64,000 nt of DNA from Dehalococcoidia bacterium. GTDB lineage: Bacteria; Chloroflexota; Dehalococcoidia; Lucifugimonadales; Australimonadaceae. The stretch is taken from the NCBI GenBank assembly GCA_965249185.1, contig CBDFLS010000002.1, positions 1,933,594 to 1,997,593 on the forward strand, given 5' to 3'. Below, piece by piece: positions 1-64,000 of the stretch. A program made the translations under genes and the position numbers. The notes beneath the pieces were generated by a model, which was not told the DNA's origin, did no database searches, and saw nothing but the letters and a program-made list of their open reading frames with translations. Numbering within the stretch: position 1 is the first letter of the stretch; each line of letters opens with the position of its first letter.

Positions 1-89
1 AGGCGTGACTTTGGCGCGTGTCAAAGGCGCTCTAGCTAGTGAATTTGCCAAATTGGGCAAAAAAAGCCCCGATTGATGGCATCACCCCC

Positions 90-119
90 TTGACGTAGCT
101 GGTTTTATCGTTCTACGAT
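90..119 (+). promoter_or_regulatory. candidate sigma70-type promoter for the small zinc-ribbon gene
   Basis: TTGACG (90-95), 18-nt spacer, TACGAT (114-119), about 50 nt upstream of the ATG at 170. Motif match only. Confidence 0.3.
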
Positions 120-169
120 GCTAGCGACCTCAGCAGGACAGCACTACTGAAGTAGTAAGGAGGCGATCG

Positions 170-310
170 ATGCAAGGGTATTGTATGAAGTGTCGTGCGC
201 AGCGAGATATGCAGAACACGAAGCCGGTAACGTTGAAGAACGGTCGGCCGGCCACGCAGGGGACCTGTCCCAAGTGTTCGACCAAGATGTTCCGTATCGG
301 CAAGGGATAA
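170..310 (+). CDS. small zinc-ribbon protein, DUF5679-like (46 aa)
   Basis: Not in the ORF track (<60 aa). AAGGAGG 8 nt upstream of ATG 170. Translation is MQGYCMKCRAQRDMQNTKPVTLKNGRPATQGTCPKCSTKMFRIGKG with a CxxC...CxxC pattern typical of DUF5679 proteins. An alternative start is ATG 185. A strong hairpin follows. Confidence 0.75.
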   Translation: MQGYCMKCRAQRDMQNTKPVTLKNGRPATQGTCPKCSTKMFRIGKG

Positions 311-334
311 TAGTCCCATCTTATTCGTCGACCC

Positions 335-365
335 AAGGGCCCGCCGTTTCGGCGGGCCCTTCCTT
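335..365 (+). terminator. stem-loop terminator after the zinc-ribbon gene
   Basis: AAGGGCCCGCC (335-345), loop GTTTC, GGCGGGCCCTT (351-361): a perfect 11-bp GC-rich stem followed by CCTT. The T-tract is weak. Confidence 0.55.
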
Positions 366-480
366 GTATGTGCCGGCGGAGCCGGGCAGGTGGCTGTGGC
401 AGTGTATGATGGGCCTGCCGACGCCCCGGTGCATCTACATCTAAGGGTGGCCGCGCGCCGTTCCCCGCTTAACGCTGTCC

Positions 481-507
481 CCACGCAACATTGCCCACGC
501 AACACTG
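481..507 (+). repeat. tandem 13-bp direct repeat immediately upstream of lgt
   Basis: CCACGCAACATTG (481-493) and CCACGCAACACTG (495-507), 12/13 identical, ending 6 nt before the lgt ATG. Confidence 0.6.
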
Positions 508-513
508 AATGAC

Positions 514-1374
514 ATGAACATCGACGTAGCACTCCAAGGGATCACTATCGGGTCTTTCACGCTCCGTTTCTATGCGCTCGCGCTGCTGACGGGCATGTTG
601 ATGGGCGTGGTCCTGGCCCGCCGCGAGGCACGCCGCTTGGGAGACGACCCGGAGCATGTGGTCAATATCGCTGTGCTGGGCGTCGTCCTTGGGCTGGTGG
701 GCGCGAGGCTCTACCACGTCTTCGACCAGCAGTGGTGGCCCTATTTCCGGGCCAATCCGGAGCAGATCGTCCTGGGCATCCGGAACGGTGGACTGGGGAT
801 ATTCGGCGCGATGGTGGGCGCTGTCCTCGCGTTGGCCATCTACGTCCGGTGGAAGCGGTTGCCCATGCTCCGGTGGCTGGATATCGGCGCACCCGCCTTT
901 CTCCTGGGTCAGGCCTTGGGACGGTGGGGCAACTTCTTCAACCAGGAGCTGTACGGCCCACCTTCGGACCTACCGTGGGCATTCCCCATCAGTCTGGCCA
1001 ACCGGGCGTCCGGCTACGAAGCATTCGAACGGTTCCATCCGCTCTTCCTCTACGAGTCGCTGCTGAGCCTGATGGGGGTGGTGGCGCTGCTCTACCTGGC
1101 GCGCCGTTTCGGCCCGTGGCTGCGAACGGGCGACATGGTGCTGCTCTACTTCATCTGGTACCCCGCCGAGCGGTTCGCGCTCGAGTTCCTTCGGCTGGAC
1201 CCGTGGACCCAGGGTGGAATCCCCATGGCCCAGTGGCTCACCGGCGCCAGTGTGCTGTTGGCTATAGCCACGCTGGTCTGGCGGCATCGCCGGCCCCGGT
1301 TCGCCGATGAGGTGGAGGGGCCGCGCCGCCGTTCGCGGGCGTCCGAGCGGCGGCAGCGCCGGCGGACGGGCTAA
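514..1374 (+). CDS. lgt: prolipoprotein diacylglyceryl transferase
   Basis: 286 aa, polytopic. Carries the Lgt signature GRWGNFFNQELYG and HPLFLYESL, with an Arg-rich C-terminal tail. Confidence 0.9.
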   Translation: MNIDVALQGITIGSFTLRFYALALLTGMLMGVVLARREARRLGDDPEHVVNIAVLGVVLGLVGARLYHVFDQQWWPYFRANPEQIVLGIRNGGLGIFGAMVGAVLALAIYVRWKRLPMLRWLDIGAPAFLLGQALGRWGNFFNQELYGPPSDLPWAFPISLANRASGYEAFERFHPLFLYESLLSLMGVVALLYLARRFGPWLRTGDMVLLYFIWYPAERFALEFLRLDPWTQGGIPMAQWLTGASVLLAIATLVWRHRRPRFADEVEGPRRRSRASERRQRRRTG

Positions 1375-1405
1375 CAAGCGTGGCTGGATGCGGGTAGGCG
1401 AAGGC

Positions 1406-1434
1406 TTGACACTCCTCTCCAGCGTCCCTACCGT
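1406..1434 (+). promoter_or_regulatory. candidate sigma70-type promoter
   Basis: TTGACA (1406-1411), 17-nt spacer, TACCGT (1429-1434), upstream of the 1611 ORF. Motif match only. Confidence 0.3.
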
Positions 1435-1610
1435 CGTTTCAGGTCGTTCCAAGAGCGTTTCGGAGTAGGGGTGGAGATGGCTCATCAAATGTTCCGCGCT
1501 CCGTGGCGTCCGGGCCATGCGGTCCCTGAGGGCCGGCCCGCCTGGGCCCTGAGCTGGGCGCCGTATGGTCGTCGGCACGTTTACGCGGGCTTGTTCTCGG
1601 CCACCGCGGA

Positions 1611-3197
1611 GTGCTGGCGTTGTACGCCGTGGTGGCGGGCCTGGTCCTGCTGCCGCTGTTCAGCGCCGGGAGCCCCCTGGGTGTGGACGCGCCCACCTTT
1701 CTGCACCTGGGCTTGGCCACGGAGCAAGCGCTCACCGGGAACCTGGGCGGAATCGTCTCCGACCCCTTCTGGTACGGGGGTTTTCCGTACCTGCAAGCCT
1801 ACTCACCCCTGGGGTACGGGCTCATCGGCCTGGTGGCCGCCGCCACGCCGTTTCCTCTAGAGCTGGTCTACCGGGCGGCCCTTTTTGCGGCCTATGTGGC
1901 GATGGGCGCCAGCGCATACTGGCTGGCCCTGGAGTTCGGCCTGCGCAGGAGCATTGCCGTGTGGGCGGGGCTGCTGACCCTCGGCTCCTATCCCGTCTTC
2001 ACTGGCCTGGGCATCTTCGGCTGGTTCTCCACACTGGTGGCGCTGCCCCTGGGAATCTTCGGGTACGTGCTTCTCGAGCGCGCGAATCGAACGCAGAGCG
2101 GTCGGCTCGCCGTTTGGGGAGGCGTCCTGTTCGCCGGCTGCCTGCTGGCGCATCATATGACGGCCATTGGCCTGGCGCTGGGACTGGCGCCTTGGCTGCT
2201 CTACCAGCTCTGGAGCGGCGCGGGGGACCGGCGGAGGCTGATCAGGAATATAGCCCTCTTCTCCGCGGGCGGCCTAGCGGTGGGAGGGCTGTGGGGTGTC
2301 TTCTTTCTGGCCCATATCTTGAGCGTGGGCTTCGAGCGGGAGCTGGCGGGGAACTGGCGGTTCAGCTTGGAGGACTACCGAGGCAGGCTGCTCGACCGGG
2401 AGCTGATCGGCGTCGAGATCTACCCCTCCTATCTGGGTTGGGTGCAGGTGCCTCTGGCGGCTGGAGGAGTGTTGCGGGCGCTGCTCTCACCGGGCCGGAT
2501 GCGGGGTCCGGCTATCGTCCTGATCGTCCTGACCTGGTTCAGCCTCGGCGCCGTGGGGATGCCGCTGGTCAACTATTACTCCTTCTCCGGGCTGGACGTG
2601 GCACGGTTTACGCTCTTCATGACGCCTTTCATGGCCCTCATGGGCGCCTACTTGCTTTCGGAGGTGCTGGGCGATGCGCGCACGCTCCAATTGAAGCTGC
2701 TCCTGCCCGCATGGGTGGCGTCCGGAGCGGTCGGGCTGGGGGCGGCACTCCTGCTGGTGCTGCCCGCCATAGACGTGAAGGACGCCCGCCCAACCCTGTT
2801 GCCTATCTCCGCCGGCGAGGAGCTGGACCTGGCCATGGAGTGGCTGGTGGGAGAGACGGAGGAGGATGCCACCGTTCTGGCGGTGGGGTTCCGGAACTGG
2901 GACGCTTACTGGGTCCCGCTCCGTTCCGGCCGGCCCTTGATGGACGGCTGGTACGACGAGGGGGCGGACGATTGGCGGACGATCCGGGAGATGCGGCACA
3001 TGGGCTGGTTCGGCAGGGTGGACGCGCTCCGTCTCTGGGAGATCATGGGGAAGAGGGACACGGACTATCTGATGGTGTGCCAGGGGGACTTCTGGGACAG
3101 CCCACATAAGTACGATGAGATTGTCAGCCAGGACACCTTCTTGTTCGAGGAGCGGGCATCGTGGCCCAGCCTCATTATCTACGAACGGATCGGCTAG
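1611..3197 (+). CDS. large polytopic membrane protein with C-terminal soluble domain (possible GT-C-type glycosyltransferase)
   Basis: 528 aa, GTG start. About 12 hydrophobic segments over the first ~400 aa, then a soluble W/D/E-rich domain. This is the architecture of ArnT/PMT-like GT-C enzymes. No specific motif was recognised. Confidence 0.6.
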   Translation: MLALYAVVAGLVLLPLFSAGSPLGVDAPTFLHLGLATEQALTGNLGGIVSDPFWYGGFPYLQAYSPLGYGLIGLVAAATPFPLELVYRAALFAAYVAMGASAYWLALEFGLRRSIAVWAGLLTLGSYPVFTGLGIFGWFSTLVALPLGIFGYVLLERANRTQSGRLAVWGGVLFAGCLLAHHMTAIGLALGLAPWLLYQLWSGAGDRRRLIRNIALFSAGGLAVGGLWGVFFLAHILSVGFERELAGNWRFSLEDYRGRLLDRELIGVEIYPSYLGWVQVPLAAGGVLRALLSPGRMRGPAIVLIVLTWFSLGAVGMPLVNYYSFSGLDVARFTLFMTPFMALMGAYLLSEVLGDARTLQLKLLLPAWVASGAVGLGAALLLVLPAIDVKDARPTLLPISAGEELDLAMEWLVGETEEDATVLAVGFRNWDAYWVPLRSGRPLMDGWYDEGADDWRTIREMRHMGWFGRVDALRLWEIMGKRDTDYLMVCQGDFWDSPHKYDEIVSQDTFLFEERASWPSLIIYERIG

Positions 3198-3727
3198 GGC
3201 GGGCCGAGCTTCGCTGCCGCGGGGGTTATCGGAACAGCCGCCGGAGCAGGCCGCCACGCGGGGGCTGGGGCGAGATGGGACTGACGGGTCCATCAGCGAT
3301 GATGGAGGCGGGGTTGTCGTAGAGGAGGGCGTGGGTGGCATCAGCGCCCACCAGCTCCGTCACGCGGGATGCGGCGCTGGCCAAGAAAGGCTCTCGAAGG
3401 CCCGTGGGCCGGTGGGTGTCGGAAGCTAGGATGTGCACCAGGCCGCGCCGGAGCATCTCCTCGGCGGCGTGCCGGGCCCTGGCGCCGAAGCCGCCCGCCA
3501 CGCTGGTGGCGGTCACCTGGGCTAGGGCCCCATGCTCCACGAGCTCCTCCAGATACGCCAGGTTCTCCTGCAAGGGGACGATGCGATCCACGTGGGCCAG
3601 CACGGGCACGACGCCCAGGAGCTGGACTTGGAACAGCACCTCCTGGGTGTAGTTGGCCCACTGCATGGCGTCGAACTCCACCAGCATGTACCGAGAGCCG
3701 TTGAGGCTCAGGCAGCGCTTTTCCTTA

Positions 3728-4572
3728 GGGTATAGTCCCAAAACAGCCACCTGTGAGAGAATGGTGGCATGGGACGGAAGATTGGGTGCCCTCGATGTCA
3801 ACACGCCAAGAGCTGGAGCATTCGGCGAGGTAAGAGTCGTTGTGCAGCCTGCCACTACGAGTGGGTGCCCAGGGCGCTGCCGCTTCGGTTGTCGCCAGGG
3901 GAGTGGCGGCGACTGTTGCGCTGGTTCGTCTTGGGGCAGAGTGCCGAGGTGATTGCCCAGGAGGCCCGCCTGGAGCGAAAGCGAGTCCTGCGAGCCCTGA
4001 TCGTGGTGCGCCAGGCCATGGTCCGGGACGTTCCCCATGTCTTCTCCGGCGTGGTGGAGGTCGACGAGACCTACCTGGGAGGTTCCTGGCGCAACAGGCG
4101 CCTGGCAAAGCGTGTTCAGGGCACGAAGCGGGGCCGTGGAACCACTAAGCAAGCTGTCTTTGGGATCCTGTGTCGAGGTGGCCTGGTGTGGGCGCAAGTG
4201 GTACCTAACGTGGAAGCCAAGACGCTGCTGCCGCTCCTGCACCAACGCGTGCAACGTGGCTCCATCGTCTGCTCGGACACCTTTACCAGCTACACGGGCG
4301 TCGCAGCGGGGGGCTACGTCCACCGGCTTGTGGACCACAGCCAGGCGTTCAGCGATCGGCAAGGGAGCCACGTCAACGGCTTGGAGGGCTTCTGGGGTTA
4401 TCTCAAGCGGCGTCTGGCAGCCAAGGGGGGAGTCCGCCGAGAACGGCTGCCCCTCTATCTTGCTGAGTATGTCTGGCGCTACAATCATCGGCGTCTGTTG
4501 GGACCAGAACAGGTTAAGACATTGTTCAAGCTGCTTCAAAGCTAATCCGGTGGCTAAAACGGGACTTTACCC
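3728..4572 (+). mobile_element. IS1595-family insertion sequence, copy 1 (845 bp)
   Basis: Ends are GGGTATAGTCCCAAAACAGCCACC and GGTGGCTAAAACGGGACTTTACCC. Flanked by TTCCTTA (3721-3727) and TTCCTTA (4573-4579). Confidence 0.9.
3769..4545 (+). CDS. IS1595-family transposase (ISXO2-like DDE domain with N-terminal zinc ribbon)
   Basis: 258 aa. CPRCQH...CAACHYEW zinc ribbon, VEVDETYLGG, SD.F.SY and GFWGYLKRRL motifs typical of IS1595 transposases. Confidence 0.9.
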   Translation: MGRKIGCPRCQHAKSWSIRRGKSRCAACHYEWVPRALPLRLSPGEWRRLLRWFVLGQSAEVIAQEARLERKRVLRALIVVRQAMVRDVPHVFSGVVEVDETYLGGSWRNRRLAKRVQGTKRGRGTTKQAVFGILCRGGLVWAQVVPNVEAKTLLPLLHQRVQRGSIVCSDTFTSYTGVAAGGYVHRLVDHSQAFSDRQGSHVNGLEGFWGYLKRRLAAKGGVRRERLPLYLAEYVWRYNHRRLLGPEQVKTLFKLLQS

Positions 4573-4891
4573 TTCCTTAATCAGCTCTGGCAGGTTGGGG
4601 ACCAGGTGCTGCTCTAGGCCGGGCATGAGCTGGAGCTGGATGCCGTGGGACGCCGCCATCCGGCGCAGGGCGGCTAGACGCTCCTCGAGCACGGAGACGC
4701 CCCCCTGGTCGAGGAAGTCCTGGGAATGGGGCGTGACCACCATGCCCGTGACGCCACGCTGGGCCGAGAGGGAGAGCATGGCGAGGGACTGCTCCTCGTC
4801 CTCCGCGCCGTCATCGAAGGCCGGTATGACGTGGCAGTGAAGGTCGTAGAGGGGGAGCGGAGGTCGGGTTGGTTGGTCTGTCATGGAGGCG

Positions 4892-6739
4892 CTACTCCAC
4901 CGTGACGCTTTTGGCTAAGTGTCTGGGCTGGTCCACATCGCAGCCGCGATAGACGGCCGTGTGGTATGCGAAGAGTTGCAGGGGCACGGCGGCGATCAGC
5001 GGGGCCAGGAGCGGCGGGCATGGCGGAGTCCACAGCACATCATCGACCTGCCCCGCGAGGCTGTCGTCGCCCTCGGTGGCGATGGCCAGCACCGGGCCCT
5101 CGCGCGCCTTCACCTCGTTGATGCTCCCCAGCAGCTTCTCGTAGAGGGGGTGCCGCATGGCCAGGGCTACGACCGGAGTCTCCGGGTCCACCAGCGCGAT
5201 GGGGCCGTGCTTGAGCTCGGATGCGGGAAGGCCTTCCGCGTGGAGGTAGCTGAGCTCTTTGAGCTTCAAGGCCCCTTCGCGGGCCAGGGGCTCCAGAAGC
5301 CCTCGGCCGATGAAGAGGAAGCTCCGGCATTGGGAGTAGCTGGAGGCCAGATGGCGATAGGCCGTACCGTTGAGGGCCAGGGCTCGGCTCAGCAAGGCGG
5401 GTAGTTGGGCCAACGTCGCCACGTGGCCCGCCAACGACGCCGGGTCGAGCACCCCGCGTTGAGCGCCCAGGTGGGCCGCCAGCAGGTAGAGGCAGACCAT
5501 GGAGGTGGTGAAGGTCTTGCTGGAGGCTACGCCCACCTCCGGGCCCGCGTGCATGAGGATGGCGCCCTCGGCTATGTGGGTGGCCTGGCTCCCCTCCACG
5601 TTGCAGATGGCGAGGGTCCGGGCCCCGCCCTGGATGGCCTGCTGGAGTCCCTCCAGCGTATCGGCGGTCTCGCCGGACTGGCCGACGGCTACCACCAGGG
5701 TGCGCTTGTCGACCACCGGCTGGCGGTAGCGGAACTCCGAGGCGTTCTCCGCAGTCGAAGGCAGCCGAGCGATCTGCTCCATCATCCGGGCGCCCACCTG
5801 GGCGGCGTGAAGGCTGGTGCCCATGCCAATGAACACGGCGCGCTCCAGGCCCTGGAGCTGGCGTTGGGTAAAGGGCACCTCATCCAGCGTGATCTCCTCC
5901 GGGCTGAAGGAGAGACGGCCCCGAAGGGCGCTCATGGCGGCCTCGGGCTGCTCCATGATCTCCTTGAGCATGAAGTGCTTGTACCCGCCCTTGGCCGCGG
6001 CCAGAGGGTTGAGGGCCACGGACTTTGGCCGGTTCTTCACGCGCTGGCCGTCCAGGGTGTAGTAGGCGCTGTCGTCCGGGTGGAGCACGGCGAGCTGTCC
6101 CGGTGAGAGGAAGGCGATGGAGTTGGTGAGGGGCAGCAGGGCGGGCAGGTCGCTGGCCAGGTACATCTCCCCCTGGCCGTACCCGACGCAGATTCCTCCC
6201 GCGTGGCCGATGCGGAGGGTGACGATGGTGTCCGGGTCGCCGGTGTAGAGGGCTGCGATGGCGTGGGCGCCCCGGAGCTGGGCGGCGGCCTGGCGCACGG
6301 CGTCCGGGAAGGATGCGCCTTGGGCCAACCGCTCCTCGACGAGATGGGTGATCACCTCCGAGTCGGTGGCGGAGCTGAAGGTGTGCCCCGCGCTCAGGAG
6401 CCGCTCCTTGAGCTCCAGGTAGTTCTCCACGATTCCGTTGTGGACCACGACCACCCGGTTGGTGCAGTCGGCGTGGGGATGTGCGTTGAGCTCGGTGGCC
6501 TTGCCGTGGGTTGCCCACCGGGTGTGGCCAAGGCCCCTGGTGCCCGAAAGGGGGTGGGCCTCCACCTCTCTGACGAGGTTCTGGAGCTTCCCGGAAGCCT
6601 TGCGGATTGCGAGGCCCTCCGGACCGTTGATGACGGCGAGGCCTGCGCTGTCATACCCGCGGTACTCAAGCAGAGTCAGGCCCGCGAGGACCAGCGGGGT
6701 TGCTTCCCGGTTGCCCAGATAGCCGAAGATGCCGCACAT
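4892..6739 (-). CDS. glmS: glutamine--fructose-6-phosphate aminotransferase
   Basis: 615 aa. MCGIFGY N-terminal nucleophile, two SIS domains, C-terminal ...KSVTVE. Confidence 0.95.
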   Translation of the reverse strand: MCGIFGYLGNREATPLVLAGLTLLEYRGYDSAGLAVINGPEGLAIRKASGKLQNLVREVEAHPLSGTRGLGHTRWATHGKATELNAHPHADCTNRVVVVHNGIVENYLELKERLLSAGHTFSSATDSEVITHLVEERLAQGASFPDAVRQAAAQLRGAHAIAALYTGDPDTIVTLRIGHAGGICVGYGQGEMYLASDLPALLPLTNSIAFLSPGQLAVLHPDDSAYYTLDGQRVKNRPKSVALNPLAAAKGGYKHFMLKEIMEQPEAAMSALRGRLSFSPEEITLDEVPFTQRQLQGLERAVFIGMGTSLHAAQVGARMMEQIARLPSTAENASEFRYRQPVVDKRTLVVAVGQSGETADTLEGLQQAIQGGARTLAICNVEGSQATHIAEGAILMHAGPEVGVASSKTFTTSMVCLYLLAAHLGAQRGVLDPASLAGHVATLAQLPALLSRALALNGTAYRHLASSYSQCRSFLFIGRGLLEPLAREGALKLKELSYLHAEGLPASELKHGPIALVDPETPVVALAMRHPLYEKLLGSINEVKAREGPVLAIATEGDDSLAGQVDDVLWTPPCPPLLAPLIAAVPLQLFAYHTAVYRGCDVDQPRHLAKSVTVE

Positions 6740-6826
6740 AGGCCGTCCACGAGATGTAGGATAGCCTCATAGCGTAACAAAGTCTTCGCGGCCCGTAAAT
6801 CGCGCCGGCGGCGTGCTGGAGGGCGT

Positions 6827-7567
6827 TCAGTCGTTGAGAGGGGACAGCAGGCTTGCGGCCTCCCGGTCCACGAGCCAGGTGAGCCGGCCGTCGGCGGGCC
6901 GCACGAGGGCCGCCGGGAGGGCGTCGCCGGAGGGGGTCGGCTCCAGGACGCGGCGGAGGGCTTGAGCTTTGGCGGGGCCCGTCACGAGGAAGAGAATTTC
7001 CCTGGCTGCGTTGAGCAGCGGGAGGGTCATGGTGATTCGCCAGGCCCCGAGAGAGGGAACGTGGTTGGCCACCACGAGTTGCCGCCGCTCGTTCACGGCC
7101 TTGGCGCCGGGGAAAAGGGAGGCGGTGTGCCCATCTTCTCCTATACCCAGGAGCGCTAGGTCCAGGCGGGGCTCCCGCCGCCCGATGAGGGCCCGCACCG
7201 ATTGCTCGTAGCGGACGGCGGACTCCTCGGGGGTCAGGCCGACGGTCTCGATAGGGTGTGTCTGCGCTTCGAGCAGGGGGACGTGGGCCAGGAGCGCTTC
7301 CCGGGCCATGGCGAAGTTGCTGTCGGCGTGGTCCGGCGGCATCCACCGCTCGTCGCTCCAGAGGAGGTGGGTGGCCGTCCAGGGCATCGCCTGCGCGTAG
7401 GGTGGGGAGGCTAGGAGCCGGTAGAGGAGGGCGGGGGTGCCGCCCCCGGAGAGGGCCATGACGAACCGTCCCCGCTGGGCCACGGCGGAGCGGGCGGCCG
7501 CAAGAACATGCTCGGCCCCCGCCCGGGCGGCCTCGGTGGGAGTGGAGAGGACGTGGGGCGCTGTCAC
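6827..7567 (-). CDS. pgl: 6-phosphogluconolactonase
   Basis: ALSGGGTP motif and GEDGHTASLFPG. The GTG at 7567 lies 1 nt after the zwf stop. The track's longer start at 7609 would overlap zwf by 41 nt. Confidence 0.8.
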   Translation of the reverse strand: MTAPHVLSTPTEAARAGAEHVLAAARSAVAQRGRFVMALSGGGTPALLYRLLASPPYAQAMPWTATHLLWSDERWMPPDHADSNFAMAREALLAHVPLLEAQTHPIETVGLTPEESAVRYEQSVRALIGRREPRLDLALLGIGEDGHTASLFPGAKAVNERRQLVVANHVPSLGAWRITMTLPLLNAAREILFLVTGPAKAQALRRVLEPTPSGDALPAALVRPADGRLTWLVDREAASLLSPLND

Positions 7568-7568
7568 G

Positions 7569-9089
7569 CTAGTGCCCGTTTTCACCAGAATGAAGGCCGT
7601 GGGCACCACAGAGGTGGAGCCACTGATGGCCCATCTCGTCCGGCAGATGGTCGGCGGCCTCCGGGCCCCAGGAGCCCCGCTCGTACTCGGCCATAGGTGG
7701 CGCGTCCGGCGCTTCGCCCGCCTCGAGGACCGGCTGAACGATGGCCCACGCCTGCTCCACCTGGTCGGCGCGCATGAAGAGGGAGGCGTCGCCGTTGAGG
7801 GCGTCCTGGAGGAGGCGCTCGTAGGCTTCGGGGATGGCCTGGGCGCCGAAGGAGGAATCGTAGTGGAACTCCATGGCGTTGGGCCGGGTGGTCATGCCGG
7901 CGTCGGGCACCTTCACCTGGAACCGCAGGTGCATGCCTTCGTCGGGCTGGAGGCAGAGCGCGAGGGCGTTGGCGGTCTGTTCGCGGTCGGAGGACATGTT
8001 GAAGAGCAGGTAGGGCGGGCGGCGGAACTGGATCGCGATCTCCGAGGCTTTGGCCGCCATGGTCTTGCCGGAGCGGAGGTAGAAGGGGACTCCCTGCCAG
8101 CGCCAGTTGTCGATGAAGAGGCGGAGGGCTATGTAGGTGGGAGTGCGCGAGTCTGGCGCCACGCCGCGTTCATCCCTGTACCCCTTGTATTGGGCGGCGA
8201 CCGTATTCCGGGCCACCTCCTGGGGAGACCACCGGCGCACACCCTGGAGCACCTTCACCTTCTCGTTGCGCAGCGCGTCGGCCTCCATGGAGTTTGGGGG
8301 CTCCATGGCCACAATGGTCAGGAGCTGGAGGAGGTGGTTCTGGACCATATCGCGCACCACGCCCGACTCATCGTAGGAGGCGCCCCGGTCACTGACGTCC
8401 ACCTGCTCGGCCACGGTGATCTGGACGTGGTCCACATACGTGCGGTTCCATATGGGCTCGAAGATGGCGTTGGCGAAGCGGAACACCAGGAGGTTCTGCA
8501 CGGTCTCTTTGCCTAGATAGTGGTCGATCCGGTAGACCTGGTCCTCGCTGAAGACGGAGTGGATGGTACGGTCGAGGGCGCGGGCCGAAGCGCCGTCCCG
8601 TCCGAAGGGCTTCTCGATGACCACGCGGCGCCATCCATTGGGCTCCTGGGCCTGCTCTTGGGCCCGGTCCTGGGCTCGCTCTTGGGCCAGCCCGGCGGCG
8701 CCCAGGTTGGCGATGGCCGTCTCGAAGAGGGAGGGGGCGATGGCCAGGTAGAAGAGACGGTTGGCGGCGGCGTCGCCCGCCTCCAGCTCCTCCAGCTTCG
8801 AGCGCAGGGTGTCGAAAGAGGCGGGGTTGGAGATGTCGCCACGGGCAAAGAAGATGCGTGAGGCGAAGTCCTCCCACTCCTCTTCACGGATGGCCAGGTC
8901 CGCCAGCTCCCGGACGCCGTCCCAGACGTGCAGGCGGCACATGGTGTCGGTGAAATCGGAACGGGAGACGCCGATAACGCGCAGGTCATTGGGGAGCCGC
9001 CCCTTGCAGTGGAGCGTGAAGAGGGCGGGCACGAGCTTGCGCCGCGCCAGGTCCCCGGAGATGCCGAAGATCACCAGAGTGGTAGTCAC
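7569..9089 (-). CDS. zwf: glucose-6-phosphate 1-dehydrogenase
   Basis: [23 protein letters not shown] and EKPFG motifs. The GTG at 9089 is preceded by AGGAGA and overlaps the gnd stop (GTGA). The upstream 92 codons of the track ORF are Arg/Gly/Pro-rich read-through. Confidence 0.9.
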
Positions 9090-9994
9090 GGGGCTCTCCT
9101 GGGGGCGTGGCCGCCGAACCGCAGGCGCATGGCGGCCAGCAGCCTTGCGCTGAAGGGCTGGTCTTGGCGGGAGCGGAAACGGGCCTGGAGCGCGGCTGAG
9201 ATGACCGGCAGCGGCACGGCGAGGTCCACCGATTCCTCCACCGTCCAGCGCCCCTCGCCCGAGTCCTCCACGTAGGCCAGGATCTCTCCCAGGTCCGGAT
9301 CGTCGGCCAGGGCGCCAGCTATCAAGTCCAGGAGCCAGGAGCGCAACACGCTCCCGTAGCGCCACGTCTCCGCCACCTGGGCCAGGTCCAGCCCGAGCTC
9401 CTCCTTGGCCTTGAGCAGCTCGAAGCCCTCGGCGTAGGCCTGCATCAGGCCGTACTCAACGCCGTTGTGGACCATCTTGGTGAAGTGCCCCGCTCCAAGG
9501 CCTCCCACGTGGGCGTACCCCTGGTCCGGGGCGGGCGCCAGGGCGTGGAAGAGGGGCTCGACCCGCAGCACCGCCTCGCGGTCGCCGCCCACCATGAGAC
9601 AGTAGCCCCCGGCCAGGCCCCAGATGCCGCCGCTGGTGCCCGCGTCCACCAGATGAAGCCCTTTGCCCGCCAGCTCCTGGCCCCGCCGCAGGGTGTCTTT
9701 GTAGTTGGCGTTGCCGCCGTCCACCACGACGTCGCCGGGCGCAAGGAGGCCGGCCAAGGCGTTGAGGGTGTCCTGGGTGGGCTGTCCCGCAGGCACCATG
9801 ACCCAGACGGCGCGGGGCGGGTCCAGCTTCTGGACCAGCTCCTCCAGCGAGGCGGCGCTGCCCAGCCCTCTGGCCTCGGCGGCACGCCGGGCATCGGGGT
9901 CCCGGTCGAAGGCGACGACCTGATGGCCTGCTCTGCTCAGGCGCTCAGCCATATTGCCGCCCATGCGGCCGAGACCGACCATTCCTACTTGCAT
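9086..9994 (-). CDS. gnd: 6-phosphogluconate dehydrogenase (decarboxylating), short ~300-aa type
   Basis: MQVGMVGLGRMGGNM Rossmann N-terminus and GAGHFTKMVHNGVEYG. ATG 9994 is preceded by AAGGAGA. Confidence 0.85.
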   Translation of the reverse strand: MQVGMVGLGRMGGNMAERLSRAGHQVVAFDRDPDARRAAEARGLGSAASLEELVQKLDPPRAVWVMVPAGQPTQDTLNALAGLLAPGDVVVDGGNANYKDTLRRGQELAGKGLHLVDAGTSGGIWGLAGGYCLMVGGDREAVLRVEPLFHALAPAPDQGYAHVGGLGAGHFTKMVHNGVEYGLMQAYAEGFELLKAKEELGLDLAQVAETWRYGSVLRSWLLDLIAGALADDPDLGEILAYVEDSGEGRWTVEESVDLAVPLPVISAALQARFRSRQDQPFSARLLAAMRLRFGGHAPRRAP

Positions 9995-9996
9995 GA

Positions 9997-10770
9997 CTAC
10001 GTCTCCTTTGACGGGTAAGACGCCCTGTTGTGGGCTTCGGTCCGGCGCCGGACGGCGGGGAGGAGGTACTCCGGGTCGCTGACGATCCACTGGGGGTCGA
10101 TGCCTGGAGCGCCCCGGAGACCGCACTCGGTGAAGGGTGTGGCCATGGCGACCACAGCCATGCCCGCGGCGATGCCGGCCCGCACTCCCGCCGGCGAGTC
10201 CTCGATGACCAGGCACTCCTCGGGGCGAACGTTCAGGCGGCTGGCGCCCAGGAGATAGATCTCAGGGTCCGGCTTGGGGTTCCGGACATCCTCACGGCCC
10301 AACAGGGTGTCGAGGAGCTCCATGAGTCCGAGCGTCTCCAGCACGTAACGCGCCTCTTTGGGGGTGGACATGGTGGCTACCGCCGTGGCGAGGCCCTCCC
10401 CCCGGAGGGTGCGGAGCAGCGCGATGCTGTGCGGCCACTGGTTCTCCCAGAGCACCTGGGGGTCGCTGACCAGGGCGTCGTATATCCGCAGCCGGAGCGC
10501 CGTCAGCACGCCGGCGGGCTCCGATGCGCCATAGTCCTTCATGAGGGGCCTGAGGTCGGGCTCCAGCCCCAGCCGCTCCATGATGTGGCGGGAGGCCAGC
10601 TCCCGGGAGGACCCTACAATCTCCTTGTACGCCTCGATGGCCCGGGGGTCAGGGTCGGGGAGGTGGCGTATCTGCTGGACGGCTCGAGCGTAGGAGTTGG
10701 CTTTGAGCTTCTCCGATTGGACCAGAGTACCGTCCAGGTCAAACAAAACGGCCTGGATCACGTCATCCAC
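9997..10770 (-). CDS. HAD-superfamily hydrolase (beta-phosphoglucomutase/phosphatase-like)
   Basis: 257 aa. Has VLFDLDGTLV (motif I) and EDSPAGVRAGIAAGM (motif IV region). Confidence 0.8.
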   Translation of the reverse strand: MDDVIQAVLFDLDGTLVQSEKLKANSYARAVQQIRHLPDPDPRAIEAYKEIVGSSRELASRHIMERLGLEPDLRPLMKDYGASEPAGVLTALRLRIYDALVSDPQVLWENQWPHSIALLRTLRGEGLATAVATMSTPKEARYVLETLGLMELLDTLLGREDVRNPKPDPEIYLLGASRLNVRPEECLVIEDSPAGVRAGIAAGMAVVAMATPFTECGLRGAPGIDPQWIVSDPEYLLPAVRRRTEAHNRASYPSKET

Positions 10771-13506
10771 CTAGCGGAGGGAGTCAAGCAGCGCCTGGAG
10801 GGCAGCGGCGGGGTCCGCTCCCAGTTGAAGCCGGGCGAGCCGCCGGTTCCGCTTCTGGAGGGCCTGCAAGTCGCCCAGGGCCTGGGCTTCGGCGAGCACT
10901 TGGAAGGTGTAAGGCTGACCGGGGATGGGGAGATCGATGGGCTGGCCGCCGGTGAGCTGCAGGTAGAGGCCCGTGGGGGGGCCACCCTTGTGGAGCTGGC
11001 CCGTGGAGTGGAGGTATCGGGGCCCGTATCCCGCGGTGGTGGCGATGCCGTGGCGCTCGGCGACCAGCCGCCGCAGCTTATCCAGCGCGTGGTCTATCTC
11101 GGGTGTTTGCGCCAGATAGGCCATGAGGGCCAGGTAATCACCCGGCTGGGCCGCGTCAAGGAGCGCCCCGGCGGAGGCGGGCGTCTCTACGTCCGGCAGA
11201 CGGCCGTGCTCCTGGTAGCTCTTGAGCACCCGCTCCGTGAGGTCCTTGGCCTCTTGGACGTTGGGCTGGTCGAAGGGGTGCACTCCCAGGACGGCGCCGG
11301 CGATGGCCGTGGCGAACTCCCATCGGAAGATCTCCGCTCCCAGGTCGTAGCGGTCGGCCAGGTCCAGACGGAGGAAGGGATGTCCAGCCGCGGCCAGGGC
11401 GTCGAGGTGGACGTCGGTGGCCGCGTTGTCGTCGCCGGCCAGACGCAGGTACACGAAAAAGCGGTCGTGGCCGTAGGCGGCGGGCGGCATGGGCGGCTCG
11501 CCGGCCACGGGCACGATGCCGGTGCCCTCCTTGCCCAGGCTCTCGGCCAGGAGCTGCTCCACCCACAGCCCGAAGGCGGATATGTCGGGGGAGGTGACCA
11601 GCGTGAGCTTGTCCACTCCCTTCTTGGCCAGGGCGCCCATGGCGGCGCCCAACCAGAGACCGGAGTTCTCAGGACCACGGATACTGGAGGCGCATGCCTC
11701 TCCCATCCGGCGGGCCCGGTCCAGGAGCAGCGCTACGTCGACGCCCATCAGAGCGGCGGGCACCAGGCCGAAGTAGGAGAGGGCGGAGAACCGGCCTCCG
11801 ATGTCGGCTGGGTTCAGGAAGGTGCGGCGGAAGCCGTCACGCCGGGCCAGCTCCTCCAGGGAGGTGCCCGAGTCCGTGATGGCGACGAAGTGTTCTCCGG
11901 CCGAAGCGCCATCAACAGCGTTCTCGACCAGGGCCCGGAAGTGGCGGTAGAAGGAGAGCACCTCAACGGTGCCTCCCGACTTGGAGGAGACGATGAAAAG
12001 CGTGCGGCGTGGATCAACGGCGTCGGTGACGCGCTGGACCCAGCCCGGCACGGTGGAGTCGAGGACGAGCAGCTCGGGGTGGCCGGAGGCGCTGCCGAAG
12101 GTCCGGCGGAGCACCTCGGGGGAGAGGCCGCTGCCTCCCATGCCCAGGAGCACCACGTGACGGAAGCCCGCCTCGCGCACCTCTCGGGCGAGCGCCTCCA
12201 GCATGGGGAGCTGCTCGCTCATGAGGTCCGGGGCCGACAGCCAGCCGAGCCGGTCCGTGATCTCCTTGGGGTCGTTGCGCCAAACGGTGTGGTCCTTGCG
12301 CCAGGTGCGGGCGACCACTTCGTCCCGCCGGAGCCGGTCCACGGCTTCGCTCACTGCCGGGGCGTGCTCGCCCAGCGTCGCGCCGGGCGCATGCTCCGCC
12401 AGCAGCTTGGCCTGCTTCTCCTGGATGCTGGCGAGCGCGGCGGCGTAAGAACGGGCGAAGGCGCTCACGCCGTCGGCCAGGAGCTTCGCGGCGACCTCAC
12501 CCATATCGATATCGGCTCGGGCGAGGGCGTCCAGAGTGCTCCGGGCGTCCTTTGCGTTGTCGTCGAGGGTGACGGCGGGACAGCCGTGGTCCAGGACCGC
12601 GGTGACGGTGGCCGGCGGCATGGTGTTGACCGTGTCGGGGCCTATGAGGGAATCGACGTAGAGGGTGTCTGGATAGGCCGGGTCCTTGGTGCTGGTGCTG
12701 GCCCACAGGGGGCGCTGGACGCGGGCCCCTTGGGCCCGTAGGGCCTCGAACCGGTCCTGGCCGAAGGTGTGGCGGAAGAGGGCGTAGGCCATGTGGGCGT
12801 TGGCGATGGCCGCCTTGCCCAGCAGTGGTCGCAGCCCGGTGGCCCCACCTCGAATCCGCTCGTGGAGCAGTGCGTCCACGGCGGTGTCCACCCGGCTCAC
12901 GAAGAAGGACGCCACGGAGGCCACCGAGCTTGGGTCACCGCCGTTGGCGGCCAGCGCCTCCATCCCCGAAATGTAGGCCTCCATCCCCTGGCGGTAGGAC
13001 TCCAGCGAGAAGGTGAGCGTCACGTTGATGTTGAGACCGTCGGCGATGAGCTGGCGGATGGCGGGGACTCCCTGCGGGGTGGCCGGGACTTTGATCATCA
13101 CGTTGGGGCGGTCCAGGATATCGAAGAGGCGGTGGGCCTCGGCCACAGTGGCGCCTGTGTCGTGGGCCAGGGCAGGGGGCACCTCGAGGCTCACGTAACC
13201 GTCGGCGCCGTCCGTCTCGTCGTAGACGCCCCGGAGGAGGTCGGCGGCGCCCCGGATATCCTCCAGGGCCAGGGCCTCGAAGATCTGGGCGGGAGGCTTG
13301 CCGGAGTGGGTCGGCGATAGCAGGGCGTCGTCGTAGTCGGTGCTGCCGGCAATCGCCTTCTCGAAGATGGTGGGGTTGGAGGTCAGGCCCGTGACGCCGA
13401 GCTCGATGAGCTCCGCCAGATCTCCCGATGTGAGCAGGCCACGCCGGATATTGTCATACCAGGTTGACTGGCCGAGCGCGCGGGCTTGCTGGATGGTATT
13501 GGGCAT
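10771..13506 (-). CDS. bifunctional transaldolase / glucose-6-phosphate isomerase
   Basis: 911 aa. The N-terminal ~370 aa are transaldolase-like (STWYDNIRR, TSNPTIFEKAI, NVMIKVPAT). The C-terminal part is PGI-like (LLGMGGS, IVSSKSGGT). Confidence 0.9.
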   Translation of the reverse strand: MPNTIQQARALGQSTWYDNIRRGLLTSGDLAELIELGVTGLTSNPTIFEKAIAGSTDYDDALLSPTHSGKPPAQIFEALALEDIRGAADLLRGVYDETDGADGYVSLEVPPALAHDTGATVAEAHRLFDILDRPNVMIKVPATPQGVPAIRQLIADGLNINVTLTFSLESYRQGMEAYISGMEALAANGGDPSSVASVASFFVSRVDTAVDALLHERIRGGATGLRPLLGKAAIANAHMAYALFRHTFGQDRFEALRAQGARVQRPLWASTSTKDPAYPDTLYVDSLIGPDTVNTMPPATVTAVLDHGCPAVTLDDNAKDARSTLDALARADIDMGEVAAKLLADGVSAFARSYAAALASIQEKQAKLLAEHAPGATLGEHAPAVSEAVDRLRRDEVVARTWRKDHTVWRNDPKEITDRLGWLSAPDLMSEQLPMLEALAREVREAGFRHVVLLGMGGSGLSPEVLRRTFGSASGHPELLVLDSTVPGWVQRVTDAVDPRRTLFIVSSKSGGTVEVLSFYRHFRALVENAVDGASAGEHFVAITDSGTSLEELARRDGFRRTFLNPADIGGRFSALSYFGLVPAALMGVDVALLLDRARRMGEACASSIRGPENSGLWLGAAMGALAKKGVDKLTLVTSPDISAFGLWVEQLLAESLGKEGTGIVPVAGEPPMPPAAYGHDRFFVYLRLAGDDNAATDVHLDALAAAGHPFLRLDLADRYDLGAEIFRWEFATAIAGAVLGVHPFDQPNVQEAKDLTERVLKSYQEHGRLPDVETPASAGALLDAAQPGDYLALMAYLAQTPEIDHALDKLRRLVAERHGIATTAGYGPRYLHSTGQLHKGGPPTGLYLQLTGGQPIDLPIPGQPYTFQVLAEAQALGDLQALQKRNRRLARLQLGADPAAALQALLDSLR

Positions 13507-13517
13507 CGGCGCATTTC

Positions 13518-13988
13518 CTAGTCGTTTGATGCGGGAACGGAGTAGCGCGATTCAACCGCCCGCACCTTCTGGAGCCTTCGGAGGTGACGCTCCTCTCCGC
13601 TGAAGCCGGCGTGCAGGAAGGCGCGGACGAGTTCCTGGGTGAGCTCCGGGCCGATGACCCGGGTGCCCAGGCAGAGGACGTTCATGTCGTCGTGCTCGAC
13701 GCCCTGGCGAGCGGAATAGGTGTCGTGGCAGAGGCCGGCGCGCACGCCGGGGACCTTGTTGGCGGTGATGGAGGCGCCCACGCCGCTGCCACAGAGGAGC
13801 ACGCCCCGCTCGGCTCGGCCGGCGGCCACCGCCTCGGCTACCGCTTGGGCGTAATCGGGGTAGTCATCCGCGGGGTCGAGGGCCGAAGCCCCCAGGTCCA
13901 GGACCTCGTGCTCCAATGAGCGGAGCCACTGGGCAAGCTCGCTCTTGGCCTGAAACCCCGCGTGGTCTGCTCCGAGGGCGATGTGCAC
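13518..13988 (-). CDS. rpiB: ribose-5-phosphate isomerase B
   Basis: 156 aa, GTG start. Has [10 protein letters not shown] and [15 protein letters not shown] motifs. Confidence 0.9.
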
Positions 13989-14342
13989 GGCTGTGGGCTC
14001 CGCTGGGTGCGCTTTAGGCAGGGATGATCAAGAGAGACGCCGATGGCGCCAGAGACCATGAAAATGAGGAGCAAGCTGACTGCGATATGGGCCACCCGCG
14101 AGGCTGCGGCAACGGGATGGAAGGGGGCCACGATAACAAATGGCGGGGACGGTGTAAACTTAAGGAGGGCGGTGAAGACGCGTGAGTCGAGGGAGCGGCC
14201 CAGCACGCGCCGCCCCCCGTTGGTCGAGGCAAGCCCGCGGCCATAGGGAACAGTTGGTGGAAGGAGGCTGCGATGGGATTGCTCCACTGGTTGACGCGCT
14301 GAAGGCGCCCTGGTACGTTGCGTAACTGAGCTAATTTAAATT

Positions 14343-15187
14343 GGGTAAAGTCCCGTTTTAGCCACCGGATTAGCTTCGAAGCAGCTTGAACAATGTCTTA
14401 ACCTGTTCTGGTCCCAACAGACGCCGATGATTGTAGCGCCAGACATACTCAGCAAGATAGAGGGGCAGCCGTTCTCGGCGGACTCCCCCTTTGGCTGCCA
14501 GACGCCGCTTGAGATAACCCCAGAAGCCCTCCAAGCCGTTGACGTGGCTCCCTTGCCGATCGCTGAACGCCTGGCTGTGGTCCACAAGCCGGTGGACGTA
14601 GCCCCCCGCTGCGACGCCCGTGTAGCTGGTAAAGGTGTCCGAGCAGACGATGGAGCCACGTTGCACGCGTTGGTGCAGGAGCGGCAGCAGCGTCTTGGCT
14701 TCCACGTTAGGTACCACTTGCGCCCACACCAGGCCACCTCGACACAGGATCCCAAAGACAGCTTGCTTAGTGGTTCCACGGCCCCGCTTCGTGCCCTGAA
14801 CACGCTTTGCCAGGCGCCTGTTGCGCCAGGAACCTCCCAGGTAGGTCTCGTCGACCTCCACCACGCCGGAGAAGACATGGGGAACGTCCCGGACCATGGC
14901 CTGGCGCACCACGATCAGGGCGCGCAGGACTCGCTTTCGCTCCAGGCGGGCCTCCTGGGCAATCACCTCGGCACTCTGCCCCAAGACGAACCAGCGCAAC
15001 AGTCGCCGCCACTCCCCTGGCGACAACCGAAGCGGCAGCGCCCTGGGCACCCACTCGTAGTGGCAGGCTGCACAACGACTCTTACCTCGCCGAATGCTCC
15101 AGCTCTTGGCGTGTTGACATCGAGGGCACCCAATCTTCCGTCCCATGCCACCATTCTCTCACAGGTGGCTGTTTTGGGACTATACCC
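14343..15187 (-). mobile_element. IS1595-family insertion sequence, copy 2 (845 bp), no target-site duplication
   Basis: Same ends as copy 1. The flanks TTTAAATT (14335-14342) and AAGGTAAT (15188-15195) do not match. Confidence 0.9.
14370..15146 (-). CDS. IS1595-family transposase
   Basis: 258 aa. Identical to copy 1 except the C-terminal ...KLLRS (Q257R). Confidence 0.9.
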   Translation of the reverse strand: MGRKIGCPRCQHAKSWSIRRGKSRCAACHYEWVPRALPLRLSPGEWRRLLRWFVLGQSAEVIAQEARLERKRVLRALIVVRQAMVRDVPHVFSGVVEVDETYLGGSWRNRRLAKRVQGTKRGRGTTKQAVFGILCRGGLVWAQVVPNVEAKTLLPLLHQRVQRGSIVCSDTFTSYTGVAAGGYVHRLVDHSQAFSDRQGSHVNGLEGFWGYLKRRLAAKGGVRRERLPLYLAEYVWRYNHRRLLGPEQVKTLFKLLRS

Positions 15188-15791
15188 AAGGTAATTCTAG
15201 TGGATGCCGACCTCCGCAAGCCCTCGCAACACAACATATTTGGACTGGGACGTCAGCATGGGCTGACTAACCTGCTCTTGGGCTCCCTTACGTTAGATGA
15301 AGCTCTGAGGCAGGAAGTTAAAGATGGCCTCACCGTGATTCCCAGCGGTCCTCTACCCCCGGATCCTGCACAAGTCCTCAGACTGCCACAGATGAGGGAG
15401 GTATTGGAGCGGCTGCGAGAGCGGGCGGATTTGGTGATTATCGATTCGGCTCCGCTTCTTGCAGTATCAGAAGCTCTGGTATTACCATCAATGGCAGACG
15501 CAGTCCTCATGGTCATAGATGTGCATGCTACTCGCCGTCAATCTGTTGAACGCGCCGTGGCGGCACTTCGGCAGGCGATATGGAAAGGTGGCGGGTGCAG
15601 TCTTCAATAAGGTCAATGTTAAGGAATCTGAAGCATACTACTACCACTACTATTACGCCCAGGGCTATGGCGAACCTGCTGGCGGTCGGCGCGCAGGGAT
15701 AGCTGGAAGGTTGGCTGGGCTCCGCAAGCTCAATGTTTTCAACAAGCGCCGGCCGCATTCTAAACGGCCTACCGAGATTGCCGCGGAGTGA
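15188..15791 (+). pseudogene. BY-kinase (CpsD/Wzc-type tyrosine autokinase) C-terminal remnant, 5'-truncated and frameshifted
   Basis: Starts at the IS end with KVILVDADLRKP (Walker A'), followed by LVIIDSAPLL (Walker B). The Walker A and Wzz domains are absent. The frame breaks near 15575-15590, and the tail GKVAGAVFNKV...EAYYYHYYYAQGYG (tyrosine cluster) is in another frame. Confidence 0.8.
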
Positions 15792-15954
15792 CGGAATGGG
15801 GTCCCCCGGGTACTGCCTCTGGGTGTTGTTGGAGGCTTCGGGGTACATTGTCTCGTCTCCACATCCGACTGAAACGTGGCGCTTGGGGGAGTGGGCCCGT
15901 AGCGAATGGGTTCCCGCGAGCGCACGATAAAGAGCGAAAAAGGAGTTGTAGAAA

Positions 15955-17166
15955 TTGAATGAGATGCAGACACCAAGAGTGATTGCAGGGGTGGTCCCCG
16001 CCCATGGCGGCACGCTGAAGGAATTGCTCTCAGCGGATGATGCGGGGATTCAAACGCTGCGGGATGAAGCGGCTAGGCTACCATCCTGGGAGTTAACCTC
16101 CCGGCAAGTGTGTGATACGGAGTTGCTGCTGAATGGCGGGTTCTCTCCGCTCGAGGGTTTTCTCGGCCGGGAGGACTATGGTTCGGTCTGCGGTGAGATG
16201 CGGCTCGTGGACGGAACTATCTGGCCGATCCCCATAACGCTTGATGTGACCGAAGCGTTCGCGTCGTCTCTCACCAAAGGCGCTCGGGTCACCCTGCGGG
16301 ACCCGGAGGGGGTGGCACTCGCTATATTGACGGTCAGCGATGTGTGGAGGCCGGACTTGCGGGAGGAAGCGAGGCTGGTCTATGGCACCACGGATGAGCT
16401 TCACCCGGGAGTGACCAATCTCTTTCACCATACCGGAACGTTATACGTGGGGGGCCGGTTGGAGGGCCTGGAGCTCCCGGCGCATAGCACCTTTGGGGAG
16501 CTGAGGCACACGCCGGCACAGCTACGGAAATTATTCGATGCGAAGGGTTGGAAGCGGATTGTGGCGTTCCAGACCCGCAATCCGATGCACCGGGCCCATG
16601 TAGAGGTAACGAAACAAGCTGCACGGGAGGCCGAGGCGAATCTGCTCATCCACCCAGTGGTTGGGCAGACCAAGCCCGGCGATGTGGAGTCTTACACTCG
16701 GGTCCGCTGCTATCAGGCCCTGCTCCAGTATTATCCGGAGCAGACGACCGCGCTCAGCTTGCTGCCTCTGGCCATGCGCATGGCCGGGCCCCGGGAGGCG
16801 GTATGGCATGCGATCATTAGGAAGAACTACGGATGCACGCACCTGATCGTGGGGAGAGACCATGCCGGGCCCGGGAATGACAGCCAGGGTAAGCCGTTCT
16901 ACTCGCCCTACGCGGCCCAAGAGCTGTTGGCAATGCATGAGCAGGAGCTGGGCATCAAGCTCGTCTCTTTTGAGGAGATGGTGTACGTGGAGAGCGTGGG
17001 GCAGTATATGGTGCGTTCCCAGGTGCCCGATGGCGCGGAAGTCCTTTCGATCTCCGGCACGGAGCTCCGTTCGCGCCTGGAGCAAGGGACTGAGCTTCCG
17101 GAGTGGTTCACTTATCCAGAGGTGGCTCTAGAGTTGCGCCGCTTATACCCAGCTCGCGGCCAGTAG
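15955..17166 (+). CDS. sat: sulfate adenylyltransferase (ATP sulfurylase)
   Basis: 403 aa. QTRNPMHRAH and GRDHAGPG motifs. TTG start 9 nt after AGGAG. No fused APS-kinase domain. Confidence 0.9.
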   Translation: MNEMQTPRVIAGVVPAHGGTLKELLSADDAGIQTLRDEAARLPSWELTSRQVCDTELLLNGGFSPLEGFLGREDYGSVCGEMRLVDGTIWPIPITLDVTEAFASSLTKGARVTLRDPEGVALAILTVSDVWRPDLREEARLVYGTTDELHPGVTNLFHHTGTLYVGGRLEGLELPAHSTFGELRHTPAQLRKLFDAKGWKRIVAFQTRNPMHRAHVEVTKQAAREAEANLLIHPVVGQTKPGDVESYTRVRCYQALLQYYPEQTTALSLLPLAMRMAGPREAVWHAIIRKNYGCTHLIVGRDHAGPGNDSQGKPFYSPYAAQELLAMHEQELGIKLVSFEEMVYVESVGQYMVRSQVPDGAEVLSISGTELRSRLEQGTELPEWFTYPEVALELRRLYPARGQ

Positions 17167-17265
17167 GAGTCCGCTGACGGTCTGAATCGGTCCCGCGGCC
17201 GCGTTCTGTTCGTCCTTTGCACTTGTGAGGGGGGCCGAAGCGGACGTTGAGGGCCGCCCGCTACT

Positions 17266-17297
17266 GGCACCTTCTTGGTGCCTTGTTTATTATGTTT
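17266..17297 (+). terminator. possible intrinsic terminator after sat
   Basis: GGCACC (17266-17271), loop TTCTT, GGTGCC (17277-17282), followed by TTGTTTATTATGTTT. The stem is short. Confidence 0.4.
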
Positions 17298-17536
17298 GGC
17301 GTGTTCAGACGGACCGGGTCCGCCGTGCAAGCGACCGCTCCTGGCCAACTCGGAATGCTCGAGGTGGACGGGTGCGGCTGCGTGGTCGGGGCCTGCTGAG
17401 GCGGCCGGCCACCAAGCACCCGGGCGCCGCAGGCGTTGCCGCGAGGCGCCGTGGCGGTGGGTGAAGCTGCGCCAGGCAGGCAGTTGGGACGGTATCCGCT
17501 TCGGTTACCCCTGGGGACCGCGCTCGCTGACTTTAT

Positions 17537-18511
17537 ATGACTAAGACACTTATAACTGGTGGCGCTGGGTTCATCGGCTCTCATCTGTGCGATAGGCTCT
17601 TGGCGATGGGGCATGAGGTTGTTTGTCTGGATAACCTTGACCCCTTTTATGCCCCAGGGGTGAAGCTCGCAAACCTGGCCGAAGCGCGCTCAAACCCCGG
17701 CCTTGAGTTCGTCCACGGGGACGTGATGGATACCGAACTGCTTGACCGCGTATTTGCGCGCGGGCCGGAGCTGGTGATACATCTCGCGGCCCTGGCTGGC
17801 GTCCGCAACTCTTTACTGGACCCGGCCCGGTATGCGCGGGTGAATATCGAGGGGACGGTGAATCTGCTGGAGCGGGCACGGAGCCATGGTGTGGGCCGCT
17901 TCGTCTTCGCTTCCTCCTCATCGGTTTACGGACATTCCGACGGCGGGCCTCTGTCTGAAGACCACCCCGCCCTTGAGCCGGTGTCACCGTATGGTGCGTC
18001 CAAGCGAGCGGGAGAGTTAGTCTGCTGGACCTTTAATCACCTCTCCGGAATGCCCATAGCGGCACTGCGGTTCTTTACGGTCTATGGGCCGAGACAGCGG
18101 CCAGACATGGCCATCCATAAGTTTGCGAAGCTCATGCTCTCGGGTCAGCCGATTCCCGTCTACGGCGATGGCCGCTCGCGCCGGGACTATACTTACGTGG
18201 CGGATATCATAGACGGCATCGTTGCGGCGGCAGAGCATCCCGATGGCTTTCAGATCTTCAACCTCGGAAGCTCGCGGCCCGTTGAACTTTTGGAGGTGAT
18301 CCATCAACTGGGCGCCGCACTTGATGTACAGCCCGAGCTTCAATTCCTCCCAGAGCAGCCGGGCGACGTGAGGTTTACGCTGTCTGACGGCGCTCGATCG
18401 GAGCGAGTCCTCGGCTACAGGCCGCAGGCCTCCATTGAGGAGGGCATCCGCAAATTCGCCGAGTGGTTTAGGCTGCACGGGACGTCCATGGAAGGGGAGC
18501 CGAAACCATGA
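17537..18511 (+). CDS. NAD-dependent epimerase, UDP-glucuronate 4-epimerase-like
   Basis: 324 aa. TGGAGFIGSH, YGASK and RFFTVYGPRQRPDMA motifs typical of the UDP-GlcA 4-epimerase subgroup of extended SDRs. Confidence 0.8.
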   Translation: MTKTLITGGAGFIGSHLCDRLLAMGHEVVCLDNLDPFYAPGVKLANLAEARSNPGLEFVHGDVMDTELLDRVFARGPELVIHLAALAGVRNSLLDPARYARVNIEGTVNLLERARSHGVGRFVFASSSSVYGHSDGGPLSEDHPALEPVSPYGASKRAGELVCWTFNHLSGMPIAALRFFTVYGPRQRPDMAIHKFAKLMLSGQPIPVYGDGRSRRDYTYVADIIDGIVAAAEHPDGFQIFNLGSSRPVELLEVIHQLGAALDVQPELQFLPEQPGDVRFTLSDGARSERVLGYRPQASIEEGIRKFAEWFRLHGTSMEGEPKP

Positions 18512-19845
18512 AGCTCTGCGTCATAGGTGGAGCTGGCTACGTTGGCCTGATCACTGGCGTTGGCTTTGCAAAGCTCGGTCACACCGTTGTAAACTTCGAC
18601 GTGGATGCCGATAAGGTGGCGTCCCTGGCGCGAGGAACGAGCCCCATTTATGAAGTTGGCCTTCAGGAGATGCTCCAGGAGTGTCTCGATTCGGAGCGCT
18701 TGAGCTTCACGACTGATTTAGATGCGGCGGCGCGCGATGCGGAAGCGGTGTTCGTTGCCGTTGGCAGTCCCGCCGGCGAGGATGGCGGCACCGACCTTTC
18801 GCAAGTGAAGAGCGTGGTCACGTCTCTGAGCAAAGTGGCGGCGTCTCAGTCCGTTGTCGTTATCAAGTCCACCGTCCCGGCAGGGACGGTGGACTTGATC
18901 CGCGAAGAGTGGGCGCGGCGCGATGGGCGTTCGGAACTGCACCTCGTGGTAAACCCTGAGTTCTTGCGGGAGGGCCAGGGCCTGAAGGATTTCTTCTACC
19001 CCAGCCGCATTGTTGTGGGCGCCGATTCCGAGTGGGCGCGGCAGGTGATGCGCCGTCTGTACGCTCGGTTCATCGATGGACCGGACGATGGCGAGCCGGA
19101 GATTCCGATGGCCCGTGGTGTGCCCCTGATTGAGACGACGGCCGTTAACGCGCAGATAGTCAAGTACGCGGCTAACGCCTTCTTAGCCACACGGCTCTCT
19201 TTCATCAATGAGATGGCCGGAATCTGCGAGCAGGTGGGAGCGGATATCACCGAGGTGGTGAATGGGCTGGGTTACGATCCCAGGATCGGTTGGGAGTATC
19301 TCCAGGCGGGGATTGGTTTTGGGGGGCCTTGCCTGGAAAAGGACCTGAAGGCCCTTATCCATTTCTCGGGCCGCCACCAGCATGACGCCCGCTTCATGAA
19401 GGCGGTGTTGGACCGCAATGATCGTCAGGTCCAGCATATCGTGGAGAAGATAGTGGAGCTGCTCGGGCCCGAACTCTCCCAGAAGCGTGTGGCCATCCTC
19501 GGCCTCGCCTTCAAGCTGGGGACCAATGATGTCCGCACGTCGCTCTCGCTCCGCATCATGCGGATGCTGCTGGACAGGGGTTGCGTGCTGACCGCTCATG
19601 ACCCCGTGGCGCTGTCGGAGGCTCAATCCCTGCTGCCCGAAGCGCACTACAGCGATGATCTCTATCGTGCTCTGGACGGTGCGGATGCGCTGGTCCTTCT
19701 CACCGATTGGCCTGAGTATGGAGCGCTGGACCTTGAACGAATCGCAGGCTTGATGCGCCAGAAAAATGTGGTGGACGGCCGCAACATGCTGGAGCGGGGC
19801 GCACTGGAGCGTCTGGAGTTTCGGTACCGCGGCGTTGGCCGATGA
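18508..19845 (+). CDS. ugd: UDP-glucose 6-dehydrogenase
   Basis: 445 aa. VIGGAGYVGL, NPEFLREG and GFGGPCLEKD (catalytic Cys) motifs. ATGA overlap with the upstream gene. Confidence 0.9.
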   Translation: MKLCVIGGAGYVGLITGVGFAKLGHTVVNFDVDADKVASLARGTSPIYEVGLQEMLQECLDSERLSFTTDLDAAARDAEAVFVAVGSPAGEDGGTDLSQVKSVVTSLSKVAASQSVVVIKSTVPAGTVDLIREEWARRDGRSELHLVVNPEFLREGQGLKDFFYPSRIVVGADSEWARQVMRRLYARFIDGPDDGEPEIPMARGVPLIETTAVNAQIVKYAANAFLATRLSFINEMAGICEQVGADITEVVNGLGYDPRIGWEYLQAGIGFGGPCLEKDLKALIHFSGRHQHDARFMKAVLDRNDRQVQHIVEKIVELLGPELSQKRVAILGLAFKLGTNDVRTSLSLRIMRMLLDRGCVLTAHDPVALSEAQSLLPEAHYSDDLYRALDGADALVLLTDWPEYGALDLERIAGLMRQKNVVDGRNMLERGALERLEFRYRGVGR

Positions 19846-19890
19846 ATGATATGATGCGGCGCGTCTGACTGAGTGGGAGGAGAGGGACAG

Positions 19891-20976
19891 ATGGGCGAGC
19901 TTGGAGTCCTTCTGGCGGGCTTGGGCGGCTTCGGCCGAAACCACCTGCGGGCGTGGAGTGATCTCAAGATTGGGGATGCGCTGTACGTCGCCGAATTGGA
20001 CCCGGCGCTCCATGACGAGTGCCGGGTATTCAATGTTCCCTTAGACCACATATCGACTGATTTCAATCAGCTGCTCCAGAAGGTGGACGTGGTAGACATA
20101 GTCACGCCTTCCACGAGCCACTTTGCCCTGTGCAAGGCCGCCCTTGAAGCGGGGAAAGACGTCTTCGTGGAGAAGCCGATGACGATGACTTCGGAAGAGG
20201 CCCGGGAGCTGGCGTCGCTGGTGCGGCAGAGCGAGCGCGTGCTGCAGGTGGGCTACTACTACCGGTTCCATCCCATCGCGCCGGTCCTGAAGGCCGCGCT
20301 GTCGAGCGGTGAGTTGGGCGACGTGCGCTATATCTCTGGAAACTTTATGGGGTTCAAACGGGCGCGGACGGATGTGGGCGTCACGCATACGGACGCTATC
20401 CACTTCATCGACCTGTTCAACTGGCTGCTGGGCACGCCGCCAAAAGAGGTGTTCGTGGTAGCCCGCGACCACTTCAACCGAGGCCTGGAGGACTGGTCGG
20501 TGGTGCTGCTGGAGTACCCCGGTGGAACGGTGGCCAAGGTGGAGTCCGGCTATATTCAGCCCGGACGATGGAGGGATAAGGTTGTGCCGAACGCCTTCAC
20601 CTCCAAGGAGTTTTTCCTCTGCGGCACTCGTGCTACCGCAGAGGTGGACTTCGAGACGGAATATCTGGTGGTCCACGATGTGCATCACGAGTTTCAGAAC
20701 GGGACGTGGGCGCCGGTGGTGGCCGGCAGCGAGACCCGCAACACCGGCACCGCCACGCCAATTCGGATGATCGGGGCGGAGTTGCAGGACTTCCTGGAGT
20801 GCGTGCGTACTCGTCGGCGTCCCAGTGCGGACGTGGTGGGCAGCGGGGTTGTGCTGGCCCGGATCATGGAGGCGGTCTATCGGTCCGCGGAGGAGCACCT
20901 CCCGGTGTCCCTGGACTGGTCCGACGAGGAGGTACGCGCTCTGGCCGACGCCCCGGTTGGCGGTGTGCCGCGATAG
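19891..20976 (+). CDS. Gfo/Idh/MocA-family oxidoreductase
   Basis: 361 aa from the ATG preceded by GGAGGAGAGGGA. Has the GLGGFGRNH Rossmann N-terminus and EKPM motif. Confidence 0.8.
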   Translation: MGELGVLLAGLGGFGRNHLRAWSDLKIGDALYVAELDPALHDECRVFNVPLDHISTDFNQLLQKVDVVDIVTPSTSHFALCKAALEAGKDVFVEKPMTMTSEEARELASLVRQSERVLQVGYYYRFHPIAPVLKAALSSGELGDVRYISGNFMGFKRARTDVGVTHTDAIHFIDLFNWLLGTPPKEVFVVARDHFNRGLEDWSVVLLEYPGGTVAKVESGYIQPGRWRDKVVPNAFTSKEFFLCGTRATAEVDFETEYLVVHDVHHEFQNGTWAPVVAGSETRNTGTATPIRMIGAELQDFLECVRTRRRPSADVVGSGVVLARIMEAVYRSAEEHLPVSLDWSDEEVRALADAPVGGVPR

Positions 20977-21019
20977 CCTGAGGACCCGGAATAGCCTGAG
21001 GAACTCTAAGGAACGGTCC

Positions 21020-21889
21020 ATGACGCTGAAAGATATCACCGAGAACGACCTGCTCAATAACATTCCTCTAGCCGCCCGCAAGAGTGATGGGGAGCGGTCA
21101 CGGGTGAGGGTGGGCGATGCGGAGTTCGGGGGAGATCGCTTCGTGGTCATCGCCGGGCCGTGTGCCGTCGAGAGCAAAGCGCAGGTGCTGGACATCGCCC
21201 AGCACGTCAAGGAGAGCGGCGCCTCTATCCTCCGAGGCGGCGCCTTTAAGCCCCTAACGTTTCCTTACCGCAGCGAGAAGACCTTTGAGTTGGGTGCGGA
21301 GGGCCTCCGCTACTTGGCGGATGCGCGAGAGGCCAGCGGCCTTCCGGTGGTGACTGAGGTGATGGACGCTCGCGCGATCGAGCTGGTTGCCGGCTTCGCG
21401 GACATGCTCCAGGTAGGGGCCCGGAATATGCAGAATTTTCCTCTGCTGGAGGAGTTGGGGCACGTCGGCAAGCCGGTGCTGCTGAAGCGTCATTTTGGTT
21501 GTAGCGTGAGGGACTGGCTTGGCGCCGCCGAGTACATTCTTTACCACGGCAACTCACAGGTGGTGCTGTGCGAACGGGGTGTTGTCGCTCCTCACACGCA
21601 TCAGGGAACCGCAAGGTTTATCGTCGATATTCAGGCCGTGCTTGCGGTGCATGAGTTCTCGCACTTGCCGGTAATCGTGGACCCCAGCCATGCGACGTTC
21701 AGGCGCGAGTATGTGGCGCCGATTGCCCGGGCCGCCCTGGCGGCGGGGGCCGATGGCATTATTTTGGATGTTCATCCCACGCCGGAGCTAGCCGCGGTGG
21801 ACCCGCTCCAGGCGCTTTCGTACGATGCGTTCGCCCAGTTGATGTCTCAGCTCAGGGGCATTGGTACGGCCGTGGGCCGGGAGGTCTGA
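21020..21889 (+). CDS. divergent DAHP-synthase (type I-beta)/KDO8P-synthase-family aldolase
   Basis: 289 aa from ATG 21020. GPCAVES, QVGARNMQNF and VDPSHA are conserved. However, the loop reads GGAFKPLTFPY where the family has KPRTSPY, ERGVVAPH replaces ERGIRTFE, and DVH replaces EVH. Confidence 0.75.
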   Translation: MTLKDITENDLLNNIPLAARKSDGERSRVRVGDAEFGGDRFVVIAGPCAVESKAQVLDIAQHVKESGASILRGGAFKPLTFPYRSEKTFELGAEGLRYLADAREASGLPVVTEVMDARAIELVAGFADMLQVGARNMQNFPLLEELGHVGKPVLLKRHFGCSVRDWLGAAEYILYHGNSQVVLCERGVVAPHTHQGTARFIVDIQAVLAVHEFSHLPVIVDPSHATFRREYVAPIARAALAAGADGIILDVHPTPELAAVDPLQALSYDAFAQLMSQLRGIGTAVGREV

Positions 21890-21892
21890 GCG

Positions 21893-23020
21893 ATGGCGGT
21901 GCGAGGACGCGCTGGGCAGGGCGCCATAGAGATGGTGCAGCCACACTTGGACAACTCGCTGGACTCTTCAGCGAGCGCCCGTCCCATCGTAGCCGGGATC
22001 ATTGGCGACCGTCCCTCTCTTTATGCTAAGAGCCCTCTGCTCTGGAACGCGGTGTTCCGGGACCTGGGGCTGGATGCGGCATACCTGCCCTTTGACGTTT
22101 CGGCGGAGAATCTGCCGCGGCTGGTGGAGGCGCTTCGGGGGTGTGCCACCTACGTTGGAGGGAACGTGACGGTCCCCTACAAAGTACAGGTGATGGACCT
22201 CCTGGACGAAGTGGACCCGCTAGCCAGGCAGATCGGCGCGGTGAACACCATCAGCCGCACGCGGGACGGCAGGCTGGTGGGGTATAACACCGACGCCACG
22301 GGAGCGGTGGAGTCGCTGGTCAGGAGGATGTCGTGGCAGGAGTGCCCGTTCCTGAAGGGGCTCGCGGGCAAGCGTGTGCTGCTTGTTGGCGCCGGCGGCG
22401 CTGGCCGGGCGGTGGCCTTCGCCATTGCCCAGCAGGTTGGCAAAACAGGGGCTATGTGGATCACCAACCGTTCGGCGGAGCGGGCGCGGGAGCTGGCTGA
22501 AGAGGTCCGCCGTGCCTATGGAGTCGCCCAGGCCCTGAGTGAGGATGAGCTGTCCGATAAGCTCGCTGATGTCGACCTGGTGATCAATGCCTCGACGCGG
22601 GGGCAGGCGGGGGTCCGGCGGCTTCCGGGGGGCCTGGCGACCTGTTTGGAGCCCTACTCGCCGCTGGCGCCCGCGAACCCCGCCACCTTCCAAGCGGACG
22701 AGCAAGCCACGGAGGCCGACTTCTATCGCGCCTGGTACGAGGCCTCGGTGGAGGATATCCATGCCAACACGAAGGCCTCGGCAAATGCCATCCTCGGCTC
22801 CGGGCGGGAGACGGCCTACTTCGACCTCATCTATGCGCCACAGGAGACCACGCTGTTGAGGCAGGCGCGTCTCAGCGGGCGCCCCACGCTCAACGGCAAG
22901 GGCATGAACATCATTCAGGCGGTGGAGGCCTTCGTGCACAGAGTAATGAAGCCCCACCTAGGTGAGGCGGCCGATGGCGCGTACGAGCGGGTCTCGGATG
23001 CCATGGCCGGGGTGTGGTGA
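21893..23020 (+). CDS. shikimate/quinate dehydrogenase-fold protein (AroE-like, extended)
   Basis: 375 aa. NVTVPYK, GAVNT, GYNTD and GAGGAGRAV motifs. SPLLWN stands in place of SP.(M/I)HN. About 45 extra residues sit between the Rossmann core and YFDLIYAPQET. Confidence 0.75.
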   Translation: MAVRGRAGQGAIEMVQPHLDNSLDSSASARPIVAGIIGDRPSLYAKSPLLWNAVFRDLGLDAAYLPFDVSAENLPRLVEALRGCATYVGGNVTVPYKVQVMDLLDEVDPLARQIGAVNTISRTRDGRLVGYNTDATGAVESLVRRMSWQECPFLKGLAGKRVLLVGAGGAGRAVAFAIAQQVGKTGAMWITNRSAERARELAEEVRRAYGVAQALSEDELSDKLADVDLVINASTRGQAGVRRLPGGLATCLEPYSPLAPANPATFQADEQATEADFYRAWYEASVEDIHANTKASANAILGSGRETAYFDLIYAPQETTLLRQARLSGRPTLNGKGMNIIQAVEAFVHRVMKPHLGEAADGAYERVSDAMAGVW

Positions 23021-23128
23021 GTCTGAGTAGTCCTGCAAGCGGAGCAAGCCTTCGTACGGCTAGCCCGTTCCTCAAGACTTGATTTCCTGGGTACATGGAT
23101 GAGATCTGCCCACTAGTCGTGGACGCTC

Positions 23129-23893
23129 TCAATGAGCGTTGGCGTTGAATTCTACGCGGAATAGCACCCGATTTTTCTTTGCCGCATAGGGTGGTCCTAG
23201 CCAGTGCTCGTTCTCTTCCGGGACGTAAGGGTAGAACGCGAATTGGCTCGTGGCCGGCTGCTGTTCAAAGGAGCTTTGGAGCTGTTCTTTAGGAAGCAGC
23301 GTTCCTGGGCGAGAATCGGGATAAGTCTTAACGGGCTTCTTACCGTTGAGCAGGATACGGGTCTCACCCAGTAGTCGCCGTATGGGTAATCTGGATACAG
23401 CCGAAACAAACTCCTCAGGTCTATCCAGGTGATAGAGAACACCGGCACAGATAGCTATGTCCCAAGATGGTCCAGCTAGGGATGTTTCCCAATCGCTATC
23501 GTGGAAATCCAACAAGCGAAGCTCAATGAGGTGGCGCAACCCACGTTTGCGTGCTACGAAGTCGAGGCTTTTGAGGAACCGTTCGGTTCGGTCGACTGCG
23601 ACAACATGTGCCCCTCTTTTGGCCAGTTCTAGGGTCATGTAGCCATTGGCACAGCCTAGATCCAGGCAGCGGGCCCCGCTCAAATCCTCTGGGAAGTGCA
23701 GTGCCAATTGCTGCCAGAGGAAAGCGGGATAGCGATATGGGATAGGCATGAGTTGGACGCCTGGGTTGACGTTTCCGCTCTCGAAGGTAGTAACTCCGGG
23801 AACAACCTCAATGTCGTGGAACCAGGGCCCCAGCCGACGGAGGCGCCAAAGCAGAAATAGTCGCCTTAGCCTGCCCAATGTTGGTAGATTCAC
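23129..23893 (-). CDS. class I SAM-dependent methyltransferase (DUF1698/CmoB-like)
   Basis: 254 aa. WFHDIEVVPGV, CLDLGCANGY (motif I) and VLYHL motifs. Confidence 0.7.
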   Translation of the reverse strand: MNLPTLGRLRRLFLLWRLRRLGPWFHDIEVVPGVTTFESGNVNPGVQLMPIPYRYPAFLWQQLALHFPEDLSGARCLDLGCANGYMTLELAKRGAHVVAVDRTERFLKSLDFVARKRGLRHLIELRLLDFHDSDWETSLAGPSWDIAICAGVLYHLDRPEEFVSAVSRLPIRRLLGETRILLNGKKPVKTYPDSRPGTLLPKEQLQSSFEQQPATSQFAFYPYVPEENEHWLGPPYAAKKNRVLFRVEFNANAH

Positions 23894-24108
23894 TTGAGTC
23901 CCGTGCAGGTTCGTCCTAGAGGGCTTTCAGAAGAGCGCCTCTTGGTAAATTCACATCAAAAGAGATGGCCCAGCGGTACCCTTTTGGGCCAACGAAAATA
24001 TGTCGGCTAGTAACTGATCGGACCGGATTATACACCTGCCGCCAATGGGACCACCTTGAGTGATTCCAAGGTGAAGTTTGAGGCTGTCGCAGGAACTGAA
24101 TTATTCAA

Positions 24109-24953
24109 GGGTAAAGTCCCGTTTTAGCCACCGGATTAGCTTTGAAGCAGCTTGAACAATGTCTTAACCTGTTCTGGTCCCAACAGACGCCGATGATTGT
24201 AGCGCCAGACATACTCAGCAAGATAGAGGGGCAGCCGTTCTCGGCGGACTCCCCCTTTGGCTGCCAGACGCCGCTTGAGATAACCCCAGAAGCCCTCCAA
24301 GCCGTTGACGTGGCTCCCTTGCCGATCGCTGAACGCCTGGCTGTGGTCCACAAGCCGGTGGACGTAGCCCCCCGCTGCGACGCCCGTGTAGCTGGTAAAG
24401 GTGTCCGAGCAGACGATGGAGCCACGTTGCACGCGTTGGTGCAGGAGCGGCAGCAGCGTCTTGGCTTCCACGTTAGGTACCACTTGCGCCCACACCAGGC
24501 CACCTCGACACAGGATCCCAAAGACAGCTTGCTTAGTGGTTCCACGGCCCCGCTTCGTGCCCTGAACACGCTTTGCCAGGCGCCTGTTGCGCCAGGAACC
24601 TCCCAGGTAGGTCTCGTCGACCTCCACCACGCCGGAGAAGACATGGGGAACGTCCCGGACCATGGCCTGGCGCACCACGATCAGGGCTCGCAGGACTCGC
24701 TTTCGCTCCAGGCGGGCCTCCTGGGCAATCACCTCGGCACTCTGCCCCAAGACGAACCAGCGCAACAGTCGCCGCCACTCCCCTGGCGACAACCGAAGCG
24801 GCAGCGCCCTGGGCACCCACTCGTAGTGGCAGGCTGCACAACGACTCTTACCTCGCCGAATGCTCCAGCTCTTGGCGTGTTGACATCGAGGGCACCCAAT
24901 CTTCCGTCCCATGCCACCATTCTCTCACAGGTGGCTGTTTTGGGACTATACCC
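24109..24953 (-). mobile_element. IS1595-family insertion sequence, copy 3 (845 bp)
   Basis: Same ends as copy 1. Flanks TTATTCAA (24101-24108) and TGATTCAA (24954-24961) match at 7 of 8 positions. Confidence 0.9.
24136..24912 (-). CDS. IS1595-family transposase
   Basis: 258 aa, identical in sequence to copy 1. Confidence 0.9.
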   Translation of the reverse strand: MGRKIGCPRCQHAKSWSIRRGKSRCAACHYEWVPRALPLRLSPGEWRRLLRWFVLGQSAEVIAQEARLERKRVLRALIVVRQAMVRDVPHVFSGVVEVDETYLGGSWRNRRLAKRVQGTKRGRGTTKQAVFGILCRGGLVWAQVVPNVEAKTLLPLLHQRVQRGSIVCSDTFTSYTGVAAGGYVHRLVDHSQAFSDRQGSHVNGLEGFWGYLKRRLAAKGGVRRERLPLYLAEYVWRYNHRRLLGPEQVKTLFKLLQS

Positions 24954-25089
24954 TGATTCAAAATGGGACGGTAATGGTAACACACGCCGTTGAGCTATCC
25001 TGGTTCGCAAGATTTGCCTGCGATTCAGATGTCTTCGCCGACTTGCAGTGGGCTAGCAGTTAGCCCGTTTCGGTTGACAGGATACGAGC

Positions 25090-25761
25090 TTGCCGCTACA
25101 GTTATCGGTGATGCGTTCAAAGATTGAACACAATGGCGGGACTGAGAGCGACTCGTCACGGGAGATGCTCCTTCTCTCGGAGATAGAGCACGCTCCGGAG
25201 ACGAGCCAGCGCCACCTGGCGCTGCGGCTCGGGCTGTCGGTCGGCATGGTGAACCTGCTGCTTCGGAACCTGGCGCGCAAGGGCTACGTGCGCGTCACGC
25301 GAGCCGGCTGGCGGCGCTGGCTGTACGCCATGACGCCGAGCGGCGCCTCGCGCAAGGTCCAGCTTCTGGTGGGATACGTCCGCCGGTTCCTCGGCGACTA
25401 TCAGCGGGTGCGCGGAATGCTGCGAGAACAATTGGCGCCTCTCTCCCTGCACGCGGAGTCGAGAGTCGCGATCTATGGGACCGGTGAGCTTGCGGAGCTC
25501 GTTTACCTGTCGCTAAGGGAGCTCGCGGTGGAGGAGGTGGAGGTCTTCGACACGCGGAGCTCGAACGGACGGAAATTTCTGGGCTTGCCTGTGCGTGATG
25601 TGAGCACACTTCGGCCCGAGGACCATGACAGGGTGGTGATCGCCGTGCTTCCGGAGGCCTCAAGAGGCTACGAAGAGCTCCGGGCCGCGGGCGTTTCTCC
25701 GGAGCGCCTGGTTACGCTCTTCGGTGAGCGCCCGCGGAGAGATGAAGGGATAGCGCATTGA
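25090..25761 (+). CDS. EPS-associated MarR-like winged-helix regulator fused to a Rossmann-like C-terminal domain
   Basis: 223 aa (TTG start; possible later starts). The wHTH region reads SQRHLALRLGLSVGMVNLLLRNLARKGYV. The C-terminal part RVAIYGTGELAELVY...GLPVRDV...DRVVIAV resembles the N-terminal domain of EPS sugar transferases. Confidence 0.65.
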   Translation: MPLQLSVMRSKIEHNGGTESDSSREMLLLSEIEHAPETSQRHLALRLGLSVGMVNLLLRNLARKGYVRVTRAGWRRWLYAMTPSGASRKVQLLVGYVRRFLGDYQRVRGMLREQLAPLSLHAESRVAIYGTGELAELVYLSLRELAVEEVEVFDTRSSNGRKFLGLPVRDVSTLRPEDHDRVVIAVLPEASRGYEELRAAGVSPERLVTLFGERPRRDEGIAH

Positions 25762-25873
25762 GGCATTGGCGCTTTCGAGCGGTCTCGACCGGACCTCAAG
25801 TTGAGGCCGCTTCCGGCGCCCGGCGGTCCCGTTTGCGTATGGTGGCGGAGAATGCGGTAGTGGGCATTGGTAC

Positions 25874-26905
25874 ATGATGATTCCTGATTTCTTAGCCCGG
25901 CGGAACCCCTACGTTATCGGCGCTTTGGTGGAGAACCACGGCGGAGATGCGCAGCTTGCGCGAGACCTTATCCGTCTCGCGTCCGAAAGCGGCTGTGATG
26001 CGGTGGCACTGCGGCTGAGCACTGTAGATGATTGCTATACCGCCGACTACTTGAGACGGCCGAATACGCTGTGGCCGGAGCGGGGCCGCACCTGGGGCGA
26101 CTACTTACGCTCGTTGGAGCTCGGTCCGGGGGATGTCGGCGCGCTTCGGGATGAGGCACGGGGGCATTTGGACTTTATCGCAGCCCCCTTGGATCTGAAG
26201 GCGTTCCAGTGGTCGGAGGAGTTGGCGCCGGATGCGTTCCAGGTGGAGCCAGCGGTGCTTGGGCACTTGGCGCTCCTGGAGGCGATGGCGGCGACGCGCC
26301 GGCCGCTATTCCTGGTGTGCGGACGCTGCACTGAGCTGGAGCTGTCGAATGCCCTGGAGGCGCTCAAAGATAGTCCGGTAGTGCTGCTCCATACGGTGCA
26401 CGGGGGCGCGGTGTCGTTGAGCGAAACGGCTCTGCCGCTGATGCGAGTGCTGGAGGAGAAGCATGGACTGCCGGTGGGCTATTACGGCCTGGAGCCCGGG
26501 GTGGTGGCCGCGGCCGCGGCGCTGGCTCTCGGCGCCAAGGTGATCGAGAAGCCCTTCACTACGGACCATCGCTTGTCCGGGCCACGACACGCGAGCAGCC
26601 TGGACCGCGACGAGCTGCGCGCGCTGGTGAGCACGCTACGGGCGTTGGCCGGCTCGCTGGCCACCGATGGCCCCCGAGTCCCCTTGCCGGCCGAGCTGGG
26701 GCCGGAAGAGTCCGCGAGGGCCGCCCTGGTAGCGGGGAAGGACCTGGCCGCGGGTGAGGTGCTTCAGCCAGAGATGCTGCTGACGCGACTCGGGTCCTAT
26801 GGCATCAGCCCTCTCCTGCAAAGCCGATTGCTGGGACGACGGCTTGCATACGATGTTGTTGCCGGAGACCCGGTGACTTTCGGTGAGATGCATGCGCCGG
26901 ATTAA
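25874..26905 (+). CDS. NeuB-like (sialic/ulosonic acid synthase family) protein with SAF domain, catalytic motifs degenerate
   Basis: 343 aa. NHGGD N-terminal motif and C-terminal SAF-like LVAGKDLAAGEVL. AVALRL replaces AVKFQ, YYGLEPG replaces SDHT, and IEKPFT replaces IEKHFT. Confidence 0.7.
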   Translation: MMIPDFLARRNPYVIGALVENHGGDAQLARDLIRLASESGCDAVALRLSTVDDCYTADYLRRPNTLWPERGRTWGDYLRSLELGPGDVGALRDEARGHLDFIAAPLDLKAFQWSEELAPDAFQVEPAVLGHLALLEAMAATRRPLFLVCGRCTELELSNALEALKDSPVVLLHTVHGGAVSLSETALPLMRVLEEKHGLPVGYYGLEPGVVAAAAALALGAKVIEKPFTTDHRLSGPRHASSLDRDELRALVSTLRALAGSLATDGPRVPLPAELGPEESARAALVAGKDLAAGEVLQPEMLLTRLGSYGISPLLQSRLLGRRLAYDVVAGDPVTFGEMHAPD

Positions 26906-27014
26906 CCCGCTCGCCCAAAGGCTCTGGAACTTGGAGAGGAGCGAGGACCGCATATCCGATGTCGCACTTTGCCTCATGTTCGAGTCGCACTTTGATAGGA
27001 AGCCGAGGTAGGGG

Positions 27015-28079
27015 ATGAAAGCGCTCGTTCTCTGTGGTGGAAAGGGGACCCGGCTCCGGCCACTGACCTATGCCATCCCCAAGCAGTTGATTCCCGTGGC
27101 CAACCGGCCCATCGTTGCCTACGTGCTGGGTCACATCGTGGAAGCCGGTATCGACAATGTTGGGGTCATCGTGTCGTCGGAAACCGGCGATCAGACCCGG
27201 GAGACGATCACGCGTCTGTTCCCCCGCCTTCGGGTCACTTACATATTCCAGGAGCAACCGCTGGGCCTCGCACATACCGTAACGGTGGCGCGTTCCTACT
27301 TGGGCGATGATCCTTTCGTGATGTATCTGGGCGACAATCTCATCGGTCAGGGCATTCGAGAATTCATAGACCACTTCCAGCGCTCCTCCGCCGACGCGGT
27401 CATCCTGTTAAAAGAGGTTGGCGATCCCCGGTTGTTTGGCGTGGCCGAGGTCGATGATGGCGGGCGTGTGGTGCGCCTGGTGGAGAAGCCTGACCAGCCG
27501 CCCAGCAATCTGGCGCTGGTGGGCCTCTACGTGTTCTCACCGGCTATCCATGACGCGATCCGGCAGACGAAGCCATCCTGGCGAGGGGAGCTGGAGATAA
27601 CCGACGCGGTCCAGGTATTGCTGGAGACGGGCGGCAACGTTCAGAGCCATGTGCTTGAAGGGTGGTGGCTGGACACTGGGAAGAAGGATGATCTGTTGGC
27701 GGCGAACCGCAGGGTGCTGGACGACTGGACCGACCGTGACATACGCGGGCAGGTGGACGATGAGACGAAGGTGAAGGGGCGCGTGGTGGTGATGGACGGC
27801 GCGGTAGTCCAGGGGAGCGAGATCAGGGGGCCGGCGATCATCGGTACTGGCTCCGTGGTCACCGGCTCGACCGTGGGTCCCTATGCGAGCATCGGCGATG
27901 GTTGCGTCATCACGGACTCGTCGTTGGAATGCAGCGTCGTGCTGGATGGAGTCAGGCTCGAGGGGGTAACCCCGATACAGAATAGCGTTATCGGTCGGCA
28001 TGCCATGGTGCGGGCAAGCCATGACAAGCGCCAAGGGGTGCAGCTCATGATCGGCGACGACGCAGAGGTGCTGGTCTAA
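27015..28079 (+). CDS. rmlA: glucose-1-phosphate thymidylyltransferase, long form with C-terminal left-handed beta-helix
   Basis: 354 aa. LCGGKGTRLRPLTYAIPKQLIPV motif and hexapeptide repeats at the C-terminus. Directly followed by rmlC, rmlB and rmlD. Confidence 0.8.
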   Translation: MKALVLCGGKGTRLRPLTYAIPKQLIPVANRPIVAYVLGHIVEAGIDNVGVIVSSETGDQTRETITRLFPRLRVTYIFQEQPLGLAHTVTVARSYLGDDPFVMYLGDNLIGQGIREFIDHFQRSSADAVILLKEVGDPRLFGVAEVDDGGRVVRLVEKPDQPPSNLALVGLYVFSPAIHDAIRQTKPSWRGELEITDAVQVLLETGGNVQSHVLEGWWLDTGKKDDLLAANRRVLDDWTDRDIRGQVDDETKVKGRVVVMDGAVVQGSEIRGPAIIGTGSVVTGSTVGPYASIGDGCVITDSSLECSVVLDGVRLEGVTPIQNSVIGRHAMVRASHDKRQGVQLMIGDDAEVLV

Positions 28080-28649
28080 ATGCCGTTTGACTTCGAACGT
28101 TTATCAATTCCGGAAGTGATTCTCGTCCACCCCCGGGTGTTTGGAGACAGCAGGGGGTTCTTCCTTGAGAGTTACAAGCACTCAGACTTTGCCGGTAACG
28201 GTATCCCGGCGCAGTTTGTCCAGGACAACTACTCCCGGTCGGCCCATGCGGTCCTTCGTGGATTGCATTACCAAACGGAGCCGGCGGCGCAGGGGAAGCT
28301 GGTGATGGTGGTCTCTGGAGAGATATTCGATGTCGCGGTAGACATTCGAGACGGCTCGCCCACTTATGGGAAATGGGCGAGTGCCGTCCTCTCCGCTGAG
28401 AACCATAGGCTGCTATACGTACCCCCTGGGTTTGCCCACGGGTTCTGTGTGCTAAGCAGCACCGCCGATGTGCTGTATAAGGTCACCGGCGAGTATTCGG
28501 CAGCGCACGAGCGGGGCATACTGTGGAACGACCCGCAGATCGGCATCGATTGGCCAATTACGCAGCCGGAACTCTCCGAACGGGACAAAATGCTTCCTCT
28601 CTTGCAACAAGCGGACAACAACTTCCGCTATCGGGGCGGTGATTCGTGA
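28080..28649 (+). CDS. rmlC: dTDP-4-dehydrorhamnose 3,5-epimerase
   Basis: 189 aa. FGDSRGFFLESY, LRGLHYQ and GFAHGF motifs. Confidence 0.9.
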   Translation: MPFDFERLSIPEVILVHPRVFGDSRGFFLESYKHSDFAGNGIPAQFVQDNYSRSAHAVLRGLHYQTEPAAQGKLVMVVSGEIFDVAVDIRDGSPTYGKWASAVLSAENHRLLYVPPGFAHGFCVLSSTADVLYKVTGEYSAAHERGILWNDPQIGIDWPITQPELSERDKMLPLLQQADNNFRYRGGDS

Positions 28650-29692
28650 CCACCATTCTCGTTACCGGCGGCTGCGGCTTTATCGGGAGTCACTTTGTTG
28701 AACTGCTGCTCGGTTCGACAGATTGGCGGGTAGTGAACCTGGATAAGCTAACGTATGCGGGGAATCCCCAGAACTTGGCTGGAGTCCGGGAGAGCGAGCG
28801 ATACCGTTTTGTGAAGGGTGACATCGCAGATCGGAAGTGCGTTGAGGAGCTGTTCGATGAGGAACGCCCCGACCTTGTCGCCAACTTTGCCGCGGAGTCT
28901 CATGTGGACCGCAGCATACTGGACGCCTCAGTATTTCTTCGTACAAATGTTGAAGGGACACATACGCTGCTTGAGGCCGCCCGTAAGCACAAGGCGCGCC
29001 GTTTCCTCCAGGTCTCAACCGACGAGGTCTATGGGGATATCGAAGGTAAGGAATCGTGCCGAGAGGATGCGTCGTTGTTGCCGAGCAGCCCTTACGCCGC
29101 CAGCAAGGCCGCCGCCGACCTGTTGGCCTTAGCGTATCAGCGAACCCACGACGTGCCGCTGTTGATCAGCCGGAGTTCGAATGTCTATGGCCCTCGGCAG
29201 TTCCCAGAGAAGTTGATACCTTTATTGATAAGGAAAGCGCTAGCCGGTGAGGCGCTTCCGATCTATGGAGATGGCGAGCAAAAGCGACATTGGCTTTACG
29301 TTACAGACAACTGCCGTGCGCTGTTGGCGTTGATGGCGGCTGATGGTCTGGAGGGAATCTATAACGTGGGCCACGATGAACAGCGCTCCAATCTGGAGAT
29401 CGTCCAGCTGGTGTGCGCCGCGCTGAGCAAAGAGACTGGGCTGAGGGAGGACCAATTTACGAACCTGGTCACGCTTGTCGCCGACAGGCCCGGTCACGAT
29501 CGTCGATATGCCATGGATTCGACAAAAGTGGCGCGGGAGACCGGCTGGGCTCCGACGACGAGTTTTGACGCAGGGCTCACGGCTACGGTGCGGTGGTATC
29601 TTGCCAACCCATCCTGGGCAGAGGGCGCCATGACGGGGGAGAACCGTCAGTTCTTTGACAAGGTGTATAACCGAAGGTGGGAAAATTCCTAA
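28646..29692 (+). CDS. rmlB: dTDP-glucose 4,6-dehydratase
   Basis: 348 aa. TGGCGFIGSH, STDEVYG, YAASKAA and DRPGHDRRYA motifs. Confidence 0.9.
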   Translation: MTTILVTGGCGFIGSHFVELLLGSTDWRVVNLDKLTYAGNPQNLAGVRESERYRFVKGDIADRKCVEELFDEERPDLVANFAAESHVDRSILDASVFLRTNVEGTHTLLEAARKHKARRFLQVSTDEVYGDIEGKESCREDASLLPSSPYAASKAAADLLALAYQRTHDVPLLISRSSNVYGPRQFPEKLIPLLIRKALAGEALPIYGDGEQKRHWLYVTDNCRALLALMAADGLEGIYNVGHDEQRSNLEIVQLVCAALSKETGLREDQFTNLVTLVADRPGHDRRYAMDSTKVARETGWAPTTSFDAGLTATVRWYLANPSWAEGAMTGENRQFFDKVYNRRWENS

Positions 29693-29693
29693 T

Positions 29694-30557
29694 ATGATGA
29701 AAGTCGCAGTCGTCGGCTGCACGGGCCAGCTCGGGACAGACCTCGTCAAGGTTCTCACGGCGGGAGGGGAGCATTCTGTGGTCCCCATAAGTCATGAGGA
29801 GGTGGACTGCACTGACTCGGAAGCAACTCGAAGAGCGCTTGGTGATGCCGCGCCTGATGCGGTGGTCAACTGCGCCGCCTTTGTGCGCGTGGATGATTGT
29901 GAGGACCACCCCGAAGAGGCGTTAGCCATCAACGTCCTTGGCTCGTTGAATGTCGCGCGCGCCTGTGCGGAGAGCGGAACACTTTGCGTCTACGTGAGCA
30001 CTGATTACGTTTTTGATGGCGGGAAAGGCTCTGCATACACGGAGCGGGATACTCCGCTGCCGATTAATGTCTATGGGACATCCAAGCTGGCAGGGGAGTA
30101 CATGGTGCGGCAGGCGGCCAAGGATTGGCTGATCGTGCGCACCTCCAGCCTCTTCGGCATCACGGGAGCTCGGGGCAAGGGCGGCAATTTCATCGAGACG
30201 ATTCTCTCTCGCGCTCGGGCTGGTCAGCCGCTGAATGTTATCGACGATATTCGCATGTCGCCGACCTATACGGTTGATGCGGCTCAAGCGCTTGCGCGGC
30301 TCATTTCGGATGGGACAACGGGTGTGGTGCATGTGGCTAACAAGGGCACATGCTCCTGGTATGAGCTTGCCAAAGCGGCGGTGGAGCGGGTGGGGATTCC
30401 CGTGGATGTGGCCCCGGTGCCGGCTTCCACCTATCCGTCCAAGGCACAACGCCCGAGGGATTCATCGCTGGCGAGCGATCGGCTGTCCGCCGGAGATACA
30501 CCTCGGCTGTGGCGGGAGGCGCTAGAGGCGTACCTACGCGAGAAGGGGCATATCTAG
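29694..30557 (+). CDS. rmlD: dTDP-4-dehydrorhamnose reductase
   Basis: 287 aa from the ATG 1 nt after the rmlB stop. GCTGQLG, STDYVFDG and YGTSKLAGE motifs. Confidence 0.85.
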   Translation: MMKVAVVGCTGQLGTDLVKVLTAGGEHSVVPISHEEVDCTDSEATRRALGDAAPDAVVNCAAFVRVDDCEDHPEEALAINVLGSLNVARACAESGTLCVYVSTDYVFDGGKGSAYTERDTPLPINVYGTSKLAGEYMVRQAAKDWLIVRTSSLFGITGARGKGGNFIETILSRARAGQPLNVIDDIRMSPTYTVDAAQALARLISDGTTGVVHVANKGTCSWYELAKAAVERVGIPVDVAPVPASTYPSKAQRPRDSSLASDRLSAGDTPRLWREALEAYLREKGHI

Positions 30558-30604
30558 CAAGCAGCCTCGGAGCCCGGGAGGTCCGGGCGGAACTGGAGCG
30601 AGAC

Positions 30605-31285
30605 GTGCTTTCAGTCGTCCTTAGAACAAAGAACGAATCGCAGTGGATCGGGCGCTGTCTCAGCGCTCTCTCCGCGCAGAACTATCCGGCGGTTGAGATC
30701 ATCGTGGTGGACAATCAGTCCGTGGATGGGACGCTGGACATCATCGGCCGGTACGATTGCAAGGTGCTGAGCATTAGCGATAAGGACTTTACGTTTGGCC
30801 GGTCCCTCAACTTGGGGATACGGGAGTCATCGGGGGAGTATGTGGCTATTCTCTCGGGCCATTGCATCCCCGTGGATGACCAGTGGCTGAGTATGCTGCG
30901 AGCGGGGTTCCTCGATGAGTCCGTTGCCGGCGTCTATGGGCGCCAGTTGCCGTTGCCGGATACCTCTCCCTATGACAAGCGGGACTTGTGGACCACGTTC
31001 GGTATTGAGCAAAGGGTGCAGCATCAAGACTTCTTCTTTCACAATGCCAACTCCATAATCCGCCGCGCAGTGTGGGAGGAGATACCCTTTGACGAGGAGA
31101 TCGCCGGAGTTGAGGACAGGGAGTGGGCGAAAGAGGTCATCAGATGCGGGTATCAGATCGTGTATCAGCCGTTGGCAAGCGTCTTCCACTACCATGGCAT
31201 TCATCACGGGCGCAACGAGGAACGCTCGACGCGAGTCGCCAAGGTGATTGAGCTTATTCAGCAGCGAGGCCGCTCGCATGCCTAA
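30605..31285 (+). CDS. family 2 glycosyltransferase (GT-A)
   Basis: About 226 aa from GTG 30605 (the track ORF starts at 30509). Has LSVVLRTKNES...VVDNQSVDGT and an EDREWA motif. The stop overlaps the next ATG (ATGCCTAA). Confidence 0.75.
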   Translation: MLSVVLRTKNESQWIGRCLSALSAQNYPAVEIIVVDNQSVDGTLDIIGRYDCKVLSISDKDFTFGRSLNLGIRESSGEYVAILSGHCIPVDDQWLSMLRAGFLDESVAGVYGRQLPLPDTSPYDKRDLWTTFGIEQRVQHQDFFFHNANSIIRRAVWEEIPFDEEIAGVEDREWAKEVIRCGYQIVYQPLASVFHYHGIHHGRNEERSTRVAKVIELIQQRGRSHA

Positions 31286-31988
31286 CGATCTCCACGTGGT
31301 CTCCATTATTCCCGCCAGGGGGGGCTCCAAAGGCATTCCGAGAAAGAATGTGCGTGTCGTTGGTGGGAAGCCGCTGGTCGCTTGGAGTGTCGAAGCATCG
31401 CTGAAGTGCGCGCTCATCGACCGAACGATCGTCTCCACCGACGATGAGGAGATTGCGGGAGTGGCCCGTGAGTATGGGGCGGAGGTGCCCTTTATGCGGC
31501 CCGCTGAGCTCGCCGCGGACCGGGCCGGCACCGAGGGTGTCCTGCAGCACGCGGTGGACTGGCTGGAGCAGAAGGATGGGTACCGGGTTGATATTCTCGT
31601 CTTTCTTCAGCCGACGGATATATTTCGCAAGCAGAGCTGGGTGGGGGAAGTGGTCCAGGCCCTCATGGATGATCCGGGTTTGGAATCGTGCTTTGTGGGG
31701 TATGAGACCTACAAGAACTTCTGGCAGGTCCGTGATGGAGCGTTTGTCCCGTTGAGCCATCGGGGCTACGGGCCTCGGCAGACCAAGTCGAGCGTTATTC
31801 GGGAGGACACGGGGCTCGCGTGTGCCTCCAGAGCTGAAGTTATCAAGGCGGGCAAGCGGGTCGGCGATAGGGTGAAGATCATCCTCACCGATGAGTTTGC
31901 CTGCGGGATCGATGTGCAGTACCCCTTTGACCTCTTCCTAGCGGAGAAGGTGATCACTGAGTGGGGGCTTAAGCCGAATTGGGACTGA
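31278..31988 (+). CDS. CMP-sugar synthetase (acylneuraminate/KDO cytidylyltransferase family)
   Basis: 236 aa. Canonical IIPARGGSKGIPRKN signature, followed by GKPLVAWSVEA. Confidence 0.85.
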   Translation: MPNDLHVVSIIPARGGSKGIPRKNVRVVGGKPLVAWSVEASLKCALIDRTIVSTDDEEIAGVAREYGAEVPFMRPAELAADRAGTEGVLQHAVDWLEQKDGYRVDILVFLQPTDIFRKQSWVGEVVQALMDDPGLESCFVGYETYKNFWQVRDGAFVPLSHRGYGPRQTKSSVIREDTGLACASRAEVIKAGKRVGDRVKIILTDEFACGIDVQYPFDLFLAEKVITEWGLKPNWD

Positions 31989-32011
31989 AGAGGGAGGGTC
32001 GGTTCATCGAT

Positions 32012-32704
32012 ATGCGAGTCCTAGCGATTATTGCGGTCCGCAGCTGCGACGGCGAGGTGAATGGCAGCCCCGTTGTGCTTTCGAACAAGCCGCTGTTGGC
32101 GTACGCGGTTGAAGCATCATTGGCGAGTGAGTCCGTGGACCGAACAGTGGTCACGACGGATAGCCCGTCGCTGCGGGACCTGGCCGTCGGTCTAGGGGCG
32201 GAGGCACCCTTCCTGAGACCCGCCGAGCTGGCGGCGCCGGGAGTGGGGCTGAATGAAGTCCTGCAACATTGTCTGGCGTGGCTCGAAATCAACGACGATT
32301 ATCTACCGGACATCGTTGTTTGCCTGGAGGTGTCCCATCCCCTGCGGCCAGAAGGGCTCATCGATCAGGTGGTTGGGGTTTTGGAGGACAACCAGTTGGA
32401 CACGGCGTTCACTGTGTACGAAGAGCGGCACGCATTCTGGCAACTGGACCCGTACGGTGAGCCGCACCGGGTCGGAAGCGAAGAGATGGGGGCTAGAAGC
32501 GGCGCTCAGCCGTTATATCGCGAAGTTGCCGGCCTCGTGTTGGCCTGCCGTGCGGACCTCATCCGCCAGGCGAAGCGTGTTGGAGACAACGTAGCCATTG
32601 TGCCTATTCACGAAGCCTACGCTTTGGTAGATACCCAGGACCCCCTCGGCCTGGTGTTGGCTGAGCACATACTGAGTCGGGGCGGTCTCATCTCAAGCAA
32701 CTGA
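32012..32704 (+). CDS. cytidylyltransferase-family paralog with degenerate nucleotide-binding signature
   Basis: 230 aa, alignable by eye to the upstream paralog (PFLRPAELAA, VLQHCLAWLE). The signature loop reads IIAVRSCDGEVNGSPVVLSNKPLL instead of IIPARGGSKGIPRKN. Confidence 0.75.
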   Translation: MRVLAIIAVRSCDGEVNGSPVVLSNKPLLAYAVEASLASESVDRTVVTTDSPSLRDLAVGLGAEAPFLRPAELAAPGVGLNEVLQHCLAWLEINDDYLPDIVVCLEVSHPLRPEGLIDQVVGVLEDNQLDTAFTVYEERHAFWQLDPYGEPHRVGSEEMGARSGAQPLYREVAGLVLACRADLIRQAKRVGDNVAIVPIHEAYALVDTQDPLGLVLAEHILSRGGLISSN

Positions 32705-32744
32705 CAGGGCCGCAATTCACAAGTAGGGGGAACGATCGGAGCCT

Positions 32745-33854
32745 ATGAAAACCGCATTAATCCTAGGGAGTGGAATGGCAGGGTCTACCGCTGCTTTCTT
32801 GCTGAAGAAGCGGGGATTCCAGGTGACAGTTTTGGAGGGCGATGGTCACGCGGGGGGCGGTGTCTGGACACGCTACTACGCAGGCCATCCCCATACGTTC
32901 GGTCCTCGCATCTTCTTCTCCAAGGATGAGCAGGTTATTGAGCTCTTGACCAGCCTCATAGAGATACGGGAGTTCTTCACACGGGCTTGGACGTTCGTTG
33001 AAGAGGACCAGCAGCTATACCATTATCCGCTGCAATATGCGGACCTCCCCACTATGCCAGATTACGACCAGGTCCGTGAGGAGCTGGACGAGCGGGAGGG
33101 GAAGACGCCAAGCACGGACGACTTTGAGGCCTATTGGCAAAGCGCCATTGGCCCGACCTTATACGGTAAGTTTGTGAGGGACTACTCGAAGAAGATGTGG
33201 GGAATCGAGTCAAACCGACAGCTAACCGCCAATTGGGACTGGGTAAATCGAGGCACCCCGATCCGCGATGGCGACGACCGGCTATACACCGACCAGTTCC
33301 AGGGCTATCCCCGGGACCCGCGTGGATACAATGGCTATTTCGAGAGGGCCCTGGAGGGATGCGATGCCCGGTATGGGTGCAGAGTCCAGAGATTCGATCC
33401 CGACCGGGGCGTCGTCCACTCCGACCAGGGAGAACTCACGGCTGACGTCATCATAAATTCTGTCCACGTCGATGCGCTGTTCGGCTTCGAATTCGGGAGA
33501 TTGCAATACTCGGGGCGGCAGTTCATCCCCCTCTGGTTGCCGGTTGAGCATGCGTTGCCCGAGGACGTCACGTGGATCCACTACAGCGGCAAGGAAGAGC
33601 ACACTCGGGTCACGGAGTTCAAGAAGATTACGGGATACAAGTCGGAAAGCACGTTGCTGGGGCTGGAGGTGCCGTCGAACCGGGGGAGATACTACCCGGT
33701 GCAGACTCCTCCGGAGGTTACGCGTTACCAGGAATACACAAAGCTATTCCCGCGTAACTTCTCCTCCATTGGAAGACTGGGGACGTTTCAATACAAGGGA
33801 ATTCCCGATGCGATACGTGATGCAATCGACGCGGTGGACGAGTTGACGAGTTGA
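32745..33854 (+). CDS. glf: UDP-galactopyranose mutase
   Basis: 369 aa. GSGMAGSTAA FAD-binding N-terminus, FGPRIFF, and C-terminal GRLGTFQYKGIPDAI. Confidence 0.75.
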   Translation: MKTALILGSGMAGSTAAFLLKKRGFQVTVLEGDGHAGGGVWTRYYAGHPHTFGPRIFFSKDEQVIELLTSLIEIREFFTRAWTFVEEDQQLYHYPLQYADLPTMPDYDQVREELDEREGKTPSTDDFEAYWQSAIGPTLYGKFVRDYSKKMWGIESNRQLTANWDWVNRGTPIRDGDDRLYTDQFQGYPRDPRGYNGYFERALEGCDARYGCRVQRFDPDRGVVHSDQGELTADVIINSVHVDALFGFEFGRLQYSGRQFIPLWLPVEHALPEDVTWIHYSGKEEHTRVTEFKKITGYKSESTLLGLEVPSNRGRYYPVQTPPEVTRYQEYTKLFPRNFSSIGRLGTFQYKGIPDAIRDAIDAVDELTS

Positions 33855-34747
33855 CCAGGGCAGTTATCACGGGAGGGGCGGGTTTCATAGGGTCGCATGT
33901 TGCCGACCTTCTTCTCTCGGAGGGGTGGGAGTTGATCGTTATCGATGACCTCTCCACGGGTAACCCAGCCAACCTGGACCCCAGGGCGGAGCTTGTAGAG
34001 GGCAGCATCCTTGATACGGACTTGCTGAAGCGGCACTTTGCCGGGGCGGATTATGTGTTCCATCTTGCGGCGCTTCCACGGATTCAGCCCTCTTTCGATT
34101 CGCCGGTGGAGCATGAACGAATCAATGTGGAGGGCACGATCAGCTGCCTCCTGGCGGCCAGGGAAAATCGGCAGCTCAAAAAATTCGTGCTTTCGTCTTC
34201 GTCGGCGTGCTACGGCACTCCCAGTGAGCTCCCAACCACCGAGCTGGCGGCTATCTCGTGCACGAACCCTTATGCGCTACAAAAGTACACGAGCGAGCAA
34301 TACGGCCTGATCCTTGGCAGACACTTCGGTATACCCCTGGTGTCTCTGCGCTATTTCAACGCCTATGGCCAGAGGTCTTTTAACCCAAAGAATCCGTTTA
34401 ACGCCTATAGCTCCGTGATTGGCGTTTTCCATCGGCAAAAAAAAGAGGGGAAGCCGCTGACCGTAACGGGAGATGGAAAGCAAGCGCGAGATTTCGTGCA
34501 TGTGTGGGACATTGCCCAAGCCAACCTATTGGCCGCGCTGTCCGATAAGGAATTCGAGGTGTTTAACGTCGGATCGGGCACTTCCGTATCGATAAATGAA
34601 TTGGCCGGGTTGTTTGGAGGCCCCATAACCTATATCCCTGAGCGCAAGGGCGAGGCGCTCATAACTTGGGCGGATATCTCCAAGATCAGCGCGGAGCTCG
34701 GCTGGGAGCCTCGGATCACTCTCTCCGAGGGCATGCGGAATCTTTAG
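33851..34747 (+). CDS. NAD-dependent sugar epimerase/dehydratase (UDP-glucose 4-epimerase-like)
   Basis: 298 aa, TTG start overlapping the glf stop. TGGAGFIGSH and YALQK (YxxxK) motifs. Confidence 0.8.
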   Translation: MTRAVITGGAGFIGSHVADLLLSEGWELIVIDDLSTGNPANLDPRAELVEGSILDTDLLKRHFAGADYVFHLAALPRIQPSFDSPVEHERINVEGTISCLLAARENRQLKKFVLSSSSACYGTPSELPTTELAAISCTNPYALQKYTSEQYGLILGRHFGIPLVSLRYFNAYGQRSFNPKNPFNAYSSVIGVFHRQKKEGKPLTVTGDGKQARDFVHVWDIAQANLLAALSDKEFEVFNVGSGTSVSINELAGLFGGPITYIPERKGEALITWADISKISAELGWEPRITLSEGMRNL

Positions 34748-34806
34748 TGGGCTGCAACCCAAACGCGAATCTGTAAAGTCTCGACCAATTAAAGGATCTC
34801 TTAGCT

Positions 34807-35931
34807 GTGGACAGCAACACTTCCTTCTACGAATCGCCGGCGGACATGCCCAAAAGCGCCCGGGCCTATTGGGGCGCTATCAGGGAGCGGTATACCTACG
34901 ACGACATCAGTGGCGCTTTGGAGTCCCTCAAGGGCCTTCGCGTTCTCGTGCTGGGCGACCTGGTGATAGACGAGTATTGTTATTGCCGCGTATCCGGGAC
35001 CGTGAGCAAGGCCCCCGTGCTGGCGGCGATTTACGAGGGCATGCAGCGGATGCTGGGTGGGGGAGGGGTTATCGCGCGCCATGCCGCGGAATTGGCTTCT
35101 GAGGTTCATTACGTAGGCACGGTGGGTGCCTTGGACCAGGGCCACGATGAGCTGACGACAATTCTCGAGAACGAGGGCATCACTTCCAAGTTGATAACGT
35201 GGCCGGGGACCCACACCGTGACGAAGCGTCGTTATATAACCGGCGGGTACCCGAACCCCCTCGAATCTTCACCGCATGGAGCCGGCGTTGACCGTAGCAT
35301 TCGGCTCTTCGAGATCGGTTTCATGGCTACAACCCCCTTGCCTAAACAGGTGGAGGAGGAGTTGTGTGCGTACCTGAGCGATATGGCTCCAAAATACGAT
35401 GTGGTTATCGTCGCCGATTTTGGCCACGGTCTGATATCACAGAAGGTGAGAGAAACTATCAGTGCCCGCGCCAATTGGTGGTCGGTCAACGCGCAAACGA
35501 ACTCATCCAATTTCGGGTTCAATAGGATTACGAAGCATGCCAAGGCGGATTTTGTATGTATCGACGAGCTGGAGGCGAGGCTTCCCTCCGGTGATAGAAC
35601 GAGCCGGCTAGGGGATATTGTGCAAGGGCTCCGGGAGTCTCTCGAATGCAGCAGTATCATGGTGACAAGGGGCAAAGAGGGACTGGTGCTCTTTAATGGC
35701 CGCGAGGCCCACGAGGCTCCTGCTTTGGCGAATAGGGTGGTGGACACCGTTGGGGCCGGCGATGCAGTCCTGGCCATGGCCTCTCTCTGTAAGGCGCGTC
35801 ACCTTGATGAGGAGCTCGTGGTGCTGCTGGGCTCCTGCTCGGGGGCATTGGCGGCATGGCAGGTAGGTAATCAGGCGCCGGTCCGCAAGTCTCGGTTGCT
35901 GGGCTACGTCGAAAGCGCTCTGTCCCTGTAG
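34807..35931 (+). CDS. PfkB-family sugar kinase, RfaE/HldE domain-I-like (heptose-7-phosphate kinase)
   Basis: 374 aa. VLVLGDLVIDEY and DTVGAGDA motifs. Sits at the head of the gmhA-gmhB-nucleotidyltransferase string. Confidence 0.7.
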   Translation: MDSNTSFYESPADMPKSARAYWGAIRERYTYDDISGALESLKGLRVLVLGDLVIDEYCYCRVSGTVSKAPVLAAIYEGMQRMLGGGGVIARHAAELASEVHYVGTVGALDQGHDELTTILENEGITSKLITWPGTHTVTKRRYITGGYPNPLESSPHGAGVDRSIRLFEIGFMATTPLPKQVEEELCAYLSDMAPKYDVVIVADFGHGLISQKVRETISARANWWSVNAQTNSSNFGFNRITKHAKADFVCIDELEARLPSGDRTSRLGDIVQGLRESLECSSIMVTRGKEGLVLFNGREAHEAPALANRVVDTVGAGDAVLAMASLCKARHLDEELVVLLGSCSGALAAWQVGNQAPVRKSRLLGYVESALSL

Positions 35932-35974
35932 GTGTGCAGTTGGGAAGCCGGGTTATGAGGCACCGGAGAGGAAC

Positions 35975-36550
35975 ATGATTCCCAGGCAAGTGGCCAAGGA
36001 CTATATCGATGATCTCCGTAGGGTGCTTGGAGAGCTCTCCCTGACGGCTCTGGCCCAATTCCTAGAGCTGTTGAAGGAGGCGCATCAACAGGACAAACAG
36101 GTTTTCCTCATCGGAAATGGAGGGAGCGCGGCGACCGCGTCGCACATGGCCAACGATATGGTCAAGGGAGTGGCGGTGTACGGAGGGCATGGGTTCCGCG
36201 CGCACTCACTTACCGACAATGTCGCTCTGTTCACGGCCATCGCCAACGACCACGGCTACAACCAGGTCTTCGCGGACCAACTGACCACGCTTGCGAAGCC
36301 GCGAGACCTCTTAATCGTGATATCAGGCAGTGGCAACTCTCCGAACATCTTAAGAGCGCTTGAGCGGGCATCCGAGATGGGGCTGGCTACGGTGGGTCTT
36401 CTAGGGAAGGGTGGGGGGAAAGCCGCCGGGCTTGTGGACCTTGCGATCATCGTCCCGTCCGACGACTACGGGCCCATTGAGGATGCGCATATGATGATCG
36501 ATCATCTGGTAATGACTTACTTTCAGCACCTCCAGCGGCCTCAGGGCTGA
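35975..36550 (+). CDS. gmhA: phosphoheptose (sedoheptulose-7-phosphate) isomerase
   Basis: 191 aa SIS-domain protein. GNGGSAATASHMANDM and ISGSGNSPN motifs. Confidence 0.85.
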   Translation: MIPRQVAKDYIDDLRRVLGELSLTALAQFLELLKEAHQQDKQVFLIGNGGSAATASHMANDMVKGVAVYGGHGFRAHSLTDNVALFTAIANDHGYNQVFADQLTTLAKPRDLLIVISGSGNSPNILRALERASEMGLATVGLLGKGGGKAAGLVDLAIIVPSDDYGPIEDAHMMIDHLVMTYFQHLQRPQG

Positions 36551-36554
36551 CAGC

Positions 36555-37130
36555 ATGAGCCGTCCGGGTGTGTTTTTGGACCGGGATGGAGTCCTTATAG
36601 AGGATGCCCACTTGCTCGATCACCCCGACGATGTACGGCTGTACCCATCCGCACCCAAGGCGGTCCGAGAGCTTCATGGCGCCGGCTTCACGGTTGTGGT
36701 CGTGAGCAATCAGACGGTTGTCTCCAGGGGGCTCGCATCGCTAGCCGATGTGGAGGCAGCCAACGAGCGCATTCAAAGGCTGCTGCTGCAGGCATCGAGC
36801 GAGAGAATCGACAGGTTCTATATCTGTCCACACCATCCATCGGCCACGCTTCCTGAATATCGCATCGATTGTGAGTGCCGGAAGCCACGTCCGGGCCTGC
36901 TGCTCCGAGCCGCGGAGGAGATGGACCTGGACCTGGTGGCGAGCCACATGATCGGAGACAGGCTCTCCGATATCGTCGCCGGCTCTAGGGCCGGCTGCAA
37001 AACTATCCTCGTGGAAACGGGGATGCACAATGCGCCGCCCATCGAATCTCCAGACGCGGCGTGGGACGTGAAACCTGATGTGGTCTGCGCTGACTTGGGT
37101 GAGGCGGCCGACTGGATTCTTGGAAACTAG
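36555..37130 (+). CDS. gmhB: D,D-heptose 1,7-bisphosphate phosphatase
   Basis: 191 aa. FLDRDGV motif and the zinc-binding pattern CPHHP...CECRKPRPG. Confidence 0.85.
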   Translation: MSRPGVFLDRDGVLIEDAHLLDHPDDVRLYPSAPKAVRELHGAGFTVVVVSNQTVVSRGLASLADVEAANERIQRLLLQASSERIDRFYICPHHPSATLPEYRIDCECRKPRPGLLLRAAEEMDLDLVASHMIGDRLSDIVAGSRAGCKTILVETGMHNAPPIESPDAAWDVKPDVVCADLGEAADWILGN

Positions 37131-37133
37131 CTG

Positions 37134-37883
37134 ATGAAGGCGCTAGTGCTCTGTGGAGGATTGGGAAAACGTTTGGGAGCCCTCACGCGAGAAACGCCCA
37201 AGCCCATGCTGCAGATAGCGGACCGGCCACTGCTTGCTTACACGCTTGAGTATCTCGTAGCCAATGGGTTCGACCAGATCGCCATCAACCTCCACTTCAG
37301 GCCGGAGGTGATCACGGGCTACGTGAGCGATGGATCACAGTTCGGCGCGCACGTTCACTACTCCTACGAGGACACACTGTTGGGGACCGCCGGAGCCGTA
37401 AAGCGGCTCGAAGACTACTTCGGTACTGACCGGCTGTTTCTCGTTGTCCATGGAGACTTGCTCATCGATCAGGACCTAGCGGCGATGGTGGAGGGCCACC
37501 AGTCCCATGGAGCCATCGCGACCCTGCTGTTGCATCAGCGGGCGGGGTCCAACAGTCTCATAGACATGGACGGCAATGGCCGCATCACCGATCTCCTCGA
37601 GCGACCCTCAGAGAAGGAACGCAAGGAGCGGCCATATCCCTGGGTTAATTCCGGGCTTTATCTTTTTGGCCCCCGGATATTCTCTTACATCCCTCCCGGA
37701 GAGCCAGTGGACTTTCCGAAAGGTGTGTTCCAAAGAATATTCGGGCTGGAGCCGCTGTTCGGTTTCCCGCTCACCGGCTACCGGTGCGCCATCGACTCGG
37801 CCGACCGGTATAAGGAGGCCGCTCTAGCGGTACAGAGCGGCAGCTATGCCGTCCCGAAGACCTCGTTACGAGGAGGGAATTAA
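37134..37883 (+). CDS. sugar-1-phosphate nucleotidyltransferase (HddC/mannose-1-P guanylyltransferase-like)
   Basis: 249 aa with the LCGGLGKRLGALTRETPKPML N-terminal signature. Confidence 0.8.
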   Translation: MKALVLCGGLGKRLGALTRETPKPMLQIADRPLLAYTLEYLVANGFDQIAINLHFRPEVITGYVSDGSQFGAHVHYSYEDTLLGTAGAVKRLEDYFGTDRLFLVVHGDLLIDQDLAAMVEGHQSHGAIATLLLHQRAGSNSLIDMDGNGRITDLLERPSEKERKERPYPWVNSGLYLFGPRIFSYIPPGEPVDFPKGVFQRIFGLEPLFGFPLTGYRCAIDSADRYKEAALAVQSGSYAVPKTSLRGGN

Positions 37884-39039
37884 GCTGGAGCAGAAAACCG
37901 TATTCTTCGGACCATTTGTTGGCGAGATGGGCTGGGAGCTGCTGTACTGGCATGGCTGGGTGAGAAAGGTTTCCCGGACACACTTTCGTGACTACCGCAA
38001 GATCGTGGCCAGCTTCCCGGGACGTGAGCCCTTCTACCCGGAGGCGGACGAATATTGGTCTCACCCACGGAAATTCGTGGATGTTCTCAAATCGTCCCAC
38101 GGCTATGTGACTGACTTTTGGAGGAATGGACAGCCGTCCCCCGATCAGGTGGTGGTGGAGCGGAAGTACGGATTTATTCCCCGGGTAAGGCACTCGTCCT
38201 TATCGCTGGACTCTGAGCGCCCGCCCGATGTTGAGAAGGCTGCGGAGGCTCTGCTGAAGACGTACGCGGCACGGCTTCCGGAGGACACCGAGTTCTTTGT
38301 TCCCTGGCGCCGGAATCGCTTTGAGGCGGACGGACTGGAATTCGGAACGTCCTATCCGGAGAATCCGAAGTCTTGGAAAGACTTTGTGCAAGAGGCCATG
38401 CCGTTTGGGGCGCAGGATTTCGAGCTACTCCAGCCGACCAGTCGAGGCTCGGCCCTCCTGGCCGAGCGAGTCGGTCCGGACGCGCGGCTACTTTGCGTGT
38501 TTCCCCGTAACCGGCGGCTCCGAAGGCCGGACAAAAATTGGCCCCGGGAGGACTATGTAAAGCTGTTGCAGCAGCTGCAGCGTCGGTATCCCGAGCTGAC
38601 CGTGGCGGTGCTCGGCGCCCCGGGTGAGGCCTACTTCGATGATGGTGTTCCATCTGAATGGGTCGACCTCATCAATGTCCCCAGCGATGCGCGCTTGGAC
38701 ATGCAGGTAGCTGCGTTGCAGCAGGGTGCCCTGGCGCTCGGCAGCATGTCGGGCGCTATTCTCTTTGCCCTGGCGGCGGGCTGCCCTGCGATCACTTGGG
38801 GATGGCGCGGCGCAGACGTTGCGTACCATGAGCAGAACGTATTGAAAACACGATTCGTCTACTACCCGAGGATGACCGCGCCGGTGAACCACATCTTTAC
38901 GCTGGCCTCCGGCATGATTGATGGCGTGCTACCTCCATCTCATGAGGATGGTCGGCCTTGGGACCCAGAGGGCTACGACAGGATGCGATTCCCGGGGTCA
39001 GGGGTTCTTAGAAGAGTCCGTCGCCTGTGGGCCTGGTGA
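37846..39039 (+). CDS. hypothetical protein, possible GT-B glycosyltransferase (GT9 heptosyltransferase-like C-terminus)
   Basis: 397 aa if ATG 37846 is used (38-nt overlap with the upstream gene). The conserved-looking FFGPFVGEMGWEL lies before the next ATG at 37927. The C-terminal NWP...LGSMSGAILFALAAGCPAITWG resembles the GT9 DSG..H.A.A.G.P region. The call rests on context and a weak motif. Confidence 0.45.
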   Translation: MPSRRPRYEEGIKLEQKTVFFGPFVGEMGWELLYWHGWVRKVSRTHFRDYRKIVASFPGREPFYPEADEYWSHPRKFVDVLKSSHGYVTDFWRNGQPSPDQVVVERKYGFIPRVRHSSLSLDSERPPDVEKAAEALLKTYAARLPEDTEFFVPWRRNRFEADGLEFGTSYPENPKSWKDFVQEAMPFGAQDFELLQPTSRGSALLAERVGPDARLLCVFPRNRRLRRPDKNWPREDYVKLLQQLQRRYPELTVAVLGAPGEAYFDDGVPSEWVDLINVPSDARLDMQVAALQQGALALGSMSGAILFALAAGCPAITWGWRGADVAYHEQNVLKTRFVYYPRMTAPVNHIFTLASGMIDGVLPPSHEDGRPWDPEGYDRMRFPGSGVLRRVRRLWAW

Positions 39040-39385
39040 CAAGGGAGCGGAAGGATGCCACCATACGGCGGTTACTAGGTCAGTTAAGACGAAAGCTTGA
39101 AACCCTCTAGGTCGCTTTCGTTATGGGAGAGGCGACTTCACAGTGGTCCGTCGGAATGGGATTGAGATCACGTCCACTAGGTGGAACCCAACTGCGCAAA
39201 ACCTCGTGTTTGGCTGGCATGCGACGTGGCGGAAGCAAGATGAGGTATTTCGGTGGGTCATTGATAATGGTTTTCACTTATGCCTAGCATGTCACCTGAA
39301 GGTTTACTCGAAATGAGCCCCACTGAGATAGGATGGGAAAAACGGACACCAAAGTCGGATAAGATAGAGCGACGGAGGTGTCAGT

Positions 39386-39703
39386 ATGAAAGGTGTCCCT
39401 CAAGGAAGATACACGAGGGAATTCCGCCAGGAAGCAGTGAAGCTGGTAACGGAAGAGAGGCTATCATTGCCGGAGGCAGCCCGCCGGTTGTCCCTGGCGC
39501 CATCGACGTTAGGGTACTGGGTGAAGGCACAAAGGGCCGGCAAACTGGGAGATGTCGGCAAGACGTACAGGCCCTTGACTGAAGTAGAGATGGATTTGGC
39601 CCGGACTAAGAAGGAACTGGCGGAAGTGAAGATGGAGCGGGACATACTAAAAAAAGCGGCCGCGTACTTTGCCAAGGAGTCGCTGCCCGGTACGCGGCGA
39701 TGA
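39386..39703 (+). CDS. IS3-family transposase OrfA (HTH)
   Basis: 105 aa. YTREFRQEAVKLV...SLPEAARRLSLAPSTLGYWV HTH region and a leucine-zipper-like C-terminus. Confidence 0.85.
   Translation: MKGVPQGRYTREFRQEAVKLVTEERLSLPEAARRLSLAPSTLGYWVKAQRAGKLGDVGKTYRPLTEVEMDLARTKKELAEVKMERDILKKAAAYFAKESLPGTRR
39649..39655 (+). other. programmed -1 ribosomal frameshift heptamer (A AAA AAA) for OrfAB fusion
   Basis: A seven-A run followed by G, read in the orfA frame as cuA AAA AAA Gcg. It lies 45 nt before the orfA stop, with orfB in the -1 frame. Confidence 0.65.
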
Positions 39704-40560
39704 ATGAGTTGCGGCTCAAGTATCCAGTCCGGATGATGCGACGGATTATGAATGTATCGGCCAGCGGCTACTATGCGTGGGTGGACCGGCCGCTGTCCAA
39801 GCGGGCACAGGAGGAAGTGCGGCTGGAGCTGGAGATAATGGCGGCCCACCAGCGGAATAGACAGACCTATGGCCCGGAACGGTTACAGCGCGATCTGGCG
39901 GAGCATGGCGTTCGGGTGGGTGTTTGCCGGATCAAGCGGATCCGGCAAAAGCTCGGCATACGCTGTAAACAGAAGAGGAGATTCAAGACTACCACTAACT
40001 CCGCGCACAGACTGCCAGTTGCGGATAACTTGTTGGGCCAGCAGTTCAAGGTCAGTCAGCCCAACGCCGTGTGGGTGAGTGACATCACCTATATACCGAC
40101 TGATGAAGGCTGGCTATACCTGGCGGGCCACAAGGACCTGTTCACCGGAGAGCTCGTGGGCTATGCCATGGGAGAGCGGATGACCAGGAATCTGGTTAGT
40201 CAGTCTCTATTCCGGGCGCTGAGAGCCAAACGCCCCGCGAGGGGACTGATACATCACTCTGACCGGGGCTCTCAGTATTGCTCCCAGGAGTACAGAAATC
40301 TTATGGAGCGCTCTGGCCTGAGATCATCCATGAGCGGGAAAGGGAACTGTTTTGATAATGCGCCGATGGAGAGCTTCTGGGGAACACTCAAGCAGGAGCT
40401 AGTCCATCACCGTCATTATCGAAGTAGACAGGAAGCAATTCGAGATATGACAGAATATATCGAGATCTTCTATAACAGGCAGCGCCGCCAGGCCAGGCTG
40501 GGATTCCTGTCACCTGCGGCCTTTCAACAAAGATTCTATGCAGGATTACTCGCAGCTTGA
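39700..40560 (+). CDS. IS3-family transposase OrfB (DDE integrase core)
   Basis: 286 aa. WVSDITYIPT, HHSDRGSQY and GNCFDNAPMESFW motifs. Lies in the -1 frame relative to orfA. Confidence 0.9.
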   Translation: MNELRLKYPVRMMRRIMNVSASGYYAWVDRPLSKRAQEEVRLELEIMAAHQRNRQTYGPERLQRDLAEHGVRVGVCRIKRIRQKLGIRCKQKRRFKTTTNSAHRLPVADNLLGQQFKVSQPNAVWVSDITYIPTDEGWLYLAGHKDLFTGELVGYAMGERMTRNLVSQSLFRALRAKRPARGLIHHSDRGSQYCSQEYRNLMERSGLRSSMSGKGNCFDNAPMESFWGTLKQELVHHRHYRSRQEAIRDMTEYIEIFYNRQRRQARLGFLSPAAFQQRFYAGLLAA

Positions 40561-41467
40561 AAGGTTTGGTGTCCACTATTGCCATCCGACCCCACACTGA
40601 GAAATTTCGGGCCATCGCCAGTCGCTTGCGTGTCGTTAAGAGCATGCAACAGGCACAGGGCGGTATTCACCAACCCTCGGCAATTGAGGCATGGCTTGAC
40701 CTGGACTCGGCCCTGTTTTGGGACGAGCGCTGGCTGCGGCGTTTTCGCCATCCCCACATGCACCTGCACAATGGCACTATGAACTGGCCTAACCGGAGGC
40801 CTCGACACGAACGGTACCAGGATTGGTATACCCTTGGGACGTTTAGAGAAGCAGGTCCGTTATCAGACTTTCAACGCCTGAAACGGAGGGTAGCGGACTT
40901 CTATGACACGGCGCGGGGACTCGGTTTCTTGGCATGGATGTACAGAGATCTGGCGAGGCAGGTGCCAGCAGATATCATCCAACGAGTGTCCGACTGTCCA
41001 GTAGGTCGCCCATTCCATTTGCTAACGCCCAAAGGCCGTTGGCTAACAGAGCCGGTTCTCCGACACGCCTATTATGTGGGTCAGCTAGCACAGTCATTGC
41101 CGCCGTCTTACTGGGATGGCGCTGCAGTTCTGGAGATAGGGGCGGGATATGGGAGTCTTGCACGTCTGCTCAAGCGTTTCTTCCCGCATATCCGATACGT
41201 GATGACGGATCTGCCCGAGCGACTCGTCTTGCAGGCATACTACCTGGTTCACAGTTTCCCTGGCGCGACATTCGACATCATTGATGGCACCTCGAATACT
41301 GGTCAACCCACTGCAGACTTTACCTTCGTTCCCACCTGGCGTCTGGCCGACATCCCCGATCGAAGCATCGACATAGTTGTCAATACCCAGAGCATGCAAG
41401 AGATGAAATTGGAACAAGTTGATTACTATTTGGCCCATGTTGAGCGCATGGCGAGGGGGTATTTTTA

Positions 41468-42312
41468 GGGTATAGTCCCAAAACAGCCACCTGTGAGAGA
41501 ATGGTGGCATGGGACGGAAGATTGGGTGCCCTCGATGTCAACACGCCAAGAGCTGGGGCATTCGGCGAGGTAAGAGTCGTTGTGCAGCCTGCCACTACGA
41601 GTGGGTGCCCAGGGCGCTGCCGCTTCGGTTGTCGCCAGGGGAGTGGCGGCGACTGTTGCGCTGGTTCGTCTTGGGGCAGAGTGCCGAGGTGATTGCCCAG
41701 GAGGCCCGCCTGGAGCGAAAGCGAGTCCTGCGCGCCCTGATCGTGGTGCGCCAGGCCATGGTCCGGGACGTTCCCCATGTCTTCTCCGGCGTGGTGGAGG
41801 TCGACGAGACCTACCTGGGAGGTTCCTGGCGCAACAGGCGCCTGGCAAAGCGTGTTCAGGGCACGAAGCGGGGCCGTGGAACCACTAAGCAAGCTGTCTT
41901 TGGGATCCTGTGTCGAGGTGGCCTGGTGTGGGCGCAAGTGGTACCTAACGTGGAAGCCAAGACGCTGCTGCCGCTCCTGCACCAACGCGTGCAACGTGGC
42001 TCCATCGTCTGCTCGGACACCTTTACCAGCTACACGGGCGTCGCAGCGGGGGGCTACGTCCACCGGCTTGTGGACCACAGCCAGGCGTTCAGCGATCGGC
42101 AAGGGAGCCACGTCAACGGCTTGGAGGGCTTCTGGGGTTATCTCAAGCGGCGTCTGGCAGCCAAAGGGGGAGTCCGCCGAGAACGGCTGCCCCTCTATCT
42201 TGCTGAGTATGTCTGGCGCTACAATCATCGGCGTCTGTTGGGACCAGAACAGGTTAAGACATTGTTCAAGCTGCTTCAAAGCTAATCCGGTGGCTAAAAC
42301 GGGACTTTACCC
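41468..42312 (+). mobile_element. IS1595-family insertion sequence, copy 4 (845 bp)
   Basis: Same ends as copy 1. Flanked by ATTTTTA (41461-41467) and ATTTTTA (42313-42319). Confidence 0.9.
41509..42285 (+). CDS. IS1595-family transposase
   Basis: 258 aa with a single difference from copy 1 (S17G). Confidence 0.9.
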   Translation: MGRKIGCPRCQHAKSWGIRRGKSRCAACHYEWVPRALPLRLSPGEWRRLLRWFVLGQSAEVIAQEARLERKRVLRALIVVRQAMVRDVPHVFSGVVEVDETYLGGSWRNRRLAKRVQGTKRGRGTTKQAVFGILCRGGLVWAQVVPNVEAKTLLPLLHQRVQRGSIVCSDTFTSYTGVAAGGYVHRLVDHSQAFSDRQGSHVNGLEGFWGYLKRRLAAKGGVRRERLPLYLAEYVWRYNHRRLLGPEQVKTLFKLLQS

Positions 42313-42590
42313 ATTTTTATTGCGTGAACCGGAGAGAGAAGCTGATTGCGGACGAGATGATCCGTCATCCTGGTTACTTGCTTGGCGTAGGTTGGCGGAG
42401 AGTGAATGAGCGGCCCCAGTGGCGCGCGCCAGACATTCTCGAAGGTCTCTATCCGCGCACGGATCGGGGCTAATTGCTATGGAACTCGCTCGCGCATCAG
42501 CCGAAGGTGGAGGCCCGGGTTTGCTGGTAGGGCGGGGTTGAGGCAGGCGCGCCCCTCGATTCTCAAAGGCTTCTAGGAGAAGCATATATC

Positions 42591-43868
42591 ATGAGAATTC
42601 GGATACCGAAATTGCGCTCAATTGGAAGGCTTCTGAGAGCGCTATTCAGACCTACTACTTATCGACAGCTTCGACGCACACTCTGGAAAATCGCTGACCT
42701 TGACGGGGGGGGGGATCTAAGTGCAATCCCTGCTGGGGACCGGTGGCTGCTCCAATCGACACACGTTGTGCATGTAGCAAATTTTCACACCGTCACCACA
42801 AATATCGGTGACCACTATATGTTGGATGCGGCGGACCATCTGCTAAAAAGGGAGTTCCCTAGCGTCATTAGGCACCACATGCCTGACTTGCGATGTACCG
42901 GACGCTTCGAATCTCCAGTGATCGACTCTGAATCGATCGTTTGGGCCAATCAGAGCCACATGATGCTGGTTGGTCCAGGACCGCTGTTCAATGGGTCGGA
43001 AGACGAGTGGAAACTGCTATTCCCGAGCAAGCGTCCGAGAGAACTGTTGGATGATCTCCGAGTTCCCTTGGTGCTACTAGGTTTAGGGGCACCGGGCTCC
43101 GTGCGCGACGGGGTCATCGTCCCGCGCCCGATAAGCGAGCGTGTCGCAGATGAGATTCGTCTGATATGTGCCAGAGCCTTCATCATAAGCGTTCGTGATC
43201 CCCTAACGCGCGACTTCCTCCAGGGGCTTGGAATAGAAAATGTCGAGGTCACTGGGTGCCCGACCTTGTTCCGATTTGGGAATCCACCGTTTCGGAACGA
43301 CGCTAGCCAGCGGGATGTCTTGATAAGCTACCGTGCCACGAACCCCGGCGGGGTAGACGAGGCAAACGCCGCCTTGCTCGGTACGGTGGTCAAGCTCATC
43401 GGGGCGCTTGGCCACCCGCTACGGCTCGTTGTTCACGACCCACGAGAATTGCAGAGCGCTCGTTCGTTGGCCGCCATGCTAAACATAGAGGCTATCATCC
43501 CTAAGAGCCTCCACGACCTTTACAGGATGTCATCTGCAGCAGCCCTCGTCATTGCGGAGCGATATCACGGCAACTTGTGCGCGGCCGCTCAAGGGGTGCC
43601 GTTCATCTCTATAGCGACCGATGGCCGAACTCTCAGTACGATGCAGATGCTTGATGCTGAGCCGGTAACTCTGAATCTTACCGGACTATCTGGGGAGGAT
43701 GCTGAAGAAAGACTATTGAGGTTATCCAAGGATGCATTGACAGGAGAGGGCTTCGATTACGCGCGCGTACATAAAAGGATCAATCAGCTAGGCGCAAGGA
43801 TGGATGCAGTCATGCATCAAATTACCGGCGAGCTGCGCGAGAGAGGGCGCATGCTCATCCCTTCCTAG
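42591..43868 (+). CDS. polysaccharide pyruvyl transferase family protein
   Basis: 425 aa. NIGDHYMLDAA near the N-terminus and ERYHGNLCAAAQGVPFISI near the C-terminus, as in CsaB/WcaK-type pyruvyl transferases. Confidence 0.7.
   Translation: MRIRIPKLRSIGRLLRALFRPTTYRQLRRTLWKIADLDGGGDLSAIPAGDRWLLQSTHVVHVANFHTVTTNIGDHYMLDAADHLLKREFPSVIRHHMPDLRCTGRFESPVIDSESIVWANQSHMMLVGPGPLFNGSEDEWKLLFPSKRPRELLDDLRVPLVLLGLGAPGSVRDGVIVPRPISERVADEIRLICARAFIISVRDPLTRDFLQGLGIENVEVTGCPTLFRFGNPPFRNDASQRDVLISYRATNPGGVDEANAALLGTVVKLIGALGHPLRLVVHDPRELQSARSLAAMLNIEAIIPKSLHDLYRMSSAAALVIAERYHGNLCAAAQGVPFISIATDGRTLSTMQMLDAEPVTLNLTGLSGEDAEERLLRLSKDALTGEGFDYARVHKRINQLGARMDAVMHQITGELRERGRMLIPS
42705..42714 (+). repeat. G10 homopolymer inside the pyruvyl transferase ORF
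   Basis: Ten consecutive G residues encoding GGG plus the first base of D, at codons 39-42. Confidence 0.9.
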
Positions 43869-43996
43869 GGGCCGATCCGTGGTCCGCCGTCCCACTGAGC
43901 AGGACGGCAAGCGATGAATCAGGAGGCCGAATCAATGGCCTCGATTAGCTGAAAAATGATGGTTCGAGCGCCGAGACTGACGCACAAATTTCAAGC

Positions 43997-45538
43997 ATGG
44001 CTACTAGTAGCTGGAAGCCTCAGCCGATGCTCAAGAGTCTGGCCTATTTAGCCGGCTCTGGGGTTCTTATCTCTCTGATTCGCTTGCCAGTTGGCATCAT
44101 CTCCCGCGGAATTCTGGGCCCAAGCATCTTCGGAATAGTTGCCACCATGGAACTGGCCTTCAGCTACTCCGGCTATGCCAATCTGGGGATCACACGGTCG
44201 ATGCAACGTGAGCTTCCATATTCGTTGGGAGCCGGGGACGAACTTCGCGCCAGGGCAATCTCCGAAACGGCACTGGCGTTTTCGTTGATATCAGGAGCGC
44301 TTTCGGCTGGTCTCGTTGTCGCATTGGCCTTCCTGCTGCTGCCGGACGCAGGCGGCACATTCATGCCGGCCGTTATCGCTGTGTATGCATCGGTTATTGT
44401 GGCCTGGCAGTTCGCGCAATATCAGATCGCGAGGGCGCGTTCCTTTGAGATGTTCCAGCTCATCAGCCGGGTGACGGTAGTTGTGGCGCTCGTCTACGCG
44501 GTGGTGGCCATCGTTGCGATATACTTATGGGGGATCTACGGCTTCCTCACTGCGCTCACAGTAAATGTTCTTCTCCAGTTACTTCTGCTAGCGTTGTTCC
44601 AACCCCGAACTGTTGCAATCCGACTCCGCGGCACCGAGCTCCGGCGCCTCATAATCATGGGCCTCCCCATGGCTGCAGGTGGGGTGCTCTACACCTTGAA
44701 CATTACTGCCGACCAATTGGTAGTAGTCTCGGTTCTCGGCGCGGAATCTTTGGGTGTCTATTCTGTAGCAGTGCTGGGCAGGATATATCTGTGGCAGGTG
44801 GCCCATAGCTTTGCCTCTGTGTGGCAACCGCGTCTCCAGGTGCTGTACGGGCAGACCCATGATCCCGCATGGTTAGCCGAGAAGATTGTCGAGCCGTGTC
44901 AGGTCTTGGCCTTTTCGACACCCATCGTTTTCGGTTTGGCATTCTTGACAGGTCAGTTGATCGTGGGCCTGGCTCTGCCGGACTTCGTCGAAGGTGTGGC
45001 AGCGTTCCAGGTGTTGCTCCTGGCTGTGTATCTGCGGGTGATGCGTACGCTTCCTGGTGTGTACATAGACACAATCAAACGGCAGAACGTAAGCCTGCTC
45101 ATAGGAGCAATTGCAACCGCAGTTTCACTTTTGGCGGTGGTGCTTTTTCTAGAGGCGGGGCTCGGTTTACAGGGGGCGGCCGGCGGGGCCACGGTAGGCG
45201 CTCTCGTTCATTACGGGATCACCGCAGGATATCTATCGTCCAAGTCGCGCAGACCTCTTTTCATGCTGTTGCGTCTGTTCTTGCTACTGCTTCCAATGGT
45301 TTACGCGTACGGTATCCTGTTGGCTCTGGACTGGTGGATTCCCTGGAGCGTTGATGACCAGCTCGCATCTGGAATCCTCCGTGCCCTCTATCGTGGCGCA
45401 CTTTATTTGATAGCCATGTCCCCGTTGGCCCTCTTGCTCTTTCGGTCAATCAGCAGGTCCTCCTTCTTGCGGTCTACGCTGCGTTGGAGACAGGCGCCTG
45501 GGGCTGCCGAGGGTGGGTTGGATAGATCGGACGAATAG
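43997..45538 (+). CDS. Wzx-type polysaccharide flippase (MOP superfamily)
   Basis: 513 aa with about 12-14 hydrophobic segments, in a polysaccharide-locus context. Confidence 0.75.
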   Translation: MATSSWKPQPMLKSLAYLAGSGVLISLIRLPVGIISRGILGPSIFGIVATMELAFSYSGYANLGITRSMQRELPYSLGAGDELRARAISETALAFSLISGALSAGLVVALAFLLLPDAGGTFMPAVIAVYASVIVAWQFAQYQIARARSFEMFQLISRVTVVVALVYAVVAIVAIYLWGIYGFLTALTVNVLLQLLLLALFQPRTVAIRLRGTELRRLIIMGLPMAAGGVLYTLNITADQLVVVSVLGAESLGVYSVAVLGRIYLWQVAHSFASVWQPRLQVLYGQTHDPAWLAEKIVEPCQVLAFSTPIVFGLAFLTGQLIVGLALPDFVEGVAAFQVLLLAVYLRVMRTLPGVYIDTIKRQNVSLLIGAIATAVSLLAVVLFLEAGLGLQGAAGGATVGALVHYGITAGYLSSKSRRPLFMLLRLFLLLLPMVYAYGILLALDWWIPWSVDDQLASGILRALYRGALYLIAMSPLALLLFRSISRSSFLRSTLRWRQAPGAAEGGLDRSDE

Positions 45539-45615
45539 TAAAGTTGAGCAGCTTGAATGGTAGAAGGAATTCGCGCCCCTTTACCACGGGCCTTAAGTAG
45601 GAGCCGATATAACTT

Positions 45616-46362
45616 ATGGGAATTGTAAAGAATATCCTATCGATGAAAGCCATTCCTCCCGTGTCCACGCCTTACAGTGACTACGCCGCGTTGGACTTGA
45701 GCGAGAATTTTCATTTTCACTGGCGCAATGTCAGGTTTGTGATGGACGATGAGGAATTTGATCAATTTTGCACTCTTGTGGGGACTGCCAAGCACAGATG
45801 GGAGAAAATGGGCAAGCCCACAACGCATGAGAATGCCCACAAGGGTGAGCAATACACGATGGCCACAGCGAAGATCAAGGATCACCCGGGCTCCAACAAC
45901 CCATTCATAGCTGACGAGGGGATTAGGTTGGAGCTATCGCAGTGGGCTGATTGCATCCACGTCCATTGGAAGTGGATGCGATTTGAGCTTGACTACCAAG
46001 AGTTCTTGGACTTCGCCGATTCCATGACGGAGGCAGGGGAAAAACTACGGTCGCATCCCTCTTTCACAACCTCTCCTAGGAGGTTTGGCACGCATCACGT
46101 GGCTTGTCCGCGAGGTAGAGTGGACCAGGTCGGCGATTCTGAGTTCTGGACAGAGGCGGAGCAGGATAGCTGGCTAGACGACAGACATCGCACTATCTTC
46201 CTGGATGCCGAGGACGCCTCCCAGGTGAATTTGCCGTATGCCACCCTAGAAGAGAATCTTGGAACGGTTCGAGGGCGGCATATATTCATACAAGACAATA
46301 GCGTACTCCGGACAGTGGGTCGCTTTCTGAAGCGCATGGCAGATCGAGCGCTACAGAGATAG
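45616..46362 (+). CDS. hypothetical protein with an internal duplicated HxHW...RF..D..EF motif
   Basis: 248 aa. AGGAG 13 nt upstream of the ATG. The two repeats are NFHFHWRNVRFVMDDEEFDQF and CIHVHWKWMRFELDYQEFLDF. No family was recognised. The gene is visibly AT-richer than its surroundings. Confidence 0.6.
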   Translation: MGIVKNILSMKAIPPVSTPYSDYAALDLSENFHFHWRNVRFVMDDEEFDQFCTLVGTAKHRWEKMGKPTTHENAHKGEQYTMATAKIKDHPGSNNPFIADEGIRLELSQWADCIHVHWKWMRFELDYQEFLDFADSMTEAGEKLRSHPSFTTSPRRFGTHHVACPRGRVDQVGDSEFWTEAEQDSWLDDRHRTIFLDAEDASQVNLPYATLEENLGTVRGRHIFIQDNSVLRTVGRFLKRMADRALQR

Positions 46363-46451
46363 CCACTGTGACAAGATTGTCTACCAGCGTGGTGAAGGAG
46401 AAGTAGGCCAGTGGCGGCAAGGGGCGCGGGTTATCGGGTGATGAATCGAGG

Positions 46452-48020
46452 TTGCGATTGGCCGCCTCTATGCCAGACATAACCCTCAAGGAGCTCGAAC
46501 GTTTCGCACACCATTGGCCGCGTGAGCTGGGTATCGCAACAGAGTTCACCCACCTGGGAGTGTCTCTGCTGGATATGCTTACCGTAGATGTCCATCTTCT
46601 GCTGCGCGAACGTTGGTACGGTCGGAGTCAGACATCGATAAAAAGCCGGATCGCTCGGACCGTTCGAAGGCTCATGATGCGTTGGTACCCGCAGGCGCAT
46701 TTCAAGCTTGAACGGAGATTAACTAAGGCCGGTTTACCATGGCCCGATAAGGAAGCATCGCTTGGGCAGGACCGAGTTCTCTTTGTTGTTCAGGGAGCGA
46801 CCCAGAGTGACCTGGGGACTCTCCTTCCGGTGATACGCGGTTTACAGACCAACGCTATTTGTCGGCCGCTCGTGGTCACGGCTGACGCGGGCGCAACGGC
46901 GAGACTTGGACGCGAGGGGATTGAATTCCACAATTTGTATGGTTATCGGGGAGATCTTGGGCACTACAGCAAGGTTGCCCGAGAGGTGTTGGGAGCGCTT
47001 CGAGCTACCGTGGCAAATGGCGCAAAGAACGGGTTCCCCGGCTTTCCCATCGAGATGCGCAGGCTCGGGGTTTTCGAAGCGCTGGCCTGGCGGGCCTTGT
47101 TGCTCATGCACACGCTGGATGCGGCGGACGAGTTGCTCGATCGCTCGGTGCGGGCGGTGGTCGTTGCCTCAGACGTGCATCCGGTAGGCAAAGCGATCGT
47201 TCACCTGGCCAATGCCAGAGGCATTCCGACCATCGTCGTGCAACACGGGCTGTATGGCAACGATGGCGAGGCGCTGACCTTGGGCTTTCTCCCTCTTAGC
47301 GCTGCTACCGTCTGCGTGTGGGGTGAGGGTTCGGCCCAGATACTTGAGCGCCACGGCGTGGCCCGGGAAAGAATCCGCCTCACGGGCCAACCTCGCTTCG
47401 ACCAGATCGTTGCGTTACGGGAGCAGGATTGGCATCATCGAATATGTGATCAGCTCGAACTGGCACATTCATGCCGATTCCTTACATTCGCTTCCCAGAA
47501 CATCTTTCGGCGGGATGAACAGAGACTTGCCATTCTCCAGAGCTTCGGAAGATTGTGCGAAGATATACCGGAATCGGTGGTGGTGGTGAAACTGCATCCA
47601 GCGGAGAATCTGCGCTTGTGGGAGCAATCGGCGGCGAAGTTGGAATTGCCGCGGGTGCGCATCGTGAAACAGATAGACCTTCACCGCCTGTTGGCTGCAA
47701 GCGATGTGGTGATGACGGTGTTCTCGACCGTTGGGCTGGAGGCCCTGTTGCTGGGGAAACCCCTGGTGGTCCTTACCGATCTAGAACGTAGCTATGAAAT
47801 GGAGTATCTGCAGGCCGGCGCCGCAATTCCGGCCGAGAGCGAGCACCTCACCGACGCGGTGCGGAGGATCTTATACGACAGCTCCACGCGGGAGGCCCTA
47901 CGAAAGGCGGCCGAGAGTTTTGTTAGATACCACACCCTAGGGCTTAACGCGCAGGCTGCCGACCGCGTGTCCGCCGTCATATACGACCACCAAGTCCACG
48001 CAAAGGACGCCAAGGAATAA
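46452..48020 (+). CDS. hypothetical GT-B-like transferase (KpsS/capsule-synthesis or TagF-like)
   Basis: 522 aa. VVKLHPAE...DVVMTVFSTVGLEALLLGKPLVVL resembles the C-terminal half of capsule KpsS/KpsC or TagF-type enzymes. Confidence 0.55.
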   Translation: MRLAASMPDITLKELERFAHHWPRELGIATEFTHLGVSLLDMLTVDVHLLLRERWYGRSQTSIKSRIARTVRRLMMRWYPQAHFKLERRLTKAGLPWPDKEASLGQDRVLFVVQGATQSDLGTLLPVIRGLQTNAICRPLVVTADAGATARLGREGIEFHNLYGYRGDLGHYSKVAREVLGALRATVANGAKNGFPGFPIEMRRLGVFEALAWRALLLMHTLDAADELLDRSVRAVVVASDVHPVGKAIVHLANARGIPTIVVQHGLYGNDGEALTLGFLPLSAATVCVWGEGSAQILERHGVARERIRLTGQPRFDQIVALREQDWHHRICDQLELAHSCRFLTFASQNIFRRDEQRLAILQSFGRLCEDIPESVVVVKLHPAENLRLWEQSAAKLELPRVRIVKQIDLHRLLAASDVVMTVFSTVGLEALLLGKPLVVLTDLERSYEMEYLQAGAAIPAESEHLTDAVRRILYDSSTREALRKAAESFVRYHTLGLNAQAADRVSAVIYDHQVHAKDAKE

Positions 48021-48029
48021 GCCCCATCG

Positions 48030-48563
48030 ATGTTTGCTGACATCTTGTCGCGGGAGCGATTGGGAACCGTGGCCGTCACCGCACTGGCGGTGTTGGGTGC
48101 GGGATATGTGGTGGCGAAAGAGAGCGTTTTGGCAATAGTGCTCTCAATCGCCGTCTTGGTGGTTGCCGGCGTCGTTGTTGCTATCACACGAAAACCCGTG
48201 TGGGCAGCATACGCCATACTATTTACCGCGCCCCTGATTGCATACCGTAGTGAGCTTCTGGGCTTCAATGTTTCGTTGCAAAGGATTTTGCTCTTTGTTG
48301 GCATCAGCGCCGTGCTCATGCGAGCGCCCGCGCGGGGGCGTATGAGGCTCCGCTTCCCAGTGGCCGCCCTGATCTTCGCAGGCTTTATCGTCTTCGAATT
48401 GTTTGGCGTTATGAAGACTGGAAAGTTGGACGCGGCGACACACAAGCTTGGCATTCTTATGGTCGGCTGGTTAATCCTGGAATTCCTAGCGAATATGCTG
48501 GATTCTCGTGAGAAGGTAATCCAAGGGTTTAAACCGACATTTCCTTCTTTAGAACTCTGGTAG
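48030..48563 (+). pseudogene. Wzy/O-antigen-ligase-family polymerase, N-terminal fragment
   Basis: Polytopic. Native sequence runs to 48533 (...EKVIQGFK). The remaining codons up to the stop are read from inserted DNA. Confidence 0.7.
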
Positions 48564-48875
48564 CTGAGAGGTGCCAATGCCTCTGCCACGATCCTTGAGC
48601 CGACGTGCCTGCAACAATGGTGACCAGTTGGCGCTTGCAACTCCCTGCTGTGCCGCTCCAGCGTCAGTGCTTCTACGGTAGATGATAATGGAATCGAGCG
48701 GCCAACGCATCCATAATTTTGGGGCAGACCCTGGAGCGCCAGGTCGTCTCAGCCGAACCCACTCCCGTAGTGGTTCGGGGGATCGGCACTGCCAACCGAA
48801 TGAGGTGACGTCGCCGCCATTCACATGGCTATACTGGCTATAAGGGAGGTCGAGCGCTTACGCTTACAGTGTTTG

Positions 48876-48963
48876 AGCGGCTGCCGCGGACGCCTCTGAA
48901 CGACAGACGCCCAATCCTTCCACCTTTGGCGTCCAGAACGGCTGCCGTGGACGCCTCCAGAAC
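48876..48963 (+). repeat. pair of ~26-nt direct repeats inside the unassigned left part of the composite insert
   Basis: AGCGGCTGCCGCGGACGCCTCTGAAC (48876-48901) and AACGGCTGCCGTGGACGCCTCCAGAAC (48937-48963). The second overlaps the hairpin GGCGTCCA...TGGACGCC. Confidence 0.6.
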
Positions 48964-49100
48964 TGGTAGGTTCGACATATGGCCCTCTCTGTAAACCGTC
49001 AGGGAAAATGGGACACCTGAGAGGGGTGGAAAACCCGAGAGTCTGAGAGTGGTGTGAGCTCCTGAAGCGAGGGTAAAGTACCTCATGAAAGGAGCGGACC

Positions 49101-49512
49101 GTGTCCCAGTCACAAGAGAGCAAGGCAGATGCTGCCCAGCAGCGGAGCGAGGAGACCAGGTCTTTCGTCCGCACGGTGAAGGCGGCAACCCGACGTAGAT
49201 ACACCCCCGAAGAGAAGATCCTTGTCGTCCTGGAGGGCTTTCGCCGGGAGGTCACTGTCAATGACCTGTGCAGGCGAGAGGGGATCAAGCCCCACTCCTA
49301 CCACCCACGCGTGGACCAAGGAGTTCATGGAGGCTGGCAAGGAGAGGCTTACCCGTGAGACGGTGCGGGACGCCACGGGCCAGGAGATCCAGCAACTCAG
49401 GCGTGACAACGACGAGCTCAAGGAGCTGGTGGCCGACCTGTCCCTGGAGGACTACCGTATCAAAAAAACGGCTATCCCAGTGCCTGCCGACGACGTCGGT
49501 ACCAACGCATGA
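49101..49512 (+). pseudogene. IS3-family OrfA, frameshifted
   Basis: RRRYTPEEKILVVLEGFRREVTVNDLCRREGIKPHSY continues in another frame as ..WTKEFMEAGKERL...LKELVADLSLEDYRIKK. This implies a 1-nt indel near 49300. Confidence 0.7.
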
Positions 49513-50166
49513 GCGCGTCCGAGAAGACGACGGTCCTGGCCAGGGTAGCTTCGTCCACGCTTCCAAAGCGTCAGGTACTCAAGGACCTGGGTGTCCCCAA
49601 GAGCACCTACTATCGGTGGCTGACGCGCGAGCAACGGTGCCAAGGGCTTGAGAATCAACCGGAAGGCGGCCTGGCACCCTGGAACCGCCTGAGTCAACCT
49701 GAGGAGCAAGCGGTCCGGACGGTGGCACGTCGAGCGCCTGAACTGAGCTGTCGTCAACTTGCTGCCTGGATCACCGACAACCAGGGCTTCTCCGTCTCCG
49801 AGTCCACGGTCTACCGCATCCTGCGCAGGGAGGGTCTGGTCAAGTCACCCAAGATGCAGCTCAAGGCCGGCAAGGAGTACCACCGCAAGACCACCGGTCC
49901 CAACCAGATGTGGGCAACCGACGCCTCCTACTTCAAGGTCATCGGGTGGGGCTACTACTACTTGGTGACGGTGATGGATGACTTCTCCCGCTTCATCCTG
50001 GCCCATAAGCTCCAACGCGACACGACCTCAGCCGGAATTACCCATATCAAGCTGCCTGGGTCCAAGCAACGCACCATCCTCGACGAGAGCCATCGTAGTA
50101 TCAGTCACGGATGCCGTCAACCATCCAATCAAGCGCACAAAACCATCTCTCGGCGTGGTGAGTTAG
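49509..50166 (+). pseudogene. IS3-family OrfB (integrase core), frame-broken and 3'-truncated
   Basis: NQMWATDASYFKVIGWGYYYLVTVMDDFSRFILAHKL is followed by a frame change (..SVTDAVNHPIKRTKPSLGVVS*). The HSDxGSQY block and everything after it are absent. Confidence 0.7.
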
Positions 50167-51689
50167 CGGCCCCAGGCAGCGGAGGTGGCTTTCACCACGT
50201 TTGCACTCCCTTCAAACTCCTCCGGGCGCGCACCTCGCCCTTGGTTGCCTCTCTTCACCTCTGATGACCTCAAGGATAATCGCTACCCTGGTGCTGGATG
50301 GAGCCCGGCGATACGCTCCAACACTTGCCGGAATACCTCCCGGGACACTGCCACCTCAGCAAGCTGAAACACCAACCTCCTGGCATGCCGCACCAGACGT
50401 CCACCCATCTTGATGAGCTTGGTCTGCACGCTTCGCAGTGACCAGTGTTTCACTGACTCTGGCAAAGTCAGCCTTCTCATGAAGTTGCCCAGGTTGTAGG
50501 CCAGCACAAACAGCCACAGCCTCACCTGGTTAGCAACGAACCTGTGACACGAGAGCCGCGTCCAGTTCAGGGCGTATTTACCTTCCTTGATCCACTGCTC
50601 GGCCGTGCCCCGCCCGTTGTAGAAGTGGGTTACGCCTGCCGGCGGTAGGTTGAGGTTGGTGACGACGAACCCGACCCTCGGGAATAGCTCACCCTGGCGC
50701 CACTCCACCTTGGCGACCACACGCCGGGGAATGTCCCAGCTCTGGGCCTGGTAAACGAAGTCGTGATACCGGACTACGGGCTTCCCTTCGACAGGCTCAG
50801 GGCAGGCTTTAGGCGGCCTGCCCACGGGCCGCTTCAGCAGGTGCCGGATGTTTCCTTGTAATACCTCGTTGGCCGGAAGCCGCATAGCGTAGCCAGTGTC
50901 CCTTGACTCCAGGTACTCGTACACCTCGGGCTTGGCAAAGGCAGCATCGGCCCGGAACAGCAGCCGGACTCCTTTCTCCTGGTATCGCTTCACGACTGGC
51001 TCCAGAACCTCCCGCCACCGCTCAGCGCTGTGGACGTTGCCCGGGCGAAGCATTGCACCTTCGCAATCTCCGAAATGGTTGAACAGGAAGAGCGGGTGAT
51101 AACATACGGACTCGAAGTGGCCGTTGTAGGCGACTCCCTCTTGCTGCCCATGCACCGGGCTTTCAGAGCTGTCCATGTCTAGGATAACTCGCTGGTGAGA
51201 TGTCTGGGCCATGGCCCTGTCCACCCACTCAACATTCAGGCGCGCAAGCCCATCCAGGTTTTCCTCTTCGGTTAACACCTCAGTCTCAAATCGGCTCATA
51301 GTATTGGTGCTGGCTGCCTGCTTATCAGTACCTTGCCACCCGACGATGACACGCATAGCCGGGTCTTGGGCAAGCCGTTCAGCGTCGTTGGTGTCCTCAT
51401 AGCCAGCGAGACGGCTATACACCGATTGTCTGAGCAAGGGCAACAGCGGGTGTTGCACATTGCGGCCGGTGCGGCTTTCATGGATATAATCGTTGGCTGT
51501 CTCTGTGAGCCCCAGAGCGGCATCAAGCTCGCGGCATGCCAGGAGTCCGGCGTCCGAGGTGATGGTAGCGCCACGAAAATCCAGGCGGACTCTGCGGTCG
51601 AATTGGAGCTTCAAAGGGGTGTCGGAGCTTTCACCCATTGGGTGCCTCCAGCGAGATTGCGGTATCCAGAACTAGACCCGCTAGCTCGG
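50158..51689 (-). mobile_element. IS1380-family insertion sequence (tentative ends)
   Basis: Imperfect terminal repeat: GTGAGTTAGCGGCCCCAG at 50158 versus the reverse complement CCGAGCTAGCGGGTCTAG ending at 51689, 13/18 matches. The left end coincides with the point where the IS3-like OrfB homology stops. Confidence 0.5.
50283..51638 (-). CDS. IS1380-family DDE transposase
   Basis: 451 aa. ITSDAGLLACRELD...GYEDTNDAERL N-terminal region and C-terminal FYNGRGTAEQWIKEGK...LSCHRFVANQVRL, as in IS1380-type transposases. Confidence 0.8.
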   Translation of the reverse strand: MGESSDTPLKLQFDRRVRLDFRGATITSDAGLLACRELDAALGLTETANDYIHESRTGRNVQHPLLPLLRQSVYSRLAGYEDTNDAERLAQDPAMRVIVGWQGTDKQAASTNTMSRFETEVLTEEENLDGLARLNVEWVDRAMAQTSHQRVILDMDSSESPVHGQQEGVAYNGHFESVCYHPLFLFNHFGDCEGAMLRPGNVHSAERWREVLEPVVKRYQEKGVRLLFRADAAFAKPEVYEYLESRDTGYAMRLPANEVLQGNIRHLLKRPVGRPPKACPEPVEGKPVVRYHDFVYQAQSWDIPRRVVAKVEWRQGELFPRVGFVVTNLNLPPAGVTHFYNGRGTAEQWIKEGKYALNWTRLSCHRFVANQVRLWLFVLAYNLGNFMRRLTLPESVKHWSLRSVQTKLIKMGGRLVRHARRLVFQLAEVAVSREVFRQVLERIAGLHPAPG

Positions 51690-51788
51690 CCAGTCTAGCA
51701 CCCACACTGCCCATAATGCCCAGGTAGGCGGCTCAAATAGGCAGCACTCTCACCGGATTACGACGCACCCACGCGGCTGATCTGGGAA

Positions 51789-52286
51789 ATGTGGGTTAAA
51801 TTCTTTGTGTTGGGGTCGGTGTATCCCGTGGTATTGGGGGTCTATCAGTGGTTCTATGCGGTTCCAGGACAGATCAATGTTCCTCTGGCCACGCTTTTCT
51901 CTCCTCGCTTGACCAGCGATGACCGGCTTCGTTGGGGTGTTCATGCACTCGGCGAAAATCTCCTGAGGATAAGTAGCACACTGGGAACCCCCACTGCATT
52001 TGGGGAGTACCTGGCTATTGTGCTCATAATGGTATTGGCGCTGGTATGGTGGGTGCCCATGAGCTGGCCCTGGGCGCTGGCTGGTTATGCGTATTCAATC
52101 ATCGTTATGCTCCTGATCATATCTACCTTCTCGAGGAGCGCCTGGCCGATAACTCTTTTTGGTCTAATGATGTTGGTCGCGGTGACGCTGTTTACGAGCA
52201 AGAGATTTTCAAAGATTCTCTTGCTGACATTGGCAATGGTCCTAGCGGCCGCGGCGTCTTTGACCCTGGTCCCAGCAATTGTTCTA
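51789..52286 (+). pseudogene. Wzy/O-antigen-ligase-family polymerase, second fragment
   Basis: KFFVLGSVYPVVLGVYQW...STLGTPTAFGEYLAIVL...STFSRSAW. Native sequence from 51801 joins in frame to 48533. It is cut by IS1595 copy 5 at 52286/52287. Confidence 0.75.
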
Positions 52287-53131
52287 GGGTATAGTCCCAA
52301 AACAGCCACCTGTGAGAGAATGGTGGCATGGGACGGAAGATTGGGTGCCCTCGATGTCAACACGCCAAGAGCTGGAGCATTCGGCGAGGTAAGAGTCGTT
52401 GTGCAGCCTGCCACTACGAGTGGGTGCCCAGGGCGCTGCCGCTTCGGTTGTCGCCAGGGGAGTGGCGGCGACTGTTGCGCTGGTTCGTCTTGGGGCAGAG
52501 TGCCGAGGTGATTGCCCAGGAGGCCCGCCTGGAGCGAAAGCGAGTCCTGCGAGCCCTGATCGTGGTGCGCCAGGCCATGGTCCGGGACGTTCCCCATGTC
52601 TTCTCCGGCGTGGTGGAGGTCGACGAGACCTACCTGGGAGGTTCCTGGCGCAACAGGCGCCTGGCAAAGCGTGTTCAGGGCACGAAGCGGGGCCGTGGAA
52701 CCACTAAGCAAGCTGTCTTTGGGATCCTGTGTCGAGGTGGCCTGGTGTGGGCGCAAGTGGTACCTAACGTGGAAGCCAAGACGCTGCTGCCGCTCCTGCA
52801 CCAACGCGTGCAACGTGGCTCCATCGTCTGCTCGGACACCTTTACCAGCTACACGGGTGTCGCAGCGGGGGGCTACGTCCACCGGCTTGTGGACCACAGC
52901 CAGGCGTTCAGCGATCGGCAAGGGAGCCACGTCAACGGCTTGGAGGGCTTCTGGGGTTATCTCAAGCGGCGTCTGGCAGCCAAAGGGGGAGTCCGCCGAG
53001 AACGGCTGCCCCTCTATCTTGCTGAGTATGTCTGGCGCTACAATCATCGGCGTCTGTTGGGACCAGAACAGGTTAAGACATTGTTCAAGCTGCTTCAAAG
53101 CTAATCCGGTGGCTAAAACGGGACTTTACCC
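52287..53131 (+). mobile_element. IS1595-family insertion sequence, copy 5 (845 bp)
   Basis: Same ends as copy 1. A perfect 8-bp duplication, TTGTTCTA, lies at 52279-52286 and 53132-53139. Confidence 0.9.
52328..53104 (+). CDS. IS1595-family transposase
   Basis: 258 aa. The protein is identical to copy 1, with one synonymous change. Confidence 0.9.
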   Translation: MGRKIGCPRCQHAKSWSIRRGKSRCAACHYEWVPRALPLRLSPGEWRRLLRWFVLGQSAEVIAQEARLERKRVLRALIVVRQAMVRDVPHVFSGVVEVDETYLGGSWRNRRLAKRVQGTKRGRGTTKQAVFGILCRGGLVWAQVVPNVEAKTLLPLLHQRVQRGSIVCSDTFTSYTGVAAGGYVHRLVDHSQAFSDRQGSHVNGLEGFWGYLKRRLAAKGGVRRERLPLYLAEYVWRYNHRRLLGPEQVKTLFKLLQS

Positions 53132-53139
53132 TTGTTCTA

Positions 53140-53357
53140 AAAGGCAGTCTGCTACCCATTGTCGGAGCAATGTTTGGCGATTTCGCACAAGACGCACGAC
53201 TCGCGGAGCATCTTGTGAGCAAAGTGGCCGCGATACGCTTTTTTGCTGATAGTCCGATTATCGGTGTGGGGATCAGCAACTTCGGCCAACTTTCTGGCCA
53301 AGGGGGTCTGCTCTCATCAAGTGAGTCAACGTTATTTACAGAGCTCGCCGAAGGGGG
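53140..53357 (+). pseudogene. Wzy/O-antigen-ligase-family polymerase, third fragment
   Basis: KGSLLPIVGAMFGDFAQD...FADSPIIGVGISNFGQL...TELAEGG. In frame with the preceding fragment once IS1595 copy 5 and one duplication copy are removed. Confidence 0.75.
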
Positions 53358-54725
53358 GGTCACGTCCCATAGAGTGGTGTAAGAGTACGTCATCCTGTTG
53401 ATATCGTCTAGGCCGCTGCCTCTGCGAGTTCGGCTCTGGGTAGAGCTTCGTTGGAGGTGGTTACCTCCTGTGTCATGTATCGACGGCCGACGGCCCACTC
53501 GTCGTGCTGCTCAGCTAGGACGGCGCCGACCAGGCGACGGACAGCTGGGCGGTTAGGGAAGATGCCCACCACATCGGTGCGGCGCCGTATCTCCTTGTTG
53601 AGACGCTCCAGGGGGTTGTTGGACCAGATCTTCTTCCAGTGGGCGAGTGGGAAGCTGGAGAAGGCCAGGACGTCGGGTCCAGCCTCGTCCAGTCGAGAGG
53701 CGACCTGTGGGAACGGGTCCTGGAGCTGAGCAATCACCCGCTCGAGTTGGGCATGCACCTCCTGAGGGGACGGCTGCTGGTAGATGGTGCGTACCATGGT
53801 GGCCACCCAGGGCTGAGCGCTCCTGGGGACCCGAGTGAGCAGGTTGGTCATGAAGTGGGTGCGGCACCGCTGCCAACTGGCCCCACCGAAGACAGTTGCG
53901 ATGGCATCCCTGAGTCCCTGATGAGCGTCCGATACCACCAGTTCCACCCCGCCGAGGCCCCTGGCGACCAGTGAGCGCAGGAAGGCTAACCAGAAGGCGC
54001 CGTCTTCACTGGTACCCACGTCCATCCCAACGATCTCACGCTTGCCCTCGCTATTGACCGCCGTCGCCACCACCACGCTGACGTTGACTATCCTACCGGC
54101 CTCTCTGACCTTCTGGGTTAGTGCGTCCAGCCACAGGTAGGGATATGATCCGCCGTCCAGCGGCCGACCCAGGAAGCTCTCCACCACCCCGTCCAGCTCC
54201 TGGCAGATACGCGACACTTGGCTCTTTGAGATACCCTCGCACCCAAGAGCCTTGACCAGATCATCCACTCGCCTCGTCGATACACCCTCCACATACGCCT
54301 GCTGGATCACCGCCAGCAGAGCTCGCTCGCTGCGACGCCGTGGCTCCAGCAGGCTCGGAAAGTAGCTCCCCTCCCTCAGCTTGGGTATCTGCAACTCCAT
54401 GGTCCCTACGCGAGTGTCCCATGCTCGAGACCGGTACCCGTTGCGCTGGGTCACCCGCTCAGGGTTGCGTTCTCCATACCCAGCACCGGTCCTCGATGAC
54501 ACATCAGCCTCCATGATCTCCTCGACCAGCACTCTCAGTGCCTCTCGTAGAAAGTCCACGTCACCGTCGACTCCCCTCTTGCGCATTAGCTCAAGCAGGT
54601 CCATCCTTTCCTTGACCACCGTTGTCCTCCTTTCTCAGGCTCGTCTTTGCCCGCTAAGGATGACGTGGTGGTCTCTCTTCATCCAGACCCTCTACTCTTG
54701 TTACACCACTTCCTGGGACTCTACT
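53358..54725 (-). mobile_element. IS256-family insertion sequence (1368 bp)
   Basis: The terminal repeats share GTCCCA..AGTGGTGTAA..GAG. An 8-bp duplication, GAAGGGGG, lies at 53350-53357 and 54726-54733. Confidence 0.85.
53408..54619 (-). CDS. IS256-family (mutator-type) transposase
   Basis: 403 aa. NGYRSRAWDTRVGTMELQIPKLREGSYFPSLLEPRRR and YLWLDA motifs typical of IS256 transposases. Confidence 0.9.
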   Translation of the reverse strand: MVKERMDLLELMRKRGVDGDVDFLREALRVLVEEIMEADVSSRTGAGYGERNPERVTQRNGYRSRAWDTRVGTMELQIPKLREGSYFPSLLEPRRRSERALLAVIQQAYVEGVSTRRVDDLVKALGCEGISKSQVSRICQELDGVVESFLGRPLDGGSYPYLWLDALTQKVREAGRIVNVSVVVATAVNSEGKREIVGMDVGTSEDGAFWLAFLRSLVARGLGGVELVVSDAHQGLRDAIATVFGGASWQRCRTHFMTNLLTRVPRSAQPWVATMVRTIYQQPSPQEVHAQLERVIAQLQDPFPQVASRLDEAGPDVLAFSSFPLAHWKKIWSNNPLERLNKEIRRRTDVVGIFPNRPAVRRLVGAVLAEQHDEWAVGRRYMTQEVTTSNEALPRAELAEAAA

Positions 54726-55013
54726 GAAGGGGGACTGATCGGCGTGGGACTTTTGGTCGCCTTCAGTATCGCTGTTCTTCGTCCGTTATGGAAAAGAGTG
54801 CGCATCTCGTACAACGAGCCAGTTATGGGCGCTGTGGGGAGGGCACTGCTTGTTGGCATGGCCATTCTCTTTGTGAACAACATTCTCACTGAGACCTTAT
54901 TCAGAGACACCGCATGGGCTATCATGGGATTGGCTCTAGCATTTACATCATTGCGCCGGCAACCTGCGTTCAATCAGATTGGTGCAAAATCTGCTCCTTC
55001 CGCTCTCGAATAA
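54726..55013 (+). pseudogene. Wzy/O-antigen-ligase-family polymerase, C-terminal fragment
   Basis: EGGLIGVGLLVAFSIAVLRPL...AWAIMGLALAF. In frame with 53357 after removal of the IS256 element and one duplication copy. Confidence 0.75.
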
Positions 55014-55102
55014 AATCTTGTTTGACCCATCAGCGCCATTCCACATTTGAGGCGGAGAAATACGGGTGAACAGGTAATATTGGCGTCTCCAGAGCACCGA
55101 TT

Positions 55103-56125
55103 ATGCCCGCCAACCCCCAGGCCTCTTTATCGGAGTCCGCATCCTTGAAAAGCAGCCCACTGTCTTTGACCATCGTCATTGTGGCTTGGAACTGCCGCGA
55201 TGAGCTGGAGGACTGTCTTCAATCGTTGGAGAGTGGGCTTTCCGATGTCCCGGTCTACGTGGTGGATAACGCGTCTTCGGACGGCACCCGTGAAATGGTG
55301 CGGCATCGGTTCCCGAACGTCCGCCTGGTGGCAAACGACGCAAACCTCGGCTTTGGTCCCGCTCACAACATTGTTCTTCGGGCGGTGCAGACCGACTTTG
55401 CGCTTATCCTGAATCCAGATACTATTCTTAATCGAGACGCCGTTATCCGATGTCATGATGCAATCCTTCAAGATGTTCGGATCGGTGTGGTAAGTTGCCG
55501 ATTGATTGGTGAGGATGGGTTACTGAGACCAGGTAACATTCGAGCTTTGCCTGACCTTATGACAACGTTTCGAGACGAGCTCCTTATAAGTTGGTTGTGG
55601 AGGATGCTTTCTTCAAATCGAGAGGAGAGAGCCATTAAGAGACACACCAGGCCGTTTGAAGTGGAGGTGGTCTCTGGGGCCTTTATGTACATAAGGACGG
55701 TCGCAGGCCGAGAAGTGGACTTCTTCGACGACGATATTTTCCTCTACGGTGACGATACAGATCTGTGCTATCGGCTGAGGCAGGCCCATTGGAAGGTCTT
55801 TTACGTACCAGATGCGAGTATTATTCATCTCGGAGCGCGCAGCACAGCGAAGGCCTCAGAACGGGCGTTATATCAGTTTTATAGGAGTGAGGATCACTAC
55901 TTTCGTAAGCACTACCCTCTTCATACTCTCATTGGGTACAGGAGCATAACATCGCTTGGGTGTGCTCTTAGAGCCGTGATTTACACGCTTCTTATGAGAA
56001 CTCGGAGATCATCAGACCGAGATGCACGGGTCGGCGTATACGTTCGTGTCCTGGCAGCGTATGGACGGGCGCTGCTCAACGGGTGGTTCTTCCGGCGGCG
56101 CGAAATCTTGAGACGGAACTTTTGA
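55103..56125 (+). CDS. family 2 glycosyltransferase
   Basis: 340 aa. LTIVIVAWNCRDEL...VVDNASSDGT...NLGFG...LNPDT and GDDTDLCYR motifs. Confidence 0.85.
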   Translation: MPANPQASLSESASLKSSPLSLTIVIVAWNCRDELEDCLQSLESGLSDVPVYVVDNASSDGTREMVRHRFPNVRLVANDANLGFGPAHNIVLRAVQTDFALILNPDTILNRDAVIRCHDAILQDVRIGVVSCRLIGEDGLLRPGNIRALPDLMTTFRDELLISWLWRMLSSNREERAIKRHTRPFEVEVVSGAFMYIRTVAGREVDFFDDDIFLYGDDTDLCYRLRQAHWKVFYVPDASIIHLGARSTAKASERALYQFYRSEDHYFRKHYPLHTLIGYRSITSLGCALRAVIYTLLMRTRRSSDRDARVGVYVRVLAAYGRALLNGWFFRRREILRRNF

Positions 56126-56182
56126 GAGAAGCGGGATCAGCACCAAAGTGGATCTAAAGCCCTAAATTGCACTTGACGAATT

Positions 56183-56209
56183 GCGGCTAAACCTTCGGGT
56201 TTAAGCCGC
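56183..56209 (+). terminator. hairpin with TTCG loop downstream of the GT2 gene
   Basis: GCGGCTAAACC, loop TTCG, GGTTTAAGCCGC (one bulge). The following T-tract is weak (TTATT). Confidence 0.4.
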
Positions 56210-56363
56210 CACCCGTTATTCCGAATATGATTGTTGAATCCTAGGAATGGTGGCCAGCCGGGGTGGACGGAGACCTGAATCTGTAGGCCCGCCTATTTGG
56301 GCAACCACACATTCCGTAGACATCTCGAATATGCCAAGGGCCAAGAGCCGTTGAGGGGGAAGC

Positions 56364-57515
56364 GTGAAGGCGCTCCACATAGTTGCGAGCCTGGCCGTCG
56401 ATTGGGGCGGCCCACCGCGTATGGTCGCTTCGCTATGCGAGTCTCTTCAGGCAAAGGGGATCGCGTGCACGGTGCTCGCTCCTGATCTGCCCAAGGGCGC
56501 GCGCCTGGTAGAGATCGAGGGCGTGCGGGTGGAGACCTTTCCCACCGGGTGGCTCTCTCCGCTGTGGACGGGGCACAGCCCGAAGCTGGCGGCACGTCTG
56601 CTCGACATCGTTGCGGGGTTCGACGTGGTGCATATCCACGAGCTCTGGCATCACTCGCACTACGTGGCCGCCAAGGCCGCCTCGCGAGCTGGAAAGTCCT
56701 ACGTGATAGCCCCCTACGGAGCCTTGCAGCCCTGGGCGCTGAAGCAGAAGCCGATCAGGAAGCGCCTCTACTGGTCCATAGCGCAGCGGCGCATACTGGA
56801 GCGGGCGGCTGCCGTGCACGTCTCCTCCAAGGCTGAGGCTGAAGCGGCGCTTCACACCAACCGTCGAAGCCGGCCGGTTGTGATCCCCGGCGGGGTCGAC
56901 GTATCCCAGTTCGCCGTGCTTCCGGACAGGGAAGTGTTTGAACGCAGCCACCCGGAGTTGAAAGGGAAGAGAGTCATTCTGTTTCTCGGCCGTCTTCATC
57001 CGGTTAAGGGCCTGGACCTGCTGGCGGATGCGCTGGCTGAGCTGGCGCGGGAGGACCGCTACAGCGATGTATATGCGGTCTGCGTCGGACCCGATGAAGA
57101 TGGGTATCTCGCTGCCCTTGAGCGTAAGTTCATGTCCGTGGGTGTGTTGGAACGGACGATCTTCACCGGCGCCTTGACCGGTGAGGACCGGCTGGCCGCG
57201 CTATCGCGGGCGGACCTTTTTACGTTGCCTTCGTACTCAGAGGGATTCAGCGTCGCTGTGTTGGAAGCGCTGGCGGCGGGCCTTCCGGTGCTCATCAGTC
57301 AGGCGTGTAATTTTCCAGAGGTATCCGAAGTGGAGGCGGGGGAAGTGGTTGCGGCGGCCAGCGGCGAAGTCGCCAGCGGGCTGAGGCGTATCTTGGATGA
57401 TGCAAGCCACCGCCGGCGAATGGGAGAGAACGGCCGCAAGCTGGTGCAAGAGCGTTATACGTGGGACCAGACGGTGAATCAGGTTATCGATCTGTATGAG
57501 CGAGTAGCGCGCTAA
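56364..57515 (+). CDS. family 4 (GT-B) glycosyltransferase
   Basis: 383 aa. GTG start after GAGGGGGA. The C-terminal PSYSEGFSVAVLEALAAGLPV (EX7E region) is present. Confidence 0.85.
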   Translation: MKALHIVASLAVDWGGPPRMVASLCESLQAKGIACTVLAPDLPKGARLVEIEGVRVETFPTGWLSPLWTGHSPKLAARLLDIVAGFDVVHIHELWHHSHYVAAKAASRAGKSYVIAPYGALQPWALKQKPIRKRLYWSIAQRRILERAAAVHVSSKAEAEAALHTNRRSRPVVIPGGVDVSQFAVLPDREVFERSHPELKGKRVILFLGRLHPVKGLDLLADALAELAREDRYSDVYAVCVGPDEDGYLAALERKFMSVGVLERTIFTGALTGEDRLAALSRADLFTLPSYSEGFSVAVLEALAAGLPVLISQACNFPEVSEVEAGEVVAAASGEVASGLRRILDDASHRRRMGENGRKLVQERYTWDQTVNQVIDLYERVAR

Positions 57516-57646
57516 AACAGCCCTCCCTCGTGACAATGGGGTGCCGCGGCTGTAACCTGTAAGGTAGGCTGGAGAGCGCCTGCCGCCTTGGAGGCACGAT
57601 GCGCCTCATGGTGGGCGCCTGCTCGAGAGTTACGTAGGGGGAAGCT

Positions 57647-58588
57647 GTGCAGCGAGTCCTGGTCATCGGCGGCGCGGGATATATTGGCGGTTCGACTGTC
57701 GATGTGCTCGTGGAGCGTGGGTTCGACGTGCGCGTGTATGACAGCCTCCTCTATGAGGAGCAGTACCGCAAACCGGTCGATTTCGTATTTGGCGACGTGC
57801 GGGACGGTGAGCGGCTCAAGCCCCACTTGGCTTGGGCCGATACGGTGATCTGGCTGGCGGCGCTGGTGGGTGATGGCGCTTGCGCCCTGAACCCTGACGT
57901 GGCCATGGAGATCAATAGAGACACGGTGGCATGGCTGTCCCGGAATTACGATGGCCGGATCGTCTTCCCATCAACCTGCTCCGTATACGGCGCACAGGAC
58001 GGTCTTCTGGATGAACATGCCCCCGAGGCGCCCCTATCGGTTTATGGCAAATCAAAATTGGAGGCGGAGCAATTCTTGACGGACAAGAATGCGCTCGTAT
58101 TCCGCCTGGGCACTCTGTATGGCGTGGGAGACCTCTTCTCACGTCTGCGCCTCGATCTTGTGGTGAATACCCTCACGGTTAGGGCGCACACGCAGGGCAA
58201 ACTCACCGTTTTCGGGGGTGAGCAGTACAGGCCGCTGATTCACGTGCGCGACGTGGCCGAGGCCATCGCGGACGCGCATGCAAGCGAGATGACCGGCGTG
58301 TTCAACCTGCATTCGGAGAACATGCGTGTCTGGGACCTGGCGCAGCAGGTCGCCACCTACTTCCCAGGTGTTCGGATCGAGCGCACCGAGATGAAATTTG
58401 AGGACACCCGGAACTACAGGGTATCCAGCGATAAGGCGCGTAACTCCCTCGGCTATGTCCCCAAGCTTTCACTGGAAGACGGGGTCGCGGAGCTCAAGGC
58501 GTTACTCGATCAGAAGCGGTTGACAGACGTTAACAATGTCCGGTATGTGAACCAGGGGTTCCTTGCGCAGATGGGCGCCTCACGCTGA
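57647..58588 (+). CDS. NAD-dependent sugar epimerase/dehydratase (extended SDR)
   Basis: 313 aa, GTG start. GGAGYIGGS and YGKSK motifs. Confidence 0.8.
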   Translation: MQRVLVIGGAGYIGGSTVDVLVERGFDVRVYDSLLYEEQYRKPVDFVFGDVRDGERLKPHLAWADTVIWLAALVGDGACALNPDVAMEINRDTVAWLSRNYDGRIVFPSTCSVYGAQDGLLDEHAPEAPLSVYGKSKLEAEQFLTDKNALVFRLGTLYGVGDLFSRLRLDLVVNTLTVRAHTQGKLTVFGGEQYRPLIHVRDVAEAIADAHASEMTGVFNLHSENMRVWDLAQQVATYFPGVRIERTEMKFEDTRNYRVSSDKARNSLGYVPKLSLEDGVAELKALLDQKRLTDVNNVRYVNQGFLAQMGASR

Positions 58589-58651
58589 GGCGTGCATCTG
58601 ACAGCGGAGCTCTGAGCTTCGCCACCCACTGTTCAGAGAGAAGGCCCAGCC

Positions 58652-59092
58652 TTGAGCGAACCTCGCCTCATAGAAGGGAACTTAGTGGCGGACGACCGTG
58701 GGGAGTTGGCGTTCGTCAACGAGTTTGACTTTGCAGGGGTGAAACGCTTCTACACGGTGAGCAATCATCGGACCGGTTTCGTACGGGCATGGCATGCCCA
58801 CAAGCAGGAGGCCAAGTACGCAACGGTCGTAACCGGAGCGGCGCTGTTCGGCGCGGTGGAGGTGGATGACTGGGAGAGTCCCTCACAGGACTTGGAAGTG
58901 CACCGCTATACGCTAACGGCCAAGCGGCCGTCCGTACTGTTCATTCCGGCGGGATACGCCCACGGATATATGACGCTGACCGAGGAGACCAGGGTTACGT
59001 TCTTTTCGACCTCGACGCTGGCCGAGTCGAGCAAGGACGATTTTCGATACCACGCTCGCCATTGGGATATCTGGACCGTGGTAGAGCGGTAA
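58652..59092 (+). CDS. cupin-fold NDP-sugar epimerase/ketoisomerase-like protein (RmlC/FdtA-like)
   Basis: 146 aa, TTG start. DDRGELAF...VRAWHAHK...IPAGYAHGY pattern. Confidence 0.65.
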   Translation: MSEPRLIEGNLVADDRGELAFVNEFDFAGVKRFYTVSNHRTGFVRAWHAHKQEAKYATVVTGAALFGAVEVDDWESPSQDLEVHRYTLTAKRPSVLFIPAGYAHGYMTLTEETRVTFFSTSTLAESSKDDFRYHARHWDIWTVVER

Positions 59093-59108
59093 CGCTGGAG
59101 CTGGAGCG

Positions 59109-60086
59109 ATGTCAAGCAGCGGGGTAAAACCCTCAGGGCTTACGCATGTGACGGTCCTCGGTGGCTCGGGCATGCTGGGCGCCATGGTGACCGATGCTTT
59201 AGCGCGGGACCCTTCGTTGCGGGTGACCGCCACCGTTCGCAGCCAGACGCTGCGAGACCATGGCGCCGCCAAGGTCCCGGAGGCGACGTGGACCATCTTC
59301 GATGCCGCGGCATTCAACGGGCATGATTCCACCTCGGTGTTCCAGGGCCAGGACTACGTGATCAATGCCATCGGCATAATCAAGCCCTACATCCACGACG
59401 ACAATCCCGACGAAGTGAGGACCGCGATTCAGACCAACTCCCTCTTTCCACACCGTTTGGCGTCCGTTGCCGGGCGGGAGGGCTTCCGGGTCCTCCAGAT
59501 CGCCACCGACTGCACATTCGATGGCACCAAGGGAGGATACGTTGAGGGCGATGCCCACAATCCCACCGATGTGTATGGGAAGACGAAAAGCCTCGGCGAA
59601 GTAAACGCCGACTGCATGCACCACCTCCGCTGCTCCATAGTCGGCCCGGAGGTTAAGGGAGCGGCTTCTCTGCTTGAATGGCTGGTGGGACAGCCGGAGG
59701 GCGCCCAGTTCCGTGGCTTCTCCAACCACCGTTGGAACGGGGTGACCACACTGCATTTTGCCAAGGTGTGCCATGGCATCGTAACCGGGGGCCTGTTGAC
59801 GCCTCGCTTCCAGCACCTGATTCCGACGGGAGTCGTGACAAAGGCGGAGCTGCTGCGCCTGTTTGCTCAGACCTACGGCCGCTCCAGCGATTTGACGATC
59901 TCCGAAGCCGAGGCGCCAGTGGCTATAGACCGCACCCTGGGCACCCAAGCCCCGGAGAGCAACGACTTGCTCTGGCAGGGCGCCGGTTATGCGGAGCCGC
60001 CGACCGTGGCTGCGATGATTCGAGAGATGGGGGCCTTCGACTTTCGGCTCGGGAGAGCGCCGGCGGAGACGATAGCGGGAGATTAG
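59109..60086 (+). CDS. NAD(P)-dependent sugar reductase (RmlD/CapF-SDR-like)
   Basis: 325 aa. LGGSGMLG Rossmann motif and YGKTK catalytic pair. Confidence 0.7.
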   Translation: MSSSGVKPSGLTHVTVLGGSGMLGAMVTDALARDPSLRVTATVRSQTLRDHGAAKVPEATWTIFDAAAFNGHDSTSVFQGQDYVINAIGIIKPYIHDDNPDEVRTAIQTNSLFPHRLASVAGREGFRVLQIATDCTFDGTKGGYVEGDAHNPTDVYGKTKSLGEVNADCMHHLRCSIVGPEVKGAASLLEWLVGQPEGAQFRGFSNHRWNGVTTLHFAKVCHGIVTGGLLTPRFQHLIPTGVVTKAELLRLFAQTYGRSSDLTISEAEAPVAIDRTLGTQAPESNDLLWQGAGYAEPPTVAAMIREMGAFDFRLGRAPAETIAGD

Positions 60087-60088
60087 GC

Positions 60089-61174
60089 TTGAAGATCGCT
60101 ACTGTTTACGGGACTCGACCCGAGTTCATCCGTCTCAGCGGCATCTGCCGAGAGATGGACAAGCACTGCGATCAGACACTGATTCATACGGGTCAGAACT
60201 ACGATCCGGGTCTCAGCGATATATTCTTTCAGGAGCTGGGTCTTCGGTCCCCTGACATACACCTGGGGGTTCGGGCCAAGAGCTTCGCCAATCAAATCGG
60301 CCAGATGATTCCTGCCCTCGATGAGGCTATCGAGCGGGCAAACCCCGACCGGGTCATGGTCCTCGGCGATACCAACTCCACATTGGCCGCGGCCATCGTA
60401 ACGGCGCGCAGGAGAATTCCCACCTTCCACTTGGAGGCCGGCAACAGGTGCTACGACGACCGAGTCCCGGAGGAGGTTAACCGGAGAATAATCGACCACT
60501 GCTGCACCGTGCATATGCCGTACACCCACAGGAGCAAAGAAAATCTCGTGAAGGAGGGGATCGCGCGGGAGCGTATCTTCGTTATCGGCAATCCCATCAA
60601 AGAGGCGATGCAGGCGTTCGATGAGCAAAGCGCTCGCAGCTCCATCTTGTCCCAGATGGCGCTCAGCCCTGGCCAGTACTTTTTGGTTACCGCGCACCGT
60701 ACGGAGAACGTCGATGATAGGGACCGGCTGGCCAGCCTGTGCCAGGGCCTCGCCGCCGCCGGCGAGCGGTATCAGTTGCCGGTTATAGTCAGCACCCACC
60801 CACGTACGGCGGACAAGCTAAAGCAGTGGGGAATACGGGTCGACGAGCGATGGGTGCGGCTCCATGAGCCTTTCGGCTTCTTCGACTTCATGGCCCTTGA
60901 GAGGAGTGCGCGGTGCCTCATCACTGACAGTGGTACCGTGCAGGAGGAGGGCTGCATCTTGGGTATTCCGGCGGTGACTATCCGAGACACCACCGAGAGG
61001 CCTGAGACCATCGAGTGCGGGAGCAACATCCTGGCAGGGGTGAACCCCGACTCCCTCTTGCGGGCCCTGGGGATCGTGCTCGAAGGTGCGCGGCGGTGGA
61101 ATCCTCCGTCTGAATACCTGGAAGACTCGGTCTCCCGGACCGTTGCGCAGGTAGTCCTCGGTTACATGGCATAG
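60089..61174 (+). CDS. wecB: UDP-N-acetylglucosamine 2-epimerase (non-hydrolysing)
   Basis: 361 aa from TTG 60089 (GGGAG 7 nt upstream). GTRPEFI, GDTNSTLA and HLEAGNR motifs. The 5' part of the 498-aa track ORF is read-through of the upstream gene in another frame. Confidence 0.85.
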   Translation: MKIATVYGTRPEFIRLSGICREMDKHCDQTLIHTGQNYDPGLSDIFFQELGLRSPDIHLGVRAKSFANQIGQMIPALDEAIERANPDRVMVLGDTNSTLAAAIVTARRRIPTFHLEAGNRCYDDRVPEEVNRRIIDHCCTVHMPYTHRSKENLVKEGIARERIFVIGNPIKEAMQAFDEQSARSSILSQMALSPGQYFLVTAHRTENVDDRDRLASLCQGLAAAGERYQLPVIVSTHPRTADKLKQWGIRVDERWVRLHEPFGFFDFMALERSARCLITDSGTVQEEGCILGIPAVTIRDTTERPETIECGSNILAGVNPDSLLRALGIVLEGARRWNPPSEYLEDSVSRTVAQVVLGYMA

Positions 61175-61250
61175 ACTTGGCTCGCCTGGTCTTGCAGTCC
61201 CCGAACGGACCGTTTGTCTGCCTATTTCCGTTGGACATCAATGTGGCGCC

Positions 61251-62474
61251 CTGAACATTCTGATCCTTTCCCAGTTCTACAAGCCTGAGCCGCTTCCCAA
61301 GATTCATGAGCTGGCCGAGTCGCTTCAACAGCTCGGACATCGGGTAACGGTCATCACTGGCTTTCCGAACTATCCGGAGGGAAGGATCTACCCCGGTTAC
61401 AAGCTCCGTCCTTGGCGCACCGAAGTTGTCGCGGGGGTGCGCGTAATCAGGCTTCCCCTGTGGCCGGACCACAGCCGGTCGGCAGTCCGCCGCATGCTCA
61501 ACTACTTTTCCTTCGCCGTATCAGCGACCGTATTGGGCCCGCTGCTGTGCGGGCGGCAGGATGTGATGTATGTATGGCATCTACCGACTACGGTCGGAAT
61601 GGTCGCTTGGGTCATCCATCTTCTCCGCCGCGTGCCATTCCTTTATGGCGTGCATGACCTCTGGCCAGAGAGCGTAGTAGCGGCCGGAATGATGCGTGGA
61701 GGACCGCTGGTCAAGATATTGAATGGGCTCCAACGGTTCGTCTACTCAAGGGCGCATCTCATCGGCGTGGGGTCTCCAGGCTTCATCCCCCACCTGGAAT
61801 CCAAAAGAGTTCCACGCAGCAAGGTCCATCATCTTCCCGACTGGGCAGATGAGGAGGTCTTTCACCCAGTCGCTCGCGACGAAGAGCTGGCCAAGACTTT
61901 GGGTATGACTGAACGTTTTAACGTGGTCTTTGGCGGGCAGTTGGGCATAGCCCAAGGGCTCGATACCATAGTCGAGGCCGCTGAGCTGCTCCGCGAGCAA
62001 ACCGATATCCAGTTTGTGCTAGCCGGAGAGGGTGTGGAGAGGTCCAGGCTGGAGGCTAGAGTCCAACGAGCCGGATTGGAGAATGTACGGTTCTTGGGGC
62101 AGGTGCCGCCCGAGCAGATGAATCGAATCTACGGACTGTCCGATGTGCTGTTGGTACACTTGAAAGCCGGCTTCTTCTCCAGTCTGAGTATTCCGGGAAA
62201 GACCTATGCATATCTGGCTAGCGGAAAGCCCATGCTCGCCGCTCTGGATGGCAGCGCGGCACGGATGATTGAGGAGATTGGCGCCGCTCTAGTATGCTCA
62301 CCGGAGGACCCGCGGCGGATGGCGCAAGCCGTGCTCGATTTCCGGGCGATGACGCCGGCTGATCGCGAGAGGATGGGTGCTTTGGGCCTGGAGCGGTTCC
62401 GTTCCCACTATTCGCGGCGGGCCGGTGTGGCCCTACATGAAAAGATGCTCAGCTCCCTGGTCTGGCATGATTGA
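61251..62474 (+). pseudogene. WbuB-like family 4 glycosyltransferase lacking an in-frame canonical start codon
   Basis: Homology-like sequence LNILILSQFYKPEPLP...GHRVTVITGFPNYPEG starts at 61251. Frame 0 is open from 61155 but has no ATG, GTG or TTG before 61437. ATG 61241 is one base out of frame (ATGTGGCGCCCTG). Confidence 0.6.
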
Positions 62475-62536
62475 GCGTCCCAATACGGTGGAAGCCCGGC
62501 TCGGATACGGCCATTGATGACAGCAACACGCCATTT

Positions 62537-63178
62537 ATGACAGTAACACGATTGTACAAACGGCCTTTCGATCTGATGGTGCTGGTTATCGCGCATCTCC
62601 TCCTGCTGCCGGTCTGGATACTGCTCTGGATAGCGATTCCCATAGCTATCTGGTTGGATGATCGGGGGCCGGTGTTCTATCCACAACGCCGCATCGGAAA
62701 AGAGGGGCGCCCATTCCAACTGCTAAAATTCAGGACCATGGTGAGTAACGCGGATAATATCGGTCCGGGATGGACCGCGGAGACGGATGAGCGGGTCACT
62801 CGCGTAGGCAGAGTGCTCAGGCGGACCGCTTTGGACGAGCTTCCCCAAGTGGTGAATATCTTTCGGGGTGACATCAGCCTTGTGGGGCCCCGCGCGCTAC
62901 CGTTGAAAATGCACGAAGAGATGACGCTAGAAGAGCCAAGCTTTCCACTGCGTCTCCAGATCCGTCCGGGCCTTACGGGATTTGCGCAGCTCTACCTGGC
63001 TCGGCACTGCTCACCTCGAAAGCGGTTGCATTACGATCTGCTCTATATTAAGAAGCAGAGCCTGTGGGTGGATATGAAAATCGTTCTTTTGTCTGTTTGG
63101 CTTACGCTCACCGGCAAGTGGGGAACCGGCTCTCGCAAGGCAGAGCATACTTCCAAAAGCTACGAACAGGGTGTGTAA
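62537..63178 (+). CDS. priming phosphoglycosyl transferase (bacterial sugar transferase, PglC/WbaP C-terminal type)
   Basis: 213 aa from ATG 62537 (the track start TTG 62471 is also possible). YKRPFDL, KFRTM and DELPQVVNIFRGDISLVGPR motifs. Confidence 0.85.
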   Translation: MTVTRLYKRPFDLMVLVIAHLLLLPVWILLWIAIPIAIWLDDRGPVFYPQRRIGKEGRPFQLLKFRTMVSNADNIGPGWTAETDERVTRVGRVLRRTALDELPQVVNIFRGDISLVGPRALPLKMHEEMTLEEPSFPLRLQIRPGLTGFAQLYLARHCSPRKRLHYDLLYIKKQSLWVDMKIVLLSVWLTLTGKWGTGSRKAEHTSKSYEQGV

Positions 63179-63191
63179 GGAGTGCGTATAT

Positions 63192-64000
63192 AGTGCGAAT
63201 CTTAATCACGGGCGGAGCCGGCTTTCAGGGAAGCCACATCACCAACTTGCTCACGCAAGCGGGCCATAGGGTCACCATACTCAACACGCCATCCCCTGAG
63301 GCGGAACGGAACATCGCTTCATTTGCCAAGGACGTGCCCATTGTTTGGGGGAGTGTCACTGACAAAGAGATCGTGACCAAAGCCGTCCGGGGAATGGATG
63401 TTGTATTGCATTTGGCGGCTCAGATTAACGTCGATGAATCGATTCATGCCCCCGTCACTTTCATCGAAGTGAACACATTGGGCACTTGCAACGTATTGGC
63501 GGCAGTGCGGAACAGTGGCTGCCGGCTCATCTATGCGTCAACGTGCGAGGTGTACGGGTATTCAGGTGATGCGCCCCTGAAGGAGAGCGCCGAGCTTAAG
63601 CCGTACAGCCCGTATGCCGCCAGCAAAGCGGGCGCCGAGAGGCTTTGCTACGCGTACTACATGACATATGGCGTCGATGTCACCATCGTCCGTCCGTGCA
63701 ACATCTACGGTGAGGGCCAAAAAAGGGGTAAGGGTGGAGCCGTGATATCGATCTTTGCCAATCGGGCCCTCAAAGGCGAGCCACTCGTGGTCTCCGGTAA
63801 TGGGCAGCAGAGGCGGGAATACATGCACGTCTCTGATCTCACCCAGGCCTACGCGTTGATTCTCGGGCGAGAAGACCTCAAAGGCACCTCCATTAACATC
63901 GGAACAGGGGAGACAGTCTCCATCAAAGAGATAGCCGAAGCTGTTAGCGCCAAGTTCGATGTACCCATAGAATTTCAACCTGCAAGACTGGGAGAGGTTC
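63192..64000 (+). CDS. NAD-dependent sugar epimerase/dehydratase, 3'-partial at window end
   Basis: GTG start after TAAGGAG. TGGAGFQGSH and YAASKAGAE motifs. The ORF runs off the window, so it is absent from the track. Confidence 0.8.

Follow-up and report, generated by a model that had tools for sequence, protein, structure and literature searches.

A conserved gene cassette with a DAHP-synthase-like aldolase and a shikimate-dehydrogenase-fold protein, likely serving a CMP-activated 3-deoxy-2-ulosonic sugar

Closest described systems

The closest described relatives of the aldolase presented here are the type I-beta DAHP synthases (DAHPS) of the AroF/AroG class, represented by those of P. 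furiosus (1ZCO), A. pernix (1VS1), and T. maritima (1RZM), with which it shares the (beta/alpha)8 DAHP_synth_1 fold. Like the archaeal enzymes it is an unadorned barrel without a regulatory domain that keeps the PEP and the Cys/His/Asp metal ligands, although its context is one of glycan genes instead of aromatic biosynthesis genes. A second system to compare is the Kdo pathway (KdsD, KdsA, KdsC, KdsB, and WaaA), whose condensing enzyme belongs to the same superfamily. The condensation of PEP with an aldose would be common to both, a CTP_transf_3 cytidylyltransferase would likewise take over the product, and several of the loci compared have WaaA-like or KpsS/C-like transferases. However, the aldolase lacks the KANRS loop of KDO8P synthase (KDO8PS) and matches the KDO8PS (KdsA) models weakly (104 bits against cut-offs of 242–314), the cassette has no linked KdsD-like isomerase (SIS isomerase in 1/34 loci) or KdsC-like phosphatase, and its two extra oxidoreductases and small GT2 glycosyltransferase have no Kdo counterpart. 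KDO8P synthases are split into metal-dependent and metal-independent enzymes, and a Cys-to-Asn change in one subtype of our aldolases (see below) parallels this division.

With the nonulosonic acid pathways (NeuB/PseI/LegI plus NeuA/PseF/LegF, followed by Maf or other transferases) the cassette would share a common logic, inferred on its side, of joining PEP to an unphosphorylated sugar, activating the product with CMP and transferring it to capsule, O-antigen, or flagellin. The first of its cytidylyltransferases is closest to PseF, and Maf genes are adjacent in some relatives. In contrast to these pathways, the condensing enzyme is a member of the DAHPS/KDO8PS superfamily and not of the NeuB family, the NeuB-fold protein of the cassette is devoid of both metal histidines, and the core has no conserved dehydratase/aminotransferase/acetyltransferase set (DegT in 7/34 loci).

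The shikimate-dehydrogenase-fold (SDH-like) protein shares its two-domain fold, at a TM of about 0.8 on the target, with AroE, YdiB, quinate dehydrogenase, and 5-ketofructose reductase; with the last of these, the family already contains a sugar reductase. A further precedent is the B. subtilis pair IolG (NAD+) and IolW (NADPH), which turns myo-inositol into scyllo-inositol via a ketone. The cassette also has two nicotinamide-dependent oxidoreductases, one of them of the Gfo/Idh/MocA family (Gfo), linked or fused, which by analogy would fit the oxidation of one ring carbon and its subsequent reduction with inverted stereochemistry. Here, unlike in that pair, the second enzyme has the SDH fold and the substrate would be, by analogy only, a carboxylated pyranose and not inositol.

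Three co-directional genes and their residue patterns

The window, that is, the whole stretch of 64,000 nucleotides analysed from a Dehalococcoidia bacterium, contains on its plus strand a Gfo gene (19891–20976; Pfam GFO_IDH_MocA and its C-terminal domains), a type I-beta DAHPS-like aldolase gene (21020–21889; DAHP_synth_1, E = 7e-60), and an SDH-like gene (21893–23020; Shikimate_dh_N and Shikimate_DH). The trio is separated by gaps of only 43 and 3 nt, a GGAGG-like ribosome-binding site lies before each start codon, and exactly these three products are called as genes in public data. Immediately 5' lie an upstream operon partner of the SDR epimerase/dehydratase family (17537–18511, plus strand; Pfam Epimerase, 225 bits), of UDP-uronate epimerase or decarboxylase type and with NCBIfam matches (GalE, dTDP-glucose dehydratase) only below cut-off, and a UDP-glucose/GDP-mannose dehydrogenase-family gene (UGDH; 18508–19845, plus strand) with all three UDPG_MGDP_dh Pfam domains. 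The same pair precedes the trio in the close relative L005, and a UGDH gene is found before Gfo also in L095, L097, L098, and L103. None of aroB, aroD, or aroK is present among the annotated ORFs of the window. A preliminary description, made from the sequence alone, had claimed this back-to-back arrangement behind UDP-GlcA genes, with the same gaps and no aroB, aroD, or aroK nearby; both claims held (ORF positions and Pfam for the arrangement, annotated ORFs for the missing genes), and the three Pfam families that it proposed for the aldolase and SDH-like proteins were all matched. Homologues carry the names DAHPS and shikimate dehydrogenase in public sources, and annotation pipelines would give these names to two of the trio genes.

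The aldolase is ~50% identical to the A. pernix and P. furiosus DAHPS (E = 1e-79) and exceeds the NCBIfam DAHPS cut-offs (350 vs 335 and 306 vs 268). All motifs quoted beforehand are present (GPCAVES, KPLTFPY, QVGARNMQNF, ERGVVAPH, DPSH, and DVH, as well as SPLLWN in the SDH-like protein). Taking the residue roles in the DAHPS active site from PMC6362186, the PEP ligands R72, K77, A134, R135, K156, and R186 are invariant and the metal site is formed by C48, H224, D250 (Glu to Asp), and D261. The comparison of substrate-binding residues suggested in the preliminary description thus shows the PEP and metal sites kept and the E4P-binding Arg lost: KPRTSPY becomes KPLTFPY, placing L79 at the Arg and F81 at the next Ser, and throughout the family the former is Leu or Met and the latter Phe in 78/78 aldolases. 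Other departures from the type I-beta enzymes are a fixed three-residue insertion (APH) that turns IRTF into xAPHTH (VVAPHTH in the window copy), a Gly to His change after LLKR, and a Gly to Phe change after DPSHxT; H158, H192, H194, F227, P262, and L263 are new invariant residues. The claimed change of ERGIRTFE to ERGVVAPH held only in part, as the ERG arginine, a ligand of the PEP phosphate, is retained and only the following segment is altered. Two subtypes can be distinguished, CD (metal Glu to Asp), to which the window copy belongs, and NE (metal Cys to Asn).

In a neighbour-joining tree the aldolases form one clade separate from 84 canonical I-beta sequences. The family occurs with its fixed motif changes in several phyla, and other members of these phyla have canonical KPRTSPY enzymes (e.g., Nitrospira MAG L009, Acidobacteriota L015 and L016). 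While the residue pattern and the monophyly are shown, the role is inferred without biochemical data: the aldolase would be a PEP-dependent 3-deoxy-2-ulosonate synthase taking an aldose without an E4P-type phosphate. Residual DAHPS activity is not excluded, because the protein exceeds the DAHPS cut-offs. Moreover, since three new invariant histidines could bind an anionic group, possibly holding phosphate or carboxylate in a novel manner, the case for an unphosphorylated acceptor depends chiefly on the loss of the Arg and the absence of a linked phosphatase.

The SDH-like protein falls below the aroE cut-off (188 vs 200). As in shikimate/quinate dehydrogenases, the catalytic pair (K97 and D134), the Asn/Tyr/Gln contacts (N118, Y314, and Q342), and GxGGxG are invariant, and the NRS/T NADP motif and most shikimate/quinate-contacting positions are retained. 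It differs from them in the carboxylate loop, where S-x-S-P becomes A-[KR]-S-P-x-x-W-N in 48/48 family members (the first Ser replaced by Ala, with a new invariant Lys/Arg and Trp), in N- and C-terminal helices, and in an insertion formerly put at ~45 residues that we correct to about 50 (a 71-residue stretch vs 21 in M. jannaschii AroE), modelled with high confidence by AlphaFold as a beta-hairpin followed in the description by a long helix. It also differs in being always linked to the aldolase, often to Gfo, and sometimes fused to the latter. The AlphaFold model (pLDDT 94) has the four enzymes of this fold named above as its top structural matches, which confirms the fold; homologues bear Chloroflexi and Deltaproteobacteria names. 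By analogy, it may carry out NADP(H)-dependent reduction or oxidation at C4 of the ulosonate, the position equivalent to quinate C3. The best solved relatives of Gfo are the DgpA C-glycoside 3-oxidases and 7bvj, and its best NCBIfam match, UDP-GlcNAc 3-dehydrogenase, is far under the cut-off; its putative role is the NAD(P)-dependent oxidation of a ring hydroxyl to a ketone, either on the ulosonate or on its precursor.

The cassette in the window and in other genomes

Within 7 kb of the aldolase (30 non-redundant loci) we found a cytidylyltransferase in 27/30, the SDH-like gene, next to the aldolase, in 27/30, Gfo in 23/30, and the small GT2 in 23/30. Around 47 canonical DAHPS, on the other hand, cytidylyltransferase, Gfo, and small GT2 were all absent, and an SDH gene appeared in six cases, as an ordinary aroE. 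These counts come from metagenome contigs chosen by motif, and the loci are not phylogenetically independent. Nitrospira sp. Kam-Ns4a and an Acidobacteria MAG have the same gene order. Gfo and the SDH-like protein are fused in L119 (734 aa, Pfam-confirmed), L090, and L093, the small GT2 and a CTP_transf_3 domain are fused in 15 loci, and in L116–L118 a second Gfo-family enzyme substitutes for the SDH-like gene. No HAD phosphatase was found near the aldolase in any of 34 loci. Homologues of the Kdo transferase WaaA-N occur in L007, L116–L118, and L123, in L006 the aldolase/SDH-like pair has a KpsS/C-like gene as its neighbour, and in Nitrospira the cassette is bordered by genes for flagellin, FlgK, FliW, and Maf, the last of which is also adjacent in L115. 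No conserved ligase or acyltransferase was detected in the cassette core of the loci compared. The co-occurrence of the trio beside glycan genes in relatives, raised in the preliminary description, is therefore found. Its reading as something other than aromatic amino-acid synthesis is supported by the motifs fixed in a monophyletic family and by the linkage against the 47 canonical loci. Its proposal of an unusual 3-deoxy-ulosonic sugar tied to CMP-sugar synthetases is supported by the cytidylyltransferase linkage and by the Kdo-transferase-like, KpsS/C-like, and Maf neighbours, the product not being established. No published account of the cassette appeared in the full-text literature searched, which supports its claim that no pathway of such composition has been described.

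The remaining members lie downstream in the window, on the plus strand. A MarR/EPS-type winged-helix regulator (25090–25761; Pfam HTH_24/MarR, NCBIfam MarR_EPS below cut-off) heads the cassette in relatives: in L001 and L003/L004 a homologous HTH immediately precedes Gfo, and in L005 one lies further upstream. It is followed by a NeuB-fold gene with a SAF domain (25874–26905; Pfam NeuB and SAF) whose product scores 141 bits for NeuB (cut-off 400) and 109 for PseI (cut-off 340). Both metal-binding histidines of NeuB/PseI are missing (opposite His215 and His236 of N. meningitidis NeuB the alignment shows GYYGLEPG and EKP), and the copies linked to the cassette in L001, L003, L005, L091, L095, L098, L101, L103, and L115 have lost them too, whereas unlinked NeuB copies retain SDH and EKH. 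This corrects the earlier picture of a "NeuB-like" gene, whose product probably does not function as a nonulosonate synthase. The gene adjoins 17/19 CD-type aldolases vs 1/14 of the NE type.

A core member further along is the small soluble GT-A protein (GT2, 226 aa; 30605–31285; Pfam Glycos_transf_2), a generic GT-A fold in its AlphaFold model (pLDDT 86), which has LSGHCIP in place of a DxD motif and FFHNANS, EDRxW, and HxHGI as further invariant motifs; identity is 58–72% over the best 120 homologues, with 1033 homologues at E <= 1e-10. Next comes CTa (31248–31988; likely start ATG 31278), a CTP_transf_3 protein of the CMP-ulosonate/nonulosonate synthetase type with PseF (closest) and KdsB as nearest NCBIfam models, each below cut-off, and with a canonical P-loop (IIPARGGSKGIPRKN) conserved across its family. 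CTb (31979–32704; likely start ATG 32012) is a second, divergent CTP_transf_3 paralogue (E = 4e-8) with NeuA and CMP-Neu5Ac synthetase as best solved relatives. It represents the type of domain fused to the small GT2 elsewhere, and its family P-loop is altered to IIP[VI]RGxD...G[RK]PL, reading IIAVRS in the window copy. At a greater distance, the product of 46452–48020 (plus strand; TIGR04396/BFO_1060 family, weak Capsule_synth similarity, all NCBIfam and Pfam matches below cut-off) is possibly an acid-sugar transferase, an inference; homologues adjoin the cassette in L093, L095, L096, L103, L109, L114, and L119.

In the window this cassette is split. A SAM-dependent methyltransferase gene on the minus strand (23129–23893; Pfam Methyltransf_11/31/12), not part of the conserved core, and an IS1595-family insertion sequence (24100–24954, minus strand; repeat families D4 and I1-I6, DDE_Tnp_IS1595 on the ORF 24136–24912), one of five copies in the window, divide the trio from the rest. 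In L001, L003, and L005 the SDH-like gene is directly followed by the NeuB-fold gene, without the methyltransferase. The dTDP-rhamnose genes rmlA-rmlC-rmlB-rmlD (27015–30557, plus strand; Pfam NTP_transferase, dTDP_sugar_isom, GDP_Man_Dehyd, and RmlD_sub_bind) in turn interrupt the stretch from the NeuB-fold gene to the small GT2, with none at the matching position in those three relatives. At least four other transposase genes are present in the 64 kb, and a promoter and terminator scan of the window gave nothing above chance.

Proposed pathway and rival explanations

The trio likely supplies the core enzymes with which a conserved cassette makes and CMP-activates a 3-deoxy-2-ulosonic (Kdo/sialic-acid-like) sugar for surface glycans, outside the shikimate pathway. 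The two kinds of fusion, the Kdo-transferase-like and Maf neighbours, and the absence of a linked phosphatase, all of them shown, point to a CMP-3-deoxy-ulosonic-acid pathway with two-step redox tailoring. In such a pathway the DAHPS-derived aldolase would join PEP to an aldose without the phosphate handle of E4P, giving a free 3-deoxy-2-ulosonate, and therefore no phosphatase step would be required. Gfo and the SDH-fold enzyme would then act sequentially on the pyranose ring, with a hydroxyl turned into a ketone by one of them and the ketone reduced with NADPH by its partner, for a net epimerisation; C4 (equivalent to quinate C3 and hexopyranoside C3) is the most likely site, by structural analogy only, and in some relatives the ketone may pass to a DegT aminotransferase. 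The PseF/KdsB-like cytidylyltransferase would yield the CMP-sugar, the small GT2 and CTb may act during or just after activation in a reaction that remains unknown, and Kdo-/nonulosonate-type transferases would place the sugar on capsule or O-antigen-like polymers, or Maf on flagellin in some relatives. Reaction chemistry, redox site, step order, and sugar identity are all inferred, with no biochemical or glycan-composition data, and neither the chain length (heptulosonic or octulosonic) nor the acceptor aldose and product is established.

That these are ordinary aroF/aroG and aroE genes lying by chance in a polysaccharide island is very unlikely. The scores and identity of the aldolase, an SDH-like protein nearly at the aroE cut-off with its catalytic Lys/Asp, and the names of public homologues favour it, but the E4P-binding Arg is lost in all family members with further active-site positions fixed anew, the aldolases are a distinct clade, most loci show a linkage to cytidylyltransferase, Gfo, and GT2 that canonical loci lack, aroB, aroD, and aroK are absent nearby, and the same phyla have canonical enzymes. 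It is also improbable that the aldolase and oxidoreductases make a keto-acid-derived substituent or precursor decorating another sugar, e.g., the nonulosonate of a true NeuB nearby or elsewhere. In L116 and L088 the pair does have next to it a complete neuB-neuC-cytidylyltransferase set whose NeuB keeps the canonical histidines, many loci have two cytidylyltransferase-type domains and only one intact synthase, and methyltransferases, radical-SAM enzymes, and 2OG oxygenases are common neighbours. Yet NE-type loci have aldolase, cytidylyltransferase, and small GT2 nearly always without NeuB, the core has no conserved ligase or acyltransferase, and Kdo-type transferases, which take 8-carbon ulosonates, adjoin the pair.

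A Kdo8P/DAHP-like route, with a phosphorylated or anionic acceptor held by the new histidines and an unlinked phosphatase, which would make the aldolase in effect another KdsA-like enzyme serving a Kdo isomer, seems unlikely as well. Histidines 158, 192, and 194 line the remodelled acceptor side, transferases resembling WaaA and KpsS/C typically belong to Kdo chemistry, and free aldoses are scarce in cells; against it, the phosphate-binding Arg and its neighbouring Ser have both become hydrophobic, phosphatase and isomerase are essentially unlinked in a comparison where the Kdo pathway requires KdsC and KdsD, and the KDO8PS match is weak. Least credible of these last three is that the trio of this genome is a decaying remnant, severed from its partners by IS activity, in a pathway no longer working. 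The abundant transposases, the split by the IS copy and methyltransferase from regulator and NeuB-fold gene, the interruption of the downstream half by rml genes, and the unusual P-loop of CTb would agree with it. However, the three ORFs are full length with all family-invariant residues intact and good ribosome-binding sites, the trio is tightly packed behind epimerase and UGDH as in L005, and all remaining cassette members are at most 12 kb away on the same strand.

Against the CMP-3-deoxy-ulosonic-acid pathway that we prefer counts that the roles of the small GT2, CTb, and the histidine-less NeuB-fold protein are unexplained within it. The cassette itself is widespread and, in the literature searched, undescribed, and two of its genes would pass under the names of aromatic amino-acid enzymes.

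The gene trio and the residues of its aldolase

Three genes packed on the forward strand and identified with Pfam encode a Gfo/Idh/MocA oxidoreductase (361 aa, 19891-20976), a DAHP_synth_1-domain protein (289 aa, 21020-21889) and a protein with Shikimate_dh_N and Shikimate_DH domains (375 aa, 21893-23020). The gaps between them are 43 and 3 nt, and a GGAGG-like ribosome-binding site precedes each start. This compact arrangement, and the aldolase and shikimate-dehydrogenase-like (SDH-like) motifs quoted in the preliminary description, all held: ORFs, Pfam domains and public gene calls (which hold exactly these three products) agree, and every motif was found in the sequence. An SDR epimerase (17537-18511, forward strand) and a UDP-glucose dehydrogenase (UGDH; 18508-19845, forward strand) lie upstream of the trio. 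A plasmid blastn search gave nothing beyond weak aroF-like matches.

By descent the aldolase is a type I-beta DAHP synthase (DAHPS, EC 2.5.1.54). It is ~50% identical to the enzymes of A. pernix and P. furiosus (phmmer E = 1e-79 to 1VS1), its (beta/alpha)8 DAHP_synth_1 domain scores 203 bits in Pfam, and it exceeds the NCBIfam DAHPS cut-offs NF006421 (350 vs 335) and TIGR01361 (306 vs 268). Annotation pipelines will therefore label it DAHPS, and its homologues indeed carry DAHPS names in public data. The KDO8P synthase (KdsA) models are far from being satisfied (TIGR01362, 104 vs 314; NF003543, 104 vs 242), whereas from DAHPS it differs in missing one defining feature, the loop binding erythrose 4-phosphate (E4P).

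We aligned 78 members of the aldolase family with 85 canonical sequences, taking the functional assignments of residues in type I-beta enzymes from PMC6362186. All PEP ligands (R72, K77, A134, R135, K156, and R186) are kept and are invariant in the 78 members. The metal site of the window enzyme keeps C48, H224, and D261, with D250 where canonical enzymes have Glu. At the acceptor side, KPLTFPY replaces KPRT(S): the Arg, an E4P-binding residue (PMC6362186), is Leu or Met in 78/78 members and the adjacent Ser is Phe in just as many, against Arg in 85/85 and Ser in 82/85 canonical sequences. In the T. maritima complex this Arg binds the E4P phosphate. Further changes are Gly to His after LLKR (75/78), IRTF to xAPHTH through a three-residue insertion, Gly to Phe after DPSHxT, and Gly-x to Pro-Leu following the last metal Asp; the two His of the insertion and the last two replacements are found in all 78. 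The donor half-site is conserved, and the acceptor half-site has been rebuilt and then held constant. Judging from sequence alone, such fixed remodelling would be the signature of a new substrate and not of decay.

In a neighbour-joining tree all variant aldolases fall in one clade, which divides into two subtypes distinguished by metal-site residues. Subtype CD, including the window aldolase, retains the metal Cys and has Asp in place of Glu, and subtype NE (related loci L121-L166, ~40% of variant aldolases) has Asn in place of the metal Cys and retains Glu. A Cys-to-Asn switch divides metal-dependent from metal-independent KDO8P synthases; to our knowledge none is known on the DAHPS branch.

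SDH-like protein and other cassette members

The SDH-like protein contains Shikimate_dh_N plus an NAD(P)-binding domain, has the Lys/Asp pair of the catalytic site, and falls just under the aroE equivalog TIGR00507 (188 vs cut-off 200) and under the cut-offs of all other aroE models. Scored over 48 family members, Lys97 and Asp134 (catalytic), Asn118, Tyr314, Gln342, and GxGGxG are invariant. The carboxylate loop is A-[KR]-S-P-x-[LI]-W-N (A-K-S-P-L-L-W-N in the window) as opposed to S-x-S-P-x-x-H-N in aroE, the first Ser being Ala in 48/48. Most members (39/48) carry a long insertion, predicted by an AlphaFold model (pLDDT 94) to form a beta-hairpin and a long helix. The top structural matches were AroE, YdiB, quinate dehydrogenase and 5-ketofructose reductase, the latter a sugar reductase with the same fold. 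At the sequence level this is a distinct, conserved subfamily that matches aroE neither in score nor in carboxylate loop.

The gene at 25874-26905 combines a NeuB barrel with a SAF domain (Pfam, 120 and 24 bits), under the equivalog cut-offs of TIGR03569 (141 vs 400) and TIGR03586 (109 vs 340). It lacks both metal His: in the alignment, GYYGLEPG and EKP stand where N. meningitidis NeuB has His215 and His236. The same loss, with SDH changed to LEP, DNE, or DRS and EKH to EKP, EKA, or EKT, is seen in cassette-linked orthologues from relative or metagenome loci (L001, L003, L005, L091, L095, L098, L101, L103, and L115); these residues are retained in the genuine NeuB copies that the same loci carry apart from the cassette. 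Because both metal-binding histidines are missing, the protein is unlikely to be a second PEP-condensing synthase; it might be a pseudo-enzyme, or its NeuB barrel might have taken on a new function. It is also unevenly distributed, lying beside 17/19 CD-type aldolases and 1/14 NE-type ones.

Of the two cytidylyltransferase genes, CTa (31248-31988; CTP_transf_3, Pfam 74 bits) has the loop IIPARGGSKGIPRKN, tested with the pattern PARGGSKGxPxKN and conserved in the family, and is under the PseF and KdsB equivalog cut-offs. The second paralogue, CTb (31979-32704), has an altered P-loop and represents the domain found fused to the small GT2. This small GT2 (30605-31285) has a confirmed but generic GT-A fold, the fold search giving generic GT-A matches only, and is without a DxD motif: that position reads S-G-H in 39/39 members, followed by Cys. 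Its invariant motifs are LSGHCIP, FFHNANS, EDRxW, and, near the C-terminus, HxHGI. Over the best 120 homologues identity is 58-72%, and the ~60-70% shared among these closest relatives is unusual for a glycosyltransferase. Fusions of the small GT2 with CTP_transf_3 (445-485 aa) occur in 15 loci (e.g., in the related loci L161, 6877-8334, and L142, 9757-11097). Conceivably the small GT2 and the CTb-type domain form a complex passing a labile CMP-sugar straight to the first transferase, an idea for which there is no supporting test.

Gene neighbourhoods and island architecture

Close-homologue look-ups recovered the same gene order in Nitrospira sp. Kam-Ns4a, an Acidobacteria MAG and a 1.1-Mb metagenome contig: regulator, Gfo, aldolase, SDH-like, NeuB-fold, small GT2, and one or two CTP_transf_3 genes. 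A motif-restricted metagenome scan added 80 further variant loci. A scan of the genome collection with the full-length family alignment was dominated by the shared GARNMQNF motif and returned canonical KPRTSPY enzymes only, present in other members of the same phyla; these 80 canonical loci served as control. Neighbours were counted within 7 kb, for loci flanked on each side by at least 4 kb and non-redundant at 90% identity. It must be kept in mind that the variant loci are metagenome contigs picked by motif. A cytidylyltransferase was a neighbour in 27/30 variant loci vs 0/47 canonical ones, a Gfo in 23/30 vs 0/47, the small GT2 in 23/30 vs 0/47, and the NeuB-fold gene in 16/30 vs 0/47. The SDH-like gene was present in 27/30, whereas 6/47 canonical loci had an ordinary aroE. 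These neighbourhoods are probably the evidence that decides between a glycan and an aromatic-pathway reading.

Variations on the cassette were also found. Gfo and SDH-like are a single polypeptide (~730 aa) in L119 (6370-8574, confirmed with Pfam), L090 (4234-6426), L093 (6518-8707), and related loci. Three others (L116, 9354-10352; L117; L118) have no SDH-like gene and instead carry a second, distant Gfo/Idh/MocA gene after the aldolase, which may be a non-orthologous replacement of the second redox step. Among 34 variant loci, a HAD phosphatase was linked to the aldolase in none and a SIS isomerase in one, so a linked KdsC/KdsD-type pathway is lacking; a DegT aminotransferase was linked in seven. 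Near the cassette, relatives encode homologues of WaaA-N (Kdo transferase), a KpsS/C-like gene and TIGR04396/BFO_1060-like transferases. The whole cassette of Nitrospira sp. Kam-Ns4a (L001, OZ224218.1:2117374-2138240) sits inside a flagellar locus, preceded by FlgK, flagellin, CsrA, FliW, and PilZ and followed by a 1174-aa methyltransferase-TPR-MptE(Maf) protein. This gene context seems to indicate a flagellin glycosylation island, whose sugar probably decorates flagellin.

In the window, the glycan island starts near 14 kb, where GC falls from ~0.69 to ~0.60 (0.68-0.70 in the high-GC flank, 0.55-0.63 in the island). Five near-identical copies (98-100%) of an IS1595-family element are found at 3721-4606, 14309-15194, 24100-24954, 41465-42317, and 52284-53134, and the island has several other transposases. 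The direct copies at 14309-15194 and 24100-24954 bracket ~9 kb holding ATP sulfurylase, epimerase, UGDH, the trio, and a reverse-strand methyltransferase, a block that could be a composite transposon or a rearrangement unit. The order in a close relative (L005) is regulator, NusG-like, UGDH, epimerase, Gfo, aldolase, SDH-like, NeuB-fold, GT2, CTa, and CTb. The window differs in three respects: two direct IS copies enclose everything from the ATP sulfurylase gene through the SDH-like gene together with the reverse-strand methyltransferase, the regulator directly precedes the NeuB-fold gene, and rmlACBD is inserted ahead of the GT2. Every cassette ORF in the window is intact. A promoter and terminator scan of the window gave nothing above chance, and the window holds no tRNA gene.

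Several other genes of the window deserve mention. The ATP sulfurylase gene heading the island segment (15955-17166, PUA_2 and ATP-sulfurylase domains), beside which no APS kinase was noted, is possibly tied to glycan sulfation; in L161 the ORF after the SDH-like gene resembles a sulfotransferase. A full NDP-heptose set occupies 34807-37883 (HldE-kinase-like PfkB, GmhA-like SIS, GmhB-like HAD, and sugar-1-phosphate nucleotidyltransferase), and SIS, HAD, and GHMP kinase genes are also found downstream of the cassette in L005. Within 42591-48020 and 55103-63178 there are a pyruvyl transferase, a Wzx-like flippase, a TIGR04396/BFO_1060-type putative acid-sugar transferase, GT2 and GT4 genes, a NeuC/WecB-like 2-epimerase (59678-61174), and an initiating Bac_transf (62471-63178); as inferred from sequence alone, this remainder of the island would be a Wzx/Wzy-type heteropolysaccharide locus. 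In the high-GC flank, a fused transaldolase-phosphoglucose isomerase ORF (10771-13506, reverse strand, 911 aa) lies beside G6PD (7569-9365), 6PGD-like (9086-10216), and GlmS (4892-6739) genes, all on the reverse strand.

Proposed pathway, alternatives and significance

Taken together, the cassette is likely to encode a CMP-ulosonate glycan pathway, as opposed to aromatic biosynthesis, although there are no biochemical data and both the identity and the chain length of the sugar remain open. At the sequence level the model is supported by an aldolase that keeps its PEP ligands and has a rebuilt acceptor pocket, by its obligate linkage to two NAD(P) oxidoreductases and a canonical-looking CMP-acid-sugar synthetase, and by the surrounding glycan-transfer genes. 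The aldolase would condense PEP with an aldose without an E4P-type phosphate into a free 3-deoxy-2-ulosonate, and such an unphosphorylated product would account for the pathway doing without a phosphatase. Since the anomeric hydroxyl at C2 is the one used in CMP activation, the keto group at C2 has to be preserved, and the oxidoreductases would therefore act elsewhere on the ring. A pyranose 3-deoxy-ulosonate would resemble quinate, with a carboxylate on a tertiary carbinol carbon, an adjoining methylene and then hydroxylated carbons; by this analogy the SDH-fold enzyme would address C4 of the ulosonate, the same ring position as the hexopyranoside C3 that the nearest Gfo relatives oxidise. 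Working on the same carbon, the two dehydrogenases, which are linked or fused, may perform an oxidation and then a stereo-inverting reduction. Inositol epimerisation by IolG/IolW is a two-dehydrogenase precedent. Where DegT is present, amination of the ketone is a possible alternative. Resting on analogy, this specific C4 epimerisation is a step we consider less likely than not.

An alternative is that the aldolase makes DAHP from PEP and E4P and feeds aromatic biosynthesis. Its DAHPS-level scores are in line with this, but the gene context speaks against it, an inference made without enzyme data. A two-sugar model, with two synthases and two synthetases, was dropped since the cassette NeuB-fold protein has no metal His and NE-type loci combine two cytidylyltransferase domains with only one synthase. 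We also rejected reduction of the C2 keto group by the SDH-like enzyme, because the anomeric centre at C2 is required for CMP activation and a cytidylyltransferase is linked in 27/30 loci. The same applies to a carbocycle route (aminoshikimate or cyclitol), as no dehydroquinate-synthase-like cyclase appeared in any annotated neighbourhood. The CMP-ulosonate reading remains the one we prefer.

Compared with the Kdo and nonulosonate routes, the pathway logic is alike, although the enzyme set fits neither. The product probably belongs to a known kind, PEP-derived, CMP-activated acid sugars, made by a new set of enzymes. No description of the cassette was found in the full-text literature searched. 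Unassigned CMP-linked keto acids have already appeared in recent mass-spectrometry surveys (bioRxiv 10.64898/2026.04.20.719630), and the SugarBase preprint reports unassigned CMP-keto acids without mentioning the cassette genes. A bolder reading, which as a joint claim we consider as liable to fail as to hold, is that of an unrecognised acid sugar; alongside Kdo and the nonulosonates, it would make a third biosynthetic class among the CMP-activated 3-deoxy-ulosonic acids. Its synthase would have evolved from DAHP synthase to accept an unphosphorylated aldose, and the stereochemistry of its ring would be determined by an enzyme of the shikimate-dehydrogenase fold taken over from aromatic metabolism. 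The NE subtype would comprise the first metal-independent (Cys-to-Asn) enzymes of the DAHPS branch, and the sugar would be carried on capsules, O-antigen-like polymers, and flagellins of Nitrospirota, Acidobacteriota, Chloroflexota, and other environmental phyla.

In public genome and metagenome data, hundreds of homologues of the aldolase and SDH-like genes, including the closest 120 of each, are unnamed or called DAHP synthase or shikimate dehydrogenase. As a result, steps of the aromatic pathway that are perhaps absent at the locus may be attributed to these organisms in metabolic reconstructions, and a surface-glycan pathway overlooked. The cassette is a defined gene set, directly expressible and assayable. 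If the proposed chemistry is true, it would give the DAHPS/KDO8PS superfamily a new acceptor class, the shikimate-dehydrogenase fold a new job as a sugar-acid ring oxidoreductase, and these bacteria a new CMP-sugar.

Follow-up and report, generated by a model that had tools for sequence, protein, structure and literature searches.

The closest described relatives of the protein analysed here are the nonulosonic-acid synthases NeuB, PseI, LegI and SpsE (solved structures 1XUU, 8H2C and 1VLI), which combine a TIM barrel (PF03102) with a SAF domain (PF08666). In true NeuB, the SAF domain shuts over an active site next to it and makes contact with the sugar, and the roles of the PEP-binding residues were reportedly set out by Gunawan and co-workers in 2005. 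That a TIM-barrel synthase which uses PEP can lose its metal site has a precedent in the sister family of KDO8P synthases, whose class I (metal-independent) members keep the Lys/Arg network that binds PEP and stay active. The SAF domain is also said to have had a career of its own, since sialic acid synthase reportedly gave rise, through its SAF domain, to the type III antifreeze proteins (work by Deng and colleagues, PNAS, 2010).

In the 64,000-nucleotide stretch of DNA from a Dehalococcoidia bacterium analysed here (the window), a gene encodes a NeuB-like protein that has lost both metal-binding histidines. This protein is probably a dead NeuB descendant kept as a SAF-bearing accessory of a GT2-like enzyme in a cassette for a CMP-ulosonic acid. 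A full-text literature search found no description of the His-less NeuB clade or of the cassette, and both are apparently undescribed so far. Unknown higher-carbon CMP-ulosonic acids have been reported in Magnetospirillum (SugarBase preprint), with no link drawn to these genes.

The NeuB-like gene and its predicted structure

The gene and its parts are as follows.

25874-26905, plus strand: His-less NeuB-like protein with TIM barrel and SAF domain (open reading frame and translation, Pfam, AF2, Foldseek)
25907-26659, plus strand: degenerate TIM-barrel part, residues 12-262 (active-site column entropy)
26717-26893, plus strand: SAF (AFP-like) domain, residues 282-340 (entropy, clade-specific motif)

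The initial annotation described an intact gene with an ordinary start and a NeuB layout ending in a SAF-like domain, and proposed Pfam profiles and a structural superposition as checks; both agree with that description. The open reading frame starts with ATG and encodes 343 amino acids without internal stops. The NeuB profile PF03102 matched residues 32-261 with 120.3 bits (cut-off 22.1) and the SAF profile PF08666 residues 284-335 with 24.3 bits (cut-off 21), both above the gathering thresholds. The AF2 model (pLDDT 91.1, pTM 0.81) found PseI 8h2c and NeuB 1xuu as top Foldseek matches (TM 0.77-0.81, E ~1e-25). In the predicted fold, a TIM barrel precedes a beta-clip domain of the SAF/AFP-like type, which resembles the arrangement in the solved NeuB and PseI structures.

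Besides this architecture and its length, the protein shares with the known synthases the structural Gly/Ala positions, the E234-K dipeptide, the NH and LLH motifs and the presence of CMP-sugar cytidylyltransferases in the locus. However, it falls far below the NCBIfam equivalog cut-offs, with 141.4 bits versus 399.65 for TIGR03569 (NeuB) and 109.2 bits versus 340.25 for TIGR03586 (PseI). Its SAF motif RLAYD..GDPVTFG occupies residues 323-337 (nucleotides 26840-26884), where the window protein reads RLAYDVVAGDPVTFG, and it fits the clade pattern [YF]D ... P[ILV]TFG. A promoter and terminator scan around the gene returned nothing exceeding shuffled expectation.

Loss of the catalytic residues

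The motifs ENHGGD, AVALRL, VGYYGLEPG and IEKPFT were all found as first quoted. Their register was checked by HMMER pairwise alignment to the PDB entries PseI 8h2c, 6ncs and SpsE 1vli, by a clade profile against N. meningitidis NeuB (NmNeuB, 1xuu/4ipi) and by a MAFFT alignment of 168 sequences. The three independent alignments gave one common register, which rules out a register shift that would restore the His or Lys residues. The initial annotation had named such a shift, or a failure to score as NeuB, as what would overturn it; no realignment brings back His or Lys/Ser, and the NeuB-family score is clear.

In NmNeuB numbering, the metal ligands H215 and H236 are replaced by L206 and P227 in all three alignments, as the first reading of the sequence had proposed. 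The PEP contacts are also lost (K53 to A45, K129 to Q123, S132 to P126, S154 to V148 and S213 to Y204), together with the sugar contacts and other residues (Q55 to R47, E25 to A17, Y186 to G178, D247 to R238 and, in the SAF domain, R314 to L306). The sole residue kept among those contacts is E234, which corresponds to E225. The roles of the metal, PEP and sugar residues of NeuB are described in PMC11339185. H215, H236, K129, S132 and E234 are 100% conserved among 129 canonical representatives, and the lost metal, PEP and sugar residues are ~100% conserved in 126-129 canonical relatives; the replacements are therefore far outside the normal variation of the family. Since the metal and PEP sites are both gone, the protein would be expected to bind neither metal nor PEP and not to perform the PEP-aldose condensation, a conclusion that we hold to be probable jointly with the accessory role as a whole. 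The earlier doubt about canonical PEP condensation is thus extended from the histidines to nearly every residue that binds PEP or sugar.

It could be argued that the protein is still a nonulosonic-acid synthase that works without metal, in the manner of the class I KDO8P synthases, and some deep members of its clade do retain K53 and Q55 (AVKFQKR), while three retain H215. Nevertheless, the class I enzymes keep their PEP site, whereas the window protein lacks the contacts to the PEP phosphate and carboxylate (all five listed above) and, among the sugar contacts, Q55, Y186, D247 and R314. Moreover, another, dedicated condensing enzyme was always present in the cassette loci examined. A metal-free synthase is thus extremely improbable.

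Gene context

The remaining features of the locus are the following.

18508-20976, plus strand: UDP-sugar 6-dehydrogenase and Gfo/Idh/MocA oxidoreductase, upstream cassette members (gene order as in loci L002, L003 and L005)
21020-21889, plus strand: DAHP-synthase-like (DAHPS-like, type I-beta) paralogue (Pfam, NCBIfam)
21893-23020, plus strand: long shikimate-dehydrogenase-like (SDH-like) oxidoreductase, kept beside the condensing enzyme in the cassette
23129-23893, minus strand: methyltransferase, between the SDH-like and NeuB-like genes
24136-24912, minus strand: IS1595 transposase, in the same interval
25090-25761, plus strand: wHTH (MarR_EPS-like) regulator with a C-terminal Rossmann-like domain, cassette-associated
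27015-30557, plus strand: rmlA/rmlC/rmlB/rmlD block, between the NeuB-like and GT2-like genes (rmlA-like by Pfam)
30605-31285, plus strand: GT2-like protein with DxD replaced by S-G-H-C, of which S, H and C are invariant (Pfam GT2, chondroitin synthase alignment)
31278-31988, plus strand: CTP_transf_3 cytidylyltransferase, PseF/KdsB-like (Pfam 74 bits; NCBIfam PseF 127 bits, below cut-off)
31979-32704, plus strand: second, degenerate cytidylyltransferase paralogue, CT' (Pfam 33.8 bits only)

Judging from the orthologous loci, the gene is part of a conserved cassette, not recognised in the initial annotation, that the IS1595 and rml insertions have split in the window. The SDH-like and NeuB-like genes abut in those loci, the rml block is absent at that position in all foreign loci, and the window locus is IS-ridden.

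The DAHPS-like protein (Pfam 202.7 bits on the longer frame 20825-21889; above the NCBIfam cut-off for DAHP synthase) is presumed to be the PEP-condensing enzyme of the cassette, and the genome also has, at another place, a separate housekeeping copy that scores better. The window NeuB-like protein would accordingly be neither the sole nor the likely condensing enzyme of its locus, which sets it apart from the known synthases. The cytidylyltransferase at 31278-31988 is presumed to be an active CMP-sugar synthetase, and CT' is 32% identical (E 4e-17) to a C-terminal domain fused to a GT2-like protein in the relative G002. The condensing enzyme beside this module differs between loci: it is DAHPS-like in the window, a DHDPS-family aldolase in L023 and L024, and a canonical His-bearing NeuB in L027. 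Thus, the condensing enzyme is interchangeable, and the NeuB-like/SAF, GT2-like and CT' proteins form the constant core. This defines how a widespread, apparently undescribed ulosonic-acid cassette is built and indicates which proteins to co-express.

With its UDP-sugar dehydrogenase, Gfo oxidoreductase, DAHPS-like and SDH-like enzymes, two cytidylyltransferases and methyltransferase, the cassette would most likely make, tailor and CMP-activate a novel 3-deoxy-2-ulosonic acid for surface glycans. In Nitrospira, it lies inside an apparent flagellin-glycosylation island. No recognised phosphatase was found in the cassette. A heterodimer with a canonical NeuB paralogue, an arrangement that does occur in L027, is ruled out here, as no second NeuB was found in the source genome (96% complete).

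The initial annotation had also placed the gene next to an EPS regulator, and the MarR_EPS-like gene does lie directly upstream. Its identity is 50% to the regulator at the head of the L003 locus and 29% to that at the head of the Nitrospira cassette. This position, together with the dead site, the selection and the cassette linkage on which the accessory role also rests, could suit a non-catalytic ligand sensor, whose barrel or SAF domain would bind the product or CMP-sugar and modulate the DAHPS-like, cytidylyltransferase or GT2-like enzyme or the wHTH regulator. However, this adjacency is confined to the window with its rearrangement; in other loci the regulator stands at the head of the cassette, several genes before the NeuB-like one. 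In addition, the natural fusions described below join the NeuB remnant to the GT2-like protein in particular; neither the regulator nor the DAHPS-like enzyme is the fusion partner. A sensor function is consequently considered quite improbable.

A clade under shifted constraint

Among the best 150 representatives of one search, on which the clade statistics are based, the His-less sequences form a single clade (~34 rows, SH-aLRT 96) apart from 130 canonical rows. The window protein is nested in it: its 9-row subclade has an SH-aLRT of 99 and belongs to a group of 19 rows (97), itself part of the 34-row clade (96). A profile scan of genome contigs with a 7-sequence alignment returned 4 loci.

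In the same 150 representatives, the 16 former active-site positions have an entropy of 2.29 in the clade versus 2.14 overall (p=0.52); in canonical NeuB, these positions have 0.37 versus 2.05 overall (p=6e-9). The former active-site positions are thus as free to vary in the clade as average ones. The constraint has moved to the C-terminal SAF domain: in the clade, its entropy is 1.84 bits versus 2.14 for the barrel, and in canonical NeuB the order is reversed (2.17 versus 1.77). The C-terminal 20 residues show the same shift (1.54 in the clade versus 2.36 in canonical NeuB). Conservation of Y326, D327, T335, F336 and G337 stands at 85-94% in the clade versus 21-52% in canonical NeuB, and the residues conserved in the clade are otherwise almost all structural Gly/Ala/Leu positions common to canonical NeuB. 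The known synthases therefore differ from the clade in their constrained active-site columns; in the clade, conservation is highest in the SAF domain.

The dN/dS estimate proposed in the initial annotation was obtained for intra-genus orthologue pairs other than the window gene, with values of 0.11-0.17 (L019/L022) and ~0.12 (L020/L021), and the orthologues are under purifying selection. Because the best relative of the window gene is just 51% identical, with dS saturated, selection on this copy is judged solely through its orthologues. A decaying former neuB that has simply stayed undisrupted would fit the IS-ridden locus and the divergence of the gene, since 5/5 locus comparisons rank the NeuB-like protein as the cassette member that has diverged most (31-51% identity, against 68-71% for DAHPS, 59-70% for GT2 and 55-75% for CT). 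Nevertheless, such a functionless relic is very unlikely given the low dN/dS of the orthologues, the intact gene in Chloroflexota, Nitrospira and other lineages, and the SAF motif conserved across phyla and in fusions.

Another reading is that the barrel has acquired a new, metal-independent activity on the ulosonic acid or a precursor (isomerase, epimerase, dehydratase or phosphatase-like), in which case adjacency to the GT2-like gene would reflect consecutive steps and not a complex. The window protein retains E225-K226, H22, H173 and Y203, and around the old pocket its closest subclade still has some polar residues (Q123, E/D125, Y203, E225, K226, D231 and H239), which could be a new catalytic or ligand site. 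The purifying selection, the confident fold of the full barrel and the cassette without a recognised phosphatase also agree with this reading. Against it stand the average variability, across the clade, of the positions that correspond to the NeuB active site, the structural nature of nearly all clade-conserved residues, the rank of the NeuB-like protein as the fastest-evolving protein of the cassette, and several lineages that still have SAF::GT2 but whose barrel carries an internal deletion or is missing. A neofunctionalised enzyme is therefore regarded as unlikely, though it is the alternative that we take most seriously.

A full, confidently folding barrel (pLDDT 91) is kept in many lineages, a feature that is not fully explained by a function of the SAF domain alone.

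Annotation pipelines would name this protein an "N-acetylneuraminate synthase family protein", and surveys would then take it as a sign that Chloroflexota, Nitrospira and further uncultured lineages make sialic, legionaminic or pseudaminic acid; for the His-less clade, such an inference is wrong. Absence of both His, the SAF motif [YF]D..P[ILV]TFG and a GT2(SGHC) neighbour together provide a sequence test for the clade that would clean censuses of nonulosonic acids.

The proposed GT2-like partner and natural fusions

The GT2-like protein starts at a GTG (30605) with GGAG upstream and is 50-69% identical across 8 loci; in the alignment to chondroitin synthase, DCD stands opposite its SGH. Its gene is directly downstream of the NeuB-like gene in 13/13 foreign loci, often with a 4-bp overlap. 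In the window, the orthologue is on the same strand, 3.7 kb downstream and past the rml block, a separation by which translational coupling of the two genes has been lost. Among 60 relatives, close adjacent GT2-like orthologues (65-70% identity) occur in exactly the four genomes with a NeuB-like orthologue; in five further genomes, the GT2-like homologues are more distant, fused and located next to canonical NeuB clusters. Regarding these data, the GT2-like protein is the likely partner of the NeuB-like protein, and a physical interaction between them may be proposed.

The preferred explanation is that the NeuB-type synthase lost catalysis and kept its TIM-barrel and SAF fold, that condensation would be supplied by the DAHPS-like paralogue, and that the NeuB-like protein would be retained as a partner of the GT2-like enzyme and probably of CT' too. 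By analogy with true NeuB, the SAF domain (RLAYD..PVTFG) would be the working part, serving as a lid or as a substrate-presenting or stabilising element for the GT2-like enzyme, and the barrel could be mainly a structural or dimerisation body. This agrees with the pseudoenzyme or repurposed scaffold suggested initially, with the single clade, the purifying selection, the unconstrained active site, the conserved SAF domain, the second condensing enzyme and the GT2 fusions all pointing the same way.

A more specific version, which we advance tentatively and consider rather doubtful, is a "fossil metabolon", where the former NeuB (as SAF lid) and the former cytidylyltransferase CT' would present the substrate to the His-type (SGHC), DxD-less GT-A enzyme, which would tailor or transfer the novel CMP-ulosonic acid made by the synthase derived from DAHP synthase. 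If so, the separate genes and the full, half-barrel and SAF-only fusions would be snapshots of a stepwise conversion from enzyme to accessory.

The natural fusions are of three types: full NeuB-like::GT2 (about 540-553 aa), half-barrel and SAF::GT2 (about 440-470 aa) and SAF-only::GT2 (335-337 aa). The SAF motif is kept in all of them, SAF-only included, as the barrel motifs vanish, and the three types form a series of progressive barrel decay. This series would be a clear natural example of a pseudoenzyme retained for its non-catalytic domain. The SAF-only fusions parallel the type III antifreeze proteins, in which SAF is likewise independent of a dispensable catalytic barrel; those proteins, however, are eukaryotic, secreted and ice-binding, whereas the SAF domain of the clade stays cytoplasmic and tied to sugar metabolism.

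The dead-NeuB::GT2 fusions P0291, P0301 and P0318 share with the window the SAF motif RL[AL][YF]D..P[ILV]TFG, the same GT2-like partner and the loss of the NeuB catalytic residues. They differ in that the window parts are separate, no longer adjacent genes and that fewer of the ancestral barrel motifs (NH, LLH and EK) survive in the fused forms than in the window protein. GT2::CTP_transf_3 fusions are also very common. In a single-chain AF2 prediction, one NeuB-like::GT2 fusion gave a compact fold (pTM 0.79).

Fold and catalytic residues of the NeuB-like protein

The NeuB-like protein is encoded by an intact ORF:

25874-26905 (+): NeuB-like ORF, ATG start, 343 codons

Its Pfam matches are NeuB (PF03102, 120 bits over residues 32-261) and SAF (PF08666, 24 bits over residues 284-335), and its NCBIfam equivalog scores are about one third of the cut-offs (NeuB, 141 vs 400 bits; PseI, 109 vs 340 bits). 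AlphaFold2, with a 16-sequence alignment as input, modelled it confidently as a TIM barrel plus a SAF domain (pLDDT 91.1, pTM 0.81). The top structural matches of this model were C. jejuni PseI (8h2c) and N. meningitidis NeuB (1xuu), with TM values of 0.77-0.81; DAHP and KDO8P synthases ranked next.

The roles of the NeuB active-site residues are summarised, with an offset numbering, in PMC11339185. The register was checked in three independent alignments (pairwise HMMER to PseI, 6ncs and SpsE; the clade profile against NmNeuB 1xuu/4ipi; a 168-sequence MAFFT alignment), and a single register was common to all of them. In NmNeuB numbering, the replaced residues are the metal ligands (H215 to L206, H236 to P227), the PEP contacts (K53 to A45, K129 to Q123, S132 to P126, S154 to V148, S213 to Y204), the sugar contacts (Q55 to R47, Y186 to G178, D247 to R238, R314 to L306) and also E25 (to A17). 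The sole survivor among these active-site residues is E234, which corresponds to E225, and H215, H236, K129, S132 and E234 are 100% conserved in 129 canonical representatives. The roles assigned to the active-site residues by Gunawan et al. 2005 are reportedly the same. The initial annotation had described the loss of both metal-binding histidines and of the PEP-binding AVKFQ motif, which is confirmed here in every detail. It had also considered canonical PEP condensation unlikely and, with metal, PEP and sugar contacts all replaced, this reaction is very probably beyond the capability of the protein. That it could be a metal-independent synthase is hardly credible.

A His-less clade under purifying selection

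An exhaustive HMMER search over 1.84 billion representatives was carried out, and its 150 best matches were analysed; about 39 of them lack one or both histidines. A maximum-likelihood tree built from 164 sequences places 34 His-deficient ones (31 with no ligand histidine, three with one) in one clade (SH-aLRT 96) apart from 130 canonical sequences, and the protein of the window falls in a 9-member subclade with a support of 99. No description of this clade was found in the full-text literature searched. Within the same family, orthologues are patchy, being present in 4/60 sampled relative genomes from two genera (43-51% identity).

The dN/dS values of intra-genus orthologue pairs were 0.11-0.17 (dS 0.65-0.91) and ~0.12, and therefore the family is under purifying selection; this evidence comes from the orthologue pairs, the window copy having no close relative. 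A functionless relic is thus a very improbable explanation of the gene.

Regarding where this constraint lies, column entropies were compared at 16 counterparts of NeuB active-site positions. These are near-invariant in canonical sequences (mean of 0.37 bits vs 2.05 overall, p=6e-9), whereas in the His-less clade they vary like any other (2.29 vs 2.14, p=0.52). The residues conserved in the clade are nearly all structural Gly/Ala/Leu positions also found in true synthases, with the exception of a clade-specific C-terminal SAF motif, RLAYD..PVTFG (Y326, D327, T335, F336 and G337). Moreover, the domain pattern is inverted: the barrel is more conserved than the SAF domain in canonical NeuB (1.77 vs 2.17 bits), whereas the SAF domain is more conserved in the His-less clade (1.84 vs 2.14 bits), with 1.54 bits for its last 20 residues.

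Gene cassette in other genomes and in the window

The NeuB-like gene is found within a conserved cassette in seven foreign loci (L002, L003, L005, L025, L036, L038 and L039), in the order (UDP-sugar dehydrogenase), Gfo/Idh/MocA oxidoreductase, DAHP-synthase-like (DAHPS-like), long shikimate-dehydrogenase-like (SDH-like), NeuB-like, GT2-like, cytidylyltransferase (CT), its degenerate paralogue (CT') and methyltransferase. In five orthologous cassettes, NeuB-like was always the most divergent member (31-51% identity), compared with 68-71% for DAHPS-like, 59-70% for GT2 and 55-75% for CT; CT' and SDH-like are among the next most divergent. All the cassette genes are present and intact in the window, but the cassette is split. 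The elements concerned are:

14343-15146 and 24109-24912 (same orientation): near-identical IS1595 copies, bracketing a block that runs from sat through the methyltransferase gene
25090-25761: MarR_EPS-like wHTH regulator with a C-terminal Rossmann-like domain, adjoining the NeuB-like gene
27015-30557: complete rmlA-rmlC-rmlB-rmlD block, placed precisely at the NeuB-like/GT2-like junction

The second IS1595 copy splits the cassette and, together with a methyltransferase gene and the regulator, separates SDH-like from NeuB-like. The two copies are 100% identical over their first 300 nt, their transposases differ by 1-2 residues, and the pair resembles a composite transposon around the bracketed block. 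At all other loci NeuB-like and GT2-like are contiguous or overlapping, and the rml block seems to have entered the module recently. The neighbouring EPS regulator, already pointed out in the initial annotation, is itself cassette-associated: its counterparts heading the L003 and Nitrospira cassettes share 50% and 29% identity with it, respectively. No other NeuB was found in this genome. A second, better-scoring DAHP synthase is encoded elsewhere in it, which makes the one in the cassette an additional paralogue.

Genomic association with the GT2-like gene

Two further genes of the module lie downstream of the rml block:

30605-31285 (+): GT2-like protein, with S-G-H-C where GT-A enzymes carry DxD
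31979-32704 (+): CT', second cytidylyltransferase paralogue, weak match (33.8 bits)

In 13/13 foreign loci examined, a GT2-like gene (223-237 aa) is located immediately 3' of NeuB-like, often with a 4-bp overlap, and its product is the best-conserved module member (50-69% identity across distant lineages). Among the 60 relatives, the genomes with a close orthologue (65-70% identity) coincide with the four that bear NeuB-like, and the two genes adjoin; more distant, fused homologues occur in five further genomes. Conversely, loci L023/L024 (8319-12466) present a DHDPS/NAL-family aldolase in place of the DAHPS-like gene, followed by a CT::methyltransferase fusion and a GT30 gene (Kdo-transferase family, PF04413), and in L027 the His-less gene is immediately preceded by one for a canonical NeuB with both histidines (P0169). 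Hence, the condensing enzyme is interchangeable and the NeuB-like/GT2 pair is not. Furthermore, L033 (3697-6050; G002, same family) encodes a canonical NeuB with both histidines (KFQKR / YSGHE type) followed by a 438-aa GT2-like::CT'-like fusion, so the NeuB/GT2-like/CT' association extends beyond the His-less clade; this contig also bears a second complete NeuB, 2-epimerase and CT set.

Fusions were searched for with a concatenated query, its GT2 portion serving as the seed, and a length filter that left out stand-alone GT2 proteins; four classes were revealed: full NeuB-like::GT2 (~540-553 aa, e.g. P0291, P0301 and P0318), half-barrel plus SAF::GT2 (~440-470 aa), SAF-only::GT2 (335-337 aa, P0296 and P0290) and the very numerous GT2::CTP_transf_3. 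Erosion of the barrel goes further in the fusions (NH, K53, K129, LLH, H215, E234 and H236 are all lost), with internal deletions in some, and the SAF motif RLL[YF]D..EP[IL]TFG is kept, abutting the GT2 domain. One full fusion folds with a pTM of 0.79 in AlphaFold2.

Possible function

The initial annotation had proposed a pseudoenzyme or repurposed scaffold, and the His-less clade, its dN/dS, the unconstrained pocket, the SAF conservation and the GT2 fusions speak in favour of this. The reading we find likeliest, with some reserve, is that this former synthase is no longer active and persists as an accessory to the GT2-like enzyme, its function residing in the SAF domain. In true NeuB, the SAF domain closes over the active site of the neighbouring subunit; here it could serve the GT2-like enzyme analogously, and the barrel would be retained mainly as a structural body. 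The main rival is that the barrel has gained a new catalytic activity, which is rather unlikely considering that the pocket positions are unconstrained and that SAF-only::GT2 fusions dispense with the barrel.

An undescribed ulosonic acid is probably synthesised and CMP-activated by the cassette, which in this Dehalococcoidia genome is part of a cell-envelope polysaccharide locus. In Nitrospira sp. Kam-Ns4a (L038, 4984-17210), the full cassette is beside fliW, a PilZ gene and an HD-GYP protein gene, and is followed by a 1174-aa methyltransferase-TPR-MptE/Maf-like (PF01973) protein; this arrangement suggests a flagellin-glycosylation island, where the sugar would decorate flagellin.

CT' seems to be another pseudoenzyme of the module, and fusion of its homologues to the GT2-like protein is common. 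Concerning the GT2-like protein, S, H and C of S-G-H-C are invariant across eight aligned loci, and there is an invariant HxHG near the C-terminus; these motifs may form a His-based metal site or belong to a metal-independent enzyme using a CMP-sugar. With >1000 clusters at 90% identity, this unnamed family is a large one. In L034 (10279-12162, G037), a 627-aa protein combines a GT2-like homologue with a zinc-type medium-chain alcohol dehydrogenase, which adds a further fusion partner and ties the GT2-like domain to redox tailoring. Also encoded in this cluster are a SAF-less NeuB, two cytidylyltransferases, a carbamoyltransferase and a radical-SAM enzyme.

Follow-up and report, generated by a model that had tools for sequence, protein, structure and literature searches.

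A Wzy-like gene in a surface-glycan locus from an uncultured member of the Chloroflexota is interrupted by three separate transposition events

Results

Four fragments in a surface-glycan locus are one gene

The window analyzed here (the whole 64-kb stretch of DNA) is part of a metagenome-assembled contig (Chloroflexota MAG), and GlmS homologues assign its source to Chloroflexota. It carries a Wzx-type flippase gene (43997-45538), an initiating Bac_transf gene (62471-63178), and further locus genes encoding a pyruvyl transferase, GT2 and GT4 glycosyltransferases, and sugar-nucleotide pathway enzymes. Within this locus lie four fragments of a Wzy-like gene, each of which alone matches part of the full-length homologue P0003:

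48030..48533, plus strand: fragment 1, codons 1-168 (P0003 residues 25-180)
51801..52286, plus strand: fragment 2, codons 169-330 (P0003 residues 182-329)
53140..53357, plus strand: fragment 3, codons 331-403, with codon 403 split (P0003 residues 360-417)
54734..55013, plus strand: fragment 4, remainder of codon 403 to codon 495 plus stop (P0003 residues 419-501)

In silico excision of 48534-51800, 52287-53139, and 53358-54733 joined the fragments into 1,488 nt (i.e., 495 codons plus a stop) free of internal stops and frameshifts. The fragment and insert coordinates, the in-frame 495-aa ORF, and the three junction peptides of the initial annotation were all reproduced. The P0003 segments matched by the four fragments are consecutive and do not overlap, and the joined protein gave a single alignment to this homologue (13-484 on 24-500, E = 2.5e-70); the fragments thus match one protein rather than different ones. 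The best-matching homologue of the joined protein is 37% identical and of the ~500-aa class. A multiple alignment with homologues revealed no indel at any of the three junctions, and all 12 invariant columns are retained in the reconstructed protein. The site interrupted by insert 3 is a conserved LAEGG motif. The four fragments make up a single gene of 495 codons that encodes a polytopic membrane protein and is cut by three inserts; it belongs to a Wzx/Wzy-type surface-glycan locus in the genome of an uncultured Chloroflexota bacterium. A methyltransferase-like ORF (40557-41467) is a second gene of the locus interrupted by IS1595.

The product belongs to the Wzy_C/O-antigen-ligase-like superfamily

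The reconstructed protein matched Pfam Wzy_C (PF04932) over profile positions 3-148 of 149, crossing junctions 2 and 3, with a sub-threshold score (E = 1.1e-4, 22.5 bits, cut-off 31.7); the gathering score of this family was passed by 9 of 10 homologues tested. A search of NCBIfam with the reconstructed protein matched no model. The family profile matched PDB chain 7tpg_B (E = 6e-6), and an AlphaFold model of the reconstructed protein (pLDDT 84, pTM 0.85) had WaaL of Cupriavidus metallidurans (PDB 7TPG/7TPJ) as its top structural match (7TPG, E = 1.2e-6), followed by FtsW, a SEDS protein. The likeness to WaaL lies in a polytopic all-helical fold (TM 0.51/0.61 over 461 aligned columns); however, sequence identity is only 13%, and the reconstructed protein (495 aa versus 403-413) carries additional helices at its N terminus. 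The product belongs to the Wzy_C/O-antigen-ligase-like superfamily, which upholds the family placement behind the initial label of a Wzy-like polymerase.

The choice of polymerase over ligase is drawn from genomic context only. Sequence and fold do not separate the two activities, both of which fall under Pfam Wzy_C, and the sole structural match, WaaL 7TPG, is a ligase and the only solved structure matched by sequence profile and fold. It is thus possible, though we think it unlikely, that the product was a ligase like WaaL, or a different member of the O-antigen-ligase family that joined a glycan to an envelope acceptor. No Wzy chain was among the PDB matches, however, and the WaaL match may merely mirror which structures have been solved. 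The reconstructed gene also differs from WaaL in adjoining a Wzx-type flippase inside a variable glycan locus, where the Wzx-dependent pathway needs a polymerase, and a scan of the ORFs in the window yielded no second polymerase candidate. Furthermore, Chloroflexota would not be expected to offer the usual lipid A-core LPS as an acceptor. By this context, the product is most likely the repeat-unit polymerase of the locus.

Inserts 2 and 3 are IS1595- and IS256-family elements

The two downstream inserts are single elements:

52287..53131, plus strand: insert 2, IS1595-family element, 845 bp (transposase 52328-53104)
53358..54725, minus strand: insert 3, IS256-family element, 1,368 bp (transposase 53408-54619, minus strand, 403 aa)

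Insert 2 is bracketed by a perfect 8-bp duplication, TTGTTCTA, whose left copy is the last 8 nt of fragment 2 and whose right copy is at 53132-53139. It is the fifth IS1595 copy in the window and has 0-3 mismatches to the other four. Insert 3 has imperfect inverted repeats and lies between two copies of the 8-bp duplication GAAGGGGG (53350-53357 and 54726-54733); its transposase matches PF00872 (E = 2.1e-135) and NF033543. These families, the copy number of insert 2, and both duplications agree with the initial annotation. Identical transposases were found on 54, 76, and 7 contigs, the 76 being those that carry the IS256 transposase.

Insert 1 is a composite unit bounded by IS1380-type ends

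Insert 1 was known to hold an IS3-like remnant and an IS1380-family element, both of which are present; the inverted ends and TTAAA duplication of the whole 3,262-bp unit had been missed. It consists of a complete 1,764-bp IS1380-family element and 1,498 bp of captured DNA that includes the IS3 remnant:

48534..51795, minus strand: insert 1, composite transposition unit, 3,262 bp (outer inverted ends plus TTAAA duplication)
48534..48989, plus strand: captured DNA, part 1, left 456 bp of an element here called X (100% identical to L031 and L032, in a different genomic context)
48990..50031, plus strand: captured DNA, part 2, IS3-family remnant (left inverted repeat beginning TGTAAACCGTCAGGG; orfA 49101-49358)
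50032..51795, minus strand: complete IS1380-family element, 1,764 bp (transposase 50283-51638, minus strand, 451 aa; IRR at 50032, IRL at 51795)

The outer ends of the unit, CCGACATTTCC (48534-48544) and GGAAATGTGGG (51785-51795), are inverted and identical at 10 of 11 positions. They are the only matches to that 11-mer in the window at ≤1 mismatch, and about 1.5 would be expected by chance in 128 kb (both strands). Directly outside them lies a 5-bp target duplication, TTAAA, with its left copy at the end of fragment 1 (48529-48533) and its right copy at 51796-51800. The IS1380 transposase matches PF13701 (E = 3.7e-134) and NF033539, and four copies of the element on other contigs share 99.5-99.7% identity with it. 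The IS1380 copy in L003 has a 5-bp duplication, TGTAG. Here, the IRR abuts the IS3 remnant without a duplication, and the only TTAAA duplication candidate lies 1,498 bp past the IRR, preceded by a 10/11 match to IRL.

Within the captured DNA, homology to L031 and L032 begins exactly at CCGACATTTCC, and this end of X is similar to the left end of IS1380. The X segment (48534-48989) had no Pfam match and no detectable coding function. The IS3 remnant also matches HTH_Tnp_1 in Pfam, and its orfB carries a frameshift and breaks off inside the integrase core (rve at profile positions 2-53 of 102); an intact IS3 copy of 1,548 bp with a 364-aa orfB is present in L031 (4890-6437). A counterpart of the 1,498-bp cargo, 99.6-99.7% identical to it, occurs in a different sample and in different genomic surroundings. 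Metagenome scans did not recover a donor arrangement X::IS3::IS1380, and, among the collections searched, a chimeric 251-aa ORF occurs on this contig only.

Insert 1 is probably a single insertion event, its TTAAA duplication and IS1380-type ends fitting ISEcp1-like mobilization. ISEcp1, of the IS1380 family, forms transposition units by one-ended transposition with a surrogate right end (PMC12589106). Insert 1 shares with these units an IS1380-family transposase, mobilized DNA beyond the IRR (downstream of the transposase gene), a surrogate outer end homologous to IRL, and a 5-bp duplication that brackets the long unit rather than the IS alone. At the donor site, a complete IS1380-family element would have landed inside an IS3 copy that itself lay within X, a small element whose terminus is identical to the IS1380 left end at 10 of 11 positions. 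The transposase may then have paired its own left end with the X terminus in the role of a surrogate second end, and the whole stretch would have moved in one step, leaving the family-typical 5-bp duplication, as when ISEcp1 forms transposition units. Unlike in ISEcp1 units, a second small mobile element, X, supplies its genuine terminus as the surrogate end; this end matches IRL at 10 of 11 positions, against 7 of 11 for the IS1380 element's own right end, and the cargo is IS debris rather than a resistance gene. Because the surrogate end is the X terminus and is closer to IRL than the element's own IRR, insert 1 could equally be classed as a composite transposon whose two ends are both of the IRL type.

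Insert 1 might instead have been built in place, with X::IS3 arriving first, IS1380 then entering IS3, and a later deletion removing the right halves of IS3 and X; four elements would then be the correct count. Nested IS insertions are common, and X::IS3 exists as a unit elsewhere (L031, L032). That deletion, however, would have had to end precisely at the outer edge of X, leaving the IS1380 left end abutting TTAAA and the frame restored. On its right, insert 1 ends with the IS1380 left end rather than with the right terminus that X has in L031 (GTGGAATTCCGG), and chance is very unlikely to have placed both a 5-bp duplication and a 10/11 inverted terminal match precisely at the junctions. We consider assembly in place improbable.

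Under single-step mobilization, the IS3 remnant is cargo of an IS1380-driven unit bracketed by TTAAA, so the four different mobile elements first counted in this gene correspond to three insertion events. The gene was inactivated by three separate transpositions: the 3,262-bp unit at TTAAA, IS1595 at TTGTTCTA, and IS256 at GAAGGGGG.

The cluster of insertions is statistically marginal

The window holds eight insertion events, three of them in this gene, which makes up 2.8% of the IS-free backbone. As a description, the initial statement that this is far more than elsewhere stands; statistically it is not strong. The cluster was chosen post hoc and is only marginal: a scan statistic with uniform targets gave P = 0.10 (1,488-bp span) or 0.026 (observed 704-bp span), and an AT-weighted target model gave P = 0.17-0.26 for three of the eight events to share some 1.5-kb span.

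An insertion hot spot in the gene is therefore only weakly indicated. Such a hot spot would mean that AT-rich micro-targets, or the state of the DNA or its transcription, attracts transposases, so that the three hits would reflect target choice and not a dead gene in which insertions are tolerated. Low-GC 50-bp windows are two- to sixfold over-represented in the gene relative to its length (5.6%, 9%, 13%, and 17% of those with GC ≤58%, ≤52%, ≤46%, and ≤42%, against a length share of 2.8%), which bears out part of an earlier proposal that the gene is an AT-richer target. Local GC was measured at seven insertion sites and ranged over 38-58%, always lower than the 60.9% mean of the window; the IS1595 elements entered AT-rich 7-8-mers with a terminal TA, and the composite unit entered TTAAA. 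However, the overall GC of the gene (52.8%) equals that of two intact neighbors, 45616-46362 (52.3%) and the GT2 gene (52.5%), which are untouched. Moreover, the three transposases are unrelated to one another, and IS256 entered a GC-rich target, GAAGGGGG. The AT-weighted model already expects such a cluster 17-26% of the time, so no extra attraction is needed. We regard a true hot spot as doubtful; it overlaps in part with the history favored below, without excluding it.

Discussion

The explanation that we find probable is one Wzy-like gene hit by three separate transposition events, with insert 1 arising by surrogate-end IS1380 transposition and the later insertions falling in a dead gene. 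The first insertion would have killed the gene and turned it into neutral ground; further insertions may then have gathered there, as the gene is relatively rich in AT-rich targets and at least four IS families would be active in the genome. The insertion order and the neutral accumulation are proposals: the collections searched held no IS-free allele or close relative, the nearest intact relative being 37% identical. All insertion events are probably recent, because the ORF has no stop or frameshift, every invariant family residue is kept, and the IS elements are nearly identical to their copies elsewhere.

Loss of the polymer could instead have been positively selected (e.g., for escape from phages or predators), with different cells hit and the contig merging the alleles of subpopulations into an artificial triple-hit allele. 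Disruption of capsule and O-antigen genes by IS elements when phages exert pressure is documented, for example for IS903B in wbaZ of Klebsiella (PMC9769513). In addition, the methyltransferase-like ORF of the present locus is also cut by IS1595, and the window comes from a metagenome assembly. Against merged alleles, a distance of 0.2-0.5 kb separates neighboring inserts once the gene is restored, and long reads, which the contig names suggest, would normally cover the 7 kb of the whole region; nor is there any sequence sign of a join, as the duplications are intact at each insert and the frame is exact. This combination of selection and merging seems to us a remote prospect next to successive insertions into a dead gene.

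The closest precedents are polysaccharide-locus genes inactivated by IS elements, namely wzy and its neighbors in loci for O-antigen, capsule, or outer core. An outer-core locus interrupted by ISAba1/ISAba23 has been described in Acinetobacter (OCL1; PMC4110982). Like that locus and Klebsiella wbaZ, the gene described here is part of a Wzx/Wzy-type locus, carries IS insertions with intact target duplications, and can be restored in silico. Unlike them, it bears three insertions by three IS families, and its host is an uncultured environmental Chloroflexota bacterium.

A further parallel is offered by bacterial genomes rich in IS elements, which undergo IS expansion with a build-up of pseudogenes and nesting of IS within IS. 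In the one 64-kb window that our comparison covers, many IS copies are near-identical (five of IS1595 among them), and insertions have hit intergenic DNA, other IS elements, and a gene that was already dead, with housekeeping genes spared. The Wzy-like gene is a pseudogene, probably of recent origin, that is riddled with IS elements; it illustrates gene decay in an IS-rich genome in a clear but ordinary way.

Four fragments are consecutive parts of one gene

Four stretches of the window, separated by three inserts, join in frame once the inserts are removed:

48030-48533, gene fragment, 504 nt
48534-51795, insert 1, composite unit, 3,262 bp
51801-52286, gene fragment, 486 nt
52287-53131, insert 2, IS1595-family element, 845 bp
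53140-53357, gene fragment, 218 nt
53358-54725, insert 3, IS256-family element, 1,368 bp
54734-55013, gene fragment, 280 nt

The joined ORF of 1,488 nt has 495 sense codons and a stop, with no internal stop, and joining the fragments reproduced the junction peptides as quoted in the initial annotation. In an exhaustive HMMER search over 1.84 billion cluster representatives, the joined protein matched, first, fragment ORFs of the window itself (P0001 and P0002 are identical to these, read-through into the inserts included) and, second, full-length proteins of ~450-510 aa that align to it in one colinear stretch. The best full-length homologue, P0003 (508 aa), is 37% identical (E = 2.5e-70; query 13-484 vs subject 24-500). 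Searched singly, the fragments matched P0003 residues 25-180, 182-329, 360-417 and 419-501, bearing out the earlier claim of one gene in pieces, and a 26-sequence alignment of the family has no indel at any of the junctions. The colinear matches and the junctions free of indels demonstrate that the four stretches are consecutive parts of one gene. The third insertion lies inside LAEGG, the family's most conserved motif in this alignment. These homologues came from the exhaustive search; a word-indexed homologue search with the joined protein gave no match. Searching GTDB representative genomes with a 6-sequence alignment turned up relatives at 20-35% identity only, of which about half carry labels of Chloroflexota classes.

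The joined protein is a Wzy_C-type membrane protein

The joined protein matches Pfam Wzy_C (PF04932) at 22.5 bits (E = 1.1e-4), below the gathering cut-off of 31.7 bits; the match covers profile positions 3-148 of 149 and residues 267-410, and thus spans junctions 2 and 3. No NCBIfam model matches the joined protein. Nine of ten full-length homologues pass the Wzy_C cut-off (32.7-59.1 bits; the tenth, P0007, scores 25.2 bits), and because the joined protein's own score is sub-threshold, its membership in the superfamily rests on these homologues.

Proteins of this family are polytopic, with about 10-14 helices and a large extracytoplasmic loop in which Arg and His are conserved. An AlphaFold model built from the alignment (pLDDT 84.1, pTM 0.85) is all-helical and polytopic, with ~14 long helices and loops at 188-231 and 341-394, in agreement with a hydropathy scan. 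Across the 26 aligned sequences, R73, R85 and R224 never vary and H354 hardly does, and the product is predicted to be a polytopic membrane protein with the loop and conserved Arg/His of the family. Foldseek ranked WaaL chain 7tpg_B first (E = 1.2e-6, probability 1.00, TM 0.51/0.61), followed by FtsW, and the only match of the family profile among PDB sequences was the WaaL entry 7TPG (7tpg_B, E = 6.2e-6). The modelled fold is therefore like that of a solved Wzy_C-family member. Sequence and fold cannot separate Wzy from WaaL, and polymerase activity is putative. The name "Wzy-like polymerase" given in the initial annotation holds for the Wzy_C-type family and is a reasonable label, but polymerase as opposed to ligase rests on genomic context.

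The gene lies in a Wzx/Wzy-type surface-glycan locus

The Pfam and ORF map shows a large surface-glycan locus from 17.5 kb to the window end. Two of its genes identify it as Wzx/Wzy-dependent:

43997-45538, Wzx-type flippase (Polysacc_synt_3)
62471-63178, initiating phosphoglycosyl transferase (Bac_transf)

The locus further encodes dTDP-rhamnose genes, NeuB-type synthases, UDP-galactopyranose mutase and a heptose-nucleotide pathway, together with GT2 and GT4 glycosyltransferases and a pyruvyl transferase. No second polymerase candidate was found among the window ORFs scanned.

Several further features of the surroundings were recorded. GC content drops from about 66-71% across most of a housekeeping block (1-14000; transaldolase-PGI fusion, G6PD, 6PGD, GlmS) to about 51-66% in the glycan locus (15000-64000), where most values are 55-62% and the lowest (52-53%) occur near the flippase, the polymerase-like gene and a GT2 gene; a drop of this kind typically marks surface-glycan regions that are variable and possibly exchanged. 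The named homologues of GlmS are 54-66% identical and all from Chloroflexi, Dehalococcoidia or SAR202 MAGs, and its closest homologue is 91% identical. No RNA family was recognized when the window was scanned with Rfam. Individual ORFs of note are:

10771-13506 (-), 911-aa ORF, transaldolase domain fused to a phosphoglucose-isomerase domain
10030-12741, 903-aa ORF antisense to this fusion, no Pfam match, probably a high-GC artefact
37846-39039 (+), 397 aa, intact, in the glycan locus, no significant Pfam family, faint GT9 hint (E = 0.27)
45616-46362 (+), 248 aa, intact, in the glycan locus, no significant Pfam family, a singleton at 90% identity in a 15-billion-protein collection
~39331-40587, separate, apparently intact IS3-family element (orfA 39386-39703, orfB 39700-40560)
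40557-41467, methyltransferase-like ORF, in the glycan locus, weak Methyltransf_12/25 matches

The annotated start of the methyltransferase-like ORF lies inside the right end of the separate IS3-family element, an IS1595 copy at 41468 interrupts it at the 3' end, and it may be a second damaged gene of the glycan locus.

Inserts 2 and 3 are an IS1595-family and an IS256-family element

IS1595-family elements have terminal inverted repeats, make an 8-bp duplication and encode a DDE_Tnp_IS1595 transposase whose N terminus is a zinc ribbon. Insert 2 belongs to this family: it has the transposase (PF12762, E = 7e-32; NF033547, E = 7.5e-41), a zinc ribbon at 23.0 bits, just under the cut-off of 25.4, inverted repeats GGGTA(T/A)AGTCCC...AGCCACC and a perfect 8-bp target duplication, TTGTTCTA. 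It is one of five 845-bp copies in the window (3728-4572, 14343-15187, 24109-24953, 41468-42312 and 52287-53131) that differ by 0-3 mismatches. Clean 7-8-bp duplications ending in TA flank three of the five, and around the copy at 24109 the repeats agree at 7/8 positions. No duplication at all borders the copy at 14343-15187, an absence that points to an IS-mediated rearrangement whose partner lies beyond the window.

Insert 3 belongs to the IS256 family, whose members have a Mutator-type transposase, imperfect inverted repeats and an 8-9-bp duplication. Its transposase matches PF00872 (E = 2.1e-135) and NF033543 (E = 2.8e-104), its inverted repeats are imperfect (22/40 positions matching; core GTCCCA...AGTGGTGTAA), and its target duplication is GAAGGGGG.

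Insert 1 is a composite unit, probably of the ISEcp1 type

The right part of insert 1 is a 1,764-bp element (50032-51795) whose extent was set by comparison with four other copies. It belongs to the IS1380 family, which is recognized by a DDE_Tnp_1_4 transposase, inverted repeats starting CC and a 4-5-bp duplication: the transposase matches PF13701 (E = 3.7e-134) and NF033539 (E = 1.9e-116), and the ends are CCCACATTTCC and CCGGAATTACC. The right end (IRR, 50032) adjoins an IS3 remnant, with no duplication there, and the left end (IRL) adjoins the gene, followed by TTAAA at 51796-51800. TTAAA occurs again at 48529-48533, directly before the left edge of insert 1, and this edge, CCGACATTTCC, matches IRL at 10/11 positions in inverted orientation. 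Allowing at most one mismatch, this 11-mer is found in the whole window only at the two ends of insert 1. The native IRR matches IRL at only 7/11 positions. A copy of the IS1380 element that moved alone, in contig L003, has a 5-bp duplication, TGTAG.

The remaining 1,498 bp of insert 1 (48534-50031) have a 99.6-99.7% identical counterpart on L031 and L032, two contigs of a different sample; the surroundings there are unrelated, with ABC-transporter genes on one side and a SIMPL-domain gene on the other. Homology to these contigs starts exactly at CCGACATTTCC, which marks it as a true element boundary. Comparison with the L031/L032 locus resolves this cargo into 456 bp of a small element, X, and the left 1,042 bp of a 1,548-bp IS3-family element, and X carrying the IS3 copy occurs there without the IS1380 element. 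The remnant belongs to the IS3 family, defined by orfA (HTH_Tnp_1), orfB (rve integrase core) and TG...CA inverted repeats. Its left inverted repeat (TGTAAACCGTCAGGGAAAATGGGACAC / TGTAAACCG...) is at 48990, orfA matches HTH_Tnp_1, and orfB matches HTH_32 and rve, the latter only at profile positions 2-53 of 102. The right end is missing in insert 1 and present in the intact L031 copy, where orfB is intact at 364 aa. The IS3/IS1380 junction reads, over 32 nt, GCGACACGACCTCAGCCGGAATTACCCATATC; in a search of JGI metagenomes for the donor site, neither this junction nor the X terminus had a match, and no other contig is known to carry the chimeric ORF.

Two other identities for the left part were rejected. 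As a decayed IS1380 copy, 48534-49100 gave no significant tblastn or blastn match to the IS1380 element and no Pfam match, and shares with it only the 11-nt terminus. The left edge is also not the IS3 element's own end, since the IS3 left repeat (TG...) is at 48990, as the intact L031 IS3 confirms.

ISEcp1 transposition units have 5-bp duplications, a surrogate right end homologous to IRL, and captured DNA beyond IRR (PMC12589106). Insert 1 is like these units, with a duplication around the IS and adjacent DNA together, an IRL-like surrogate end and cargo on the IRR side, and we propose the same mechanism. The simplest history of the 3,262-bp unit would be one transposition by the IS1380 transposase, using IRL and the X terminus, with the IS3 remnant carried in as cargo. 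Alternatively, insert 1 could have arisen by nested insertions in place followed by a deletion; however, that deletion must stop exactly at the edge of X, where it would leave the wrong kind of end. With a single transposition of the composite unit, the gene would have taken three insertion events. The initial annotation spoke of four different mobile elements, and the IS1380, IS3-like, IS1595 and IS256 elements are all there, but they correspond to three insertion events.

X itself is a small non-coding element with IS1380-like termini (48534-48989 in the window; 4434-4889 and about 6438-6625 in L031/L032). Its left terminus is CCGACATTTCC, and a possible right terminus, GTGGAATTCCGG, matches IRR at 10/12 positions. 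X hosts the intact IS3 element in both L031 and L032, and in L031 the flanks of X show no target duplication. X is possibly a non-autonomous miniature element related to the IS1380 family. Three of the four other 1,764-bp IS1380 copies (contigs L001, L002 and L004, each at 2844-4607) have no obvious 5-bp duplication right at their ends, and some of these, too, may belong to longer transposition units. Immediately downstream of the L002 copy is a second IS1380-family transposase.

The insertion cluster is real and within expectation for an IS-rich genome

Eight insertion events were counted in the window (five IS1595 copies, the IS3-family element at ~39.3-40.6 kb, the composite unit and the IS256 element). 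Besides the Wzy-like gene, only the 3' end of the methyltransferase-like ORF at 40557-41467 is clearly affected, and the ORF and Pfam map places the remaining insertions apparently between genes. The probability of the cluster depends on how the question is framed:

Probability of three insertions of eight falling together
Uniform over the 53.7-kb IS-free backbone, at least 3/8 in one pre-chosen 1,488-bp gene: P = 0.001
Uniform over the same backbone, any 3/8 within 1,488 bp: P = 0.10
Uniform over the same backbone, any 3/8 within the observed 704 bp: P = 0.026
AT-weighted targets, any 3/8 within 1,488 bp: P = 0.17-0.26

All seven insertion sites measured are in DNA of 38-58% GC, compared with a window mean of 60.9%. 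The suggestion that the gene is an AT-richer target agrees with its share of low-GC 50-bp windows (5.6-17%, vs 2.8% of backbone length), but its overall GC of 52.8% is not below that of two intact neighbours (52.3% and 52.5%). Selection narrows the neutral insertion target further. Given AT-biased sites and a target narrowed in this way, the cluster is real, yet within what is expected of an IS-rich genome, and the description of insertions as far more frequent here than elsewhere does not amount to a statistically compelling hot spot (P 0.026-0.26 for any cluster). Overall, the initial annotation was accurate and well described, with a correction to three events and a softening of the hot spot.

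We consider it improbable that the gene, or this part of the locus, is a multi-family insertion hot spot or a repeatedly selected knock-out that reflects recurrent surface-glycan switching in a Chloroflexota population of the environment and not neutral decay. In a more modest version, Chloroflexota IS1380 elements may routinely build ISEcp1-like units from the ends of small related elements; if true, this would widen the range of a mechanism associated mainly with the capture of resistance genes in Enterobacterales.

The insertions are recent

The joined ORF keeps 12/12 invariant family columns of the 26-sequence alignment, and the IS copies in the gene are near-identical to copies elsewhere, with identical transposases on 54 contigs for IS1595, 76 for IS256 and 7 for IS1380. 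Intact family columns together with near-identical IS copies indicate that the events are recent. An exact-protein look-up of the fragment ORFs and flanking genes returned no IS-free allele. The locus proteins checked are all singletons at 90% identity among ~15 billion proteins, on one 2.13-Mb contig, and the closest intact relative of the gene found by HMMER among the 1.84 billion representatives is the 37% identical one.

Implications for annotation and cell-surface biology

IS knock-outs of glycan genes, IS nesting and ISEcp1-type capture are already established, and this case is a fresh instance of a glycan-gene IS knock-out, of IS build-up in dead DNA and of IS1380-type capture. Insert 1 is a clean example, outside clinical bacteria, of an IS1380-family transposase moving adjacent DNA by a surrogate end, and its 3.3 kb are to be annotated as one composite unit. 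The four short ORFs, which include chimeric read-through products (177, 240, 251 and 210 aa), should become one pseudogene record. Polymerisation of the glycan encoded by the locus, assigned to this putative polymerase, has probably been lost in this MAG, and such a loss would bear on predictions of its cell surface, phage receptors and biofilm behaviour.
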